In this document: piece after piece, positions 1 through 64,000 of the stretch
Position numbering within the stretch: the stretch's first letter is position 1
Layout of the letters: each line of letters begins with the position of its first letter
NCBI GenBank assembly: GCA_965213685.1
Contig: CBDBZY010000043.1
Coordinates: 1-64,000 of the forward strand
DNA from: a bacterium
Lineage (GTDB): Bacteria > UBA8248
Reading direction: 5' to 3'
Length of the DNA stretch: 64,000 nt
Notes under the pieces: generated by a model
Databases searched by the model: none
Told to the model about the DNA's origin: nothing
What the model saw: the letters and a program-made list of their open reading frames with translations, nothing else
Translations under genes and position numbers: made by a program

Positions 1-63
1 TGGTGCATCTGCACCATCTGCTGCGCGCGGGCGTGGTGTAGGCGCGCCTGCGGATATGCCGCC

Positions 64-807
64 TCACTCCCATCCCGAAGGCCCGAAGACCAGCAGGGCG
101 ATCGCCGCGGCCATCATCAGTCCCAGGCCGCCGGCGTAGCCGAGGGCTGGCGGAAAGCGTCCGCGCAGCATCCTGCCGAGGAGAAAGCCGGCGACGGCGG
201 GGAGGACCGATATGGCCGAGCGGGCGGATTCCGCCGGGCCGAGGGCGCCCGCTCCGCTCAGCATCGCCACCTGAACGCTCGCGAACGCCAGTGCGCAGGT
301 GTACATCAGCCGCATCATGCGGGCGCGGCCCGCGCCCGTGCTGTCGAGGTATATGACGCTCAACGGGCCGCCGGAGAAGGAGAAGCCGCTCAGTCCGCCG
401 GCGAAGAATCCGGCGAGATAGGTGAAAAAGGTCTCATCCCGCATGTCGAGCTGTATTCTTTGGCGCGAGACGCCGTAGGCCGCCAACAGCAGGACGATGG
501 CGCCCACCGACCATTTGAGGAACGTGGGCGGGCTGGAGACGAGAACGAGCACGCCGACGGCGGCGCCCGCTGCGCCCGCGCCGAGAAAGGGCATGAGGCG
601 TCTGAGCGACGCGGCGGGAACCCCGCTCCCGAGTGCCCGAATCGCCATCAGGATGAGGTTGGGGAGGGAGAGGACGAGCACGGAGTCCCGCACCCCGAGG
701 AGAGAGGCCAGCGCCGGCGTCGCCACCAGGCCGAAATCGAACCCCGCGGCCCCCTCCAGGAGGGCGGCGGCGAAAACGAGGAGCGTGATTTCCCAGGATG
801 GCCACAT
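64..807 (-). CDS. Sulfite exporter TauE/SafE family membrane protein
   Basis: 247-aa hydrophobic ORF with N-terminal 'G.AGF.FGLVATP.L' and second-half 'GG.SGFSFSGGP' repeats typical of TauE/SafE. Confidence 0.8.
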   Translation of the reverse strand: MWPSWEITLLVFAAALLEGAAGFDFGLVATPALASLLGVRDSVLVLSLPNLILMAIRALGSGVPAASLRRLMPFLGAGAAGAAVGVLVLVSSPPTFLKWSVGAIVLLLAAYGVSRQRIQLDMRDETFFTYLAGFFAGGLSGFSFSGGPLSVIYLDSTGAGRARMMRLMYTCALAFASVQVAMLSGAGALGPAESARSAISVLPAVAGFLLGRMLRGRFPPALGYAGGLGLMMAAAIALLVFGPSGWE

Positions 808-826
808 CGGGTTCGGCGACGCCCCG

Positions 827-1811
827 CTACAGGTTCAGAAGGGACTGAATGTTCTTGTGCGAGACGTTCGCGTATTCCTCCTGGCTCAGCCCTGATTTTT
901 CCAGCGTCTCGACAGCCTGGCCGTCCGTCATGTCGTAGGGCAGGTCCGTGCCCAGCAAAACCCGCTCGCCGCCCATGACGTCCACCAGGAACCGGACGAC
1001 GGGCGGGTGAAACACGAGCATGTCCAGGTAGAAGTTCGCGCGGAGATACTCCAGGGGGGGGGCGCGATATGTTTCGGCACTCGGGCCGCACCTTCCAGCC
1101 GTGGGCGAAACGCCCGATGAGGTAGGGTGCGGTTCCTCCGCCGTGGAGAAAGATGAACGTCAGGTCGGGCAGCCTGTCAAACAGGCCGGAGAAAATCAGG
1201 CGGCCGATGCAGTTCGCACTCTCCGTGGGGAATCCGACCAGGTTGAACAGGTGGTAGTCCTTCATCTGTTCCTTGCCCGCCGGATTGGCCGGGTGAACGA
1301 TGATGGGCACCTTCATGTCCGCCGCCGCTTCATACAGCGGGTAGAAGCCCTCGTCATCGAGGTATCGCCCGTTCACGTTCGTGCCCAGAAAGCCGCCCTT
1401 GAGTCCCAGCTGGCACACCGCCCGCTCCAGCTCCCGCACCGAGAGGGGGACGTTCTGGGCGGGCAGGGCGGCGAGGGCGTGAAATTTGTCCGGATGTTTC
1501 TCGACGATCCCCGCGTATGCGTCGTTGGCCGCCTGGGAGAGGTCCTCCCCTAGCGCGTCGTCCGCCCAATAGACGCCCGGGTTCGAGGAGAATGAGAGAA
1601 TGTTCATGTCCAGTCCCATCTCGTCCATGGTCCGGAGGCGCAGGTCGACGTCCGTGAACGGCGCAAGCGGCGGGTGCGTCAAGCCCCGGATGTCCACGCG
1701 GCGGCGGCCCTCTCCGTCGGTGAAGAGCCGGACGCCATGGCGCGGCCCCTCTTTCTCCAGGATTTCCAGGTACGCCTCCGGGTATATGTGGCAATGGGCG
1801 TCAATGTGCAT
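827..1811 (-). CDS. Amidohydrolase_2 family metal-dependent hydrolase/decarboxylase (ACMSD-like), frameshifted
   Basis: Motifs 'IDAHCH', 'IIVHP', 'HGGG', with 'LLGTDLPY' in the 827..1021 frame; the frame switch falls at the long G run near 1054-1062. Confidence 0.85.
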
Positions 1812-1849
1812 TCTCGTCCTCTCGGTGGCTGGATGGGGTCGGGTGGGAT

Positions 1850-1878
1850 AGTTAGCACCCGCTGGTGCGGGGTGTCAA
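1850..1878 (-). promoter_or_regulatory. Putative sigma70 promoter for the amidohydrolase/TauE pair
   Basis: TTGACA at 1878-1873 on the minus strand followed about 18 nt later by TAACT. Confidence 0.4.
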
Positions 1879-1940
1879 CGAGAGACGGCGCGGGCCGGTG
1901 CCTCCCCCATGACAGGAGGAGGCCGCGCGAGGAAGGGAGT

Positions 1941-2696
1941 TCAGGGTTTGACGGCCCGAATGGTCGCGCTCTCCAGCTCCGGGGTTACGTAGGGCCTTCT
2001 GCGGAGGATTTCCACGTCGGTAAAACCGGCCGCCCGCAGTCCGTCCCTGTACGCATCGGCCCGAATGGCGCCCGCGACGCACGCGCACCAATCCTCCAAG
2101 GAGGCTTCCTGCGCGGGTTCGGCCACCTCGATGACGTCCGACACGACAAAGCGTCCGCCCGGGCGCAGCACGCGAAAAGATTCCCGAAACACGGCGGATT
2201 TGTCCGGCGAAAGGTTGACCACGCAGTTGCTGATGATGATGTCGACCGCGTCGTCTTCCAGCGGCATGCTCTCCATCTCGCCCTTTCGGAACGCCACGTT
2301 CTCAAGCCCCAGGCGCCGCCTGTTTCTCTCCGCCTTCTCCAGCATGGCGTCCGTCATGTCCAGGCCGATGACGCGCCCCCGGCGCCCCACCTCCTTCGCG
2401 GCGAGAAAGCAGTCCAGGCCGGCGCCCGACCCGAGGTCCAGCACCGTCTCGCCCGGTTTCGGGGCTGCGTCGAGGATCGGATTTCCGCATCCCGCGTTGG
2501 AGTGCAGGACGTCGTCCGGAAGTTGCCGAACGGCTTCCTCGGCGTAGCCGATGGCCGCCACGTTCGCGGTGCCCGTGACCATCTCCTCGGTGCGCGGAGT
2601 TCCGCAGCAGGCGGTCTCCCCGGCGGCGACCTGCGCGTAGAGGTCGCGGACGGCGCTTTTTATCCGCTCCTCCGCATCGCGGCATCCGGAATCCAT
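1941..2696 (-). CDS. arsM: Arsenite S-adenosylmethyltransferase-like protein
   Basis: N-terminal 'CCG', 'GCGNP', SAM motif '[11 protein letters not shown]', 'ISNCVVNL', 'WCACVAGA'. Confidence 0.8.
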
Positions 2697-2996
2697 GGCT
2701 CTCCAAACCCTCCCGCCGGCGCGCGGGTCTTAGGACGCTTTCGATGAGGCGCGCACCTGGAGACGCCCACCTGATCGCGGCCATGGTAGCAGGTATGCGC
2801 GAGGGAAAAAAAGGGGGCGGGGGGAGGCGGGGGGCCTGTCGTCTCATACCGGACGTCCGCATGACGTGCGCCCGGGCGTCGCGCAGCGTCTCCCGTGCCG
2901 CATCTTCCCGAAATCGCGCGCGGCAAGTTGCGGGAAAACCGTTCTCGTGCAAACTTGCACCGGAAATGCCCGCCTTCCTTTGTGATATGTTGAGAC

Positions 2997-5729
2997 ATGG
3001 CTGAGCGCAAAAAACAAATCTACCTGATAGACGGCTCGGGCTACATGTTCCGGGCCTATTACGCCATGATGCGCCAGCGCCTCTCGAACTCGAGGGGAAC
3101 GCCCACGGGCGCCACCCTGGCGTTCGCCCGAATGCTCCTGAAGGTGATTCGCGAGCGGGCGCCCGAATACGTCGCCGTCGCCTTCGACGTGTCGGAACCC
3201 ACGTTTCGCCACGACATCTACCCCGCCTACAAGGCGAACCGCGACGCGGCGCCCGAGGATTTGGTCGAGCAAATCCCCTATATGCACCGCGTCATCGAGG
3301 TACTGCGCATTCCCCTCCTCACCCAGGCGGGTGCCGAGGCGGACGACATCGTCGGCACGCTGGCCGCGCGCGCGGAGGCGGAGGGCTACGAGGTCGTCCT
3401 GGTCACCGCCGACAAGGATTTCGCCCAGCTGGTTTCTCCCCATACGCGCATCTGGGACCCGATGAAGGACGAGGAGATGGGCCCGGAGGAGGTGGAGGCC
3501 AGGTGGGGGGTGCCGCCGGAGAAGTTCGTGGACGTCCAGGCGCTCATGGGGGACTCCACGGACAACATCCCGGGCGTGCCGGGCATCGGGGAGAAAACTG
3601 CCGTCGCCCTCGTGCGGCAGTTCGGCGGGCTCGACGCGGTGCTCGCCTCCACCGACCAGATCAAGCGGCCCAGGCAGCGGCAAAATATCGAGGAAAACGC
3701 GGAGATGGCGAGGCTCTCCCTCGCACTCTGCACCATCAGGCGCGACCTCGTGCTTGAGGGGGACCTCGAGTCGTGCCGCCTGGGCGCCGCCGACTTCGAG
3801 GCGGGCAGGAAGCTCTTCGTCGAGGAGCTGGAGTTCCGGAACATCCTTGACCAGCTTCCCGGATACGACGCATTCGCCCCGGCGGAAGACGCGCCCGGGG
3901 AGGCGGTCCCCGCATCGGGGACGGAGGGGAGCGACTACCATGTCGTCCGCACCCCGGAGGAGTTGCAGTCGATGCTCGGAGAGCTGGCGCAAGCGGGGCG
4001 TTTCGCGTTCGACCTCGAGACCACCTCGCTCAACCCCATGAGGGCGCGCATCGTGGGCCTGAGTTTCTCGGCCAGCCCGGGCCGCGCGTTCTACGTTCCC
4101 GTGGGCCATGAAGCCGTCGGTTCCGGTTCCCAGCTTCGGCTGGAAGACGTGCTCGGGGAAGTCTCAGGGCTGCTGGAATCTTCCCGAATCGAGAAGATCG
4201 GCCAGAACATCAAATATGACGTCGCGGTGCTCAAGCAGGCGGGGCACGAGGTGTGCGGCCCCCTGTTCGACACCATGCTCGCCTCCTACCTGCTGTTCTC
4301 CGGCCGCGCGAGCCACGGCATGGACCATCTGGCCGAAGAGTTTTTCGGGATCAAGACGATCAAATACGCTGACCTGTGCGGCAAGGGTGCCAAGGCGATC
4401 CCATTCTCCCGGGTGCCCATCGGCGCGGCGGCGTCCTACGCCTGCCAGGACGCCGACCTGACGTATCGCCTGGCCGAGGAGATGGCCCCCCGGCTGCGGG
4501 GCGACGGGCTGATGGACCTGTTCGAGCGGCTGGAGATTCCCCTCCTGCGCGTCCTGCTGGACATGGAGTGCGCGGGCATCCGGCTGGATCAGCAATTTTT
4601 GCACAACATGAGCAAGGAGCTCGAAACGCGCCTCGAGCAGATGCGCGGCCACATCCACGGGCTGGCGGGCGAGGAGTTCAACATCAACTCCACCAAGCAG
4701 TTGCGGGTCATCCTCTTTGAGAAGCTGAATCTCCCGATTCTCAAGAAAACGAAGACCGGCGCCTCCACCGACATCGACACGCTGGAGAGGCTCGCCCCCC
4801 GCCACCCCCTGCCCCAGGAGATTCTGAGTTTCCGGCAGCTCTCCAAGCTCAAGAGCACCTACGTCGACACCCTGCCGGAGCTGGTGAATCCGGCCACGGG
4901 CCGCATCCACGCGCACTTCAACCAGACCGTCGCCGCCACCGGCCGGCTCAGCAGCTCCGACCCCAACCTGCAGAACATCCCCATCCGCACGGAGCTGGGC
5001 CGCCAGATACGCCGCGCCTTCCTGCCCGAGGAGGGCTGGAAGCTCCTCTCGGCGGACTACAGCCAGATCGAGCTGCGGGTTCTGGCGCATTTCACGAACG
5101 ATCCGGGTCTCGTCGGCGCCTTCGACAAGGGGGAGGACATTCATGCGACGACCGCCGCCGCCGTCTACGGCGTGGCGCTCGATGAGGTGGACCCCGAGAT
5201 GCGCCGCGTCGCCAAGGCGGTGAATTTCGGCATCATCTACGGGCAGGGGGCCTTTGGCCTCTCCCAGGCCATCGGCATCTCCCAGGCGGAGGCGCGCTCG
5301 TTCATCGATACCTACTTCGAGCGCTTCGCCAACGTGCCCGCCTTTGTGGAGAAGACCATCGGGGAGGGGGGGAGGAGCGGCTACGTTTCCACCATCATGG
5401 GGCGGCGCAGGTATCTTCCCGACCTGAACAGCAGGAACCGCAACCTGAAAAACGCGGCCAGGCGAACGGCGGTGAATTCCGTCATCCAGGGCAGTGCCGC
5501 CGACATCATCAAGCTCGCGATGATCGCCATCGCCGATCGCCTCCAGGGGGAGGGGATGCGGGCGAGGATGCTCGTGCAGGTGCATGACGAGCTTCTGTTC
5601 GAGATACCGCCCCGTGAACTCGCGAGCGTCGCCGCCCTGGTCGAGGAGGAGATGAGGGGCGCCATGCGCCTGAACGTTCCGCTCGAGGTGGACGTGAGCG
5701 CGGGCGAGAACTGGGGCGCGCTGAAGTAG
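2997..5729 (+). CDS. polA: DNA polymerase I
   Basis: 5'-3' exonuclease 'LIDGSGYMFRAYYA', 3'-5' exonuclease 'FDLETT', polymerase motifs 'DYSQIELR', 'KAVNFGIIYG', 'VHDEL'. Confidence 0.99.
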   Translation: MAERKKQIYLIDGSGYMFRAYYAMMRQRLSNSRGTPTGATLAFARMLLKVIRERAPEYVAVAFDVSEPTFRHDIYPAYKANRDAAPEDLVEQIPYMHRVIEVLRIPLLTQAGAEADDIVGTLAARAEAEGYEVVLVTADKDFAQLVSPHTRIWDPMKDEEMGPEEVEARWGVPPEKFVDVQALMGDSTDNIPGVPGIGEKTAVALVRQFGGLDAVLASTDQIKRPRQRQNIEENAEMARLSLALCTIRRDLVLEGDLESCRLGAADFEAGRKLFVEELEFRNILDQLPGYDAFAPAEDAPGEAVPASGTEGSDYHVVRTPEELQSMLGELAQAGRFAFDLETTSLNPMRARIVGLSFSASPGRAFYVPVGHEAVGSGSQLRLEDVLGEVSGLLESSRIEKIGQNIKYDVAVLKQAGHEVCGPLFDTMLASYLLFSGRASHGMDHLAEEFFGIKTIKYADLCGKGAKAIPFSRVPIGAAASYACQDADLTYRLAEEMAPRLRGDGLMDLFERLEIPLLRVLLDMECAGIRLDQQFLHNMSKELETRLEQMRGHIHGLAGEEFNINSTKQLRVILFEKLNLPILKKTKTGASTDIDTLERLAPRHPLPQEILSFRQLSKLKSTYVDTLPELVNPATGRIHAHFNQTVAATGRLSSSDPNLQNIPIRTELGRQIRRAFLPEEGWKLLSADYSQIELRVLAHFTNDPGLVGAFDKGEDIHATTAAAVYGVALDEVDPEMRRVAKAVNFGIIYGQGAFGLSQAIGISQAEARSFIDTYFERFANVPAFVEKTIGEGGRSGYVSTIMGRRRYLPDLNSRNRNLKNAARRTAVNSVIQGSAADIIKLAMIAIADRLQGEGMRARMLVQVHDELLFEIPPRELASVAALVEEEMRGAMRLNVPLEVDVSAGENWGALK

Positions 5730-5835
5730 CCGGGGCGTTCGCCGCGCGCGCCATCAAATCGGGTGCGGCGCTCCCCCCTCCGCCTGGAATGCGGATGCGC
5801 GCTCGTCGAATTCTCCAGGAGGAGGCGGTTTCTTC

Positions 5836-6501
5836 GTGTCCAACCTCTACGCCATCGGCGACGTCCACGGCCAGCTCCGGATGCTGGAGACCCTGGTGGA
5901 GCGCGTTCCCTTCCGGGAGGAGGATGAAATCGTCTTTCTCGGGGATTTCATCGACCGGGGGGATGACTCGCGGGGCGTGGTGGAGTTTTTGATGGAGTTC
6001 AAGTGCCGATACCCCGGGACCGTGTGCTTGCGCGGCAACCACGAGGACATGTTTCTGGATCATCTCGCCGGAGGCGGAAGCTACTACCCGGGCGTCTACG
6101 TCATGAACGGCGGCATGGAGACCCTGAGGAGCTATGGGGCGGGCCCAAGAGGGGAGGTTCGGCTGCCGCCCCGCCAGAAAGAGTTTTTTGACGCACTCGC
6201 GTGGATGCATGAGGCCCGCGGGTTCATCTTCGTGCACGCGGGCCTGCGGCCGGGGGTTCCCGTCGACCGGCAGGATCCGATGGATCTGGTCTGGATACGG
6301 GAGGAGTTTCTGGGGGCGGAGCATGATTTTGGCAGGCCCGTCGTTTTTGGCCACACGCCGGCCTTCGAGGTGAGAAACAGGCTCCCCCTGTTCTTGGGCA
6401 TCGACACCCGCGCGGTGACCGGCGGGTGCCTGACGTGCGTGCAGCTCGCCGACGGCGCCCTCGTGGAGTGCTACCAGGTATCCGCCCGAGAGGTGCGGTG
6501 A
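5836..6501 (+). CDS. Calcineurin-like metallophosphoesterase (Ser/Thr phosphatase-like)
   Basis: 'IGDVHG', 'GDFIDRG', 'RGNHE', 'FVHAG', 'FGHTP'. Confidence 0.92.
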   Translation: MSNLYAIGDVHGQLRMLETLVERVPFREEDEIVFLGDFIDRGDDSRGVVEFLMEFKCRYPGTVCLRGNHEDMFLDHLAGGGSYYPGVYVMNGGMETLRSYGAGPRGEVRLPPRQKEFFDALAWMHEARGFIFVHAGLRPGVPVDRQDPMDLVWIREEFLGAEHDFGRPVVFGHTPAFEVRNRLPLFLGIDTRAVTGGCLTCVQLADGALVECYQVSAREVR

Positions 6502-8808
6502 GTGGAATTCCTCGCGCGGCGCGACCCGGGCGCCATCCCCGACGAGGAGACGATTCTCGCCCTGCTCATGGAGGAGGGCCGGCCCATGGCCGTCCGCGAG
6601 GTGGTGCGCTTGCTTCGGGTGGCGGCCGATCAGCGTCCTGTGCTCAGAAAGCGCTTGCGCGCCATGGCCGAGGCGGGCGCCCTGACCCGGGTGCGCGGCC
6701 GCTACGCGGCCCCCGGCTCCCTCCGCGTTTGCGAGGGAGTCTTTCGCGGCCATCGGCAGGGTTATGGGTTCGTCGTCCCTGGCGCGGCGGCGGGCGAGGA
6801 GAGAGCCCCCGACATCATGATCAAGAAAAGCCGCACGCGGGGCGCCATGGATGGGGACGTGGTCTCCGCCAGGGTGGAGAGGGTCCAGCCGGACGGAAGG
6901 CGCGAGGGCAGCGTGCTCTGCGTGCTGGAGCGCGCGCACGAAACCCTGGTGGGCAGGCTCTGCGTGGAGGGGGGGAGTGCCTGGGCACAGCCCCAGGAAG
7001 ACCGCATCCCCCATCTCGTGATGCTCGACGCCGGGCAAAGTCTGCGCGCGGCGAGGCGCGGCGAATGGGTGGAGGTGGAGATCAGCCGCTATCCGTCCCA
7101 AGGAGAGCCGGCCAGGGGGCGGGTGCTTCGGTCGTTCGGTTATCCCGAAGACCCGGCGGCCGAGCAGAGGATGGTGCTCGCCAAGCACGGGATGCGTGCG
7201 GATTTTCCCCGGGAAGTCCTGGACGAGGAGGCGGGGGTGAACCCGCCCGGGGAGGATGAGCCGTTTCCCGGGGGCGTGGAGGATTTTCGGGGGCTGGTCG
7301 CCTTCACCATAGACCCTTTTGACGCGCGGGACAGGGACGACGCGGTGTCGATAGAAAATCTCGGCTTTGGCGGCCGCCGCCTCGGCGTGCACATCGCCGA
7401 CGTGGGCCATTACGTGCGGCCCGGCGGGGCGATGGACAAGGAGGCGCTCGCGCGCGGAACGAGCGTGTATTTCCCGGATCGGGCCATCCCGATGCTGCCG
7501 CCCCGCCTCACGGGCGAGGTGTGCTCCCTGCGCGCGGGCACCACCCGCCGCACCCTGAGCGCCCTCATCGATTTCGACCGACATGGCAGGCAGACGGCGC
7601 TGCGGCTCACCTTCGCGCGCATCCGCTCGCGCGCCTCTTTGACCTATCGGGGCGCGGCCGCCGTGCTGGAGGGCGGGGGGATTTCCCCGGCGGCCGAGGT
7701 GGAGCGCGCCCGCGCGCTCGAGGCGCCGCTCCGGGAGTTGGCCGCCCTCGCGGAGAGGCTCCGCGCGCAGCGCATGAAGGGGGGCAGCCTGGATTTCGAT
7801 CTGCCGGAGGCCCGCCTCCTGCTCGATGCGGAGGGAGCCCCCGCGGGCGTCGAGCGCGCGCCGAGAACGTCGGCGCACCGCCTGATTGAGGAGTGCATGC
7901 TGGCGGCGAATCGGGCGGTGGCCGAATATCTCGCCCATGCGGGCGGCGCCTCGGTCTTCCGCGTCCACGCGCCTCCCGGCGAGGAGAGCCTGGAGGGCGT
8001 CCGCGTGCTTCTCTCGAGGCTGGGCCGCAAGGCGCCGCGCCTCTCCGCCCTGAAGCGCCCGGGAGGGCTGCAGGAGGTGCTGGACGCCGCCCGAGGCTCC
8101 GAGGCGGAGCGCTGCGTGAACCTGGCCGTTCTCCGGAGCATGCAGCTCGCGCGCTATGCGGCCGCCCCCGCCCCGCACTTCGGGTTGGGCTTTGAGCGCT
8201 ACGCGCACTTCACCTCGCCCATTCGCCGCTACGCGGACCTGTGCGTTCACAGAAGGCTGCAGGCGCTCATGCGGGGCGATGGGCGAAAGCCGCCGGCCGA
8301 GCGAATCGCCGCCCTTTGCCATGAGGTTTCCGAGAAGGACAGGACGGCGGAGGACGCCTCGCGCGAGATGATGGATTTCATGAAGGCGCTTTTCATGCGG
8401 GAGAAGATTGGCGAGCGCTTCCGCGGGCACGTCTCGGGCGTCGCGAATTTCGGGATTTTCGTGGAGCTGGACGAGGTGTTCGTGGAGGGTATGGTGCCGC
8501 TCGAGTTCATGACGGATGATTACTACCGCTTCGTTCCGGAGGAGCACGCGGTTCTGGGCGGCAGGACGGGCCGGCGGTTTCGCCTGGGCGACGCCGTCTC
8601 CGTGCGGGTGGAGGGCGTCGATTTGGGAGCGCGGCGCGTCACCTTTCAGCTGCAGGCGGGCGGCACGCGGGAGCTGGCCGGCCATGCGCCCGATTTGCGC
8701 CGCGCCCTCGCGCCCGCCGGTCGCCGGCACCACGGGGGAGAGGGGCGACCGGGCCCCCGGCGCAAAAAGGAGGGGAAACCGGCGGCGAGGAGGGGACGCC
8801 GCCGCTGA
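6502..8808 (+). CDS. rnr: Ribonuclease R
   Basis: RNB motifs 'FTIDPFDARDRDDA', 'HFTSPIRRYADL', C-terminal S1 domain and basic tail; lies upstream of smpB. Confidence 0.95.
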   Translation: MEFLARRDPGAIPDEETILALLMEEGRPMAVREVVRLLRVAADQRPVLRKRLRAMAEAGALTRVRGRYAAPGSLRVCEGVFRGHRQGYGFVVPGAAAGEERAPDIMIKKSRTRGAMDGDVVSARVERVQPDGRREGSVLCVLERAHETLVGRLCVEGGSAWAQPQEDRIPHLVMLDAGQSLRAARRGEWVEVEISRYPSQGEPARGRVLRSFGYPEDPAAEQRMVLAKHGMRADFPREVLDEEAGVNPPGEDEPFPGGVEDFRGLVAFTIDPFDARDRDDAVSIENLGFGGRRLGVHIADVGHYVRPGGAMDKEALARGTSVYFPDRAIPMLPPRLTGEVCSLRAGTTRRTLSALIDFDRHGRQTALRLTFARIRSRASLTYRGAAAVLEGGGISPAAEVERARALEAPLRELAALAERLRAQRMKGGSLDFDLPEARLLLDAEGAPAGVERAPRTSAHRLIEECMLAANRAVAEYLAHAGGASVFRVHAPPGEESLEGVRVLLSRLGRKAPRLSALKRPGGLQEVLDAARGSEAERCVNLAVLRSMQLARYAAAPAPHFGLGFERYAHFTSPIRRYADLCVHRRLQALMRGDGRKPPAERIAALCHEVSEKDRTAEDASREMMDFMKALFMREKIGERFRGHVSGVANFGIFVELDEVFVEGMVPLEFMTDDYYRFVPEEHAVLGGRTGRRFRLGDAVSVRVEGVDLGARRVTFQLQAGGTRELAGHAPDLRRALAPAGRRHHGGEGRPGPRRKKEGKPAARRGRRR

Positions 8809-8975
8809 GCCCGCAAGCGCGCTTCGGGCTCATGAATCCCCCCGCCCGGGGGGGATGAAATTTCCATGTAGCGAAAAATCTCGCGAAGGCCTATATTGGT
8901 TCTGGATGACGGGATGGGCGGGGGGAGCGATGCGCTCCTTTTCTTTTTCCCTGGTTTTTTGCGGAGCGGGGGGCG

Positions 8976-9440
8976 ATGGCGGGCGGCGTGAAGATCATCG
9001 CGGAGAACAGGCGCGCCCGCGCCGATTACGCGATTGACGAAACCTACGAGGCCGGCCTTGTCCTCACGGGGACGGAGGTGAAGTCCCTCCGCGAGGGCCG
9101 CGCGAACCTGAAGGAGAGCTATGGCGACATCATCGATGGCGAGGCCTGGCTGGTCGATTGCCACATCAGCCCCTATGGGCACGGCAACGTCCACAACCAC
9201 CCGCCCACGCGCCGGAGAAAGCTGCTGCTTCACAAACGCGAGATCGGGCGCCTCATCGGCCGCGTGCATGAGAAGGGGATGGCGCTCGTGCCGATGAAGA
9301 TGTACTTCTCCCGCGGCCGCGCCAAGGTGGAGATCGGGGTGGGCAAGGGCAAAAAGCGCCACGATCGCCGCGAGGAGCTGAAAAAGCGCGCCGCCAATCG
9401 CGAAATCGAACGCGCACTCCGGGAGAGGAATCGGGGATGA
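8976..9440 (+). CDS. smpB: SsrA-binding protein
   Basis: 'NRRARADY', 'EAGLVLTGTEVKSLR', 'RKLLLHKREI', 'GKGKKRHDRR'. Confidence 0.98.
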   Translation: MAGGVKIIAENRRARADYAIDETYEAGLVLTGTEVKSLREGRANLKESYGDIIDGEAWLVDCHISPYGHGNVHNHPPTRRRKLLLHKREIGRLIGRVHEKGMALVPMKMYFSRGRAKVEIGVGKGKKRHDRREELKKRAANREIERALRERNRG

Positions 9441-9643
9441 GGCGTATTTTCAGGGAATATACGATGTCCTGGTGGCAGGTGAGCCTGCTGAAAGTCTCGA
9501 TGGCGGCGTTCGGACTGGCCCTCGGCGCCACCTGGCCGGGCGCCTTTCAGGGATGGGTGTCCTGGATATGGCTGATGTTCGCGCTGCCCGCCGCCTACCT
9601 GTGCGCCGTGTTCTACCCCAGGATGTGGGGCCGGCGAAGATAG
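9437..9643 (+). CDS. Small two-helix membrane protein of unknown function
   Basis: 68 aa with two hydrophobic segments; start overlaps the smpB stop (ATGA coupling). Confidence 0.6.
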   Translation: MRRIFREYTMSWWQVSLLKVSMAAFGLALGATWPGAFQGWVSWIWLMFALPAAYLCAVFYPRMWGRRR

Positions 9644-9708
9644 CGCGCGTCGAATCGGACCCCTGGGCACACGATCGCCGCCCCGGGGGCCGACGTTCAT
9701 TTCACCAT

Positions 9709-10069
9709 GGGGGCGATCTGGCTTCGACGGGAGGATTTGAAGTCTGAGCTGCGTGCCGGGGACGCCACTTGGCCCCGTTATCAATGTGGCAAAATCACAC
9801 CAGCCGACAACGAGCTGGCTCTCGCTGCCTAGACGCTAGCGAGCGCTCCCCCTCACCCAGTCCGCGGGGGAGGTGCGGAGCGTCATGATGCGGACTAGCC
9901 GACCCAGGTTTCTGTCCGGAGCCTGAGAGGCGAATTCCAATCGGACTAGCCCGGAGGATGGCCCGCCGGTGGGCCGGAGCCCGGGCGAAACCCTCTCCAC
10001 CGGCTACGCACGTAGACGCTCACGACGGAAGCCTTGCGGACGCGGGTTCGATTCCCGCCGCCTCCACCA
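9709..10069 (+). ncRNA. ssrA: tmRNA; tag reading frame ADNELALAA* at 9803-9832
   Basis: 5' GGGGGCGA...GCTTCGAC, 3' GCGGGTTCGATTCCCGCCGCCTCCACCA, internal tag ending in ALAA-stop, downstream of smpB. Confidence 0.97.
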
Positions 10070-10243
10070 TTCTTTCGCCCGTCGCGCACGACGGGGTGGG
10101 CGCGTGCGTTGCGCCTCGGAGCCGCCGGGCCTTACAATGCGCCGATAATTTGTGCGGTGTCGCCGCCGAACGGCTTTTCCGCGCGATTCGCAGCATGGTG
10201 CCCCCGCATCAGGTCCGGCGCGTTCGGGAAGAGGGCGAAAGGC

Positions 10244-12404
10244 ATGGCGCATCTCGCGGAGGAGGGGCAACCGGCCGCCGCCGTTGATCCGGTCGTCGAG
10301 CCTGCGCGTCGCTATCTGAATCGCGAGTTGTCCTGGCTCGCCTTCAACTGGCGGGTGCTCGCCGAGGCGAGCAACCATCGCCATCCCCTGCTCGAGCGGT
10401 TGCGCTTCCTGTCGATATCGGCGAGCAATCTCGACGAGTTTTTCATGGTGCGCCTGGCGGGCCTCAAGGGCCAGGTGGCCAATGGCGTCACCCAAAAGAG
10501 TCTGGATGGACGGGCGCCCGAGGAGCAGTTGGGCGCGGTCGCCAAGGAGAGCGCGCGGCTGATTCGCGAGCAGGAGGCGGTGTGGGCGCGCCTGCAGGGC
10601 GAGCTGGCCTGTGCCGGCATCTCGATGATGGACGCGGAGCGTCTCGGCCCCGACGAGCTGGCCTGGCTCGGCGATTGCTTCCTGGAGCAGGTCTTTCCCG
10701 TGTTGACGCCCCTGGCCATCGACCCGGCGCACCCGTTCCCGTTCATCGCCAACCGCGGCTTCTCCCTGGCACTCGAACTCGAAACCGCCGATGGTGCCCG
10801 GACGATGCGCGCCCCTGGTGCCGCTGCCCGCCCAGGTGCGCCGGTTTATCCGTCTGCCGGGGGAGAGCGTCCGGTTCGTCGCGCTGGAGAATCTGGTCCG
10901 GTCGTTCATCGACCACTTGTTTCCCGGCTACCGGATCGTCGGCAGCGGCGTGTTCCGCCTCATCCGCGACAGCGACATCGAATACGAGGAGGAGGCGGAA
11001 GACCTCGTCCTCTTGTTTGAGACCATGCTGCGCCAGCGGAGGCACGGCAGCGTGGTGCGCCTCAGCCTCAGCGCCGACATGCCGGCCTCCCTGCGCGACC
11101 TGGTGATAGACGAGTTCGACGCGCAGCCCGAGGATATCGTGGAGTTGACCGGCATGGTCGGCATGGCGCAGCTCGGCGAGCTGATCGATTGCGGGCGGCC
11201 GGATTTGATGTTTCCCGCCTACCAGCCGCGCTTTCCCGAGCGCATTCGCGAGCACGACAACGATTGCTTCGCGGCGATTCGCCACAAGGACATCATCGTC
11301 CACCACCCCTACGAGAGCTTCGACGTGGTGGTGCAGTTCCTCGAGCAGGCGGCGGCCGACCCGAACGTGCTGGCGATCAAGCAGACGCTGTATCGGACGA
11401 CCGCCGAGTCGCCGATCGTCAAGGCGCTGATCGCGGCGGCGGAATCGGGCAAGTCGGTCACTGCGCTCGTGGAGCTCAAGGCGCGGTTCGACGAGGAGGC
11501 GAACCTCAAGCTCTCCCGATCGCTCGAGCGCGCCGGCGTGCACGTGGTCTATGGCTTCATGAAGCTCAAGACGCACGCCAAGGTCACCTGCGTCGTGCGG
11601 CGCGAAGGCGACGGCCTGCGCACCTACGTGCATTTCGGAACCGGCAATTACCATCCGATCACCGCGCGCATCTATACCGACCTGTCCTTTTTCACCTGCG
11701 ACGCGCGCCTCGCCCGCGACGCCGCGCGGGTGTTCAACCTGACCACGGGCTACGCGCTGCCGCGAAGCTTCGAGTGCGTCGCCGTGGCCCCCTCCGGGTT
11801 GCGTCATTCGGTGCTGGCGCTGATAGACGAGGAGATCGCCAACGCCGAGGCCGGGCGGCCGGCCGCGGTCTGGGCGAAGATGAACGCGCTGGTCGATAAA
11901 GCGGTCATCGACAAGCTGTACGAGGCGAGCGCCGCCGGGGTGCAAGTCGACCTGGTGGTGCGCGGCGTGTGCTGCCTGCGTCCGGGCGTTCCGGGCATGT
12001 CCGAGAACGTTCGGGTGAAGAGCATCATCGGGCGTTTTCTCGAGCACTCGCGGGTCGTCTGCTTCGCCAACGGCCACCCGCTGCCCTCGCCCCGCGCCAA
12101 GGTGTTCATCACCTCGGCCGACTGGATGCCGCGCAATTTTGATCGCCGCTGCGAGGTGCTGGTGCCGATAGAAAACGAGACCGTGCACCAGCAAGTCCTC
12201 GAGCAGATCATGGTGGCCAATTTCAAGGACGACGCGCAAAGCTGGCTCATGGCCGGCGATGGCAGCTACGCCCGGGCGCCGCTCGGCGAGGCGGATTTCG
12301 CGGCGCACACGTATTTCATGACGAATCCGAGTCTGTCCGGCCGCGGGAGCGCGCTGCGGCGGGCCGGCGGCCCGGCGAGGTTGCGGATTGCGCAAGACGG
12401 CTGA
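10244..12404 (+). CDS. ppk1: Polyphosphate kinase 1 (frameshift near 10812)
   Basis: '[13 protein letters not shown]', '[10 protein letters not shown]', 'HHPYESF', 'ELKARFDEE', 'KTHAK', 'GRFLEHSR'; split across two ORFs. Confidence 0.95.
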
Positions 12405-13927
12405 AGGCCTCAATCCGGCGGATGGGTCGCGGGGCGCCGGAGAGCGGTATGGCGTCATCGACGTCGGCTCGAACTCGATTCGCCTGGTCGTGTTCCACGG
12501 CGTGCGGCGCGTGCCGCTGCCCCTGTTCAACGAAAAAATCATGTGCGGCCTCGGCCGCTGCCTGCATGATACCGGCAGGCTCTCCCCGGAGGGCGTCGAA
12601 CTGGCGCTCGCGAACCTCGAGCGCTTCGGTATTTTGCTGCGGGCGATGGAGGTGGGGACGTTCGACGCGGTCGCCACCGCTGCGGTGCGCGACGCGGCGG
12701 ACGGCGGCGCGTTCGTCGCCGAGGTCGAGCGGCGCTGCGGTTTTCGCGTGCGCGTCCTCTCCGGTGCGGAAGAAGCGGAGATGGCGGCCCTCGGCGTGCT
12801 GAGCGGCATGCCGGGGGCGGATGGCGTGGTGGGCGACCTCGGCGGCGGCAGCCTGGAGCTGGTCCGCCTGGTGGATGGAGAGATCGCCGAGCAGGCGACG
12901 CTGCCCCTGGGGCCGCTCCACCTCGCCGCGGCCGCGGGCGGCGCGCGCAGGCGCGCGCGGGGGATCGTCGATGCGGCCCTGGCCGGATTGTCCTGGCTCG
13001 GCAAAACGCGCGGGCGCGCGTTCTACGCCGTCGGCGGCAACTGGCGGGCGTTGGCGCGGGCGCACATGTCGCAGGTCGGCTATCCGCTCAGCATCATCCA
13101 TCATTACCGGCTGCGCCGGGGCGCGATCGCCAGGGTGGCCGGCCTGGTCGCCCGCCAGAGCCGCGGTTCGTTGGCGGGCATTGGCGGCGTGTCGGGCCGG
13201 CGGCTGGATTTGCTGCCGCTCGCCGCGTTGGTGATGGAGCGCCTGCTGGCCGCCGCCGCGCCGCGCGAGGTCGTTTTCTCCGCACTCGGCCTGCGCGAGG
13301 GGCTGGCCTTCGCGCGTCTGGAGGAGCGCTTCCGGGGAGAGGACCCGCTCCTCGACGCGGTGCGCGGCATGGCGGCCCCGCTCCGCCCGCTTCCCCGAGC
13401 GCGGCGCCGAACTGGCCGGTTGGACGCGCGGCCTGTTTCCGAACGAGACGCCGCCCGAGCGCCGGCTGCGCCACGCCGCCTGCCTGCTCGGCGACATTGG
13501 GTGGCGGACGCACCCGGACTACCGGGCCGCCCACGCCGGCGCCGAGGTGCTGCGCGCGCACGCCCTGCACGGGAGCCACCAGGAACGGGCCTTCCTCTCC
13601 CTGGCCGTTTTTGGGCGCTATACGAGTCGGGAGACGACCGGCGAATTGCGCGCCGCCGAGAGGCTGCTGGGCGAGGAGGCCGTCAGGCGCGCGCGGGTCA
13701 CCGGCCTGGCCATTCGCCTGGGGGCGACCTTGTCCGGCGGCGTGCCCGGGGTGCTGGATCGCTTCTCGCTGCGGCCCGCGCCGCGCGGCGGTGCGTTGAG
13801 GCTGGAGTGCCGGGGCAGGGACCGCAATTTGCTGGGGGAAGTCGTCCTGCGCCGCTTCGATACCCTGGCCAGACTGATGGGGCTGTCGCCAGAGTTGCGG
13901 TTGCGCGAAGGCGATGGCGCGGATTGA
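12388..13927 (+). CDS. ppx: Exopolyphosphatase Ppx/GppA (frameshift near 13378)
   Basis: '[10 protein letters not shown]', 'DLGGGSLE', 'GLREG'; the C-terminal '[16 protein letters not shown]' is in the shifted frame ending at 13927. Confidence 0.92.
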
Positions 13928-14828
13928 CCCGGACGGCGGCGGGTGCGCGCGCGGGAGGGAGAGGAGCGCCTTGCGGATGAAACGGCGGCGAGAGGCGAGG
14001 AGAGAGCGGGGCCGCTTTCCGGGACTGGTCGCGGCGGCCGGGGTTTTTGGATGGTTCTGGTTCGCGGCGTCTTGCGCCCCCTCGCCGGCGTGCGGGGGGG
14101 CTTTGCCGAACCTGGAAGCCTCGGAGGAGCCCGCAGCAGCGCCGATGGTCGTGCGCGTGGACGCCTGGGCGCCCCCGCCGCCGGAGGAGGCCGCCGTTCT
14201 GGCCGACCGGATGCTGCGAAGGGAAAGCGACGACTTGCTGCTGGACGCCGGGCGACGTCGGCGCGCCATTCGCGAGGCGGAGCGCGCTCTGGCGCGGCTG
14301 CGCGGGGCGCATCCGGAGGTCGCGGACGTTCCCGCACGGGAGGATCATCGGCCCGGGGTGCTGCTCCTGGGGCTGGCGCCGGATTTGTTCGCCGCCGTCT
14401 CGGGTCTTCTGGAGGCCGGAGGCGGTCCCGTCGCGTTGCGCACCGGGGATGCGGCGTTCGACGCCCTCAACCGACATCTTGGCTTATGGGGCGTGCGGCT
14501 GTTCCCCGCCACCGGCGTCGTCGCCATGTATTTCAACGAGCACTTGAACGTGGATGCGGCGCGGCGGGCGTATGGGATGATGGGGGGAGTCCGGCACGCG
14601 GCGCCCGACGCGCGCCTGGGAGACGGCTCTGACGTCGCAGCCTCAAGGTCAGGCGGAACTTGGCGCCTCGTCGCCCGCAAGGCGCGGGGGGACTGCCCGT
14701 CCGGGTGCCTGCGAGAGGAGTTGCTCTTCTTCACCCTCCGGGGCGGCGAGGTCGAACGGGTGGAGCCCGCGCGGGCGATGGGCATGCTCGGGTTCGCCGA
14801 ACTCATCGCGCGCAGGGGGTGGCGTTGA
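13914..14828 (+). CDS. Hypothetical exported protein/lipoprotein
   Basis: Basic then hydrophobic N-terminus with Cys; C-terminal 'GDGSD...GDCPSGC' motif; true start uncertain. Confidence 0.55.
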   Translation: MARIDPDGGGCARGRERSALRMKRRREARRERGRFPGLVAAAGVFGWFWFAASCAPSPACGGALPNLEASEEPAAAPMVVRVDAWAPPPPEEAAVLADRMLRRESDDLLLDAGRRRRAIREAERALARLRGAHPEVADVPAREDHRPGVLLLGLAPDLFAAVSGLLEAGGGPVALRTGDAAFDALNRHLGLWGVRLFPATGVVAMYFNEHLNVDAARRAYGMMGGVRHAAPDARLGDGSDVAASRSGGTWRLVARKARGDCPSGCLREELLFFTLRGGEVERVEPARAMGMLGFAELIARRGWR

Positions 14829-14971
14829 CGCCGGAGGAGGGGTATGAGAACGGCTTGATTCCGCACGGCGGCTGCGCGTGCGGCATGCTGGAGGCATCAC
14901 TTGTCAACCACGGGGCGGCGGGATAACCGTCCAACAATCGGGAAGCAGACGCAACGGGAGGAGTTCACAAC

Positions 14972-15349
14972 ATGAAAGTCGCATACGTTTTCGCCACTGA
15001 CATGGCGGCGACCTACAAGCTCGCCACCATGATCCTGCCGCAACTCGAGGACGGCTCGCACGGGGTGAACGTCGTCGGCATGTTCTTCTTCGACGACAAC
15101 ATGTTTTGCCTGCGCGCGGGCGATCCCGTCGGGGAGCGCCTGGCGAAGGTCGCCGAGGAGCGGAACATGCTCCTCATGATCTGCGATCAGTGCGCCGTGC
15201 GGCGCAACCTGGCCGAGGGCACCCTGGAGCAATGCGGAAAAGGAGAGGTCCGGGCGAAGGGCACGGTCGCCGGAGTGCAGGCCGGCTGCTTCCCCCAGCT
15301 CTACGCCGCACTCGCCCCCGCCGCCCCCGACCTGGTCATTACGCTTTGA
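14972..15349 (+). CDS. DsrE-related protein (SaoD-like)
   Basis: Strong RBS (GGAGGAG); 'MKVAYVF', 'PQLE.G.HG..V.GMFFF.DN', 'CDQCA', 'GCFPQLY', 'VITL'. Confidence 0.75.
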   Translation: MKVAYVFATDMAATYKLATMILPQLEDGSHGVNVVGMFFFDDNMFCLRAGDPVGERLAKVAEERNMLLMICDQCAVRRNLAEGTLEQCGKGEVRAKGTVAGVQAGCFPQLYAALAPAAPDLVITL

Positions 15350-15442
15350 GCGCCCGGGGCAGGGCGGGCGCCCGCCGCGCGGTGCGACCGGAGCTCGTCC
15401 TGCCCCATCGCCCGCGCGAAGGCCGCCTTCTCATGAAACCCC

Positions 15443-16283
15443 CTATGCGTCGCCGGGCCGGCTTGAGGAGAGCACGCAGTAGGAGTAGAGCCCCATCAGA
15501 TTGGAAAGCCCCGCCGCGGCTTCGGGCGCGTAGCGTTCGCCGACTTCTAGCATTCCTCCGGATTCGGCCACCCGGAGGTTGTGTTTTCTCCTCGAACACG
15601 GACAGATCGTCGAAGCCTGTCAGCCATTTCACGCCGAAGCTGTTTTCAAACAAATCCGTGGCTTCGGTGATTTCCGCATCGCCGGTCGTGCGCCGGATCA
15701 CCTTGTCCGAGAAATAATCCAGGGCGATGGTCATGGAGGGGATGCGTCCGCGCAATCGATCCAGAAAATCGTGGATCAGCTCGGCCGGCAGATACATGGT
15801 GTTTCCCTCCCACACGAACAGGGTGGGACTCTCGACGTCCATGCCCATCTCGGCGAGCTTCCGGGGCAGGTCGACCTCCAGGTAATTGCACGGCACCCCG
15901 GGGCAGGGCGCGACGCCGCGCTCCTCGAGCACCCTTCGCTTGAATTGCAGCACCGCCGGCTGATCCACGTCGCAGAATGCGACGCCCTCGGTGCGAAAAA
16001 TCTCCGAGCGCATGTCGAAGCCCGCACCCAGAGAGACGACCTGCCGCACGCCGGCCTCTATCCCGCGCTGGAGTATCTCGTTCATGATGCACACCCGGTA
16101 GCGCACCACCTCCTGTGCAAGCGGATGCGCCTCGATGAGGTTTCGCACCCTCTCCCTGATCCCGTCGTTGACGAACCACTCCGCATACGGGTCGTCGAAC
16201 AGCTTTTGCTCCTGCTCGCTCTCCATCGCGCGAATGCAGGAGATGACGAACGCCGTCGCGCCGATTTCGTTGATTTCCACCAC
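15443..16283 (-). CDS. SAM-dependent methyltransferase, LCM/Ppm1-like family (frameshift near 15585)
   Basis: 'RAMES....LFDDPYA', 'QVVSLGAGFDMR', 'DVDQP', 'WEGNTMYL'; removing one A restores a C-terminus ending at 15443. Confidence 0.85.
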
Positions 16284-16563
16284 CGCGCCTCCTCGGAATT
16301 GTGCGTGGACGATCCATTCTCTTCGATAGCAAAGGGATGGGCCAGTCGCCGGAACTCGATGGACACCATGATAGCGGAGCGCGGCGGCGACGGGCAATCC
16401 GGCGCGGCGCGCGCGCTCCCTCGCCTGCGGAGGCGCGCGACCTGAAAGTGCGGGTTGCGCAAATTATATGGAGATGGCAAAGTGGGGGACATTACCGCCA
16501 CAAACGGGTTTTGCCTGCCCTGTCATATGTACTCCCCCACCATCCCGGAAGGGAGGGAAGACC

Positions 16564-17553
16564 ATGTCGATCCCGAAACGAATGCTCGTCCTCGCCGCCG
16601 TCGCGATTCTCTGGAGCGCTCCGGCACTCGCCCAGAAGTTTCCCTCGAAGCCGATGGAGCTGGTGTGCACGACCTCGCCGGGTTCGAGCGTTGCGGTCTG
16701 GTGCCAGCTTCTCGCCCAGGAGTTTCCCAAGGTGCTCGGCGTGCCCATGCGGGTGACGTTCAAGAGCGGCGGCTCCCAGCACGAGCCGGTTCTCTACGTC
16801 GCCGGCAAGCCCGCTGACGGGCACATCATCATGCACATCAGCGCCAGTTTCTACGGGTATTTCCATCTGCCGCACTACCGGAAGTCCTACGCGGATTTCC
16901 AGACGCTGGCCCAGGTGGAGAAGCACGTCTATGGCGTCGCGGTGAAATGCGACAACAAGTATGGCATCAAGACGCTCGAGGATCTCATCGCCTACGCCAA
17001 GAAGAACCCCGGCAAGCTGGCGATGGGCTCCAACAAGAGGGGCTCGACGCATCACCGCCATCAACTGGCCTTCCTCAAGGCCGCAGGCATCGGGCACGCC
17101 GTTCGCACCATATTCTACAGGGGCGACGGCAACGTGGTGAAGGACGTCCTCGGCGGCCATCTCCCCAGCGGGCAGGCCTCGCCGCGCACGTGGAGGCCGC
17201 ATATCGAGGCGGGAACCATCTGCCCGCTCGTCTCGCAGACCGAGAAACGCCTCTCGCACGACCCGATATGGAAGAACGTCCGGAGCGCGCCGGAAGCCGG
17301 CCTCAAATACGATCTTCCGCTCCACTGGCAGGGGCTCATGGTCAAGCGGGGCACGCCGGAGCCGATCATGAAGAAACTGCGCGCCGCCGTGTACAAGGTG
17401 ACCAGCTCGCCCGACTACAAGGACTATCTCGCCAAGGGAACGCACATCGTCCTGGACGTCAAGACGGACAAAGAGTGGCTCAACAAGGACATGGCGAAGA
17501 ACCAGGCGATCGTGAAAAAATTCATGATCGACCACAAGATCATCAAGAAATAG
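16564..17553 (+). CDS. tctC: Tripartite tricarboxylate transporter substrate-binding protein (Bug/TctC)
   Basis: Signal peptide, 'FPSKPMELV', 'PADGH', 'AKKNPGKL', 'DVLGGH'; precedes tctB and tctA. Confidence 0.9.
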   Translation: MSIPKRMLVLAAVAILWSAPALAQKFPSKPMELVCTTSPGSSVAVWCQLLAQEFPKVLGVPMRVTFKSGGSQHEPVLYVAGKPADGHIIMHISASFYGYFHLPHYRKSYADFQTLAQVEKHVYGVAVKCDNKYGIKTLEDLIAYAKKNPGKLAMGSNKRGSTHHRHQLAFLKAAGIGHAVRTIFYRGDGNVVKDVLGGHLPSGQASPRTWRPHIEAGTICPLVSQTEKRLSHDPIWKNVRSAPEAGLKYDLPLHWQGLMVKRGTPEPIMKKLRAAVYKVTSSPDYKDYLAKGTHIVLDVKTDKEWLNKDMAKNQAIVKKFMIDHKIIKK

Positions 17554-17608
17554 ACGGAACGGAGCGGACGGCGGAAGGTTTCGCCGTCGCCCCTAAGGTG
17601 CCGCGAAC

Positions 17609-18157
17609 ATGACGGAAGAAAAAGGAAAGAGCGCGTCGTCTCCCTATGAGTGGGAGGCCCCGATGAGGGCGGTGGTGTTGACCACCACCGCCCTCATCCT
17701 GGGGGGACTCGCGTTTCTCTACTATGAAACCTACAAGATGCAGCCTCCCTACGAGCCGGGGTATCCGGGCGACGCCTTTTTCCCCCGCCTGGCTCTCGGC
17801 TTCTCCATGATGTGGGCGGTCATCGTCCTGGGGCGCGGCGTTTTCCTGCCCCAGGCGGCCGCCGCCGCCGGCGGGGAGGCCGCCCACCTGTGGATGCATT
17901 GGCTGGAGTTCGCCTCCGTCGTCGCGGCGGTTCTCCTGTACGCGCTTCTGCTGGAGCGGGTGGGCTTTGAAATCATGACCGTCGCCCTCCTCATGTTTCT
18001 GCTCGTCCCGCGCATGGGGGCGGTTTCCGCCCCGCGCGAGGCGCTGCTGCTGGGGTTCGCGCTGTCGCTGGCGACGATGCTCATCCTGTATCTGGGACTG
18101 GTGCCGATGCTGAACATCCCGTTGCCGCTCAAATTCTTGCCAGTCTACATCCTCTAG
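17609..18157 (+). CDS. tctB: Tripartite tricarboxylate transporter small permease
   Basis: Four hydrophobic segments, 'PG.AFFPR', 'LLERVGF', 'LNIPLP'. Confidence 0.85.
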   Translation: MTEEKGKSASSPYEWEAPMRAVVLTTTALILGGLAFLYYETYKMQPPYEPGYPGDAFFPRLALGFSMMWAVIVLGRGVFLPQAAAAAGGEAAHLWMHWLEFASVVAAVLLYALLLERVGFEIMTVALLMFLLVPRMGAVSAPREALLLGFALSLATMLILYLGLVPMLNIPLPLKFLPVYIL

Positions 18158-18187
18158 GGGCCGTAATTCACGGAAGGGCCGTGATCG

Positions 18188-19723
18188 ATGGAAGGGACTC
18201 TCGCGCACATACTTGGAGCGGTCGGCCAGCTCTCCTCGGTCGCCATCCTCCTGATCATGCTGGGGGGGGTCGCGATCGGCGTCCTCATGGGCGCCATGCC
18301 GGGGTTCGGCAGCTCCCAGGCACTGGCGCTTCTCTTCCCCCTGACCTTCACGATGCCGGTGGAGCACGCGACCATGTTCTTCCTCGCCGTGTATTCCGGG
18401 GTCGAATACGGGAGCTCCATCCCGGCCATCCTGATCCGCACGCCGGGGACGGGAGCCTCGGCGGTCACCGTCCTCGACGGCTACGCCATGACCCGCAACG
18501 GGCTGGCGCGCAAGGCGCTGCGCATCTCCCTCTACTCGGGCGTGATCGGCGGCGTCACCAGCACGCTGATCTTCATCGTCGCCGGAACCTCGCTCGGCCA
18601 CGTCGCCCTGATGTTCGGCCCGGGCGAGTTGTTCGCGGTCGGCGTGTTCGGCCTGTCGATCGTGGCGAGCTTTTTCGGAAAAGACGCCGCGCGCGGCTTC
18701 CTCGCCACCGGCATCGGGCTGCTGCTGGCCACGGTCGGGAGCTCCGGCTTCGGCGGGCTGCGGTTCACCTTCGACCAGGGCTATCTGATGGACGGCATCC
18801 CGCTCGTCGTCATCATCATCGCCTTTCTCGCCGGGCCGGAGGCGTTCCACCTTCTGGTGGACCATCGCAGAACGATAGAGGCCAAGGAGGCCGCCAGCCA
18901 GCGCGCCACCCGCGATCGCAACCGGATCCGGCCGGAGGAGATACGCAAGCTCATCCCCACGTGGATTCGCGCGAGCCTCATCGGGACGGGGGTGGGCGCC
19001 ATCCCGGGCGCGGGCGGTTCCATCGCCGGGATGCTGGCCTACAGCGAGGAGAAGCGGTGGTCGAGGCGCTCGGAGGAGTTCGGCACCGGCATCGCCGAGG
19101 GCGTCGCCGCCCCCGAGTGCTCGAACAACGCCCTCGTCGCCGGCACGCTCGTCCCCTCGCTCTCGCTGGGCATCCCGGGTTCGGGGGGTGCGGCGATCCT
19201 CCTGGGCGTGCTGATCAGCAAGGGGCTCGTTCCCGGCCCCCTGCTCTTTCGGGACAACGGCGTCTTCGTCATGACGGTGTTCGTCGGCCTTCTCGTGATC
19301 AACGTCTTCCTCCTGGGCACGGGCCTCATCGGCACCCGCGCCTTCAGCCTGGTCGCCAAGGTGCCCCGGCGCATCCTCGGGCCGTTTGTCCTGATCCTCA
19401 TCGTCGCCGGCAGCTACGCCTACGCGAACTACACGGCACATGTCGTGATGGTGATCGTTCTGGCGGCACTCGCGTATTTCTTCGAGAAGATCAACATTCC
19501 CGTCGTGCCCATCGTGCTGGCGTTCATCATGGGGCCGATCATCGAGATCAACCTCAGTCGTGCGCTGACGATCTCGGGCGGCGACATGGCGAGCCTCCTG
19601 CTCAGTCCCATCACGGCGACGATCCTCGCCCTGTCCGTGATCACCGCGATCTACAGCATGGCCGCGATGTTTCGCGCGGCGAAGCTGGGGGTGGCCGGCG
19701 GCGGCGCTTCCGAATCGCCGTGA
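18188..19723 (+). CDS. tctA: Tripartite tricarboxylate transporter large permease
   Basis: 'GAMPG', 'YGSSIPAILIRTPG', 'GVAAPECSNNA', 'LSLGIPGS'. Confidence 0.95.
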   Translation: MEGTLAHILGAVGQLSSVAILLIMLGGVAIGVLMGAMPGFGSSQALALLFPLTFTMPVEHATMFFLAVYSGVEYGSSIPAILIRTPGTGASAVTVLDGYAMTRNGLARKALRISLYSGVIGGVTSTLIFIVAGTSLGHVALMFGPGELFAVGVFGLSIVASFFGKDAARGFLATGIGLLLATVGSSGFGGLRFTFDQGYLMDGIPLVVIIIAFLAGPEAFHLLVDHRRTIEAKEAASQRATRDRNRIRPEEIRKLIPTWIRASLIGTGVGAIPGAGGSIAGMLAYSEEKRWSRRSEEFGTGIAEGVAAPECSNNALVAGTLVPSLSLGIPGSGGAAILLGVLISKGLVPGPLLFRDNGVFVMTVFVGLLVINVFLLGTGLIGTRAFSLVAKVPRRILGPFVLILIVAGSYAYANYTAHVVMVIVLAALAYFFEKINIPVVPIVLAFIMGPIIEINLSRALTISGGDMASLLLSPITATILALSVITAIYSMAAMFRAAKLGVAGGGASESP

Positions 19724-19856
19724 ACCGCCGGAGGCGATGGCTGCGCTCTCCTCCCCCCGCCCGTCGTCGGGTATCGATGGAGACGCGGCGCAGCCCGCTG
19801 CCGGGCCGCGCGGCGTGGAGCGGGAGGGCGGCGGGCGGAGAAGGCGGTCCCCGCCC

Positions 19857-20939
19857 ATGAACGTTTCCAGACGCCGCATCCTGGGGGCCGCGTCCATGGT
19901 CGCGCCCCTGGCCGTCCTCGGGACGCCCGGTGCCGCGCGCGCCTCGATGGTCGGTCGCCTGTTCGACTGGCTGAACAACCGCCCCGTCGAGACGCCCGAA
20001 CCCGGGGAGGGAATCCTGGAGTTCGCCGCGCGCGTCCTGCCGGAGGTCACCGCGAACGAGAAATTCTACGTGCAGAGCATCGGCCCCGCCCCTCCCTCGC
20101 TGTCCCCGCGGCGGTGGCGGCTGAGAATCCGGGGCGAGGTGGCCGCGCCGCTCGCCCTTTCCTTGTCGGATTTGAACGCGCTGCCGGAGGAGACGGCCTG
20201 GGCGACGATCACCTGCATCGGCAATCCGGTGGGCGGCGGGCAGATAGGCAACGCCCTGTGGGGCGGGGTGCCGCTGCGGGGGCTCATCGAGCGCGCGGGC
20301 CTGGCCGGAGGCGTCCGCCGCTCGGTCTCCGCCCGCGTCGTCTTTCGCGCGGCGGACGGCTACCATGACTCCATCGACCTCGCACAGGCCCTGGACCCGA
20401 GAACCCTTCTGTGCACGCGCATGAACGGGGCGCCCCTTCCGCGGGCACATGGCGCTCCGCTCCGGCTCCTGGTGCCGGGCGTCTATGGCCTCAAGAACGT
20501 GAAGTGGATCGAATCCATCGAAATTTCCACGAAGGGGCACGGCGGCTACTGGCAAAGGCGCGGCTGGTCGGATGAGGCGGTCGTCGAGACGCTCAGCCGC
20601 TTCGAGGCGCCCAGAAGGCGCGTCCGGGTTCGCGCGCGCAGCATCTGGCTTGTCGGCTCCGCTTTCGCGGGGGAGCGGGGGATTCGCAAGGTGGAGGTGA
20701 CCTACGGCCAGGGGAGGCGCTTGCGGCCCTGGGCGCCCGCCCTGCTCAAAAAACCTCTCGGGCCTCTCGCGTGGAGCGTCTGGGCGTTTCCCATGCGGTT
20801 TCGGGAAAACGGGTTCTACCCGGCGCAGGTGCGGGCGGTGGACGGCGGCGGGGCGGTGCAGGCGGAGCGGATTTCCGACCCGCAGCCGGGCGGTGCGACC
20901 GGGCGGATGGGGCTGAGCGTCTCGGTGGGCGGGCTGTAG
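19857..20939 (+). CDS. Tat-exported molybdopterin-dependent oxidoreductase, sulfite oxidase family
   Basis: 'SRRRIL' twin-Arg signal; Mo-ligand Cys in 'ITCIGN', 'GNALWGGVPL', 'HGAPLRLLVPGVYGLKNVKW'. Confidence 0.88.
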   Translation: MNVSRRRILGAASMVAPLAVLGTPGAARASMVGRLFDWLNNRPVETPEPGEGILEFAARVLPEVTANEKFYVQSIGPAPPSLSPRRWRLRIRGEVAAPLALSLSDLNALPEETAWATITCIGNPVGGGQIGNALWGGVPLRGLIERAGLAGGVRRSVSARVVFRAADGYHDSIDLAQALDPRTLLCTRMNGAPLPRAHGAPLRLLVPGVYGLKNVKWIESIEISTKGHGGYWQRRGWSDEAVVETLSRFEAPRRRVRVRARSIWLVGSAFAGERGIRKVEVTYGQGRRLRPWAPALLKKPLGPLAWSVWAFPMRFRENGFYPAQVRAVDGGGAVQAERISDPQPGGATGRMGLSVSVGGL

Positions 20940-20969
20940 GCGCGCGGCGAGCGGGCGCGCGACCCACGG

Positions 20970-21009
20970 AAAAACCCCGCCGGCGTGTGCGCGACCGGCG
21001 GGGTTTTTT
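20970..21009. terminator. Bidirectional intrinsic terminator
   Basis: AAAAACCCCGCCGG-loop-CCGGCGGGGTTTTTT between convergent genes. Confidence 0.9.
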
Positions 21010-21069
21010 GTGCTGCCGGAAAGGGGAGGGGCGTCCCCCGTATACTACCCTATACGAACGCGGCCCCTA

Positions 21070-22127
21070 CTAGCGGCGTTTGCCGCCCACGATGTTCGTG
21101 GCGCGCTTCTGGCGTTTGATCATCCACTCCTGGGGCGCCTCGATGCCGCTGCGATCCAGGATGTCGAGGTTGTGCTTGTAGGCCATGAAGTTCTGGATGT
21201 AGCTGAGCGTGCCGCCTCGGTGGGGAGCACCGGGCGGCAGCCGGCCCTCAATCAGGTCGATCACGTTATACACGGCCTCTTTCGCCATGGCGATCTGCTC
21301 GGCCAGGACAGCGGCGTGCACCCAGCCGTCTCGGATGTCTTTTTCGATGCCGACGACGAGGTTGTGGGTCACGATCTTGATCTGTCCAGGCTTGTAGCCG
21401 GCCGCCTTGACGGCGTCCACCGTGCCGCGGGCGATGAGCGTCGCCCAGGGGTAGATGCCCTTGACGTCGGGATGTTTTTTCAGCAAATCCTCCGCCGTCT
21501 GGTAGGCGGCCTGCACGTTGGATTTCGTGAATTCCTTGGCCACAATCTTGATTTTGGGATAGTGGCTCATGTAATCCTCGAAACCCTTGGCCATGGAGGT
21601 CACCATCTCGATGCCGCTGGGCCCGGGCAGCATCATCACCTTGCCCTGGTAGTCGATGGCGTGGGCCACCGTGGAGCCGATGAGAAGACCCAGCTCGTAG
21701 CTGTTTTTCATGACGCGGTTCTTGACGCGCGGGCTGTCCAGGTCGATGTTGTCCACGACGATCTTGATGCCCTTGTCCATCGCCTTGTGTACCGCGTTCA
21801 CCATCCCCTTGGTGCTGATGGGGCAGATGATCATGCCGTCGTACTTCGCGGCGATGATGTCCTCCACGTGGGCCACCTGCTTGGGCAGGAACTCATAGCC
21901 GCCCGCGTCGAACATGGTCACGGTCACGCCGGCGTCCTTGGCGGCCTGCACGCTGCCGTACCATTTCGAGAAGAAATAGGGGTCCACGCGTTCGGCACCA
22001 CCACGGCGATCTTGTATTTCTTCTTCGCCTTCCGGGCCGCGTCGGCGTCCGGTGCCGCTGTCATCGACACGAACAGAAACGTGACGACAGAGGCGAGGAT
22101 CAGAAAAGAGCGGAACATCTTTTTCAT
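21070..22127 (-). CDS. Sugar-type ABC transporter substrate-binding protein, RbsB-like (frameshift near 21988)
   Basis: Signal peptide 'MKKMFRSFLIL...' then 'IAVVVPNA/VDPYF', 'DGMIICP', 'LLKKHPDVKGIY'. Confidence 0.85.
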
Positions 22128-22231
22128 TTTGAATCTCCTCCTCGCAGAATGGGTTTCGCGGACGAAGGCACTCTCCGCCCTCCGCCGCGCGAAAGGAAAC
22201 ATGACTGCCGCATGAAGCCACTTCCCTGTTT

Positions 22232-23227
22232 CTACTCCCGCCGCTTGCGGGAGCTGATGACCACGGCCGTTATCAGCAAAACGCCCACCACCACCTCCCG
22301 GGCGAACGTGCCCACGCCCAGGAGGATGAGGCCGTTCAGCAAGAACGTGAGGAACAGCGTCCCGATGGCGGCCTGCGTCACGCCGCCCTCGCCGCCGTGA
22401 AACGTCGTGCCCCCCACCACGGTGGCCGCCAGGGACTGGAACTCGAGCTGGAATCCCGCCAGGCCGTTCGTGGCCGGCAGCCGCGCCAGGTAGAGGAACG
22501 AGGTGACGCCCACGCAGATGCCGCTGATCAGGTAGCAGATGAGCTTCACCCTGCCGGTGTCGATGCCCGAGAGGCGCGCGGCCTCCTCGTTTCCGCCGGT
22601 CAGGTAGATCGCCCGGCCCAGTATCGTGCGCTTGGTCAGCAGGTGGAGGATGATGAAGAAGGCGATGGCGATGAACAGCGTGCCGGGGACATGGAAGAAA
22701 TCCGTGAGGCCGATGGCTTGCAGGATGTCTTTCTGCTCGCCCGTGAACTGGTGGATGGTGCGCCCGCCCGTGAAGACCAGGGCGATGCCGGCGCAGATGA
22801 AAAGCATGCTCAGGGTGACGATGAAGGGCTGTATCTTCACGCGCCCGACGAGGTAGCCGTTGATGAAGCCGAACATCGTCGCCATTCCGATGCCCATCAG
22901 AACGCCCACCGCAAGACCGAAGTCCAGGATGCCCTGCGCCATCACCACGCTCGAGAGGCTCAGCAGGGAGCCCTGGCTCAGGTCGATGCCCGAGACGAGG
23001 AGCACCATGCTTTGGCCGGCGACGATGAAGAACAGGAGGGAGGCGTTGCGGAGCTGGTTGGTCAGGTTATGGGTCTCGATGAAGTTGTTGACGTAGCCCA
23101 TCAGCTGCAGGATGTAGAAGATGAGCATCATCATGATGAACACCACGAACAAGCCGTGTTTCTCGTAGTTGAACGTGGCGAGGAAGGAGGCGGAAGGTCG
23201 CGCCGGGGCCTCCGCTGCATTCGTCAT
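22232..23227 (-). CDS. Sugar-type ABC transporter permease (RbsC-like)
   Basis: 'GIDLSQGS', 'GRAIYLTGGNEEAARLSGI', 'AATVVGGT'. Confidence 0.93.
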   Translation of the reverse strand: MTNAAEAPARPSASFLATFNYEKHGLFVVFIMMMLIFYILQLMGYVNNFIETHNLTNQLRNASLLFFIVAGQSMVLLVSGIDLSQGSLLSLSSVVMAQGILDFGLAVGVLMGIGMATMFGFINGYLVGRVKIQPFIVTLSMLFICAGIALVFTGGRTIHQFTGEQKDILQAIGLTDFFHVPGTLFIAIAFFIILHLLTKRTILGRAIYLTGGNEEAARLSGIDTGRVKLICYLISGICVGVTSFLYLARLPATNGLAGFQLEFQSLAATVVGGTTFHGGEGGVTQAAIGTLFLTFLLNGLILLGVGTFAREVVVGVLLITAVVISSRKRRE

Positions 23228-23243
23228 GTTGGCAGAATCTCCC

Positions 23244-24257
23244 TTAGTTTTTTTGCTCCCGCAGGGTGCTGACCCAGATGGATGAGAGGATCACCAGGCC
23301 GACGATGATTTGCTGGCGGTAGGTGTCGATTCCCATGATGTTCAGCCCGTTCACCAGGAATATGATCAGGAAAACGCCCAGCGTCGTGCCCAGCACGCCG
23401 CCGCGCCCGCCAAAAATGTGGGTGCCGCCGATGATGGTCGCCCCGATCGATTGCAGCAGCTGATCGCCGCCGCCCAGCCTCGGCTCGCCCGCCGCGCTGA
23501 CGTTCGCGGAGAGCAGAAGGCCCGCGAAGCCGCACAAGAGTCCGCCTATGCCGAAGATGGCGACCTTCATGGCGGGGAAGTGGATGCCCGCGGAAATCGC
23601 CGTCTGCTCGTTGCCGCCGAGGGCGTACACGTAGGTGCCGAAGCGGGTGTATTTGAGCAGATACCACATCGCCGTCAGCGCGATGACGATCCAGATGAAC
23701 GTGAAGGGGATGGGCCCCAGGTTTCCTTTCGCCAGGAAGACATACGCCTCCTCCACGTGCTTGTGCAGGGTCGCGCCCTCGCGCGCCCCGCCCATCTGGA
23801 GGCCGCCCGTCCAGAGCTGGGCCGTGCCGCTGCCGACGAAGAGCATTCCCAATGTGGCGATGAACGGCTGCACCCGCATCACGCCGACGAAGAATCCGTT
23901 GATGACGCCGCACAGCAGGCCGATGCCGAGGCCGGCGATGAGGCCGACGAAAAACCCGAAGTGCAGCATCGCACTCCAGGCCATCACGCTCACCACGCTC
24001 ATGATCGACCCCTGCGAGAGGTCAAACCCTCCCGAGATGATGACCAGCGTTTGCGCGTAGGCGAGAAAGAAGAGCCAGGCGTCGCGGCGCACGACGTTGG
24101 CGAAGTTCTCGAGGGTGAGGAAGTTCTCCGTCGCGAAGGTGTAGAAGAGCATCAGGACGGCGAACGCGAAGATGAGGAGGACGCGCTCCCAGGGGATGTC
24201 CTTGGCCGAATATCCCAGAACGAGCTTCTCATTCCCCGTAGAGACCGCGGCGCTCAT
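23244..24257 (-). CDS. Sugar-type ABC transporter permease (RbsC-like)
   Basis: 'GGFDLSQGS', 'YALGGNEQTA', 'IGATIIGGT..FGGRG'. Confidence 0.93.
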   Translation of the reverse strand: MSAAVSTGNEKLVLGYSAKDIPWERVLLIFAFAVLMLFYTFATENFLTLENFANVVRRDAWLFFLAYAQTLVIISGGFDLSQGSIMSVVSVMAWSAMLHFGFFVGLIAGLGIGLLCGVINGFFVGVMRVQPFIATLGMLFVGSGTAQLWTGGLQMGGAREGATLHKHVEEAYVFLAKGNLGPIPFTFIWIVIALTAMWYLLKYTRFGTYVYALGGNEQTAISAGIHFPAMKVAIFGIGGLLCGFAGLLLSANVSAAGEPRLGGGDQLLQSIGATIIGGTHIFGGRGGVLGTTLGVFLIIFLVNGLNIMGIDTYRQQIIVGLVILSSIWVSTLREQKN

Positions 24258-24315
24258 GGAATTTCCTCCGGTCGGTGATGCCTGGACAAGGCGCTCATTT
24301 GAGGGGGGCGAATAA

Positions 24316-26274
24316 TCATTCCGCCGTCATGGCGTAGCGCAGAATCTGCTCCTGCGTCGCCTCGTCCCTGTCGATATTTGCGGTGAGCCGTCCCTCGCGC
24401 ATCACCAGAATGCGGTCGCTCATTCCGAGTATCTCGGGCAGTTCGCTGGATATCATCATGACGGCGACGCCTTCCTTGGCGAGTTGCAGCATCTGGGAGT
24501 GCACCTCGAATTTTGCGCCCACGTCGATCCCGCGGGTCGGCTCGTCGAAGATGAGCACGTTGGCGCGCCGGAAAAGCCATTTGGCGAGAACGACCTTTTG
24601 CTGGTTGCCGCCCGAGAGGAAGCGGATTTGCGTGTCCTGATCCGGCGTCATGATTTTCAGCTGCCGGATGTGCTCCTCCACGAAGTCCTTCTCCAGGCTC
24701 AGGTTGAGGAACCACCGCTTGATGAGGCGGATGATGTTCGCGCTCGTGGTGTTGAAGGCGACCGAGAGAATCTGGGTGAGCCCCTGGGTTTTCCTGTCCT
24801 CGGGCAACAGACCGAGCCCCCGCTGGATGGCCAGGCTGGGAGTCCACTTGCGCTCATGGGTGAGGATTTTCAGGAAGCGGAGCGCGACCATGGCGACGCC
24901 GCCCCAAATCATGACCCATTCGAGAACGAAATTCTGGGTGAACAGGCTCGTCACGACCATCGCGCATATCGCCAGGGCGTACCATTTCGCAAAATCGACG
25001 GCCATGGTGCGCCAGAGGTACTCCCGCTCCAGAAACCACATTCCCGCCTGCCGTATGACGGCCAGCCCGGTGGCGGCGATGTAGGGGACCGGGCCGTTCG
25101 GTATGTTGTACAACGGCCCGCCGAGGAGCCATTCGTAGAACCACGTGCCGCTGAGCAGAGGCGGCGGCGCGTTCATGTTGAGCGTGACGGGGTCGTAGAT
25201 GCCCTGAAAGATGACGGTGAAGATGGGTAGTGCCAGCATGAAGACGAGAACGTCCACGACCGCGAGCCAAAGCGGGTAGTGGGGCAGACGCTGTAGTGCC
25301 TCTTTCTCCTTCGTCGTGCTCGTCATCTCCACGGTGCCGCCATCCACCGGGTCCGCCCCCATGACGGCGCGGGCGACCTCGGTTCGCCCCGCGCCGACGA
25401 GACCGGAGAGTCCCACGATTTCGCCGTAGTGCAGGTCGAAGTCGATGTCCTCGAATACGCCGCGCCGCGTGAGTCCGCGCACGCGCAGGGCCACCTCCCC
25501 GCGCTCGCGGGGCGTCCAGGGGAATTTCTCATCCAGTGCGCGTCCCACCATCTGCGTGATCAGGAAATCCAGCGCCACGTCTTCCACTTCCCACGTGCCC
25601 ATGTATTCCCCGTCGCGCAGGACGGTGACGCGGTCCCCTATCTCATGGACTTCCTCGAGCCGGTGGGAGATGTAGATGATGCCCACCCCTTGCTCGCGCA
25701 ACAGCTTGACGGCCTTGAACAGCTCCTCGATCTCATGTCCGCTCAAAGAGGAGGTGGGCTCGTCCATCACCAGAATCTTGCAGTCGAACGCGAGGGCGCG
25801 CGCGATCTCCACCATTTGCTGATCCGCCACGCTCAAGGAGCGGACCGGCGCGTTGACGTCGATCCGCACGTCGAGGCGCTCCATGATCGCCCGGGACTCC
25901 TGCTCGACCCTGGCCCAGTCCACGCGCCGCATCAGGCCCGGCAGGACCGGCTCCCGGCCCAGGAAGATGTTTTTCGCCACGCTCAAATCCGGCACCAGGT
26001 TCAGCTCCTGGTAGATGACGCTGATTCCCAAATCCCGTCCGGTTCTCGCGTCGGGGATGACGGTGGGTGCTCCGTTGATCTCGATTTCGCCGGCGTCTGC
26101 GTGGTAGATGCCCGCCAGAATCTTGATGAGCGTGGATTTTCCGGCGCCGTTCTCGCCCAGCAGAATGTGCACCTCGCCTTCGTTGACGCTGAAATCGACC
26201 TCCTTGAGCGCGTGCACGCCCGGGAAGGACTTGTCGATTCCCTTCATTTTCAGCAGGTTCGCAGGCTGACGCAC
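24316..26274 (-). CDS. Sugar ABC transporter ATP-binding protein (RbsA/MglA-like) with an internal membrane insertion
   Basis: Walker A 'GENGAGKST', 'MDEPT', second cassette 'GAGRTE', 'PEDRK', 'LSGGNQQK', 'DEPTRGID'; 652 aa versus about 500 typical. Confidence 0.92.
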   Translation of the reverse strand: MRQPANLLKMKGIDKSFPGVHALKEVDFSVNEGEVHILLGENGAGKSTLIKILAGIYHADAGEIEINGAPTVIPDARTGRDLGISVIYQELNLVPDLSVAKNIFLGREPVLPGLMRRVDWARVEQESRAIMERLDVRIDVNAPVRSLSVADQQMVEIARALAFDCKILVMDEPTSSLSGHEIEELFKAVKLLREQGVGIIYISHRLEEVHEIGDRVTVLRDGEYMGTWEVEDVALDFLITQMVGRALDEKFPWTPRERGEVALRVRGLTRRGVFEDIDFDLHYGEIVGLSGLVGAGRTEVARAVMGADPVDGGTVEMTSTTKEKEALQRLPHYPLWLAVVDVLVFMLALPIFTVIFQGIYDPVTLNMNAPPPLLSGTWFYEWLLGGPLYNIPNGPVPYIAATGLAVIRQAGMWFLEREYLWRTMAVDFAKWYALAICAMVVTSLFTQNFVLEWVMIWGGVAMVALRFLKILTHERKWTPSLAIQRGLGLLPEDRKTQGLTQILSVAFNTTSANIIRLIKRWFLNLSLEKDFVEEHIRQLKIMTPDQDTQIRFLSGGNQQKVVLAKWLFRRANVLIFDEPTRGIDVGAKFEVHSQMLQLAKEGVAVMMISSELPEILGMSDRILVMREGRLTANIDRDEATQEQILRYAMTAE

Positions 26275-26558
26275 GAGATGCCGTTTCCCAGATTAGAATG
26301 GTGCGGATTGCGAGTTTAAATTTGTGAACGAAACCCGGAGGAGCCTCCCGCCACGTTACCCGACAAAATCCCAACTTCACGAAATTTAGAAATTTAACTT
26401 GGGCTATCCTATAGGGATTGCGCTTCTTTTTCAACCCCGAATCAACCCCCGAAAAATCGCAAGGCGATCATCTTGGGGGGAGGATGATGGTATGATGCGG
26501 AGGTTCGATTTCGGCGGAATCTTTTTTAAGAGAGTCTTTTGAGAGAGGAAATGTCCGG

Positions 26559-26825
26559 ATGCGCTATTTCACGCGGATGGCGTTTCTCGCCGTCTTGGTT
26601 CTCGGGGGCGCGGCGGGCGGAGCCGCAGCGGAGGTGCGCGGCCGGCCGGATGGCTGCCTGACCACCCTGTATAACTATCCCGCCGAGGCGCCCCCCGGCG
26701 GGGTTTCGGCGAGAGTGCCGTCCGAATCGCTCCTGACGCGGGGCGTCCGTCCGCCAGCGGGCCTGCCCGCCGGGAACGTCCCCTCCCGGACGCGCGTCCG
26801 CCCGCCGCGCCGGACGCCCCAATAA
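26559..26825 (+). CDS. Hypothetical small secreted protein
   Basis: Signal-peptide-like N-terminus, GAGG upstream, Pro-rich tail. Confidence 0.35.
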   Translation: MRYFTRMAFLAVLVLGGAAGGAAAEVRGRPDGCLTTLYNYPAEAPPGGVSARVPSESLLTRGVRPPAGLPAGNVPSRTRVRPPRRTPQ

Positions 26826-26875
26826 TGCCAAACCTGCCCCCCGGGTGATGGACGCCCCGCCGTCGCCGCCCCTCT

Positions 26876-27484
26876 TCACCGGTCGATGACGTTTCGGTAT
26901 TCGGCGGACGGCGTGTGCCGCGCCGGCCAGTCGGCGCCATCCTCGAAGCGCGCCAGAACGCTTGCGTGGCGCGCGAAGCCGCCCTCCAGCAGCGCGACCG
27001 AGACGATCTCCACAATCGCCGGCTCATCAAAGCCGTGCGCGCGCAACGCCCGGAACTCCTCATCGCTCATCTGCTCGTTGCGCGTGATCTTTCTGGCCAC
27101 GCGGAAGACCGCTTTTTCGGACTCGGGCAATGCGGCGTCTTCAAAATCATGGAGTTTTTCCACTTCGCTCTCGTCGAGTCCCATGCGGTGAATGAGGTCG
27201 GTCTTGTGAAAATTCACGCAACGGGGGCAGTCAGAGGCGACCGCGCAAACCATGGCGATGCGGTTGGCCAGGTCGCGCGAAATGCGCCCCTCCAGGACTT
27301 CCAGGCGTTTTTGCAGCTCCCAGAACCCGCGCAGGAGCCCCGGCACGTGGGCGAAGAACCCGAACAAGGGCCCCAGCCAGCGCGGGTCCTTCAGCCGACA
27401 TATCTCCTCGTAAATCTGCGCCACCTCCCCCTCGGCGTCGTCGGGCTTTACGAGACGAAAGGGTTCAAAGCCGGATGTCTTCAT
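26876..27484 (-). CDS. AhpD/carboxymuconolactone decarboxylase-like peroxidase-related protein
   Basis: 'DAEGEVAQIYEEI', 'CPRCVNFH' CxxC...H motif, 'LRAHGFDE..IVEI'. Confidence 0.82.
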   Translation of the reverse strand: MKTSGFEPFRLVKPDDAEGEVAQIYEEICRLKDPRWLGPLFGFFAHVPGLLRGFWELQKRLEVLEGRISRDLANRIAMVCAVASDCPRCVNFHKTDLIHRMGLDESEVEKLHDFEDAALPESEKAVFRVARKITRNEQMSDEEFRALRAHGFDEPAIVEIVSVALLEGGFARHASVLARFEDGADWPARHTPSAEYRNVIDR

Positions 27485-27542
27485 TTTTTCTCCAGGGAAT
27501 GGATTTTCCGTTGCTGGATGCGATGGGAGGGACAACCAAAAC

Positions 27543-27577
27543 AAAAACCCCCCTGCCTCGGCAGGGGGGCTTTTTTT
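27543..27577. terminator. Intrinsic terminator downstream of the TAXI gene
   Basis: AAAAACCCCCCTGCC-TC-GGCAGGGGGGCTTTTTTT. Confidence 0.88.
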
Positions 27578-27598
27578 GCGCGTTCGGTGCGATGCGGA

Positions 27599-28576
27599 TT
27601 ACATCATCCCCGCTTCTTTCCAGTAGCGGACCGCACCCGGGTGCAGCTGGAGCTTCTTCAGGCCGCGCAGGCCGGTTTTCTTGGTGATGAATTTTCCGGC
27701 CGGGTGGTATTTGATGATCTGCTTGTGGTTGTCATACATGGCTTTGACAATCGCATAGGCGTTGTCGTTGCTCATCTTGCTGTTGGTCATCAAGGCCCAC
27801 ATCTGCCCCCAGCTGATGACGTCCTTGTCGTAGCCGGGGATGGAGCCCGCCCGCACGACGTCGCGCACGATGCCCGCCTCGTTCTCGGCCAGTTTCTTGA
27901 TGGTCGCCTCGTCCGGGCCGAAGAAGTGCAGCTTGCCGGAGAGCGTGCGCGCGAGGTCCATGTACACGGGCGCGGGAACGCCGCCGTTGAGGAAGAAGAA
28001 GCCGGCGTCCACCCTCTGGTCCTTGATGGCGGCGGAATTCTGGTTGTTGTTGAAGAATTCGCGCTTCACTTTCTTGAACATGCCGCTGTGCTTGAGCGCA
28101 ATCTGCGTGACGATGTAAATCGAGCCGCCGCGCCCGCCGACGACGAATCTTTTGCCTTCGAGGTCAAACCAGTTCTTGATCCCCGTGGACTTGAAGGTGG
28201 TGTAGACGATCGTCAGCGGATAGAGCGCCCCGAGCGCCAGGACGTCCTGGGGCTTCTTGAAGGGCTTTCTTCCCGTTTGCCCCCACGCGACGGCCGGTGC
28301 CGTGGCCATGCCCATGCGGAAGGGCTGGTTCTTGTTCTTCTTCTGCAGGATGCGGACGTTGGCGGTGGAGCCGCCGGTGACGGATGCGGACACCGAAATC
28401 TTTCCGCCCGAGTTGTCCGTGATGACTTTGCCCATGGCGGTGCCAATCTCGAAGGTGGCGCCGCCGGGCTGGGACGTTCCCAGAAGGATTTTGGCGGCCT
28501 CGCCCGCCGGAGCCGTGCCGAGGGCCAGGGCCAGGCCCGCCGCCAGCGTGATCAACCGAAGCGTGAATTTCCTCAT
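27599..28576 (-). CDS. TAXI family TRAP transporter solute-binding protein
   Basis: Signal peptide, 'GTSQPGG', 'TGGSTAN', 'DLEGKR', 'LHPGAVRYWKEAG'. Confidence 0.92.
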   Translation of the reverse strand: MRKFTLRLITLAAGLALALGTAPAGEAAKILLGTSQPGGATFEIGTAMGKVITDNSGGKISVSASVTGGSTANVRILQKKNKNQPFRMGMATAPAVAWGQTGRKPFKKPQDVLALGALYPLTIVYTTFKSTGIKNWFDLEGKRFVVGGRGGSIYIVTQIALKHSGMFKKVKREFFNNNQNSAAIKDQRVDAGFFFLNGGVPAPVYMDLARTLSGKLHFFGPDEATIKKLAENEAGIVRDVVRAGSIPGYDKDVISWGQMWALMTNSKMSNDNAYAIVKAMYDNHKQIIKYHPAGKFITKKTGLRGLKKLQLHPGAVRYWKEAGMM

Positions 28577-28884
28577 TCGCATCTCCTTTTTTTGCAGACA
28601 AAAAAATAAAGTGAACTGCACAACCCGAAGCCGGTTTCGGTTCGGGCGCGTCGAAACGCATGTAGTCAAAACGCATGAACAATCATGGCGGTGCTTGTGC
28701 GCTTGTCGATTCCAGACATACTACACCAAAATGGCGTGGTGTGGTCAAGTGCCAAGTTTGTCGGATGAAACCTCGGGAGCCGCTGGCAAAACAACGGGCG
28801 CATCCGGTAGAATGGGCGCGTTCCAGCCAAGTGCCTCGTTTCGCCAGCAGATGAATCCACCGCCGGTGGAGAGAGAGGAGACAC

Positions 28885-31800
28885 ATGAAAGCGGAATCAG
28901 ACCCCACCCAGTCGGCACCCCTCGTGCGGGCTCTGGTTTTCACCACCTCCTGGCTGTGCGTGCTGTCGGGCTTGTATCACATCTCCGCCGTCTATCTGCG
29001 GCCCCTGCCGGGCGAGATGCACCCCAACATGCACATGCTACTGGCCTACGCCATCCTCTTGATTGGCGGTGCCGGGGCGATGCCCGAAATTTACGGGGAC
29101 AAGATTCGCCGGCTGAAGTTTCTTCCCGTTTTGTATGTTCTTTCCCTGGTTCCCGCCGTCATCTTCTACTATTTCGTCCATGAGATGGGGGAGGAGTGGT
29201 CCGACGCGAGCGTCTGGTGGGCATACGCACTCCCGTTCGTCATCTGGATAGCGATGATGGTCGTCGAGAAGTCCTGGCTCGCTCTTCTGCTCTGGGTTCT
29301 GGGCTTTGTCCCGGTGCCGATTTTGTTCCTCTACTGGGATTCCCTGCCGGAAAGCACGCATGAGCCCACGCTCTGGTGGCTGTTGATCGCGTGCGCCGCC
29401 ATCCCCACGATGTGGACCCTGTTCGCCATCTTCTTCCGGCCCGCAGCCGGCGTGAGAAAGGCGGCCGGCTTTCTCGCCGTGTTTTTCGCGGCACTCATCC
29501 TGGGGGGATGGCGGGTGGGCCTCTGGGCCGGGCAGAGCGACGAGGTGCGGAGCGTCTTCTACCTCTGGCCGGCGGCCATACTCGCTTTTCCGCTCTTCTG
29601 GGCGAAAAAACGCATCAAGGAGGTGTTCGAGGATTACCCAGCGCATCCGTTCCCGGCCGGGTTCACGATTGGCCTGAACGCGGGGATGCTCTTCTTCGTG
29701 GCGACCGCCTGTCTGTATCTCTTCTACTATCACGAGGACATGGTGGATCGCCCCGGTGCCCCGACGATCGGCGACGCGCGCGTCGGCTTCGTCATGCTCA
29801 TCGTCGCCCTCGAACTGACGCGGCGCTGCTTCGGCCCCCCGCTCCCCACCCTGGCGGTCATCTCCTTCTCCTACGGGGTCTGGGGCAACCTGTTTGCGCC
29901 TCCGTTCGGACACGGCGGCCACACCTGGCTCGAGCTCCAGGCGAAGCTCTCCACCGATTTCATCGGAGGGGTGCTGGGGTTTCTGGTCGTCATCTCGGCC
30001 ACGTTCATCATCATGTTCCTGATCCTGGGGGCGTTTTTGCACGAGTCGGGCGCGGGCCGCTTTTTCGTGAACTTCGCCCTGGGCCTGTTCGGCAAGATGC
30101 GCGCCGGGGCCGGCCTCGCGGCGGTGGGCTCGAGCGCGCTCATGGGCACGGTGTCGGGCAGTGCCTCCGGCAACGTCGTGACCACGGGCACGTTCACCAT
30201 CCCCCTGATGAAGCGCATCGGCCTGAGTCCGCACATCGCCGGGGCGGCGGAGGCGGCGGCCAGCAGCGGCGGGCAGATCATGCCTCCCGTCATGGGGGCG
30301 GGCGCCTTCATCATGAGCGAACTCATCGAGGTGCCGTATTTCCAGATCATCGGGTACGCCACCATACCGGCCATCCTGTATTTCACCATCGTGGGGATCA
30401 ACATCCACTTCGCGGCGGGTGCGCTGAACATCCAGCCGCTGCCCAGCTCCGAGATTCCGAGCTGGAAGGACGAACTGAAAAACGGATGGTTCTATCTCGT
30501 GCCCCTGGCGTTTCTGGTGTATTTCCTGTTCGAGGGCAGAACGCCCGTGTTCGCCGGCGTCATGTCGGTCTTCATCATGGTGGGCGTCTGGTTCTACCGG
30601 AATGTGACGGAGTTCCTGGGCGGCTTGCGGCGGGGCGAGAACGCCGTCGCCGACGAGATATTCGTTTTCGTGCCGGTCGCTTTCTGGGGATTCGTCTTCT
30701 TCCTGTTTGCCCTGCTCGCGATTTTTGAGTGGGCCTCCGCCCTGTCGTTGGGGATGCACGGAGCACCGACCTGGGGCGGCGCCGTCCGGGCCGCCCTGTG
30801 GCTGGGCGCCATCGGGTTTGTCCTGATTCGGGTTTTCACCCGCCTCTTCTCCTGGGTGGACCCATTCTGGAGGGAGATAGAGCGCAGCTGGCTCGCCGTC
30901 TTCCCGATCACCTTGCTGGGCCTGTGGAGTGCTTTTGGCTGGTCTTCCGGCGTGGCCGGGGCGGCCATCGTCCTGGCGCTGCTCTGCGGGTGGGCCGTCT
31001 TCAGAGGGAACGGGGCGCAGCCCGCCACGACCATACCCTGGTATTTCGCCGCGATCTGGGTGGGCGCCTATTACGCGCAGCAGGGGATCTACGCGCTTCT
31101 CCCTGCGGTCGCCGATTTCGGCGAATGGTTCATCCCTTTCGGGTTTATCTATGACGGCCTCATCTTCTTCGGGCTGGCCGTCCTCCTCCAGAGGGCGATT
31201 TTCGCGTTCATCCCCCCGGGGTCCGCGACGAGCGGCCCGACCCCGAGCCTCCCGCAGGTGCTGGCGGTGTCCTGCAACCCGTTCACCTACCTGATGCGGG
31301 CGGAGAAGACGGGCGAGACGGGCGCGGGCGTGCGGGCGGCGCAGAGCGCTTCGGGCTGGATTTTCAGCATCCGCGACGCCTTGCGGGTGGGGGGCAGGCA
31401 AGGGGCGGAGTTCGCCGTGACGCTCGCCACCATCGAGGTCGTCGTTCAGGTGCTCACGATCACGGGCGTGGGCAACAAGTTCGCCTTCATGATAGAGGCC
31501 CTCGCCAATGACATATGCCTGTTCGGCACAGCCGCCGCCGGCGGGTGCGCGTACTACATCGGCCTCGACGGCTTCTTCGTCGCCCTGCTGCTCACGGCGG
31601 TTTGCTGCGCGGTGCTGGGCATGGGGATGCCGACGACGGCGGCCTACGTGCTGCTCGCCATCCTGGGCGGGCCCGTGCTCATCAAGCTCGTCGGCCCCGA
31701 GCTCGCGCACGTCTACGGCGCGGAGTGGGCCAAGGAGTTTGTGGCCGCGAAGGGAGACCGCGTCGCCGCCCACATGTTCATCTTCTATTTCGCCATCCTC

Positions 31801-32199
31801 TCCGCCATCACGCCGCCCGTGGCGATAGCCTCGCTCGTGGGGGCCAAGCTGGCCGGGGCGCCCTATTTCAAGACGTCCATGATGTCCCTGCGCTTCGCCA
31901 TCGTGGGCTTCATCGTGCCGTTCTTGTTCATGTTCGACCCGGCTCTGCTCACGTTCGCGCATCCGCTGCGCGTCGCCCTCTCCGCCTCCATGACGCTTTT
32001 GGGTTTTGTCGCCTTCTCCGCGGGAACGCAGGGCTGGCTTCTGGGCAGGCTCCACACATACGAGCGCATTCTCCTGTTCGTCTGCTTCATCACGCTCATT
32101 TTGTTCATCATTTTCTTCAGCTTCGCCATGCTGATAGTCGGCCTGGTTTGCGGAGGGGTCCCCCTCGTCCGGCAGGTACGGGACATCAGGCGCGCCTGA
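28885..32199 (+). CDS. TRAP transporter fused 4TM/12TM permease (unusually long)
   Basis: 'SSALMGTVSGS', 'TGTFTIPLMK', 'ASSGGQIMPPVMGAGAFIM', 'LGMGMPTTAAY', 'HMFIFYFA', 'ITPPVA'. Confidence 0.93.
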   Translation: MKAESDPTQSAPLVRALVFTTSWLCVLSGLYHISAVYLRPLPGEMHPNMHMLLAYAILLIGGAGAMPEIYGDKIRRLKFLPVLYVLSLVPAVIFYYFVHEMGEEWSDASVWWAYALPFVIWIAMMVVEKSWLALLLWVLGFVPVPILFLYWDSLPESTHEPTLWWLLIACAAIPTMWTLFAIFFRPAAGVRKAAGFLAVFFAALILGGWRVGLWAGQSDEVRSVFYLWPAAILAFPLFWAKKRIKEVFEDYPAHPFPAGFTIGLNAGMLFFVATACLYLFYYHEDMVDRPGAPTIGDARVGFVMLIVALELTRRCFGPPLPTLAVISFSYGVWGNLFAPPFGHGGHTWLELQAKLSTDFIGGVLGFLVVISATFIIMFLILGAFLHESGAGRFFVNFALGLFGKMRAGAGLAAVGSSALMGTVSGSASGNVVTTGTFTIPLMKRIGLSPHIAGAAEAAASSGGQIMPPVMGAGAFIMSELIEVPYFQIIGYATIPAILYFTIVGINIHFAAGALNIQPLPSSEIPSWKDELKNGWFYLVPLAFLVYFLFEGRTPVFAGVMSVFIMVGVWFYRNVTEFLGGLRRGENAVADEIFVFVPVAFWGFVFFLFALLAIFEWASALSLGMHGAPTWGGAVRAALWLGAIGFVLIRVFTRLFSWVDPFWREIERSWLAVFPITLLGLWSAFGWSSGVAGAAIVLALLCGWAVFRGNGAQPATTIPWYFAAIWVGAYYAQQGIYALLPAVADFGEWFIPFGFIYDGLIFFGLAVLLQRAIFAFIPPGSATSGPTPSLPQVLAVSCNPFTYLMRAEKTGETGAGVRAAQSASGWIFSIRDALRVGGRQGAEFAVTLATIEVVVQVLTITGVGNKFAFMIEALANDICLFGTAAAGGCAYYIGLDGFFVALLLTAVCCAVLGMGMPTTAAYVLLAILGGPVLIKLVGPELAHVYGAEWAKEFVAAKGDRVAAHMFIFYFAILSAITPPVAIASLVGAKLAGAPYFKTSMMSLRFAIVGFIVPFLFMFDPALLTFAHPLRVALSASMTLLGFVAFSAGTQGWLLGRLHTYERILLFVCFITLILFIIFFSFAMLIVGLVCGGVPLVRQVRDIRRA

Positions 32200-32238
32200 G
32201 CGCCGGCGAAAACTCTCCATTCCCATCCGAGGTGGCAC

Positions 32239-33477
32239 ATGCTCTTCCACAAAGAACGCGCGCTGGACTTCATGGAGAGGTTCGCTCTCGACGCGCTGGT
32301 CGCGACGACGCGGCACAACGTCTTATATCTCTCCGGCTTCCAGGGTTGGGCGCAATACACCTACGGCGACGCCACGACGGAGACCTTCGCGCTGTTTTTC
32401 CGGGATGCGGACTCTCCGCCGGCCCTGATACTCTCCCGGCAGGACGAGACCTACTATGCGGCGCAGGGCTCCTGGATAGAGGACGTGCGGGGCTACGGCC
32501 CCCGCTCGGCACTGGAGATGGAGCCCGGGGAGCGGGGGGTCGGCGAGGAGGAGAGGAACTACGTTTCCCTGATCGCCGAGGACGCCCCGCGCGAGGCGAA
32601 CCCGGCGGATGCGCTGCTCCGGGTGTTGCGGGAGCGCGGCGTATCGGGCGGCAGGGTGGCGCTCGACCAGGAGGGAATTCGTCCGGCCACGCGCGGCGGC
32701 GTGGAGGCGGCGTTGCCGGGCGCGTCCTTTCTGGACGCCTCGCACCTGTTCCGGCTGATTCGCCTCCAGAAGACGAAAGAGGAGCGCGAACGAATGCGGG
32801 CCGCGGCGCTTCTGAACGAGCGGGCGGTCGTCGCGTTCCACAAGGAGATGGCCGTGGGGCGGACGGAGCGCGAGGTGGCGAGCCACTACTACCGCACCGT
32901 GGCCGCGGGGGAGGGGAAATGGAGCTGGTTTCATTTGGGAGGAGGGAGGCGCTCCGCCTCCATTTTCCCGCCCTCCGACAGGAGGTTTGAGCCGGGCGAC
33001 GGGTTTTTCTTCGACGCGGGAATGCGGCTGAACCACTACTGCGCGGACGTGGGCTGCTGCGGTTCGTTTGGCGAGCCGGACGCCGGGCGCCGGGCGCAAT
33101 GGAAAGCGATTCAGGCGGGGCTTGAGGCCGCACTCGGCGTGATCCGCGCCGGGGTGCGCCCCTCGGAGATATTTCGCGCGGCGGTCTCGGCGGCGAAAAA
33201 GGCGGGCCTGCCCCGCTACAACGGCGCCTTCTGCGGGCACACCATCGGGGTCGAGGCGCGCGAGCTACCCTATACGCTGAGCGAGCCGGTTCCGCTCGAC
33301 GATCCGTTTTTGCCGGAGACGTCGGACATTCCGCTGCCCGCAGGCGCCGTCCTCTCGGTGGAGTTGCCCTCCGGCAGGTTCGGCGAGGGCGGCGTCCACG
33401 CGGAATACACCGTCGAGGTCACCGAGACGGGCATGGAGCACCTCGGAGAGCGCGTCCGCGAGCACGTGGTGGTGTAG
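32239..33477 (+). CDS. M24 family (Xaa-Pro peptidase/creatinase fold) hydrolase
   Basis: 'NVLYLSGF', 'RLQKT..E', 'FDAG......ADV', 'GHTIG', 'SVELP'. Confidence 0.85.
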   Translation: MLFHKERALDFMERFALDALVATTRHNVLYLSGFQGWAQYTYGDATTETFALFFRDADSPPALILSRQDETYYAAQGSWIEDVRGYGPRSALEMEPGERGVGEEERNYVSLIAEDAPREANPADALLRVLRERGVSGGRVALDQEGIRPATRGGVEAALPGASFLDASHLFRLIRLQKTKEERERMRAAALLNERAVVAFHKEMAVGRTEREVASHYYRTVAAGEGKWSWFHLGGGRRSASIFPPSDRRFEPGDGFFFDAGMRLNHYCADVGCCGSFGEPDAGRRAQWKAIQAGLEAALGVIRAGVRPSEIFRAAVSAAKKAGLPRYNGAFCGHTIGVEARELPYTLSEPVPLDDPFLPETSDIPLPAGAVLSVELPSGRFGEGGVHAEYTVEVTETGMEHLGERVREHVVV

Positions 33478-33608
33478 AGAGACGTCCCATCCGCTGGAAT
33501 CTCATGATGGGCGATTCTATCGCCCCGGAAGCCGGAATCCCGGCCGGCGCGGCGGGCGTTTCTCGTTTGGGTGGATGCGCGCCCGTCCCCCCGGGGCGCC
33601 CCCGCGCG

Positions 33609-34280
33609 CTACAGCGCGCTTTCCTCCTCGCCTACGCGCGGGTAGGCGACCTTTCCCCAGACCTCCGAGTCGGGGTGTGCCTCGATGTCCGCCCGCATGA
33701 CCTCGAGAATCACCGGAACGATGGAGGCCATGATGCGGCCGCCGTCGCGCAGCTGGGTTCGGCCCCACCCCGCGGAGAACGTGACGCCGCCGTGGAAAAC
33801 CTGGTTGCGCAGCTGATACAGGCGCCGGAAGACCTGCTTGAGGACGCCGTGCACGTCGTGGTTCCCCATGTGTCGCCGGATGCTGTCGTTCTCGCGCTGA
33901 AACCGCGCGCGCCAGCCCCCGCTCTCCCGTTCGTTCCGCACCCATTGCCAGAACGGCTTGAACACGTACTGGTTGTCCAGAAGAATGCGGATCGGCCCCG
34001 GAAACGTCTCCCACAGGATGGTTCTCAGCTGCTTCTGGTTTTGCTCGTCGCGGTGGATGATCTCCCGCAGAAAGCCCGTGAACCTCCCGGTTTCGGTCAG
34101 TCCCTCCTCATCCGCCCCGTTGGGTTCAGCCCCGTAGGCGGCGTTGAACGCGATCCACAGACAAATGAACCTCTCCTCGTCCGAGTCGGCGTCTTCACTG
34201 CGCCGAAGCCAGCTGTCGGCGCGCCGCATCCGGTGCTCGTTGTGCTCCCTTTGCGGTATCTGGGCGTTGGTGCGAATCAT
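33609..34280 (-). CDS. HEPN domain-containing protein
   Basis: 'FICLWIAFNAAYG' and the RxxxxH motif in 'LYQLRNQVFHGG'. Confidence 0.8.
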   Translation of the reverse strand: MIRTNAQIPQREHNEHRMRRADSWLRRSEDADSDEERFICLWIAFNAAYGAEPNGADEEGLTETGRFTGFLREIIHRDEQNQKQLRTILWETFPGPIRILLDNQYVFKPFWQWVRNERESGGWRARFQRENDSIRRHMGNHDVHGVLKQVFRRLYQLRNQVFHGGVTFSAGWGRTQLRDGGRIMASIVPVILEVMRADIEAHPDSEVWGKVAYPRVGEEESAL

Positions 34281-34646
34281 CGCCGCTCCCTGCGCGGAGG
34301 AGGGGGGAGACGCGCGGCGACCTCTGCCGCCGGGGAGAGGCCCGTCGGGCGCCTGTCATGGGGGAGGGTTTTGCGCTCCGTCATGCGAGGTAATATGCGG
34401 CATTCGGCCCGGGATTTCAAGCGGGGGGTGATGTCCGGCTGCGCGTAGCCGCCCATGTAGCCGGAACCATAGCAACGCGCGCAGGGCTTTTTCCCGCCCT
34501 CTCCCTCTTGCCGGAAGGATGCGCATGGGCGATATTTTCCTCTTGCGGTGCGAACGGGGCGGGCGCCGGCGGCCAGTTCGGGGGCGACCGCGCCTCCTGG
34601 GCCGGCGGACGTGTTCATTTCTTTGGGATGAGAGGGGACGAGGGGG

Positions 34647-35387
34647 ATGTCGTATTTCTACAGGACGGACGAGATGGAGAAGAACCTCGCGGGGGCGGCC
34701 TACAGCTCGGCGAACGGCGCCTGGGTGCAGGGGGAGCGGCTCATCTTCGGGAAGATGCGGATGCCCGCCGGCACGCGCTCGAACGCGCACGCGCATCCCA
34801 ACGAGCAGTTCGGCTACTGTCTCGCCGGCAGCGTTCGCCTGGAGGTCGAGGGCGAGACGCACGTCCTCGCACCGGGGCACATCGCCTACCGGCCCGCGAA
34901 CGCCGTGCACGCCGCCGAGGTGTTGGGCGCGGCGGACTACGAGTTCATCGTGGCGAAGGATACGGCCGCCGGCATCGCGGGAACTCCCGCCGAGATGCCG
35001 GTCGATCCCGATCGGGGAGGAGGGGAGGGCGCAGGCCGCCTCCCCTATTTCTACGACACCGAGGCGATGGAAAAGGGTCTGGCGGGCGAGGATTACAGCC
35101 CGACCGAGGGTGCCTGGGTGACGGGGGAGCGGATCATTTTCGGCAAGATGCGGATTCCCGCCGGCGGGCGCGCCGAGCCGCACGCGCACCCCAACGAGCA
35201 GTTCGTCATCGTCCTCGCCGGGGCCGCGCGCATGACGATCGAGGGCGAGACCGCCACGCTCGCCCCCGGCGACATCGCCCACATTCCGGCGAATGCGGTG
35301 CACGCGGGCGAGATTCCGGGCGATGCGGACTACGTCTTCGTGACGGCGAAGGACACCTCCTGGGGCATCCAGGGCGTGAAGGTGTGA
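34647..35387 (+). CDS. Tandem double-cupin protein
   Basis: Two similar halves, each with 'H.HPNEQF' and 'PANAVH'. Confidence 0.88.
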   Translation: MSYFYRTDEMEKNLAGAAYSSANGAWVQGERLIFGKMRMPAGTRSNAHAHPNEQFGYCLAGSVRLEVEGETHVLAPGHIAYRPANAVHAAEVLGAADYEFIVAKDTAAGIAGTPAEMPVDPDRGGGEGAGRLPYFYDTEAMEKGLAGEDYSPTEGAWVTGERIIFGKMRIPAGGRAEPHAHPNEQFVIVLAGAARMTIEGETATLAPGDIAHIPANAVHAGEIPGDADYVFVTAKDTSWGIQGVKV

Positions 35388-35448
35388 GGGGAGTATAAGA
35401 GCGAGACGACGGGATTTTCTGTTCGACCGCGGAAACGACCCCCCTCCC

Positions 35449-36075
35449 CTACGGGGCGAGGCGCTCCCTCCGCCAGCCGCCGTCCGCCTCCCGCGCGTAG
35501 CGTATGCGGTCGTGGAGGCGGCTCTCCCGGTGCTGCCAGAACTCCACGGAGCGGGGCTTGAGGATGTAGCCGCCCCAATGCGGCGGCCTCGGCACCGCAC
35601 CGCCCGCGTATTCGGCCTCGAGGGCGCGCGCCCTGTGGTCGAGGAACGCGCGATCCGGAATCGGCCGGCTCTGCGGCGAGGCCCACGCGCCCAGCCGGCT
35701 ACCGCGCGGGCGGGAGGCGAAATAGGCGTCCGAGACGCGCGCGGGCAGCCTCTCCACGCGACCCTCCGCGCGCACCTGCCGGCCCGGCTCCTTCCAGTAG
35801 AAGACGAGAGCGGCTCTCGGGTCGTTCGCCAGCTGCGCACCCTTGTCGCTCTCGTGGTTGGTGAAAAAGGGGAAGCCCGCATCCGCTATTCCCAGGATTT
35901 GCGGGTCCTTGTAGAGGACGACGCGGGCGGCGGGCGCGCCGTCGGGGCGGATGGTGGCGAGCGTCATCGCGTCTTCCCGATGGACGCCGGCGCTCCGCAT
36001 CTGCGCATACCAGCGGCGAAACTGGGCGATGGGGTCGCGCGCGACGCTCCCCGCATCCAGGGCTTCTTCCGCCAT
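35449..36075 (-). CDS. pdxH: Pyridoxamine/pyridoxine 5'-phosphate oxidase
   Basis: 'DPIAQF..W', 'AMTLAT', 'FFTN.ES.KG', 'YFASRPRGS', 'EFWQ.R..RLHDR', 'RLAP'. Confidence 0.93.
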   Translation of the reverse strand: MAEEALDAGSVARDPIAQFRRWYAQMRSAGVHREDAMTLATIRPDGAPAARVVLYKDPQILGIADAGFPFFTNHESDKGAQLANDPRAALVFYWKEPGRQVRAEGRVERLPARVSDAYFASRPRGSRLGAWASPQSRPIPDRAFLDHRARALEAEYAGGAVPRPPHWGGYILKPRSVEFWQHRESRLHDRIRYAREADGGWRRERLAP

Positions 36076-36227
36076 CTGCCGGATCAACTCTTCATTCGTC
36101 GGGTTCACTGGCTGCAATAATTCCTCATGTCGTCGCGTTTGTTCGGCGGCGGTGGCTGCCCACCCGTCTGGCCGCGCGTCTGCGCCTGCCCACATGAACG
36201 CCCGGGCGGTCGCGCGCCCATATCAAA

Positions 36228-36908
36228 TCATTGGCGGGCGGGCGTTGGGGGAGCGGGGTCGTTCGGGTGTGCGCTGTCCGGGGTGACGTAGGGGGCCGTC
36301 ATCTCGAAAATCTCCCGGGTTCGGCAGTATTTCGGCCCGCCTAGCCTGCCCACGGGCCGGAGTCTTTCCGGGTCGATGTATTTTTTGCCGCCGGCGACCG
36401 TCAGGATGAGGTCCTCCCGCACGTGCCATCGGAGCACCTCGCCGATGATCAGGTGTGTCACCCATTCGTCGCCGAAGGGGATCATCCGCTCGAAGCGGCA
36501 CTCCATCGCCAGGGGCGCGTCCTTGATGCGCGGGGCGGCCACCAGGTCGGAGGGGAGGGTCTCGAGGCCGGTCGCCTCGAACTCGCTCTCGTCCGGGCCG
36601 TAGTTCCCGGCGCTCCGGTTCATCCGCTCCTCCCAGCCGTTCGCCACCGCGTGGATGACGTAGCCCTTCGTCTCCAGGATGTTGCGCGTCGTGTCCTTGG
36701 GTTTTTTCTCGCGCTCGCCGACGGAGATGGACGCCATGGGCGGATAGTGGGAGACCATGGTGAAGAAGCTGAACGGAGCGAGGTTCGTCCCGCCCGCCGC
36801 ACTCGCCGTGCTCACCCAGGCGATGGGGCGGGGGACGACGGAGCCGATGAGGAGGCGGTAGGTTTGCTGGTGGTCTATCTCGCGGGCGTCGAAGACGCGG
36901 TAGCTCAT
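36228..36908 (-). CDS. Flavin reductase-like FMN-binding protein
   Basis: 'YRLLIGSVVPRPIAWVST', 'NLAPFSFF', 'KDTTRNI', 'PVGRLGG..Y'. Confidence 0.9.
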   Translation of the reverse strand: MSYRVFDAREIDHQQTYRLLIGSVVPRPIAWVSTASAAGGTNLAPFSFFTMVSHYPPMASISVGEREKKPKDTTRNILETKGYVIHAVANGWEERMNRSAGNYGPDESEFEATGLETLPSDLVAAPRIKDAPLAMECRFERMIPFGDEWVTHLIIGEVLRWHVREDLILTVAGGKKYIDPERLRPVGRLGGPKYCRTREIFEMTAPYVTPDSAHPNDPAPPTPARQ

Positions 36909-36912
36909 TTTT

Positions 36913-38010
36913 TCATCCTTTGGCGAGGGGCGCGAGCCGCGCGGGCTGCGTGTCTTCCAGGAGCGGCATGACCTCCCGGCCGAAAATCTCGGCTTCCTCG
37001 AGATGGGGCCAGCCCGAGAGGATGAAGTTCCGCGCGCCGGCCTCCACGTATTCGCGGAGTGCGGCGGCCACCATGTCGGGGGTGCCCACCAGCATGGCGG
37101 CGGCACCCGAGCGCACCTTGTTCACGCCCATCCAGAGGGTCTCCGTCAGCCAGGGGGAGCCGCTCGCGTAGAGTTCGTTCATGCGCCGCTGCCCCTCGCT
37201 CTCCGAGCGGTTGCGCTGGTCCGCCCAGACGCCGGTGTTCTCGAGGGCGCTGTTCTCCAGCAGCGCGTGGGCGGCGCGCCTCGCCTCTTTTTGGCTCTCC
37301 CGGCAGAGGACGTGGAGACGAAGGCCGAAGCGCAGGTCGTCGCGGCCCGCAACCTCCGCGCGGCGCCTCATGTCCGCGGCGTCCGCCGCGACCTGCTCGG
37401 GGCGCACCGCCCACATCATGTGGACGTCTGCGTGCTTTGCGCCCACGCGGCGTCCCGCCTCCGAGCTGCCCCCGAGGTATATCGCGGGATGCGGCTTCGA
37501 TACGGCGCTGGCGTAGAGGGCGGCGTTTTCGATTTGGTAGTAGCGGCCGTCGTAGCTGACGGGCCCCTCGTTACGCCAGAGCGCCCGGATGATGTCGAGA
37601 TACTCCTCCGTCCGCGCGTAGCGCTCCGCGTGCGCCAGGTGGTCGCCGTATCGCCTCTGGTCCAGAGGCGTTGATCCGGTCACGACGTTCACCGTGAGCC
37701 GTCCGCCCGTGATGGCGTCGTAGGTGTTCGCCTGCTGGGCGGTGAGCACGGGACTCATCAGCCCGGGGCGAAAGGCCACGCAGAACCTGATGCGCTCGGT
37801 TCGTCCCGCGACGGCCAGCGTGATCATCCAGGCGTCGAGGCAGTGGGAGCCGGTGGGGACGAGGAGGTTGACGAAGCCGGCGGCCTCCGCCGCGCGCGCC
37901 ACCGCGCTGATGTAGTCCACGGTCGGGCGCCGCTCGGGAACCCTGGCGTTGATGGCGTGCCCGTCGCCGTATCTTCCCGTCGGCAGAAACCAGGCGTATT
38001 CCGTGGTCAT
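36913..38010 (-). CDS. LLM-class flavin-dependent monooxygenase (SsuD/MsuD-like)
   Basis: 'WFLPT..DG', 'LLVPTG..C.DAW', 'VAFRPG', 'GRLTVNVVTG', 'YLGGSS', 'FILSGWPHLEEA'. Confidence 0.9.
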   Translation of the reverse strand: MTTEYAWFLPTGRYGDGHAINARVPERRPTVDYISAVARAAEAAGFVNLLVPTGSHCLDAWMITLAVAGRTERIRFCVAFRPGLMSPVLTAQQANTYDAITGGRLTVNVVTGSTPLDQRRYGDHLAHAERYARTEEYLDIIRALWRNEGPVSYDGRYYQIENAALYASAVSKPHPAIYLGGSSEAGRRVGAKHADVHMMWAVRPEQVAADAADMRRRAEVAGRDDLRFGLRLHVLCRESQKEARRAAHALLENSALENTGVWADQRNRSESEGQRRMNELYASGSPWLTETLWMGVNKVRSGAAAMLVGTPDMVAAALREYVEAGARNFILSGWPHLEEAEIFGREVMPLLEDTQPARLAPLAKG

Positions 38011-38100
38011 CGGGCTTCCTCAGCCGCGCGAGATGCGCTCCGAAAAGGCGACCCGCAACGCACCCGCGCACCGCACCGGCCAGCCACCGCGCCCCGCCGG

Positions 38101-38751
38101 CTAGGCGGACGCCGCCGCCTCGGCCTCCTGCTCGGCGAGGAGGGCGTCGAGCAGCGCCTGGACGCGCTCCGCCTCCATCCAGTCCGCCTTGTAGGCGATG
38201 CGCCCCGCCTTGTCCACGATGAACGTCATGTTCGGCATCCGGCCGAAGGCGCGCACGACGCTCTCGTCGAGGTCGTCGATGAGGACGGGCACCTTCATGC
38301 CGAACTCCGCCACGAGCTCCTCCGCATACCGCTTCTTGTGGGCGTAGGAGGTGTGCTGGGCGTATTTCTTGAAGTGGCGGGTTTCCCCTGCGTGGGGTTC
38401 TTTCGAATAGACGACGAAAAACGCCACGTCCTTGTCCCGATACTTCTCCTGCAAATCCTCGACGCCGGCCACCTGCCGGCGATAGGGGGGTCAGGTGATG
38501 GCGCCGAACTCGATGACGATGTTCTTCTCGCCGATGAAGTCCGCGAGGCGGAAGGAGGCGTCGTCCGTGGATTTCAGCCGCACGTCGGGCATCGGGTCGC
38601 CCGGCTGCAGGGTGTTGCGGAACGCCTCCTTGCGCTCCTTGCGAAACCCCATGAGGTTGCGCTTCAGGAATTTCCACTTGTCGATGTAGAACGCGCTCCA
38701 GAGACCCATGAGCGGGCCTGGCGGCCTGTCGAACTCGTCGAATTGTCGCAT
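38101..38751 (-). CDS. Deiodinase-like thioredoxin-fold selenoprotein (Sec at the UGA 38493-38491)
   Basis: The two annotated ORFs are in the same frame, separated by a single TGA in 'IEFGAIT*PPYRRQ'; followed by 'FFVVYSKEPH' and 'PN..FIVDK.GRIAYK'; GGAG RBS before the ATG at 38751; SECIS-like hairpin. Confidence 0.85.
38463..38481 (-). promoter_or_regulatory. Bacterial SECIS-like hairpin
   Basis: CGCCGGC-AGGUG-GCCGGCG, a perfect 7-bp stem with the loop starting 16 nt after the in-frame UGA and G in loop position 2. Confidence 0.7.
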
Positions 38752-39002
38752 GGTCGCTCCAAAGTGGCGGGGGATGAAAAAATATCCCCCCATTAGAGAC
38801 GAACGGCGCGCGGAACGCAAGCGCGGACGCTCCGCCCGGTGCGCGGCGCCCGCCCCGTCTCTCTTCTCTCCCTCCATCAAATTCCCGTATCCCGGAGAAT
38901 TTGGTATGCTCTCCGCGCGGCGTCCGGAAGCCCCTTCCGTTCCGCTGGGGGGTGCGCGCCGGGGAGAGGCGCCCGCCGCCTTCCTCCCGGAAGGAGGGGA
39001 TG

Positions 39003-40824
39003 ATGAACAAAAAAAACGCAGTTTTCCATCGGCTATTTCCTGTTCATCTTCCTCATCATGTCCGTGATTCACACGCTCTTCTTTCAGGGCGCCCGCTACC
39101 AGCGCATTCCCTACAGCGAGTTTCGCGTCCTGGTGAAGTCGGGCGACGTGGAGCGGGTGGACATTCGCGGCGACCGCCTCCAGGGGGTTTTGAAGAAGTC
39201 CGACGCGGACGGCCGGCAGAGATATTTCGAGACGGCGAAGGTGCCGGACCCTGCGCTCATCGCGTTCCTCGAGGAGGCGGGCGTCGTCTTTCAGGGCCAG
39301 TTCGAGCCTCCCTGGCTGGTGCAGGTGTTCACGAGCTGGGTGCTGCCGCTAGGCGTCCTCTTCGCCATCTACGCCCTGGTGATGCGGCGGATGGGCCCGG
39401 GCCAGGGGGTGATGGCCTTCGGCCGGAACAAGGCGAAGATATACGCGCAGCAGGAGGTGGACGTTCGATTCTCCGACGTGGCCGGCGTGGACGAGGCCAA
39501 AGAGGAGCTGGCGGAGGTGGTGGATTACCTGAGAAATCCGGATCGCTACCTGCGCCTGGGCGGCAAGATTCCGCGCGGCGTCCTGCTGGTGGGCCCGCCC
39601 GGCTGCGGAAAGACGCTGATGGCCAAGGCCGTGGCGGGAGAGGCGGAGGTCTCCTTCTTCAGCATCAGCGGCTCGGAGTTCGTCGAGATGTTCGTGGGCC
39701 TGGGCGCCGCGCGCGTGCGCGACTTGTTCGAGCAGGCGATGGAGAAGGCCCCCTGCATCGTGTTCATCGACGAGCTCGACGCGCTGGGCAAGGCGCGCGG
39801 CGTCGGGAACCTGGCGGGCGGCCACGACGAGCGGGAGCAGACGCTCAACCAGCTCCTCGTCGAGCTGGACGGCTTCGACACCCGCCGGGGGGTCATCATC
39901 ATGGCGGCGACCAACCGGCCGGAGATTCTCGACCCTGCCCTCCTGCGTCCGGGGCGCTTCGACAGGCAGGTGCTGGTGGACAGGCCGGACCTCCTCGGCA
40001 GAAAGCACATCCTGCGGGTGCACACGAAGGCGCTGGTGCTCGGCGTGGACGTGGACGTCGACCGGATCGCGGAGATGACGCCCGGCCTCTCGGGGGCCGA
40101 CCTCGCCAACCTGGCGAACGAGGCCGCGCTCCTCGCCGCCCGCCACGACCGGGACGCGGTGGTGATGGCCGACTTCGAGGAGGCCTTCGAGCGCGTGTCG
40201 GCGGGCCTCGAGAAGAAATCCCGCGTCATGACGGCCGAGGAGCGCCGCCGGGTGGCCTACCACGAGCTCGGCCACGCGCTGGTGGCGGAGCTGGCGGGCA
40301 CGGCGGACCCGGTGCAGAAGGTCTCGATCATCCCGAGGGGGCTGGCCGCCCTGGGCTACACCCTCCAGCGCCCCACCGAGGACAGATACCTCCTCTCCCG
40401 CAAGGAGATGGAGGACAGAATCGCCGTGCTCCTCGCGGGCCGCGCGGCGGAGGAGGCGGTTTTCGGAGAGGTCTCCACGGGTGCGCAAAACGACCTCCAG
40501 CGCGCCACCGACATGGCCGACTCCATGGTGACCGAATACGGCATGAGCGCGCGCTTCGGCCCCCACGCCCTGCGGGGGGCGCCGCGTCCGCTGTTTCTGG
40601 GCGGCGGGATGAACGGCGCGGCGGCGTCCGACATCAGCGAGGCGACCCGCCGCGAGGTGGACGAGGAGGTGGAGAAAATCCTCGACGGCGCGCATGGACG
40701 CGCCCTGGGGATACTGAAGGAGCGGCGCGGCGACTTGGAGGCGCTCGCCGCGCGCCTGCTCGAGGAGGAAACCATCACGGGCGACGAGCTGCGCGCGGCC
40801 CTGGGGGTGGCCCGCAAGGCGTGA
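39003..40824 (+). CDS. ftsH: ATP-dependent zinc metalloprotease FtsH (frameshift in the A run near 39009-39016)
   Basis: '[14 protein letters not shown]', 'GPPGCGKT', '[11 protein letters not shown]', 'YHELGH'; removing one A restores '[15 protein letters not shown]'. Confidence 0.95.
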
Positions 40825-40958
40825 GGGGAGCGGAGGGGTTTTCGCGCGAGTGTGTCACGCCATGCCGCGCGGGAAGCCCGCGAAGCCGTTCGAGAACGAC
40901 CCCGCGTTCAGGAATCGTCCCTTCCCAGTATATCCCGTGAAAAGGCGCCCCCTCGCGC

Positions 40959-41954
40959 CTAGAGCCGCATGAGCCGCGCCGGCGTCGCCCGCAGAATCTT
41001 CTCCTGCGCATCCTCGGCGAGCCCCGCCCCCTCCACGAAATCCACCACGCGCTCCTGCATCATGTCGTAGGGGTAGTCCGTGCCGCAGACGACGCGGTCC
41101 GCGCCCACCTCCCCGACCAGCCACCGCAGGGCGGAGGCGTTGAAGGTGATGACGTCGAAATAGAGGTTCCGGAGATAATGCCGCGGCGGGTGCGGCGTGA
41201 GGGCGCGCGTCTCGGGCCGCGCCTCCCAGCAGTGCTGGATGCGGCCCATCGCCCAGGGGAGGTTTCCGCCGGCGTGGGCGAGCAGCACCTCGAGCTTCGG
41301 GTAGCGCTCGAAATGGCCCGAGAGGATGAGCCGCGCCGCGGCGACGGTGGTGGCCAGCGGGTTGCCGACGCAGTTCGCCATGTAGAAGGGGTAGAGCGGC
41401 TTGAAGTCCGCGAAGTCGGGGTGGATGAACACCAGGGCGCCGCGCCTTTCCGCCTCCGCCCAGAACTCCTCGTACTGCGGCTCGTCGAGCGCGTGGGCGC
41501 CGATGCGGTCGGAGATGATGCAGCCGAGCAGCCCCTCCCCCATCGCGCGCGCCAGCTCGGCCGCTGCCGCCTCGCCCCCGTTCTGCATCGGGAGGTTGCA
41601 CAGCCCCCGGAAGTTCCCGGCGTTTTGCTTGCAGAAATCGGCGACGCCTTCGTTCTGCGCGCGGATGATCTCCTCGCCCGCGCGTCCGCCTATCCAGTAG
41701 TAGAAGGTGGGCGGCGGCGGGGAGGCCAGCGCCATGTCGAGGCGGTCCGCCCGCATGTCGCTCAGCTTGCGGGAGACGTCGGCGAGCTGCGCCCCCCACC
41801 TCTCCCGCGTCATCCTGGCGTTGTATTCCGAGGACACCGGCGGGAAGAAACCCTCGAAGCTGTCGGCGTGGTGGGGACGGCACGCGCGATGCTCGGCTGC
41901 GAGCGCCTCCGCCTCCGGGATGTAGATGTGGTGGTGCAGGTCGATGTTGGGCAA
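40959..41954 (-). CDS. Amidohydrolase_2 family protein
   Basis: 'IDLHHH', 'VFIHP', 'AHAGG', 'GTDYPY'. Confidence 0.88.
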   Translation of the reverse strand: MPNIDLHHHIYIPEAEALAAEHRACRPHHADSFEGFFPPVSSEYNARMTRERWGAQLADVSRKLSDMRADRLDMALASPPPPTFYYWIGGRAGEEIIRAQNEGVADFCKQNAGNFRGLCNLPMQNGGEAAAAELARAMGEGLLGCIISDRIGAHALDEPQYEEFWAEAERRGALVFIHPDFADFKPLYPFYMANCVGNPLATTVAAARLILSGHFERYPKLEVLLAHAGGNLPWAMGRIQHCWEARPETRALTPHPPRHYLRNLYFDVITFNASALRWLVGEVGADRVVCGTDYPYDMMQERVVDFVEGAGLAEDAQEKILRATPARLMRL

Positions 41955-42025
41955 GGGGACTTCCCTCCGTGGGGGTTTTCCTAGTCTCTCGGCTCCGCGC
42001 CGTCTGCCGGCGGTCTTCGGGCGAG

Positions 42026-42103
42026 AGAGTAGATTCTGAAGCCTCTGGCGTCAATCCGCATTCGTCCGCGCCGATTGACGCCTCCGTTGCGGAGTGCGAA
42101 ACT
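42026..42103. promoter_or_regulatory. Back-to-back divergent sigma70 promoters
   Basis: Minus strand TTGACG-N17-TACTCT; plus strand TTGACG-N17-GAAACT; the -35 boxes form the inverted repeat GGCGTCAATC/GATTGACGCC. Confidence 0.55.
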
Positions 42104-42254
42104 CCCCCGGGTGCCGCGTCCCGCACGATCAGGGGACTGAAACGCGCGAGGAAGCCCGCGCACCTGAGAGGGAGACAAGAGGGGGGAGGCGCACCCCTCG
42201 CAATGGCGTCTCCGCCTGGCCCGCCCATGAGAGTCTCCGGCCCGGGGCGATGGC

Positions 42255-42608
42255 GTGGAGGATGGAACGCTGGCGAATCATGAGGACGCTCCTCCGTTGC
42301 CGCGCTCGTATGAGGGACTGCGCACGCTGCAGGCCGAGTTCGCGCGGTATCAGGCGGCGGCGTTTCCGGAGCGGGAGCCCCGGTTTTTCGCCCTGGAGCT
42401 GGCGGGCGAGACGGGCGAGCTCGCGAATCTGGAGAAGAAGGAATGGAAGGGCCGCGCCATCGAGGCGGCGGCCTATACAGACGAGGCGGCGGATGTCATG
42501 ATCGCCGTGATGAACTACGCCAACGCGCGGGGGATTGACCTGGGCGCTGCCGTCTCCGAGAAGATGGCGGCCATCGAGCGCGCGAGAAGGCGGACGCCGG
42601 AGAGATAG
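42255..42608 (+). CDS. MazG-like nucleotide pyrophosphohydrolase
   Basis: 'LAGETGELAN..KK...EAADV' all-alpha NTP-PPase motif; 'GIDL..AV.EKM'. Confidence 0.8.
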   Translation: MEDGTLANHEDAPPLPRSYEGLRTLQAEFARYQAAAFPEREPRFFALELAGETGELANLEKKEWKGRAIEAAAYTDEAADVMIAVMNYANARGIDLGAAVSEKMAAIERARRRTPER

Positions 42609-42674
42609 GCCGCCGGATGCGGAATCGTCCTCCCGAGCGGAGCGGACGAAGCGGATCAGAAAGGATGAAACCCG

Positions 42675-43484
42675 ATGTCAGGCCTCCCGACCGAGCCTGC
42701 CCGCCTCGCCGACGTGCAGGCGGGTTCCGATGAGCGCAACGTCAAGATAGACAAGGTGGGCGTCAAGAACATCCGCTATCCCATCGTGGTGAAGGACAGG
42801 GCGAAGGAGGCCCAGCACACCATCGGCACCATCAACATGTATGTGGACCTGCCGCACCACTTCAAGGGCACCCACATGAGCCGCTTCCTGGAGGTGCTGA
42901 ACGAGCACACCGACGCCATCGGCGTGGACGGCGTGCCGCTGATATTGCAGACGATTCGCGAACGCCTCGACGCGCAGACGGCCCACTTCTCGGTGTCGTT
43001 CCCCTACTTCATGGAGAAGACGGCCCCGGTGACGGGCGCCGAGGGACTCATGGCGCTCGAGTGCGGCTTCGACGCCTCGGCGGGCGCGGTGGACGACTTC
43101 ATCCTGAGCATCATGGTTCGCATCGCCACGCTGTGTCCCTGCTCGAAGGAGATCAGCCTGCGCGGTGCGCACAACCAGAGGGGCCATGTGCGGATTCGGG
43201 TGCGCTTCAACGGGGAGTTCTGGATAGAGGAGCTCGTGGAGATAGCCGAGAGTGCGGGCAGCTGCGCGCTGTATCCGATACTCAAGCGCGAGGACGAGAA
43301 GTTCGTCACCGAGACGGCTTTTGACAACCCCCGCTTCGTGGAGGACGTGGTGCGCGAGGCGGCCCTTCTGCTCCGGAGCGACAAGCGCATCACCTGGTTT
43401 CAGGTGGAGGTGGAGAACTTTGAATCCATCCACGACCACAACGCCTACGCCTTCATCGAGGAGACGGTGCGCGGCGCGGAATAG
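42675..43484 (+). CDS. folE2: GTP cyclohydrolase IB
   Basis: 'KGTHMSRF', '[10 protein letters not shown]', 'GAHNQR', '[10 protein letters not shown]', 'ESIH.HNA'. Confidence 0.96.
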
Positions 43485-43624
43485 CCCGTTTCCCGCTTTT
43501 TCGCCATTCTCCGAGAATCCCGCCGGCTGAATACCGCGCCTTTCTCCCTGCGCGGAGATCGCATATAACCGCTTGCGCGCGGGATGGGCCTTTTCCACCA
43601 TCTGATTGGGGACGATGTATCGAG

Positions 43625-47392
<3,768 letters not shown>

Positions 47393-47545
47393 TGCGCGCG
47401 CCCGCATCGGGACAAGCGGAGGCGCTCCCTCCCTTCGCTCCGTTGACCGCCCGGTGTGGCGCGCCTAGATTGCGAGGCGCGAAATCCCGCCCGAGTGGAC
47501 GTGGGTTGCGTTTCTGAGAGGGCGGGTGCTGCTCGCCCGCGGCAT

Positions 47546-47630
47546 GCGAGGGTGGCGGAACTGGCAGACGCGCTGGATTTAGGTTCCAGTGCCTTCGGGC
47601 GTGGGGGTTCGAGTCCCCCCCTTCGCACCA
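47546..47630 (+). tRNA. tRNA-Leu(TAG)
   Basis: Cloverleaf with anticodon arm CTGGA-TTTAGGT-TCCAG, long variable arm, GGTTCGAGTCC T-arm, CCA end. Confidence 0.97.
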
Positions 47631-47852
47631 GATGCGATTTCCCCCGCTTTTCGAGAGAATTGTCTATGGGGCTGGCGCGCTTCGCGCCGCCCGGTTCCTT
47701 CGCGCACCCCTGCGCCGCCATCCGGGCCCGGTTGGATATTTCCCCCGCCTCCTCCGCTTTCCCGATGCACCGCTTTCCCGAGCAACCGGTCGCCGTCATT
47801 AAATTCTTCACTGGATTATTTTCCACATATCGAATTTTATCGTGAAATACTA

Positions 47853-47880
47853 TTGACATACAAAAAATAAGACGTATATT
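47853..47880 (+). promoter_or_regulatory. Near-consensus sigma70 promoter of the island
   Basis: TTGACA-N16-TATATT, with the ATG at 47888 only 7 nt after the -10 box. Confidence 0.75.
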
Positions 47881-47887
47881 TGTGTAT

Positions 47888-48109
47888 ATGAAAAATCCAG
47901 AGGATAAGAGAGAACGCTTCAAACGATTGGCGTCCCAGCGAACCAACGCCGTGTTGCAGAAGCTCAAGGTGTTGGGAAACTGCGCGAACCGCAGTGCGTA
48001 CGAATATACGGAGGAAGACGTTCACAAGATTTTCTCGGAGATTGAGCGGCGGATAAGGGAGACAAAATCGAAATTTCATTTTCCGCATAACAAGAGGTTC
48101 AAGTTATGA
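47888..48109 (+). CDS. Small basic helical protein, putative regulator of the island
   Basis: 73 aa 'KRERFKRLASQRTN.....LGN.ANRSAYEYTEEDV.KIF'; stop overlaps the next start (ATGA). Confidence 0.75.
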   Translation: MKNPEDKRERFKRLASQRTNAVLQKLKVLGNCANRSAYEYTEEDVHKIFSEIERRIRETKSKFHFPHNKRFKL

Positions 48110-50481
48110 CAGGCGATGATATGAGAATGAGAGATTTTGCCCTCTCCCTGGCACGGGCGGACGAGGAAAAGGAAGTCGTGCGCATCCTGAAAAAATGGGG
48201 ATATTGGGATAACGGGGACGCCTGGCAAGAATACGGGGGCAATTCCATGAATTTCTCTACCATTTCAAACCAAGCGTCCGGTGCCGACCACGCTTTGGTG
48301 GAAAAACTGATCAATTCGGTTGACGCCGTATTGATGAGAGAATGTGGGAGAAGAGGCATCAAGCCGGACGGCCCGGACGCCCCGGAGAGCATCGCCGAAG
48401 CGCAAAGAGAATTCTTCCGCATTCCCAACGGCAAGCTGTCGAGAATTGACGCAAGACAAAGAAGTACGCTTGCGGAAAACATTTGCCTCGTGGCCACCGG
48501 AGCCACCGGACGCAAAAGCAGGCCTTCGTTCTCCATCATAGACAAAGGAGAGGGGCAAACGCCGGATGATGTTCCCGAGACGATATTGTCCCTGACGAAA
48601 GACAACAAGATCAGGATTCCGTTCGTCCAGGGCAAGTTCGGAATGGGCGGGAGCGGCGCATTGAGATTTTGCAGTTCCGAGCACCACCTGCAGCTTCTGA
48701 TTTCCAGGTGCGATCCGAAGATCGGGAGTGGGAACCCTGCGAAAGCGCATTGGGGCGTGACAGTCATCAGGCGGGAAGACCCCGAAGAGGGCATGCGCAG
48801 TTCGCATTACACCTACTTGGCGCCAAAAGGGAGAGTATTGCGTTTTGCGGCGCCGGCATTGCCCCTTTTGCCAAAATCGTACCCGGAGGCGCTCGGCGCC
48901 CCGCTGGAATCGGGCACCTATGTCAAACTGTATGAATATGAGATAGCACAACGTACTTTGATTACTCTTGATTTGTATTATCGTCTCGCCCTTCTCATGC
49001 CTGACGTGGCTTTGCCCATCCGGATGATGGAACGACGGAAGGGCTACAAAGGCCATTCTCTCGAGAATACGCTTGCGGGTTTGAGCGTGCGTCTGGATGA
49101 GGACAGAAGCGAAAATCTCGAGCCCGAGTTCCAAACGCCCGGGACGGGAAAAATGGTCATTGAGGGGAATGAATTTGATTACGCCATTTATGTCTTCAAA
49201 AAGGGAAAGAAGGCAAATTACGCGAGGAGCGAAGGAGTTGGTTTTTCCGTGAATGGCCAGGCTCATGGATTTTTGAGAAAGGCGTTTTTCGAGCGCAAAG
49301 CCGTGGGAATGTCGTATCTATCCGATAGCATCCTGGTCCTGGTGGACTGCTCGAAAATATCCAGGAAGATGCAGGAGAAATTGTTTATGCCCAGTCGAGA
49401 CAGACTGGCGCAGACCCCATTTCTCCGTAAGATCGAAGAAGAACTGGAGAGCATCCTCAAAAACCACAACGGCCTCAAGGCGTTGCGAAATAGACGCCGC
49501 CAGGAAGAAGTGGGCAACAAGTTGAAGGATTCCAAACCACTTGCTGATCTGTTGACAGAGATTATTCAAAAGTCCTCGGCGCTCTCGAACTTCCTTCAGC
49601 CCGGCAAGAGGGTGCCAAACCCTCACAAGCCGAAAGATGTGGGGATAACAGAAGAATTTTGGGGGAAGGAATTTCCAACGTTCTTTGTGCCGGCTAAGGC
49701 GGCGAGAAAATACACAGAGGAAACCCCAAAGGGTTGCCCGCGCAACCGTAGGTGCCAAGTTCAATATGAGACGGACGCGGAAAACGACTATTTCGATCGG
49801 GATGGCGACCCGGGAGAATTCAGGTTGAAATCAAACGGGTACGAAATACGGGACTACTCTTTGAACCTGTGGAATGGATTGGCCACTTTGCAAATAAATC
49901 TGCCGTCGGACGTAGAAATCGGCGATTTGCGGCGCTTTGAAACAGAAGTAGATGATATAAACCGGGTAGAGCCTTTTTCGAATGCGTTCTGGATCCGGGT
50001 AGAAAAAGAAAGTCAAACGAACGGCTCCGGCGGGGGCAGAAAAAAGCCGCCAGGCGAAGCGAAAGGCAAGGATCGGCAAAAAGAATCCGGTCTCGCGCTG
50101 CCTCGGGTTAGAGAAATCAGGCGGGATGAGTGGGCTGAACATGATTTCTATCGGGACAGCGCCCTGAAGGTCGTGGATGCCGGGGAAGAAAACGGATATG
50201 ATTTTTTCATCAACATGGACAACGTATATCTACAGACGGAAATGAAAGCGGGAGGCAAGACCGAGCCGCAGATACTGGAGGAAAGGTATAAGGCCGGAAT
50301 GGTTCTGCTGGGCATGTCCCTTCTTGGTGCCGATGCAAAGGATGGCGCAGGCAAGCATAACGGCTCGGACCCGAATGAAAATGGTTTGTCCGTGTATGAT
50401 CGCATCTTCGAATTCACGAAAGCAGCATCTCCCGTCCTGCTCCCGATTGCGTCGCTGGGCAGCCTGGGGTCCGAGACGTAG
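48106..50481 (+). CDS. Large GHKL (Hsp90/MutL/MORC-like) ATPase protein
   Basis: Bergerat motifs 'EKLINSVDA', 'IIDKGEGQ', 'GKFGMGG', 'GTYVKL'; long unassigned C-terminal region. Confidence 0.8.
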   Translation: MTGDDMRMRDFALSLARADEEKEVVRILKKWGYWDNGDAWQEYGGNSMNFSTISNQASGADHALVEKLINSVDAVLMRECGRRGIKPDGPDAPESIAEAQREFFRIPNGKLSRIDARQRSTLAENICLVATGATGRKSRPSFSIIDKGEGQTPDDVPETILSLTKDNKIRIPFVQGKFGMGGSGALRFCSSEHHLQLLISRCDPKIGSGNPAKAHWGVTVIRREDPEEGMRSSHYTYLAPKGRVLRFAAPALPLLPKSYPEALGAPLESGTYVKLYEYEIAQRTLITLDLYYRLALLMPDVALPIRMMERRKGYKGHSLENTLAGLSVRLDEDRSENLEPEFQTPGTGKMVIEGNEFDYAIYVFKKGKKANYARSEGVGFSVNGQAHGFLRKAFFERKAVGMSYLSDSILVLVDCSKISRKMQEKLFMPSRDRLAQTPFLRKIEEELESILKNHNGLKALRNRRRQEEVGNKLKDSKPLADLLTEIIQKSSALSNFLQPGKRVPNPHKPKDVGITEEFWGKEFPTFFVPAKAARKYTEETPKGCPRNRRCQVQYETDAENDYFDRDGDPGEFRLKSNGYEIRDYSLNLWNGLATLQINLPSDVEIGDLRRFETEVDDINRVEPFSNAFWIRVEKESQTNGSGGGRKKPPGEAKGKDRQKESGLALPRVREIRRDEWAEHDFYRDSALKVVDAGEENGYDFFINMDNVYLQTEMKAGGKTEPQILEERYKAGMVLLGMSLLGADAKDGAGKHNGSDPNENGLSVYDRIFEFTKAASPVLLPIASLGSLGSET

Positions 50482-50561
50482 CCGCTTCTCCCTATACAAC
50501 GCACCGCGCCTGTGTTTTTATGGCGTGACGCTGTGGTTTTTCTGATCTTGGAGAGTGAGAA

Positions 50562-51936
50562 ATGCCCGGTACCGTGAGCGACATCGACGCCTGCACGAAG
50601 CGCCTGGAGGTCGCCGTCCCGCGCGCGGAAGTCGCCCGGGAGATGGAGCGCGCCTACAGGCGCCTCTCGGGGCGCGTGCGGATGAAGGGCTTCCGGAAGG
50701 GGAAAATCCCCCGCCGCGTGCTCGAGCGATACTACGGCGAGGAGGTGCAGGCGGATGTTCTGGACCGCGTGATATCCGCCTCCTGCCGCCAGATGCTGGC
50801 GGATGGGGGAATGCGCCCGGTGGGCGAGCCCAACGTGACCGACATCGAGATGGAGGACGACTCGCCCGCGCTGACCTACAAGGCGACGGTGGAGGTCATC
50901 CCCCCCTTCGAGCTGGGCGCATACACGGGGCTTTCGGTGCGGGTCCACCGCCATCCGGTGACGGAGGAGATGGTCGACGCGCAGATCGAGGCGCTCCGGC
51001 AGCGGGCCGCCGCGTTCGAGGACGTGGACAGGCCGGCCCGCGAGGGAGACCACGTGCTTTTCGACATCGAGGGCTTCGAGGGCGGCGCGGCCGTGCCCGG
51101 CACCCGGGAGGAGAACCAGGCGCTCCTGATCGGGGGCGAGGGCGGCGAGAAGGCGCTGAGCGACGCGCTCGTCGGGATGCGGGGCGGGGAGGAGAAGGAG
51201 ATCGACGTCGAGGTTCCGGCGAACGCCGCCCCCCATGTGGCGGGCAAAACCCTGACGTTCCGGCTTCATCCCAAGGTGGTGAAGGAGGCGCATCCGCCCG
51301 CACTGGACGAGGAGTTTGTCAAGTCTCTGGGACGCGGCTACGCGAGCGTGGCGGACTTGCGGGCGGACGTGGCGCGGGAGATGGAGTCCATGGAGGACGC
51401 CAACGCGCGGAACCAGGGCATATCCGAGTTGATGAGCGCGCTGGTCGAAGCGCATCCGTTCGATGTCCCGCCCACGCTGGTGCGGGCGGAGGCGGATGAG
51501 CAGATTCGCGAATACGAGCGCCGCCTGCGGCAGGAGAACCCCGACGTCCAGCTCTCTGAATCCAGAGTGGAGGAGTTGCGCGAGGAGGCGCGGCCCCCGG
51601 GCGGAGGAGCGGGTGCGGCGGCTCATCATCGTGGAGCGCATCCGCGAGGCGGAGGAGATCGAGGCGAGCGAGGAGGAGGTGCGGGCGCAAATCGGCGTCT
51701 CGGCCGCGCGCTACGGCATGACGCCCGAGAAGCTCCGCGAGCGGATGGTGACGACCGGGGCGATGGCGTCGCTCGTCTCCAACATCAACTACAACAAGAC
51801 AGTGGGTTGGCTCTATGAGCGGGCCAACGTGGAGTTCGACGTTCACGACGCCGCCGACCACGAAGCCCGTTCCCGCGCCCCGAGGGGGGATGCGGGCGAG
51901 GGGCGCCCGGACGGCGGGACGAAAGGGGATGGATAG
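50562..51936 (+). CDS. tig: Trigger factor (frameshift near 51596)
   Basis: 'GFRKGKIP' signature, FKBP domain; C-terminus continues in the frame ending at 51936. Confidence 0.93.
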
Positions 51937-51939
51937 ACA

Positions 51940-52586
51940 GTGGCTCTCGTACCCATGGTGGTGGAACAGACGAATCGAGGCGAGCGGGCGTATGACATCT
52001 ACAGCCGCCTGCTCAAGGAGCGAATCATCTTTCTGGGCACGGCGATAGACGACAACATCGCGAACCTCGTGACGGCCCAGCTGCTCTTCTTGGAGGCGGA
52101 GGAGCCCGACCGGGACATCGCCATGTACGTCAACAGCCCGGGCGGGGCCGTGACGGCCGGCCTGGCCATTTACGACACGATGCAGTACATCAACCCCGAC
52201 GTCTCGACCATCTGCATCGGCCAGGCGGCGAGCATGGGCGCGCGCTCCTGCTGACGGCGGGGGCCAAGGGCAAGCGCTACGCCCTGCCGAACTCGCGCAT
52301 CCTGATTCACCAGCCCTTGGGCGGCGTGCAGGGCCAGGCGAGCGACATCGACATCCAGGCGCGCGAGATTCTTCGCGTGCGCGAGGAGCTCAACGAGATC
52401 CTCTCGAAACACACCGGCCAGCCCATCGAGAAGATCGAAAAGGACACGGATCGTGATAATTTCATGACGGCGGAGCAGGCGAGGGGGTACGGTCTGCTCG
52501 ACGACGTCATCGTCTCGCGCTCGGATTCTTCGGGCGGCAGGCCGGGCGGCGATGACGGGAAGAACGAGGAGAACAACGGCTCCTAG
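51940..52586 (+). CDS. clpP: ATP-dependent Clp protease proteolytic subunit (frameshift near 52242)
   Basis: '[14 protein letters not shown]', 'NSPGG', 'AASMG', then '[12 protein letters not shown]' and 'DTDRDNFM' in the shifted frame. Confidence 0.96.
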
Positions 52587-52637
52587 CGGGGCGCCGGTCT
52601 CTCCCGGAAAGCGCCCTTCTTCGAGGGAGGATGTGGG

Positions 52638-53879
52638 ATGACGAAGCGGGCCTCCACCAGAAAAGACGCTCTGCGCTGTTCGTTCTGCGGGAAAAGCCAG
52701 GAGGAGGTGAAGAAGCTCATCGCGGGCCCCCACGTGTATATTTGCGACGAGTGCGTGGATCTGTGCAACGAGATCATGGCGGAGGAGTGGAGCGAGGAGC
52801 GCAAGCGCGAGGCGAAATCCCTCCTGAAGCCCACCGAGATCAAGGCGATCCTCGATGAGCACATCGTCGGGCAGGAGAAGGCGAAAAAATCGCTCTCCGT
52901 CGCCGTCTACAACCACTACCGCCGCGTGGACGCGCAGGTCGACCTGCACGACGTGGAGCTGCAAAAGAGCAACATCCTGCTCATCGGCCCCACCGGTTCG
53001 GGCAAGACGCTCATGGCCCAGACCCTGGCGCGCCTGCTCGACGTGCCTTTCGCCATCGTTGACGCCACCACCCTCACGGAGGCGGGCTACGTGGGCGAGG
53101 ACGTGGAGAACATCATCCTTAAGCTCCTGCAGGCGGCCGATTTCGACGTGGAGAAGGCCGAGCGGGGCATCATCTACATCGACGAGATCGACAAGATCAG
53201 CCGAAAGAGCGAGAACCCCTCCATCACCCGGGACGTCTCGGGCGAGGGCGTGCAGCAGGCCCTGCTCAAGATCATCGAGGGAACGGTGGCCAACGTGCCG
53301 CCCCAGGGCGGGCGCAAGCACCCGCACCAGGAGTTCCTGCGCGTCGACACCGCCAACATCCTGTTTATCGGCGGCGGGGCGTTCGTGGGCCTCGACGCCA
53401 TCATCAAGCGGCGGGTGGGGCGGAAGGGAATCGGGTTCGAGGCGAGCCTCCACAGCGCCGAGGACGAATCGCTGAGCGAGCTGCTCGCCCAGGTGGACCC
53501 CGAGGATTTGCTGAAATACGGCCTGATCCCCGAGTTCGTGGGCCGCCTTCCCGTCGTGGCCACCCTCGACGACCTCGACGAGGAGGCGCTGGTGAGCATA
53601 CTGACCAAGCCGAGGAACGCCCTCGTGAAGCAGTACCGCAAGCTGGTCGAGTTCGAGAACGTCTCCCTGACGTTCACCGAGGACGCCCTCGCCGCCATCG
53701 CCGCCAGGGCGTTCGAGCGCAACACGGGCGCGCGCGGCCTGCGCTCCATCATAGAGGATTTGATGCTGGACACGATGTATGAGCTGCCGGGCATGGTCGG
53801 CGTCCAGGAGATCATCATCAACGAAAACGTGGTCTATCAAAAGGAGCGGCCCCTGCTGGTCTATGAGAAGGCGAGCTAA
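52638..53879 (+). CDS. clpX: ATP-dependent Clp protease ATP-binding subunit
   Basis: 'CSFCGK...ICDECV' zinc finger, 'GPTGSGKT', '[13 protein letters not shown]', IGF loop. Confidence 0.99.
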
Positions 53880-53919
53880 CGCCCCCCCCCTGCCGCCTCC
53901 TCCCGGCGGGGGCGCGTTG

Positions 53920-53948
53920 TTGACAACGCAAGGGGCGCTCCCTATCAT
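53920..53948 (+). promoter_or_regulatory. sigma70 promoter for tRNA-Val/thrS
   Basis: TTGACA-N17-TATCAT. Confidence 0.75.
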
Positions 53949-53964
53949 TTCAGGACACAAACGA

Positions 53965-54039
53965 AGGCGCGTAGCTCAGGGGGAGAGCGCTTGCTTGACA
54001 CGCAAGAGGTCGGCGGTTCAAAACCGCCCGCGCCTACCA
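53965..54039 (+). tRNA. tRNA-Val(GAC)
   Basis: Cloverleaf; anticodon arm CTTGC-TTGACAC-GCAAG; CCA end. Confidence 0.96.
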
Positions 54040-54136
54040 TGACGGAATGAACGATGGGGCGCCGCGCCGCCGCATCATGCGCACGATCATGAGGTGAATC
54101 GCCAGAGGAGCTTGCGGCACCAGCAAACGCCCGCCT

Positions 54137-56014
54137 ATGGCTCAGCAAACTCGCCAGAAAGATGTTCCCAAGGATGCCATCGCGCTCAGGCTGGACGGCG
54201 TGCCCGTTGACTTAGGCAGCGAGCTCCCCGCCGACGCCGAGCCAGAGTTCATCTCCATCGATTCCGAGGAGGGCCTGGAGATACTGCGCCACAGCACGGC
54301 GCACCTCATGGCCCAGGCGGTGCGGGAGCTCTACCCGGGCGCGCAGCTCGCCATCGGTCCTCCCATCGAGAACGGCTTCTACTACGACATCGACCTGGAC
54401 GTCACGTTCACCCCGGATGATCTGAAGAGGATCGAGGGGCGGATGAAAGAGCTCGCGAAGAGGAGATACTCCATCGAGCGCGAGGAAATATCCCGCGCCG
54501 ACGCGCTGGCCCTTTTCCGGGAGAGGGGCGAGGGCTACAAGGTGGAGATGATCCGGGATTTGCCCGAGGACGAGGCGCTCTCCGTCTACCGCCAGGGGGA
54601 TTTCGTGGACCTGTGCCGGGGGCCGCACGCGCCCAGCACGGGGATGCTGCGAAACTTCCGGCTCCTGAGCGTGGCCGGCGCCTACTGGCGCGGGGATGAG
54701 AACAACAGGATGCTCCAGCGCATCTACGGCACCGCCTTCGGCGCGAAGGAGGCGCTCCGCGCCCACCTCCGGAAGCTCGAGGAGGCCAGGAGCCGAGACC
54801 ACCGCCTCCTTGGCAAGCAGCTCGGCATCTTCCTGGTCGACGAGAATGCGGGCGGCGGCCTGATTTACTGGCAGCCCAGGGGCGCCGTGGTGAAACGGGT
54901 GATCGAGCGCTTCTGGGAGGATGAGCACGTCCGGCGCGGCTACCAGCTCGTCTCCATCCCCCACATCGCGCGCGACGCGCTCTTCCGTACCTCGGGGCAC
55001 TATGATTTTTACCGGGAGAACATGTATGTCCTGAACATCGACGAGGACGAATACGTCCTCAAGCCGATGAACTGCCCGGGCCACATCCTCCTCTACCAGC
55101 AGAAAATCCACAGCTACCGCGACCTGCCCCGCCGGCTGGCGGAGCTGGGCACGGTCTATCGCTACGAGCGCAGCGGCGCGCTCCACGGAATGCTCCGGGT
55201 GCGGGGCTTCACCCAGGACGACGCGCACATCTTCTGCACGCCGGAGCAGGCCGAGGAGGAGGTGCTGGGCGTCATCGACCTGGCCCACTTCATGCTGCGG
55301 ACGTATGGCTACGAGGACTTCGAGACCGAGCTCTCGGTGCACGACTCCTCGGATTTCAGCAAATACGCGGGCGTGATCGAGGACTGGGAGGCGGCGGAGG
55401 CGGCGCTGACCCGCGCACTCGAGGGGCGCGGCATCGCCTACAAGCGCATCGAGGGCGAGGCGGCGTTCTATGGCCCCAAGATAGACATCAAGATGCGCGA
55501 CGCCCTGGGCCGCGGCTGGCAGGGCCCCACCATCCAGTTTGACTTCAACCTGCCCAAGCGCTTCGACCTGAACTACGTCGGCGCGGACGGCGGACGCCAC
55601 AAGGTCGTCATGATCCACAGGACCGTCATGGGGTCGATGGAGCGTTTCGTGGGCGGGCTGCTCGAGCATTACGCGGGCGCGTTTCCCGCGTGGCTCGCCC
55701 CCGAGCAGGCGCGCGTCATGACGATCACCGACGCGCACATTCCCTACGGGCGCGGGGTGGAGAAGAGGCTGCTGGCCGCCGGCTTCCGGGCGGCGGGCGA
55801 TTTCCGAAACGAGAAGATAGGGTATAAGATCAGGGAAGCCCAGCGGGAGAAGATACCGTATATGCTCATCGTCGGCGCGCGCGAGGCGGAGGCGGGGGGA
55901 GTCGCCCTGAGGCTCCGCGGGCAGGGCGATGTGGGGCACATCTCATTGGAGGAGCTCATGGAGAAGATGCGAAGCGACATCGAGAAGAAATCACGCACCC
56001 CGGGAAAGGTCTGA
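54137..56014 (+). CDS. thrS: Threonine--tRNA ligase
   Basis: 'RHSTAHLMAQA', 'DLCRGPH', 'KPMNCPGH', 'RVRGFTQDDAH', 'AFYGPKID'. Confidence 0.99.
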   Translation: MAQQTRQKDVPKDAIALRLDGVPVDLGSELPADAEPEFISIDSEEGLEILRHSTAHLMAQAVRELYPGAQLAIGPPIENGFYYDIDLDVTFTPDDLKRIEGRMKELAKRRYSIEREEISRADALALFRERGEGYKVEMIRDLPEDEALSVYRQGDFVDLCRGPHAPSTGMLRNFRLLSVAGAYWRGDENNRMLQRIYGTAFGAKEALRAHLRKLEEARSRDHRLLGKQLGIFLVDENAGGGLIYWQPRGAVVKRVIERFWEDEHVRRGYQLVSIPHIARDALFRTSGHYDFYRENMYVLNIDEDEYVLKPMNCPGHILLYQQKIHSYRDLPRRLAELGTVYRYERSGALHGMLRVRGFTQDDAHIFCTPEQAEEEVLGVIDLAHFMLRTYGYEDFETELSVHDSSDFSKYAGVIEDWEAAEAALTRALEGRGIAYKRIEGEAAFYGPKIDIKMRDALGRGWQGPTIQFDFNLPKRFDLNYVGADGGRHKVVMIHRTVMGSMERFVGGLLEHYAGAFPAWLAPEQARVMTITDAHIPYGRGVEKRLLAAGFRAAGDFRNEKIGYKIREAQREKIPYMLIVGAREAEAGGVALRLRGQGDVGHISLEELMEKMRSDIEKKSRTPGKV

Positions 56015-56015
56015 T

Positions 56016-56744
56016 ATGGCGTCGCGCTACAGGGGACGTGACATCCACCCGACAGCCACCGGCCCCAGGGCCAACCGGGACATACGCGCCCCGATGGTGC
56101 GGGTCATCGACGAGGAGGGCCAGCAGCTCGGCGTGCTTCCCGTGGACGAGGCGGTGGAGGCCGCCGAGGATCGCGACCTGGACCTCGTCGAGGTATCCCC
56201 CAACGCCGACCCGCCCGTCTGCAAGATCATGGACTTGGGCCGCTACAAGTATACGCAGCAGAAAAAGGCGCAGGAGGCCAAGAAGAGGCAGCGCGTCGTG
56301 GAGGTCAAGGAGGTCAAGCTGCGGATCAAGATTGAAGAGCATGACTACGTCATCAAGCGCAGGCACGCGAAGCGGTTTTTGGACGACGGGAACAAGGCGA
56401 AGGTCACCATCATGTTTCGCGGGCGCGAGGTGACGCACCCGGAGCTGGGAAGAAAGCTCCTGGAGCGCATGGCGAACGATTTGCAGGAGCTGGGCGCGGT
56501 GGAGCAGTTTCCGAACCTCGAGGGCCGCAACATGACGATGGTGCTCGTGCCCAAATCGACAAGGCCGCCCAAAAGGGATACAACGCCGAAGAGAAGGCCG
56601 GGCAGGAGGGCGGACGCTCCCGAAGCCCCGGAAAGGCTGACGGCTCCGCTCGCGGAGGCGTTGGGGAGGGCGGAGGGTGCGCTGCGCCCGACCGGCGGGG
56701 CGGATGACGCGAAACCCGAAGGAGAAGCGAAAGACGATGCCTAA
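56016..56744 (+). CDS. infC: Translation initiation factor IF-3 with C-terminal extension (alternative ATC start at 56043)
   Basis: 'RANRDIR...VRVI', '[18 protein letters not shown]', 'FRGRE', 'EGRNM'. Confidence 0.95.
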
Positions 56745-56934
56745 GATGAAGACGAACCGGGGAGCGGCCAAGCGCTTCAAGTTGACGGGCACCGGCAAGG
56801 TGAAGCGCTACCACTCCCACCATCGGCACATCCTGACGAAGAAGACGACCAAAAGGAAGAGGGAACTGCGCCAGGGCGTCATCGCGAATCCCACGGACGC
56901 CAGGATGATCAAGCGGCTGATACCTTATATGTAA
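56737..56934 (+). CDS. rpmI: 50S ribosomal protein L35
   Basis: '[21 protein letters not shown]'. Confidence 0.97.
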
Positions 56935-57029
56935 TCGATGCAGGCTGTAGGCGCGAGGTGCGGGCGCGTCCCCCCCTCCCGGCGGGGGGTGCGCAAACGG
57001 GTCGGTGCCCCGTCGTTGACCCGCCGGGC

Positions 57030-57058
57030 TTGCGGCCATCCGGCGGTGCGGGTATATT
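57030..57058 (+). promoter_or_regulatory. Putative internal promoter upstream of rplT
   Basis: TTGCGG-N17-TATATT in the 214-nt rpmI-rplT gap. Confidence 0.45.
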
Positions 57059-57148
57059 CCCCCCCGGTCGGTGGCCGGGAATCGCGCGGAAGGCGGCTCT
57101 GCCGGGGTCATCGCAACGTCCACCATCGCAGGAAGGAGTATCACGACC

Positions 57149-57502
57149 ATGCCGCGTTCGACAGGAAAACCGGCTGCCAGGGAGCGGCATCGCAGGCTTC
57201 TCAAGGAGGCGAAGGGCTTTCGCGGCGCGCGCTCGAAGCGCTTTCGCTCCGCGCGGGAGTCCGTGCACCGCGCCCGCGCCTATGCCTATCGCGACCGGCG
57301 GGTGCGCAAGCGCGAGTTCCGGCGCCTCTGGAACGTTCGCATCAACGCGGCGGCCCGCCTGCATGGCCTGAATTACAGCCGCTTCATCTGGGGGCTGGGC
57401 CAGGCGGGCGTGGAGGTGAATCGCAAGATGTTGGCGGAACTGGCCGTATCCGACCCCTCGGCTTTCGGCAAACTTGTGGAAATCGCCCGGGCACAGGACT
57501 AG
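57149..57502 (+). CDS. rplT: 50S ribosomal protein L20
   Basis: 'AKGFRGARS', '[22 protein letters not shown]', 'NRKMLAELA'; AAGGAG RBS. Confidence 0.97.
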
Positions 57503-57526
57503 GAGCGCGCGGGAGGATGCGCTGCG

Positions 57527-57555
57527 GGCTCCGCCCTCCGGGGTGGAGCCTTTTT
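57527..57555 (+). terminator. Intrinsic terminator after rplT
   Basis: GGCTCCGCCC-TCCG-GGGTGGAGCC followed by TTTTT. Confidence 0.8.
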
Positions 57556-57615
57556 ATGTGGCGGTCTCCGGGAAGGGGCGCGGCGTCCGGGGAGCCGGGG
57601 AATCGGGGGAGGAGC

Positions 57616-58728
57616 ATGAGCGAAAACCTGCTGATCGACATCATCGCCGAGTCGTCGAGTGCGGTCTCTGCGGCCTGGAACGCGCGCGACGCGCAGGCGG
57701 CCGAGCGCGCGCGCATCCGCTACCTGGGCCGCAAGGGCGGCAAGCTCAACGAGGTGATGCGGGGGCTGCGGGACTTGTCCGCCGAGGAGAAGCGCGTCGT
57801 CGGCCCGCTGGCCCATTCGGTGCGCGCCTACCTCGAGGCGAGCGTCGCGGCCATCAAGGAGGGGGACAAGGAGAGGATCGTCGAGGCGCATCGCGCCCTG
57901 GGCGGGAAGCTCCGGGGGGAGGAGAGCCGCGAGGCACTCGGCGCGGCGCTGCGCCAGACGGCGGAGGCGATGCTGGCGGCGGGGGAGGCCGCCGCGACCT
58001 CGCGCCCCCGCGTGGACCTCACGATTCCCGGGCGCGCCCCGCGCATCGGCCACGTGCACCCGCTGGTGCGGACGATGGAGGACTTGATCGAGGTGCTCAC
58101 GCGCCTCGGCTATTCCGTGGCGGAGGGCCCGGAGGCGGAGCTGGACTATTACAATTTCGAGGCCCTCAACATCCCCCGGGATCATCCGGCCCGCGACATG
58201 CAGGACACGTTTTATCTGACGGGCGACGCCCTGCTTCGCACGCACACCTCGCCCGTTCAGATTCGCGTGATGGAGAGCCAGCCCCCGCCCGTCAAGGTCA
58301 TCGCCCCCGGCAAGGTGTTTCGTTGCGACGCCGACGTCACGCATTCGCCCATGTTCCACCAGGTCGAGGGCCTCTATGTGGACAGGGGGGTGTCTTTCGC
58401 CGACCTCAAGGGAACCCTGGAGACGTTTGTGCGGGAAATTTTCGGCCCCGAGTATCGGGTGCGGCTGCGGCCCAGCTTCTTCCCCTTCACGGAGCCGAGC
58501 GTCGAGGTGGACATCGCCAGCGATTATCTGGCGGGCGGAGAGTGGATGGAGGTGTTGGGCGCCGGCATGGTGGACCCCGCCGTATTCGAGGCCGTGGGCT
58601 ATGATCCGGAGGAGTGGAGCGGGTTCGCCTGGGGGCTGGGCGTGGAGCGGGTCACCATGCTGCGCTACGGCATCAGCGACATCCGCCTGTTCTTTGAAAA
58701 CGATTTGCGAATGCTGCGGCAGTTCTGA
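57616..58728 (+). CDS. pheS: Phenylalanine--tRNA ligase alpha subunit
   Basis: 'YLGRKG', '[11 protein letters not shown]', 'LRTHTSPVQ', 'FPFTEPS', 'GLGVER'; GGAGG RBS. Confidence 0.97.
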
Positions 58729-58760
58729 ACCCGGGAGCGGACGCGCGATGAGGAACCCCC

Positions 58761-61175
58761 ATGCGGATTAGCCTGGAGTGGCTCGCCGATTTCGTCGAAC
58801 TTGATCTGGAAGACCCCGAACTGCCCGAGCGCCTCGCGAACGGGCTTCTGCTCGCGGGCCTCGAGGTGGAGGCGGTCGAGCGTCCGCAAGCGGCGTTCGA
58901 CGGCCTGGTGGTGGCCGAGGTGCTGTCCGCAGCCCCCCATCCCGGCGCGGATAGGCTCCGGGTTTGCCGCCTGGCCGACGGCGCGCGGGAGCGCTCCGTG
59001 GTGTGCGGCGCGCCCAACGTCGCGGCGGGCCAGCGCGTCGTCCTCGCCAGGCCGGGGGCGTCGATGCCGGGGGGGATGGAGATACGGGTCGCCCGGATTC
59101 GCGGCGAGCCGAGCGAGGGGATGATTTGCTCGGAGCGGGAGCTGGGCCTGGGGACGGCCCACGATGGCGTCCTGGTGCTGGACGGCGCCCCCCCCGTCGG
59201 GAGCGACGCGGCGGAGCTGCTCGGACTGAGCGACGTCATTTTCGACATCTCGATCACCCCGAACCGGGCGGATTGCCTCTCCGTCCTGGGCGTGGCGCGC
59301 GAGACGGCGGCGCTTTTGGGCGCATCGGCGCGGACTCCGGGGATTTCCGCCCAAGAGGATGCGAGCGTCGCGGCGGATGCGCTGTGCGCCGTGGAGATAC
59401 GGGACGCGGAAAAATGCCCGCGCTATGCCGCCCGCGTCATCCGGGGAGTCGGGATAGGCCCCGCGCCCATGTGGATGCAGCGGCGCCTGCGCGCCGCGGG
59501 GATGCGTCCGATCAACAACGTGGTCGACGTGACGAACTACGTCATGCTCTCCCTGGGGCAGCCGCTTCATGCGTTTGATCTCACGCGCCTGGCCGGGCGG
59601 AGAATCATCGTCCGGAGGTGGGCGGAGGACGACGGCCCCTTCGCCACGCTGGACGGCCAGGAGCGGCGGATGGACGATGGGGACCTCATGATCTGCGACG
59701 GGGAGAAGCCGGTCGCCATCGGCGGCGTGATGGGCGGTCTCGACTCCGAGGTGAGCCCCGAGACCCGCGACATCCTCCTCGAGAGCGCCTACTTCGCGCC
59801 CCAGACCATCCGGCGCACGCGCAGGCGTCTGGGGATGTCCACGGAAGCCTCCTACCGCTTCGAGCGCGGGGTGGACCCCTCGGGCACCGTGCGCGCGGCG
59901 GACTGGGCCGCCGAGCTCATTCGCCAGACGGCGGGCGGTGCCATCGCCCGGGGGGTGGTCGACGCCCATCCGGCGCCCGTCGTGCCGAAGAGGGTGCCGA
60001 TTCGCGTGGCGCGCGCCTCGCGCCTGCTCGGCGTCTCCCTGGACGCGGCCCAGGTGCGGGAGAGCCTCGAGTCTCTGGGCATGTCCGTGAGCGGGCGGGG
60101 CGATGGCGTCTTCAGCGTCGAGGTGCCGACCTTCCGGCCCGACGTCGAACGCGAGGTCGACCTCGTCGAGGAGGTGGGCAGAAGGGTGGGCTACGAGAAC
60201 GTTCCCGCCACCCTGCCGGCGTCGGGAAGCCCTGCGGCGCGGCCGACGCGCGCCCGCGCCCTGGAGTTGGAGGCGCGCCGGACGATGGTGGCCGGAGGAC
60301 TCAGCGAGGCGCTGAACTACAGCTTCGTCGCCAGGGGCGGCCTCCGGACGATGGGGTGGCGCGACGAGGAGATGGTGGCGCTGCGCAACCCCCTGAGCGG
60401 CGAGATGGACGTGCTCAGAACCACGTTGCTCGCGGGCCTGCTGACGAACGCGGCGCACAACCTGAGCCGGGGGGTGGAAGGGATTCGCCTCTTCGAGCTG
60501 GGGTGCGTGTTTCATCCCGTGGAGGGTGCGGCGTTGCCGGAGCAGGTGCTGCGCATGGCGGGCCTCGTCGTGGGGGGCGCCCAGCCGGCGGACGACGCGC
60601 GGCCGCCGGAGGATTTGCTCGATCTCAAGGGGGTGCTCGAGTGCCTCTTCGATTCTCTGGGGGTTCGGGGGGTCGCCTTCACGGAGGCGGGCCGCGCCCC
60701 GGGATGGGATTCGTCCGCAGTTTCCAGGATTCTCGCGGGCGACGCGGAGCTCGGCCACATCGGGCTGGTGTCGCCCCGGGTGCTGGACGAGTGGGACGTC
60801 GAGGCGGGCGTGTCCGCTTTTGAGATCAGCCTCGCCGCTTTGAGCGAAATCGAGCCCGCCCCGCGCCGCATGGCGCCCTTGCCCAGGTACCCGGCCTCCC
60901 CGCGCGACCTGGCGGTGGTGGTGGATGCGGAGCGCACCCACGGGCAGGTGGAGGAAGCCATTCGCGAGGCGGGCGGGGATTGGCTCGAATCGGTGCGTCT
61001 GTTCGACGTGTATGAGGATTCCGCACTCAGGGCCTCGGGCGAGAAGAGCCTGGCGTATTCCCTGGTGTTTCGGCACCCGGAAGCCACGCTCACCGATGAG
61101 CAGGTTCGGGAGGCCTTCGACGGGATCGTGGCGCACCTGGCCGCGCGCCTGGGCGCGCGCCTCAGGGCCTCCTGA
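58761..61175 (+). CDS. pheT: Phenylalanine--tRNA ligase beta subunit
   Basis: 'VVCGAPNV', 'ITPNRADCLS', 'GQPLHAFD', 'RFERGVD', 'RDLAVVV', 'KSLAY'. Confidence 0.98.
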   Translation: MRISLEWLADFVELDLEDPELPERLANGLLLAGLEVEAVERPQAAFDGLVVAEVLSAAPHPGADRLRVCRLADGARERSVVCGAPNVAAGQRVVLARPGASMPGGMEIRVARIRGEPSEGMICSERELGLGTAHDGVLVLDGAPPVGSDAAELLGLSDVIFDISITPNRADCLSVLGVARETAALLGASARTPGISAQEDASVAADALCAVEIRDAEKCPRYAARVIRGVGIGPAPMWMQRRLRAAGMRPINNVVDVTNYVMLSLGQPLHAFDLTRLAGRRIIVRRWAEDDGPFATLDGQERRMDDGDLMICDGEKPVAIGGVMGGLDSEVSPETRDILLESAYFAPQTIRRTRRRLGMSTEASYRFERGVDPSGTVRAADWAAELIRQTAGGAIARGVVDAHPAPVVPKRVPIRVARASRLLGVSLDAAQVRESLESLGMSVSGRGDGVFSVEVPTFRPDVEREVDLVEEVGRRVGYENVPATLPASGSPAARPTRARALELEARRTMVAGGLSEALNYSFVARGGLRTMGWRDEEMVALRNPLSGEMDVLRTTLLAGLLTNAAHNLSRGVEGIRLFELGCVFHPVEGAALPEQVLRMAGLVVGGAQPADDARPPEDLLDLKGVLECLFDSLGVRGVAFTEAGRAPGWDSSAVSRILAGDAELGHIGLVSPRVLDEWDVEAGVSAFEISLAALSEIEPAPRRMAPLPRYPASPRDLAVVVDAERTHGQVEEAIREAGGDWLESVRLFDVYEDSALRASGEKSLAYSLVFRHPEATLTDEQVREAFDGIVAHLAARLGARLRAS

Positions 61176-61183
61176 CGGCTTCC

Positions 61184-61212
61184 TTGACACCGCCTTTCTG
61201 CAAATCTAGAAT
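61184..61212 (+). promoter_or_regulatory. sigma70 promoter for zapB-zapA
   Basis: TTGACA-N17-TAGAAT. Confidence 0.75.
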
Positions 61213-61271
61213 CATGCGCACGTATCGATAACCGTCTCGGTTTTCTTCTCGCTCTTTGAGGGGATGTTCGA

Positions 61272-61526
61272 ATGGTCACGGAAAAGCTGGATGCGCTCGA
61301 AAGGGCGCTCTCGGGTATTTTGGAGGAACTCCATTCGCTGAGGGGCTCCCGGATGGAGCTGGAATCGCAGTTGGAGCAGGTGAAGGAGGAGGCCAAGGCC
61401 AATTCGGATGCCGCCCGCGACCGGGCCGCGGAGGTGACGAGGCTTCAGACGGAAAACGACCGTCTCCAGAAGGAGCACTCCGAGATTCGCGAGCGCGTCG
61501 AACGCATCCTGAAGCACATCGGGTAG
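61272..61526 (+). CDS. zapB: ZapB-like coiled-coil cell division protein
   Basis: 84-aa all-coiled-coil ORF directly upstream of zapA. Confidence 0.65.
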   Translation: MVTEKLDALERALSGILEELHSLRGSRMELESQLEQVKEEAKANSDAARDRAAEVTRLQTENDRLQKEHSEIRERVERILKHIG

Positions 61527-61562
61527 CGTGCCAGCGGAGGACGACGGCGTAAGGAGCAGCTT

Positions 61563-61841
61563 ATGGCCGGGGAGAACAAGCTCGTGGTGAAGATTTTTGG
61601 CCAGTCCCTGAACCTGAAGAGTTCGGTCAATCCCGAATATACGGTGCGACTCGCCGAATACGTGGATTCCCAGATTCACAAGGTCTCGCGCCAGTCGAAC
61701 GATCCGATGAAAGTCGCCCTGCTCGCGCTGATGAACATCGCCAACGAATTGTTTGAGGAGAAAAAGGCGAAAGAGGAGAGAAACGAGGCCCTCGCACGAC
61801 GCGCCGATTCCCTCTTGGAGATGTTAAGAAGCGCGGGTTGA
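61563..61841 (+). CDS. zapA: Cell division protein ZapA
   Basis: 'VKIFGQ', 'LAEYVD', 'KVALLALMNIANEL'; upstream of 6S RNA and ygfA. Confidence 0.88.
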   Translation: MAGENKLVVKIFGQSLNLKSSVNPEYTVRLAEYVDSQIHKVSRQSNDPMKVALLALMNIANELFEEKKAKEERNEALARRADSLLEMLRSAG

Positions 61842-61918
61842 GTCGAAGTTCTCGCCATGCGGTAGCTCCCCCCTGTATTCATCCCCCGGTTTTGATGGCA
61901 TAATGCGTTTTTGCTTTT

Positions 61919-62098
61919 GGCCCTGCCGTGTTCGTGATGGGGAAAAGCCATTTTGACCCAGTGCTACTTTGACGGGAGCCCTTCCCCACGGTGGTGAGCC
62001 ATTCCCCTCGGGGAGATGGGCCTAAAGCCGTGGTACTGGGCGCCCACCTGGCGAAAGCTGGGTTCGAGGCGGACTCCACACGGCACATAGGCGGGGCC
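61919..62098 (+). ncRNA. ssrS: 6S RNA
   Basis: About 180 nt with complementary ends (GGCCCTGCC...GGCGGGGCC; GTGTTCGTG/CACGGCAC), in the conserved zapA-ssrS-ygfA position; TGnCATAAT upstream. Confidence 0.8.
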
Positions 62099-62209
62099 AT
62101 CCTAGACGGGCTTCCGGTGTTCGAGCCGCACCGGGGGTTTCCGGTGGCCGGGCGCGCGGCTTGGGGGCCGGGGCGTTGAAAGCGGACGCCTGGCCCCGGA
62201 TGGAGCGAG

Positions 62210-62804
62210 GTGAAGCAGGACGTTCGGCGGCGGATGCGGGAGAGGAGAGCGGGGGTTTCTCCCGCCGAGGCCGCTAGATGTGGGCGGCTGGCGGGACGAC
62301 GCCTGGATGCGTTTCTGCTCTTTATGGGCGCGCGCAGGGTGGGGGTGTATGCGGCGGTGCGCGGCGAGTTGGACCTCTCGTCGCTCTGGGGGGCGGGGCG
62401 TGATTCGCGGAGGGGATATTATTTCCCCAGGGTAGAGGGGGATGTCCTGCGTTTCTGCCCGGTGCGCCGGCCCGACGAGGAGCTGCGACCGGGCGCGTTT
62501 CGCATTCCCGAGCCTCTCCGCGACATTCCCGCCCTGGATGCGAGGGAGCTGGACGTGGTCGTGACCCCGGGCCTGGCGTTTGACGCGCGCGGCGGCCGGC
62601 TGGGAAGCGGCGGCGGGTTCTATGATCGCACGTTTCGACGGCCCCGCGGCGACCTGGGCGGGGCCTTTGCTGGCGGGCGCCGGCTACGCCTTTCAGCTGC
62701 TCGTCCGCGAGACCCTGCAGAGGGACGCCTGGGATGTCGGCGTGGATTGGGTGATAACCGACAGGGAGGCGCTGCGTTGTCTCCCGCGTGAATATATGCC
62801 CTAG
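62210..62804 (+). CDS. ygfA: 5-formyltetrahydrofolate cyclo-ligase (frameshift near 62634)
   Basis: 'IPEP', 'TPGLAFD..GGRLGSGGGFYDR', then 'WDV.VD.VITD' in the shifted frame. Confidence 0.9.
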
Positions 62805-62813
62805 GAGGCGCGT

Positions 62814-64000
62814 ATGAATCATGTGGTTTTGTTGCAGTCCATCGTTGTTTCCATCGTCGTCGTCTGCGTGACGGCGCTGTTCGTCGTGCGGGCGATGAAG
62901 CGCCGCCGCGATGAGAACGGTCGCCCGCCTGGAGGCGGATTTCGCGAAGCGGATCGAAGAGGCCAACGAGAGCGCGTCGAAGGAGGCCGCGCGGAGAATT
63001 CAAGAGTTCCAGGTGGTCCATAAAGAGGAATTGCTGCGGGAGAGGGAGGACATTCGGCGGGAGAACAAATCCCGTGCGGAGGAGCTGCAAAAGCTGGAGC
63101 GACGGGTGCTCCAGCGCGAGGAGACGCTGGACAGGCGCCGCGAGAGCCTCGACGGCAAGGAGGCGGCCATGGAGCGCCGCCGCGCGGGTCTGGACCGGAA
63201 GGAGGAGTCGCTCAAACGCGAGGAGACGCGTTACAGGCAGTTGCAGGAGGAGGAAATCCGGAAGCTGGAGGAAATCTCCGGCCTGAGCGTCGAGAGCGCC
63301 AAAAAAGAGCTGACGGACCGCTTTATGGAGGAGGTGAAGCAGGACATCGCCGCGGAGGTGCGACGCCTGGAGCGGCGGGCGCGGAACGCCGTGGACTCCG
63401 AAGCGAGAAAGGCGCTCGCCCTCGCCGTCGAGCGCTTCTCCTCGGATCACGTGGCGGAGAACCTGGTGAGCGTGGTGGACTTGCCGGCCGACGAGATGAA
63501 GGGCCGCATCATCGGCCGCGAGGGCAGAAACATCCGCGCCCTCGAGATGGCGACCGGCGTGGACGTGATCATCGACGATACGCCCGAGGCCGTCGTCGTC
63601 TCGGGCTTTGACAAGGTGCGCCGAGAGACGGCGCGCCTCGCGCTCGAGGCGCTGGTGCAGGACGGGAGAATCCACCCGGGCAGAATCGAGGACATCGTCA
63701 ACAAGACGAAAAAGGACATCGACGCCCAGATACGCCAGGCGGGCGAGGAGGCCGTGATGGAGCTCGGGGTCGCTGACGCGCACCCGGAACTCGTGAAGAT
63801 GCTGGGGCGCCTGAAATACCGCACGAGCTACAGCCAGAACGCGCTCATGCACTCGAAGGAGGTGGCCTATCTCGCGGGAATGCTGGCGGATGAGTTGCGC
63901 ATCGACCCTGCGATGGCGAGGCGCGCCGGCCTGTTCCACGACATCGGCAAGGCGGCGACGCACGAGGTCGAGGGCTCCCACGTCCAGATAGGCTACGACA
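62814..64000 (+). CDS. rny: Ribonuclease Y (frameshift near 62905; runs off the window end)
   Basis: N-terminal TM helix, coiled coil, KH '[18 protein letters not shown]', HD 'GLFHDIGKA' read directly from the sequence. Confidence 0.95.

Follow-up and report, generated by a model that had tools for sequence, protein, structure and literature searches.

ABC importer ATPases are regarded as soluble proteins that contact the membrane solely through the coupling helices of their permeases. In the window analysed here, a 64,000-nucleotide stretch of bacterial DNA (contig CBDBZY010000043.1, positions 1 to 64,000), one such ATPase carries extra in-frame codons that an earlier, sequence-only reading took for a multi-pass membrane domain. 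Can membrane helices be nested within the catalytic fold of an importer ATPase and, if so, what might they do there? The predicted nesting of a membrane domain in a CUT2-type ATPase is supported by conservation, topology signals and a fold model, and the position of this domain within the second nucleotide-binding domain (NBD2) offers a tentative guide to its role.

A CUT2-type operon with an enlarged ATPase

The four genes of the operon (Table 1) show the features of the CUT2 family (TC 3.A.1.2), i.e. two fused NBDs in the ATPase, PF02653 permeases and a PF13407 binding protein, whose best solved relative, 4yhs, is labelled CUT2 family. RbsA, AraG, XylG and MglA share this composition, and annotation pipelines name the insert-bearing proteins as ordinary sugar ABC ATPases. 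The ATPase nevertheless scores below the cut-off of every canonical RbsA/AraG/XylG/MglA equivalog model in NCBIfam (AraG 554 vs 689, RbsA 524 vs 745, xylose 521 vs 699, MglA 478 vs 828). Its minus-strand reading frame runs through 652 codons without an internal stop and its motifs, which are invariant or nearly so in all 18 orthologues, follow the CUT2 pattern, in which one ATP site is consensus and the other degenerate. NBD1 retains Walker A, Walker B and the H-loop intact; in NBD2 Walker A is degenerate (GAGRT), the switch His is absent and the LSGGNQQ signature is intact. An insert-less relative (P0075) displays the same combination of consensus and degenerate motifs, so the domain that holds the insert was degenerate beforehand.

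The order ATPase-permease-permease-binding protein is kept across all three insert-bearing genera, and both PF02653 permeases are linked to the ATPase in every locus of sufficient length. Two ordinary permeases had already been recognised in the earlier reading, and two PF02653 genes are indeed present. No other gene accompanies the operon in all three genera, with the exception of a convergent molybdo-oxidoreductase in the longer loci. In the window this is a molybdopterin oxidoreductase gene of the sulfite dehydrogenase/MsrP-like type (PF00174; 19737-20939, plus strand), which is convergent with the operon in the two genera where loci are long enough. On the other side, between the ABC operon and TAXI/TRAP genes, lies a carboxymuconolactone-decarboxylase/AhpD-like gene (26876-27544, minus strand), unmatched in 2 of the 6 same-genus loci examined. 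Scans for promoters and terminators gave results at chance level only.

Table 1. Coordinates of the operon and of the predicted parts of the insert, as positions in the window
Feature	Coordinates	Strand	Remarks
Tandem-NBD ABC ATPase, CUT2 type (RbsA/AraG/XylG-like), 652 aa	24316..26274	-	PF00005; best NCBIfam models AraG/RbsA/XylG
Insert, residues 318-477 (T318-W477), 160 aa/codons	24844..25323	-	Replaces an 8-residue beta-hairpin segment of NBD2
Charged N-terminal linker, residues 318-334	25273..25323	-	Predicted short helix, cytoplasmic side; mean K+R 3.4
Predicted membrane helix 1, residues 335-357	25204..25272	-	Kink at P350; of its final 10 residues, 8 do not vary among 18 orthologues
Predicted periplasmic loop, residues 358-395	25090..25203	-	Pro/aromatic-rich, almost without K/R; short WFYEW helix
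Predicted membrane helix 2, residues 396-415	25030..25089	-	Weakly hydrophobic; R408-Q409 invariant
Predicted membrane helix 3, residues 428-446	24937..24993	-	From hydropathy and fold model
Predicted membrane helix 4, residues 451-470	24865..24924	-	Followed by a basic link into NBD2, before the coupling-groove helix
Permease 1 (PF02653), 337 aa	23244..24257	-	EAA-type coupling motif altered at two positions in the lineage
Permease 2 (PF02653), 331 aa	22232..23227	-	Canonical EAA-type motif
Periplasmic sugar-type binding protein (PF13407)	21070..22127	-	RbsB-type; frame interrupted at 21988 in the assembly
Basic C-terminal tail of the binding protein	21073..21114	-	Ends in NIVGGKRR, invariant in insert-linked operons

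Reality, distribution and selection of the insert

The insert is flanked by GADPVDGGTVEM and TPSLAIQRGLGLLPEDRK and, by comparison with four insert-less relatives, has on one side the beta-strand that follows the second Walker A and on the other the helix that precedes the Q-loop. The sequence-only reading had put about 160 extra codons at 24844-25326, i.e. codons 317-477, and this estimate proved right to within the single codon that precedes the insert proper. Among 122 proteins, 7 of which could not be parsed, the second Walker A and the EDR motif are 201 residues apart in 21, 49 in 92 and 48 in 2. The net gain is thus 152 residues, with zero length variation among the 21 parsed insert-bearing proteins, and 94 insert-less relatives have 7-8 residues at the same position. 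The earlier statement that this loop is under 10 residues in RbsA and MglA holds, at 8 residues, for the insert-less relatives, which are the proteins that were compared.

The sequence context gives some reason to consider an assembly artefact or a neutral recent passenger such as a mobile or intein-like element. The assembly (G000) contains a frameshift at 21988 and, beside 3.07 Mb in 49 contigs of more than 60% GC, 4.90 Mb of lower-GC sequence, probably host or other foreign DNA binned along with it. Four sequencing runs were aligned on 20900-26500. In three of these a single contig spans the whole operon and crosses both junctions, which excludes the misassembly at the junctions that the sequence-only reading had named as one of two findings that would refute it; two of the three may be the source of this DNA, and the third differs from it at 39 letters. 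In the fourth run the insert is covered in pieces only. All four runs, together with three relatives, carry one extra base at 21988, and the frameshift in the window is an assembly error in a binding-protein gene that is intact. The insert occupies the same site in three genera, is under purifying selection, goes unmatched in Pfam, NCBIfam and plasmids, and has a GC3 (0.84) that matches that of the host gene (0.86-0.88). The insert is real, no artefact, and the artefact or passenger reading is hardly conceivable.

Within the phylum, 27 of 51 genomes encode the insert, all of them in three genera of one family, and it occurs in 25 of 61 related genomes (the own genome counted in both sets). With the own genome excluded, the three genera contain it in 21 of 22, 4 of 5 and 1 of 1 genomes; it was found in none of 13 genomes from the family's other six genera and in none of 9 from other families. 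In the own genus a single genome has no insert; it is 79% complete and encodes the binding protein, with no full-length match to the ATPase. Source labels of the insert-bearing relatives read Nitrospinota. The insertion site is identical in the three genera at 63-84% identity. In one of these genomes (G031), the insert-bearing ATPase has a frameshift beyond the insert, near residue 533 (L023, 4927-4938).

A search with the first half of the ATPase gave a similarly sharp boundary. Among the best 120 of 7,435 matches, the 20 with an identity of 74% or more all bear the insert, one of them breaking off inside it. None of the remaining 100 exceeds 60% identity, and their lengths are 489-535 residues, save for one three-module protein. 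A 759-residue protein (P0026) was considered as another carrier and rejected, being composed of three ABC modules without hydrophobic segments. In a FastTree phylogeny of 116 ATPases built with the insert removed, the 19 insert-bearing proteins form one clade (local support 1.0) on a stem of 0.39, indicating that the insert has a single origin. Pairwise comparison within genera (231 pairs) gave a dN/dS of 0.105 for the insert as against 0.036-0.047 in the NBD parts, with a value of 0.05 for the outer loop (residues 359-397); these ratios indicate that the insert is under purifying selection.

Searches with the insert alone recovered only its own cluster: its profile matched that one among 1.84 billion representatives. 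All 21 insert-bearing matches in a set of 5.8 billion proteins also contain PF00005 (lengths 358-1141 searched). Pfam, NCBIfam and plasmids gave nothing, and PHROGs returned a single member at chance level (E 0.044). Against sequences of solved structures the best E value was 0.52, with EmrE and MscM at 0.5-1, and no second copy was found elsewhere in the own genome. Foldseek comparison of the predicted fold with the PDB and viral models gave nothing at E<=0.001. The best fold match (VIA) was 8b5l_t, a chain of the TRAP translocon complex, with a Z of 9.9 that is under the level called meaningful for helical bundles (rmsd 3.2, 111 residues aligned). Among known four-helix membrane folds, represented by the TRAP translocon subunit, MAPEG and SMR, no clear match emerged.

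Two ideas closer to home were considered and rejected. The first was kinship with the extra membrane segments of a neighbouring TRAP permease, for which hhalign gave probabilities of 0.2% and 0.5%. This fused permease (28885-32199, plus strand) has 1104 residues, as against frames of 640-842 in seven paralogues. It contains a long membrane region at its N-terminus and some 240 additional hydrophobic residues near 575-830, features that are kept within the genus (about 70% and 85%). Two more TRAP permeases in the genome (C13:113897 and C24:43144) have internal hydrophobic inserts. The second was a genome-wide habit of inserting helices into ABC ATPases; a multi-helix insert within an NBD occurs in just 1 of 65 NBD-containing frames, and two further frames have one borderline segment each.

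Predicted membrane topology

Hydropathy, the pattern of basic residues and AlphaFold models all predict four helices in the insert. The four helices quoted in the sequence-only reading are all present in the sequence and three of them are clearly hydrophobic as described; the second is weak. Across 18 orthologues the 19-residue Kyte-Doolittle mean peaks at 2.48 for helix 1, 1.62 for helix 3 and 1.92 for helix 4; the peak of helix 2 is only about 1.1. Individual proteins give two to four hydrophobic segments when the cut-off is set at 1.6. Mean K+R counts over 27 sequences alternate between 3.4 in the N-terminal link, 0.4 in the first loop, 3.2 in the loop after helix 2, 0.07 in the third loop and 3.2 in the C-terminal link. 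The alternation agrees with four crossings and two cytoplasmic ends, the latter being demanded by nesting within a cytoplasmic domain. The outer loop is acidic, with a D+E count of 2.15 against 0.44 for K+R.

AlphaFold2, run on the insert alone with 25 sequences, returned four long helices (pLDDT 74, pTM 0.70); 2 of the 5 models exceed a pLDDT of 70, the other three are below 60, and the outer loop falls below 50 in parts. The same four helices appear in a full-length model with a pLDDT of 62, in which residues 472-569 are below 50; weakness around NBD2 makes this model uninformative on geometry. Taken together, the insert is predicted to comprise four membrane helices, with both ends cytoplasmic and a 38-residue periplasmic loop.

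The weakness of helix 2, which also contains R408-Q409, leaves some room for fewer crossings, either two accompanied by re-entrant or surface helices or none at all in a hydrophobic peripheral domain, and many orthologues give just two or three segments at the 1.6 threshold. We consider such arrangements very unlikely. The K+R alternation matches exactly four crossings and the model gives four long helices; moreover, a fourth crossing is needed because both ends must be cytoplasmic and three helices are clearly hydrophobic.

Conservation is unevenly spread over the domain. Of its 160 columns, 57 are invariant. In helix 1, positions 348-357 are invariant on all faces, a degree of constraint that exceeds the need of an anchor in contact with lipid only. 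Many positions in helices 2-4 are variable, as expected of lipid-facing residues.

Predicted position at the coupling groove and possible roles

Some indication of where the domain sits comes from E. coli LptB, against which insert-less NBD2 gives ranges of equal length (9-76 to 19-86). With that offset, which is based on the equal range lengths and not on a residue-by-residue alignment, the replaced hairpin equals LptB 63-70 and the end of the insert precedes the equivalents of L72 and H73. In LptB these two residues cross-link to LptFG in vivo, and D64 faces the cytoplasm (PMC5082905). Importer NBDs are described as lying very near the membrane, with a coupling cleft that includes the Q-loop (PMC3971661); this closeness is in keeping with the two connections of the bundle, a linker of 17 residues ahead of helix 1 and a short one behind helix 4. 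On the LptB-based placement the bundle would sit beside the permease that docks on NBD2, and the end of the insert is predicted to adjoin the permease-binding groove.

We favour the view that the nested, predicted four-helix bundle gives the ATPase an anchor in the inner membrane and packs on the permease pair as an accessory subunit, and hold it about equally likely to be right or wrong. The insert does not seem to take the place of any lost part, because the ATPase motifs and both permeases are complete. Transport would run as in other tandem-NBD importers, with a consensus site formed by Walker A and B of NBD1 and the signature of NBD2, and with the other site degenerate. The chain would leave NBD2 on its cytoplasmic face, reach the membrane through the 17-residue linker and re-enter NBD2 at the rim of the coupling groove. 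Kept in this way beside the NBD2-docking permease, the bundle would fix or assemble the contact between ATPase and permease and play no part in the pore. The fixed length, the invariant columns and the constraint on the outer loop suggest that the insert makes specific contacts.

The permeases themselves provide mixed testimony. Permease 1 has 32 lineage-fixed positions, several of them aromatic, and two changes in its coupling motif. Such differences may be no more than a result of the long branch that leads to the lineage, which measures 0.39 for the ATPase. Relative to 91 outside relatives, permease 1 has 0 deleted columns, and a role of the insert in supplying helices missing from a permease was rejected on this ground for permease 1; permease 2 was compared with one relative only. 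Since the permeases lack no helices there is no obvious need for an extra subunit, which, with the weak hydrophobicity of helix 2, counts against an accessory subunit.

Alternatively, the insert could be a membrane anchor, or a dock for a partner outside the operon (a membrane protein or lipid), that makes no specific contact with the other subunits. The bundle folds as a self-contained unit in the model, the permeases are complete, helices 2-4 vary as lipid-facing residues would, and the best fold match, although below the meaningful level, is to the translocon chain 8b5l_t. A single amphipathic helix would suffice as an anchor, however, and fixed length, the 57 invariant columns and the constrained outer loop are more than such a role asks for. 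Nor does the operon have a constant companion gene across the three genera, apart from the molybdo-oxidoreductase of the longer loci. We consider this reading unlikely.

A different kind of contact is suggested by the binding protein. All 31 complete insert-linked loci (several of which are the same genome twice; two further loci are incomplete) encode the basic tail that ends in NIVGGKRR. The 7 related binding proteins encoded outside such operons, the nearest of them 37% identical, all lack it. The insert may thus be a tether or sensor, whose acidic-aromatic outer loop binds the basic tail and either keeps the binding protein at the transporter or signals its docking to the degenerate NBD. 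Co-occurrence of tail and insert (31/31 vs 0/7) and an acidic outer loop that is as constrained as the NBDs both speak for it. Against it, the co-occurrence on one long branch amounts to a single event, the outgroup binding proteins are only 24-37% identical, and a basic tail could equally bind lipids or permeases. We regard a tether or sensor, too, as possible but improbable. A more specific version, in which the insert is a private link from ATPase to periplasm, with the outer loop capturing the tail and the last helix feeding the coupling groove of the degenerate NBD, is in our judgement distinctly doubtful. Were it true, the motor would tether or sense the binding protein while bypassing the permeases, a coupling route that is undescribed for ABC importers.

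The insert-bearing ATPase can be set beside several known systems. UvrA, the ABC-F arm, the eEF3 chromodomain and the CFTR regulatory insertion are extra domains nested in an NBD fold; these are soluble, whereas the insert described here is predicted to span the membrane. ABC NBDs have been described as cytosolic (PMC13543919). In RbsA, AraG, XylG and MglA the protein is soluble and the NBD2 hairpin short, in contrast to the predicted 160-residue membrane domain of this ATPase. MsbA, Sav1866 and P-glycoprotein also combine ATPase and membrane helices in one chain, although exporters of this type are fused end to end and their membrane domain is the pathway (PMC3971661). In the present ATPase it is the NBD fold itself that the predicted helices interrupt, and separate genes encode two complete permeases. 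Consistent with this, the insert is internal and contains no transporter membrane domain recognised by Pfam or NCBIfam, which sets it apart from a fusion of NBD and transmembrane domain. As far as the literature was searched (titles and abstract openings, with few subscription papers), membrane helices inside an importer NBD are undescribed, in keeping with the earlier remark that no example was known.

The nearest insert-less operon (L030/P0075, labelled Candidatus Tectomicrobia) has the same gene order and an ATPase that is 58-63% identical and falls in the sister group of the insert clade; it is without the insert, without the basic tail of the binding protein, and adjoins corrinoid methyltransferase-like genes. 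Downstream of that operon (L030, 1000-9000) are genes resembling a homocysteine methyltransferase domain, a B12-binding protein and a uroporphyrinogen-decarboxylase-like methyltransferase, corrinoid-type neighbours that hint at a methylated substrate for this relative. With so close an insert-less operon at hand, a swap of the insert would be experimentally simple.

The reach of these findings is limited to three genera of one uncultured family. A comparison of the CUT2 permeases with solved structures found no match, and a membrane-anchored ATPase may yield a more stable complex for the first structure of a CUT2 permease. More generally, the NBD2 hairpin is marked as a site that tolerates a whole domain, and a predicted membrane domain of fixed length, held under selection within a catalytic fold, would break the rule that the ATPases of ABC importers are soluble.

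Follow-up and report, generated by a model that had tools for sequence, protein, structure and literature searches.

The window, a 64,000-nt stretch of a bacterial contig, contains a run of four genes on the minus strand, between positions 35449 and 38751. In the direction of reading, it starts with the gene of a deiodinase-like selenoprotein (Sel; 38101-38751), 216 aa long when TGA is translated as selenocysteine (Sec, U). It is followed by a luciferase-like monooxygenase (LLM) of the SsuD/MsuD-like, FMNH2-dependent class (365 aa, 36913-38010; PF00296, TIGR03565 and PDB matches), a split-barrel flavin reductase (FRed; 226 aa, 36228-36908; PF01613, NtaB 3bpk) and the pyridoxamine/pyridoxine 5'-phosphate oxidase PdxH (35449-36195; TIGR00558). 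The spacers measure 90 nt (38011-38100), 4 nt (36909-36912) and 32 nt (36196-36227). Upstream, the block is limited by a divergent FtsH gene (39058-40824, plus strand; TIGR01241, 768 bits) and, downstream, by a convergent bicupin gene (34647-35387, plus strand; two stretches of Cupin_2, 112.6 bits). An M24 hydrolase of the creatinase/prolidase type (32239-33477, plus strand; PF00557 and PF01321) is encoded opposite to Sel, at a distance of 4.6 kb. The layout given in the original prediction, four genes on one strand with gaps of 90 and 4 nt, was found at these coordinates. Its gene identities (a Sec-containing, deiodinase-like thioredoxin-fold protein, an LLM with a neighboring flavin reductase, and PdxH) are backed directly by profile and PDB matches. 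A short-gapped run of four same-strand genes is ordinary and, alone, proves nothing.

The Sel gene starts with an ATG at 38751, with a GGAG 5' of it, and ends with a TAG at 38101-38103. An in-frame UGA (38491-38493, minus strand) encodes Sec at residue 87, at the position of the Sec-to-Cys exchange in the Dio3 chain 4tr3. The surrounding motif is FGAIT-U-PPYRRQ; the protein contains this single Sec and no Cys. All 87 distinct Sel homologues, from at least four phyla as labelled, carry TGA at the same codon, with both halves in frame and with invariant residues on either side. A bSECIS-like hairpin, visible in the minimum free energy fold (38463-38481, minus strand), begins 10 nt past the UGA. 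It has the stem CGCCGGC/GCCGGCG and the loop AGGUG, i.e., the small apical loop with a G of bacterial SECIS elements. In the single-sequence fold, its z-score of -0.68 is not significant alone, and RNAalifold on the homologues did not recover the helix. Across 47 homologues, the equivalent helix reaches a covariation of 0.253 versus 0.110 when shuffled (none of the 500 shuffles attains it), and four of its seven pairs are altered on both sides, the codons in the helix being also under protein constraint.

The machinery for Sec is present in the same genome: selA (564.2 bits), selB (369.8 bits) and a tRNA-Sec (78.6 bits) all exceed their cut-offs, and selD was detected with 172 bits, broken across three frames in the assembly. 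Moreover, a Sel homologue adjoins selB in one locus (L123). Because the UGA is kept in every homologue, the hairpin covaries, and selA, selB and tRNA-Sec are present, Sel is a real selenoprotein, and the reading of Sec is far above chance. A true stop, with the two halves as a pseudogene or as two small genes, would be in line with the split selD and with the public protein sets, in which 39 of the 42 matches are 118-126 aa long and mostly comprise only the part after the UGA. The shared TGA codon with both halves in frame, its invariant flanks, the covarying hairpin, the Sec machinery with its selB neighbor and a full-length model that folds with a pLDDT of 91 contradict such a stop, which is extremely improbable. 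The family is mis-annotated as a fragment of about 120 aa in most public protein sets.

Sel scores alike on Redoxin (PF08534, 53.6 bits), T4_deiodinase (PF00837, 52.6 bits for a cut-off of 27) and AhpC-TSA (45.9 bits); hence, Pfam alone cannot separate these families. With NF038285, "deiodinase family protein", 92.7 bits were obtained against a cut-off of 250, matching the C-terminal 147 of 347 model positions. Among PDB entries, mouse Dio3 (4tr3; 63.9 bits, E 1.4e-16) is the closest by profile. In the AF2 model (pLDDT 91.2), three short N-terminal helices pack against the domain. The longest Foldseek alignments of this model are those with Dio2 and Dio3 (9h48, 4tr3), spanning 174-175 columns with a TMq of 0.62-0.63 and 23-24% identity; Bcp peroxiredoxins are also among the top matches, and the peroxiredoxin LsfA (7kuu) is found at rank 46. 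Among 45 homologues, T86, U87, P88, P89, Y115, H120 and H133 do not vary, and E118 is conserved in at least 90%. In the Dio3 structure, T-Sec-P-P, Y-x-x-E-x-H and a later His reportedly are the active-site and proton-relay residues.

The LLM (PF00296, 231.9 bits) gives full-length alignments with MsuD (7jv3; 289.9 bits, E 2.6e-85, residues 4-354) and SsuD (1m41; 244.5 bits, E 1.7e-71) and, like the known SsuD/MsuD-SsuE systems, has a flavin reductase gene 4 nt downstream. Unlike them, it stays below the SsuD equivalog cut-offs (315.6 versus 518.2 for TIGR03565 and 318.5 versus 510 for NF001939); the match gives the class, SsuD/MsuD-like, and does not fix the substrate. The reductase differs too, as it is an NtaB-like PF01613 split-barrel protein (95 bits; 3bpk, E 3.2e-38) and not SsuE (PF03358). 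No SsuABC transporter was found among the genes adjoining the LLM. The LLM orthologue adjoins the reductase in all 22 genomes of the genus; across 17 relatives, the gap does not exceed 43 nt and is once an overlap of 10 nt. In another genome (G024), the gene after an LLM paralogue (57%) encodes an SsuE-type FMN reductase. The PF01613 protein is likely the partner of the LLM. Three other SsuD-like LLMs of the genome (on C31, C40 and C45) have no Sel adjoining them, the Sel matches being found solely on C43 and C29.

PdxH scores 241.2 bits on TIGR00558 (cut-off 180) and is the single match in the whole genome; therefore, it is the housekeeping copy, which speaks against the four-gene pathway. 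In relatives, it lies up to 2.5 kb from the reductase, with extra ORFs or an IS1182 transposase in the interval.

Sel adjoins the LLM in 21 of the 22 genus genomes, and the gene order is kept in all 17 loci fetched from the genus. The synteny of Sel and LLM underlying the original prediction is real at this level, but it is broken in one genus member and in the sister genus. In the former (G009), LLM, reductase and PdxH stand about 300 nt from FtsH, and Sel is absent. In the sister genus, represented by one informative genome that is a fragmented MAG (G023), the genes after the Sel orthologue (71%) encode an F420-PPOX-class protein and a Mo-oxidoreductase, and the LLM orthologue (71%) is alone on a different contig. 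Within the genus, five of the 17 loci have an HNH endonuclease gene inserted in the Sel-LLM interval, and 11 have a GC hairpin of 9-10 bp with a T-run after Sel, 55-70 nt past the stop (311 nt once). Alignment and folds of the spacer in the window reveal solely the 3' arm and T-run (GGGTCGCC-TTTT) of this terminator hairpin, intact in most relatives; the complete element was not found in the window. The consensus terminator scan of 35200-39200 returned no minus-strand site, in agreement with the earlier remark that the block has no obvious terminator. The three sites that it did report are overlapping plus-strand matches inside the LLM gene (shuffle mean, 2.6). Given the shared strand, the short spacers and the lack of a terminator by scan, co-transcription is possible in the window, whereas separate transcription units are likely in the relatives. 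As far as synteny indicates, the four-gene block is probably a genus-level juxtaposition rather than a demonstrated pathway. Such local synteny should not, by itself, guide assays. A conserved operon partner would have given the first real clue to the chemistry of deiodinase-like selenoproteins.

LLM genes were found within 6 kb in seven of 37 representative Sel loci and in none of the 11 loci belonging to Acidimicrobiia, Verrucomicrobiota and Acidobacteriota. Sel paralogues of three separate clades have LLM genes nearby, which differ in subtype; those beside the other clades belong to F420-type subfamilies (TIGR04024-like, TIGR03560) and are not SsuD-like. The genomes of these clades have 28-41 LLM matches each. 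M24 is the commonest neighbor family of Sel homologues (11 of the 37 loci), and it is found near Sel in four clades, including that of Acidimicrobiia. In the genome studied here, each of the two Sel genes has an LLM less than 3 kb and an M24 gene less than 5 kb away. The whole 7.97 Mb contain only 31 LLM and 14 M24 matches, so that the chance of this is roughly 2-4% per locus by a post hoc estimate; LLM and M24 also co-cluster by themselves, an LLM being present within 7 kb of five of the 14 M24 genes. In the clade-B loci (L093-L096, L107 and L110), the genes adjoining Sel either have the opposite orientation or end before Sel starts, and in clades D and E, a divergent gene mostly comes next on the upstream side. 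Judging from these arrangements, Sel appears usually to be a solitary gene, and the family tends to be located in catabolic gene islands. A loose functional link of Sel to the LLM is possible, since no terminator was seen in the window and other Sel paralogue clades are located near LLM and M24 genes of other subfamilies.

The block is best explained, and probably so, as three functionally separate units: a monocistronic selenoprotein gene, a two-component monooxygenase and a housekeeping pdxH. In this explanation, SelB and the tRNA-Sec decode UGA-87 at the hairpin just 3' of the codon, and Sel would be a stand-alone, cytoplasmic, one-Sec reductase with a thioredoxin fold. As it contains no resolving Cys, recycling of its oxidized selenium must depend on an external thiol or thioredoxin. 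The PF01613 reductase would use NAD(P)H to generate FMNH2, which the LLM would consume together with O2, the most likely reaction being the cleavage of the C-S bond of a sulfonate with release of sulfite. PdxH would serve as the oxidase of PLP salvage. Both these enzyme chemistries and the transcript structure are predictions.

The original prediction proposed a catabolic module in which Sel acts on a halo-aromatic or organosulfur compound by dehalogenation or reduction, the LLM and its reductase oxygenate the same molecule, and the TRAP transporter, M24 hydrolase and cupin encoded close by may feed the pathway. The four genes would then be one operon. The compact same-strand layout, the absence of a terminator by scan and the constant order in the fetched loci would fit such a module, as would the deiodinase-type residues retained in Sel and the recurrence of LLM and M24 beside other Sel clades. 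However, the linkage does not extend outside the genus, it is interrupted within it by the absence of Sel in G009, the terminator-like hairpin and the HNH insertions, the LLMs of the other clades are of F420 type or, in the 11 loci of Acidimicrobiia, Verrucomicrobiota and Acidobacteriota, lacking within 6 kb, and PdxH is a single housekeeping copy. Of the two outcomes that the original prediction named as refuting it, missing linkage is seen in relatives and separate transcription units are likely there. The coupling of Sel to the monooxygenase in one module is not supported, and the module is quite unlikely.

Alternatively, Sel could handle peroxide or other oxidants: two-component monooxygenases give rise to H2O2 through their free FMNH2, and a Sec-containing, peroxiredoxin-like protein encoded upstream would protect against it in the manner of LsfA. 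The Redoxin and AhpC-TSA scores, the Bcp and LsfA structures among the Foldseek matches, the one redox residue, as in 1-Cys peroxiredoxins, the co-induction of LsfA with msu and ssu genes, and the location of Sel clades near several kinds of flavin and deazaflavin enzymes point in this direction. The lsfA gene presumably adjoins the ssu genes in Pseudomonas. Against this function, the Thr of Sel directly precedes the Sec, as in deiodinases, whereas peroxiredoxins carry it at -3, the other SsuD-like LLMs of the genome have no adjoining Sel, and the breaks of linkage in G009, in the sister genus and at the hairpin after Sel in relatives apply here as well. This protective function is unlikely. 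A further reading, rather improbable, takes the always-Sec deiodinase-like proteins as selenium-dependent reductive dehalogenases, or as reductases of another labile heteroatom bond. Their substrates might then be natural marine compounds, e.g., bromo- or iodo-aromatics. They would have been recruited repeatedly into catabolic islands with flavin/F420 enzymes (LLM, PPOX-class), M24 hydrolases and GFO-type dehydrogenases, the Sel-LLM pair of the genus being perhaps one such recruitment. These proteins occur in marine and sponge-type lineages, with up to three paralogues per genome. The Sec-dependence, the single redox residue, the deiodinase residues and the catabolic islands make the test between dehalogenase and peroxidase well defined.

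Compared to the vertebrate deiodinases Dio2 and Dio3, Sel aligns at the active site, with FGaiT-U-PP for FGSCT-C-PP (in the Sec-to-Cys mutant chain), YvkEpH for YIEEAH and the later His. In contrast to them, it has no N-terminal membrane anchor (the maximal 19-residue Kyte-Doolittle mean is 0.96, with N-terminal windows of at most 0.03), no Cys anywhere and a conserved but distinct N-terminal region, PPGP..G.WS..Y. Its host has no thyroid hormones, and the likeness to deiodinases is known from sequence and model. The fold is also strongly similar to that of the CxxC oxidoreductases ResA and TlpA (E about 4e-10), but Sel has U-P-P-Y without a second redox Cys, and no conserved Cys column is present. 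In peroxiredoxins, the peroxidatic residue stands in a T/S-x-x-C context. Sel, on the contrary, reads A-I-T-U, with Ala at -3 and Thr at -1, so that its T-U differs from AhpC/TSA and BCP and resembles the deiodinases.

LsfA, a 1-Cys peroxiredoxin of Pseudomonas aeruginosa, is co-induced with the msu and ssu genes under sulfur starvation (PMC12581299). Sel resembles it by the thioredoxin fold and the single redox residue, and LsfA is tied by its regulation to sulfonate monooxygenases (PMC12581299). The two differ, as Sel has a Sec in a deiodinase-type motif and LsfA a Cys in a peroxiredoxin motif; a peroxidase role of Sel is hypothetical.

The closest known system is the prokaryotic deiodinase-like selenoprotein family (PF00837) described by Zhang et al. 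in 2005 (PMC1088965) and listed in a 2026 review (PMC13188914). Sel shares with it the Sec, the SECIS hairpin directly after the UGA, the thioredoxin-like fold and the Pfam deiodinase match; it is a member of this family, without essential difference. Zhang et al. suggested that the family serves a redox function distinct from the deiodination of thyroid hormones, and the accessible portions of both papers assign no function to the bacterial proteins. Among eight full-length database relatives inspected, seven have Cys and one has Ser. The motif of Sel is T-U-P-P-[YF]-R-R-Q, with no second Cys, versus the "UxxC" given for the example in the table of the review (PMC13188914). New here are this motif, the Sec in all 87 close homologues and the presence of up to three paralogue clades in a Nitrospinota-labelled lineage. 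The family here is strictly Sec-dependent and cytoplasmic, with one redox residue, and the catalytic residues of the deiodinases are kept in it.

The four genes occupy the minus strand of the window, in an assembly of 7.97 Mb (71 contigs, G+C about 66%). The deiodinase-like selenoprotein gene (Sel, 38101-38751, 216 aa, in-frame TGA at 38491-38493) is followed, with spacers of 90, 4 and 32 nt, by the genes of a luciferase-like monooxygenase (LLM, 36913-38010, 365 aa), a flavin reductase (36228-36908, 226 aa) and PdxH (35449-36195). Two plus-strand genes bracket the block, a divergent FtsH gene (39058-40824) and a convergent bicupin gene (34647-35387). A consensus terminator scan found nothing resembling a terminator on the minus strand of the block; its three matches overlap one another on the plus strand, versus a shuffle mean of 2.6. 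Coordinates and scan thus bear out the original prediction of four same-strand genes with these spacers and no obvious terminator. The TRAP transporter proposed to feed them exists, but it is encoded on the opposite strand, no closer than 5.9 kb to Sel. The transport and molybdoenzyme region of the window (16468-20939 and 27599-32199) holds TctC/TctB/TctA transporter genes, then the gene of a molybdoenzyme of the sulfite-oxidase family (19737-20939), followed by those of a TAXI-type binding protein and of a fused DctM-type TRAP permease of 1104 aa. The size of the assembly compares with 2.9-4.6 Mb in 22 same-genus genomes, at a stated contamination of 3.7%; a composite bin or a genuinely bigger genome could explain it.

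Translated with TGA as selenocysteine (Sec), Sel is a single protein with the motif FGAIT-U-PPYRRQ. Sel matches occur in 36 of 41 genomes (own and relatives), and those that span the active site have the TGA inside. The TGA is at the identical codon in 87/87 distinct homologues, taken from 112 loci; their record titles name Nitrospinota/Nitrospinaceae MAGs, one 'Candidatus Tectomicrobia', Acidimicrobiia, Acidobacteriota and Verrucomicrobiota. A GC hairpin (38463-38481, loop AGGUG) begins 10 nt past the UGA; its fold in the window sequence alone is not significant (z -0.68). For the equivalent helix in 47 homologues, named by hand because RNAalifold had missed the SECIS helix, 72.6% of the cells are paired and covariation is 0.253 versus 0.110 shuffled, a value reached by 0/500 shuffles. 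Pair 21-34, for example, is CG in 20, GC in 17 and GU in 8 of them. Slid by +1, the helix still scores 0.186, because its register shifts one base between clade A (the genus of the window and two sister rows) and the other clades. On the 47 post-UGA segments, RNAalifold did not recover the SECIS helix and placed four invariant pairs elsewhere. Because of this, and since the same codons are under protein constraint, the RNA evidence for Sec decoding is supportive, not decisive.

The genome contains selA (564.2 bits), selB (369.8 bits) and tRNA-Sec (78.6 bits), all exceeding their cut-offs; a scan of the selA/selB loci found no tRNA there, and the tRNA-Sec was located elsewhere in the genome via Rfam RF01852. 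The sole selD match above cut-off (loci L010, L013 and L015), at G000:C31:101342-102000 in the own genome, reaches 172 bits and is split over three reading frames, in pieces that cover model positions 38-168, 160-187 and 189-241; the cause is a frameshift in the assembly or else a gene that is truly broken. The integrity of selD bears on whether Sec can be made. In public protein sets, 39 of 42 matches are 118-126 aa long, mostly the post-UGA fragment alone. That the UGA is a true stop codon is nevertheless extremely improbable: with the TGA conserved throughout the homologues, a covarying helix and selA, selB and tRNA-Sec present, the predicted selenoprotein is real. At one locus, L123, the clade-D Sel homologue adjoins selB in convergent orientation (SelB winged-helix domains, L123:10697-12622), and L069 is likewise by cluster; in these genomes, Sel is situated at a Sec-machinery locus. 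The AIR-synthase-type gene that neighbours Sel at L123, L069 and L070 is not called selD here, as it has no tblastn match to the selD locus of the own genome.

In Pfam, Sel scores 53.6 bits for Redoxin, 52.6 for T4_deiodinase and 45.9 for AhpC-TSA; for the NCBIfam 'deiodinase family protein' it scores 92.7, under the cut-off of 250. The best solved relative of a 10-sequence Sel profile is mouse Dio3 (4tr3, 63.9 bits, E 1.4e-16), followed by ResA (4nmu, 52.2 bits) and Dio2 (9h48, 52.1 bits). The AlphaFold model is confident (pLDDT 91.2, pTM 0.89). Among its Foldseek matches, ResA, TlpA and Bcp lead by E-value (about 4e-10), and Dio3/Dio2 give the longest alignments (174-175 columns) with the top query TM-scores (0.62-0.63). 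Sel contains no Cys apart from the Sec position and no hydrophobic segment; together with the family matches, this predicts a cytoplasmic enzyme with one Sec, in the deiodinase/peroxiredoxin-like branch and incapable of CxxC chemistry. ResA-type dithiol chemistry was ruled out, as the second Cys is absent. The peroxiredoxin motif is T-x-x-C. Searched against 1.84 billion representatives, the Sel profile matches 11,479 proteins at E<=0.001; the number falls to 1,760 at E<=1e-10 and to 64 at E<=1e-30. In eight full-length matches inspected, the Sec position is Cys in seven and Ser in one. Sel is a member of the 'deiodinase-like' prokaryotic selenoprotein family, reported in 2005 from the Sargasso Sea in a paper that, where it discusses the family, suggests a redox role distinct from thyroid-hormone deiodination (PMC1088965). 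The entry for this family in a 2026 review gives no function (PMC13188914).

The identities first given to the LLM, the adjacent reductase and PdxH hold. Along its entire length, the LLM aligns with MsuD (7jv3, E 2.6e-85) and SsuD (1m41, E 1.7e-71), scoring under the SsuD equivalog cut-offs. The reductase is a PF01613 split-barrel protein, nearest to NtaB (3bpk, E 3.2e-38). Because of these similarities, of the adjacency of the two genes in 22/22 genus genomes and of the SsuE-type FMN reductase next in order to a 57% LLM paralogue in another genus, a two-component FMNH2 monooxygenase is a reasonable reading of the sequences. The pair is probably desulfonating, with a putative sulfonate substrate. 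PdxH exceeds its equivalog cut-off and is the sole pdxH match in the genome, hence housekeeping. An LLM homologue with 43% identity to that of the window carries one in-frame TGA over a full-length match (G020:C1:3320710-3321801, G014:C4:3120211-3121302); it may be an LLM with Sec or else a pseudogene. One TGA is also found in some flavin-reductase homologues (G033:C127, G032:C1:3669141).

Within the genus, the order Sel-LLM-reductase is kept in 17/17 fetched orthologous loci, PdxH being next in 15 and the other two running into a contig edge. By coordinates, Sel adjoins the LLM in 21 of 22 genomes. Many of these loci share FtsH (14/17), FolE2 and the cupin as well; therefore, the block order is general collinearity among close relatives. 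With gene calls in foreign loci being rough, the Sel-LLM gap varies from 81 to 972 nt and the reductase-PdxH gap from what looks like an overlap up to 2,536 nt. In 5/17 loci, Sel and LLM are separated by a low-GC (about 0.54) HNH endonuclease ORF, which resembles mobile DNA inserted at one fixed position past the Sel terminator hairpin; it has 250-280 aa on the same strand (L036:7834-8607, L044:6107-6955, L047:6088-6864). This hairpin, 9-10 bp rich in GC and followed by TTTT, lies 55-70 nt past the Sel stop (311 nt in one locus) in 11/17 loci; the window retains merely its 3' arm and T-run. Between reductase and PdxH, relatives usually have a conserved signal-peptide ORF of ~155 aa (L039:9747-10220, with equivalents in L036, L041, L043-L045 and L050), absent from the window and without match in Pfam and NCBIfam, and one has an IS1182 transposase.

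Sel-LLM linkage is broken in two relatives. In the genus member G009 (99% complete), LLM-reductase-PdxH lies about 300 nt from FtsH and Sel is absent there. In G023, which represents the sister genus, the genes after the 71% Sel orthologue encode an F420-dependent PPOX-class protein and an enzyme of the DMSO-reductase family; the 71% LLM orthologue is by itself on a contig of 38 kb, Sel and reductase being absent from the 11 kb read.

A quick tree separates clade A from clades B (about 62% identity), C (about 43%), D (class-level relatives with Acidimicrobiia and Verrucomicrobiota) and E (two class-level genomes), and leaves one Acidobacteriota row outside the lettered clades. The own genome has one clade-A copy only. 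Among neighbour families clustered within 6 kb of Sel at 37 representative loci, the commonest are M24 hydrolase (11), GFO/IDH/MocA dehydrogenase (10), putative cyclase (9), EamA (9), SDR (8), ABC ATPase (8) and LLM (7). The LLM-bearing loci are the window, four of clade C (L063, L124, L125, L128) and two of clade E (L074, L075); the 11 loci of Acidimicrobiia, Verrucomicrobiota and Acidobacteriota all lack an LLM within this distance. The distant LLMs beside other Sel clades, missed by tblastn with the window LLM, were found by Pfam search. Those of clades C and E are F420-type (TIGR04024-like, and TIGR03560 with 278 bits for a cut-off of 231) and convergent to or divergent from Sel; they are not SsuD-like operon partners.

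The LLM family is strongly expanded in the genus and most class-level relatives (G001-G033), several SsuD-like paralogues standing in tandem, with 28 to at least 41 matches per genome of 2.9-4.6 Mb. The own genome has 31 LLM and 14 M24 matches, and for five of the latter the nearest LLM is no more than about 7 kb away. Both of its Sel genes have an LLM less than 3 kb and an M24 less than 5 kb away, for which post hoc arithmetic gives a chance of a few per cent per locus. This tendency of Sel genes to sit in catabolic islands is real but weak, and does not define a pathway. The second Sel gene of this genome (G000:C29:17770-18378; L063:7001-7693) and its orthologues, of clade C at 43% identity, are convergent with an F420-type LLM 0.2-0.8 kb off in the genus and two other genera; the own genome has insertions between the two, namely the gene of a 505-aa AAA_15/AAA_21 ATPase and an ORF of 175 aa. 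Three loci of two clades (L132:7907-8962, L074:10935-11750, L075:5561-6376) have a membrane protein of the TauE/SafE family (sulfite-exporter type) 0.1-3.3 kb downstream of Sel, and molybdopterin oxidoreductases are beside Sel in L074, L075 and L092. These neighbours hint at a sulfur or oxyanion theme.

The block is probably a juxtaposition, within one genus, of three separate units: a deiodinase-like selenoprotein gene that would usually be monocistronic, a putative two-component SsuD/MsuD-type monooxygenase and the housekeeping pdxH. A joint pathway, in which Sel dehalogenates or reduces a substrate oxidised by LLM and reductase, agrees with the gene order of the genus; with the linkage broken in G009 and G023, and with the hairpins and insertions predicting separate transcription in relatives, the two findings named beforehand as refuting it, it is quite unlikely. 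Only slightly less unlikely, on analogy with Pseudomonas, is that Sel may serve the monooxygenase as an antioxidant partner.

The two comparisons with known systems concern the active site and this analogy. In the alignment with Dio3, FGaiT-U-PP of Sel corresponds to FGSCT-C-PP, YvkEpH to YIEEAH and a later His to His, and across 45 homologues the Dio3-aligned positions either never vary or are conserved to at least 90%. In Pseudomonas, lsfA is presumably adjacent to ssu. Its product LsfA, described in the source as co-induced with ssu/msu, is a 1-Cys peroxiredoxin (PMC12581299), the kind of partner that Sel might resemble.
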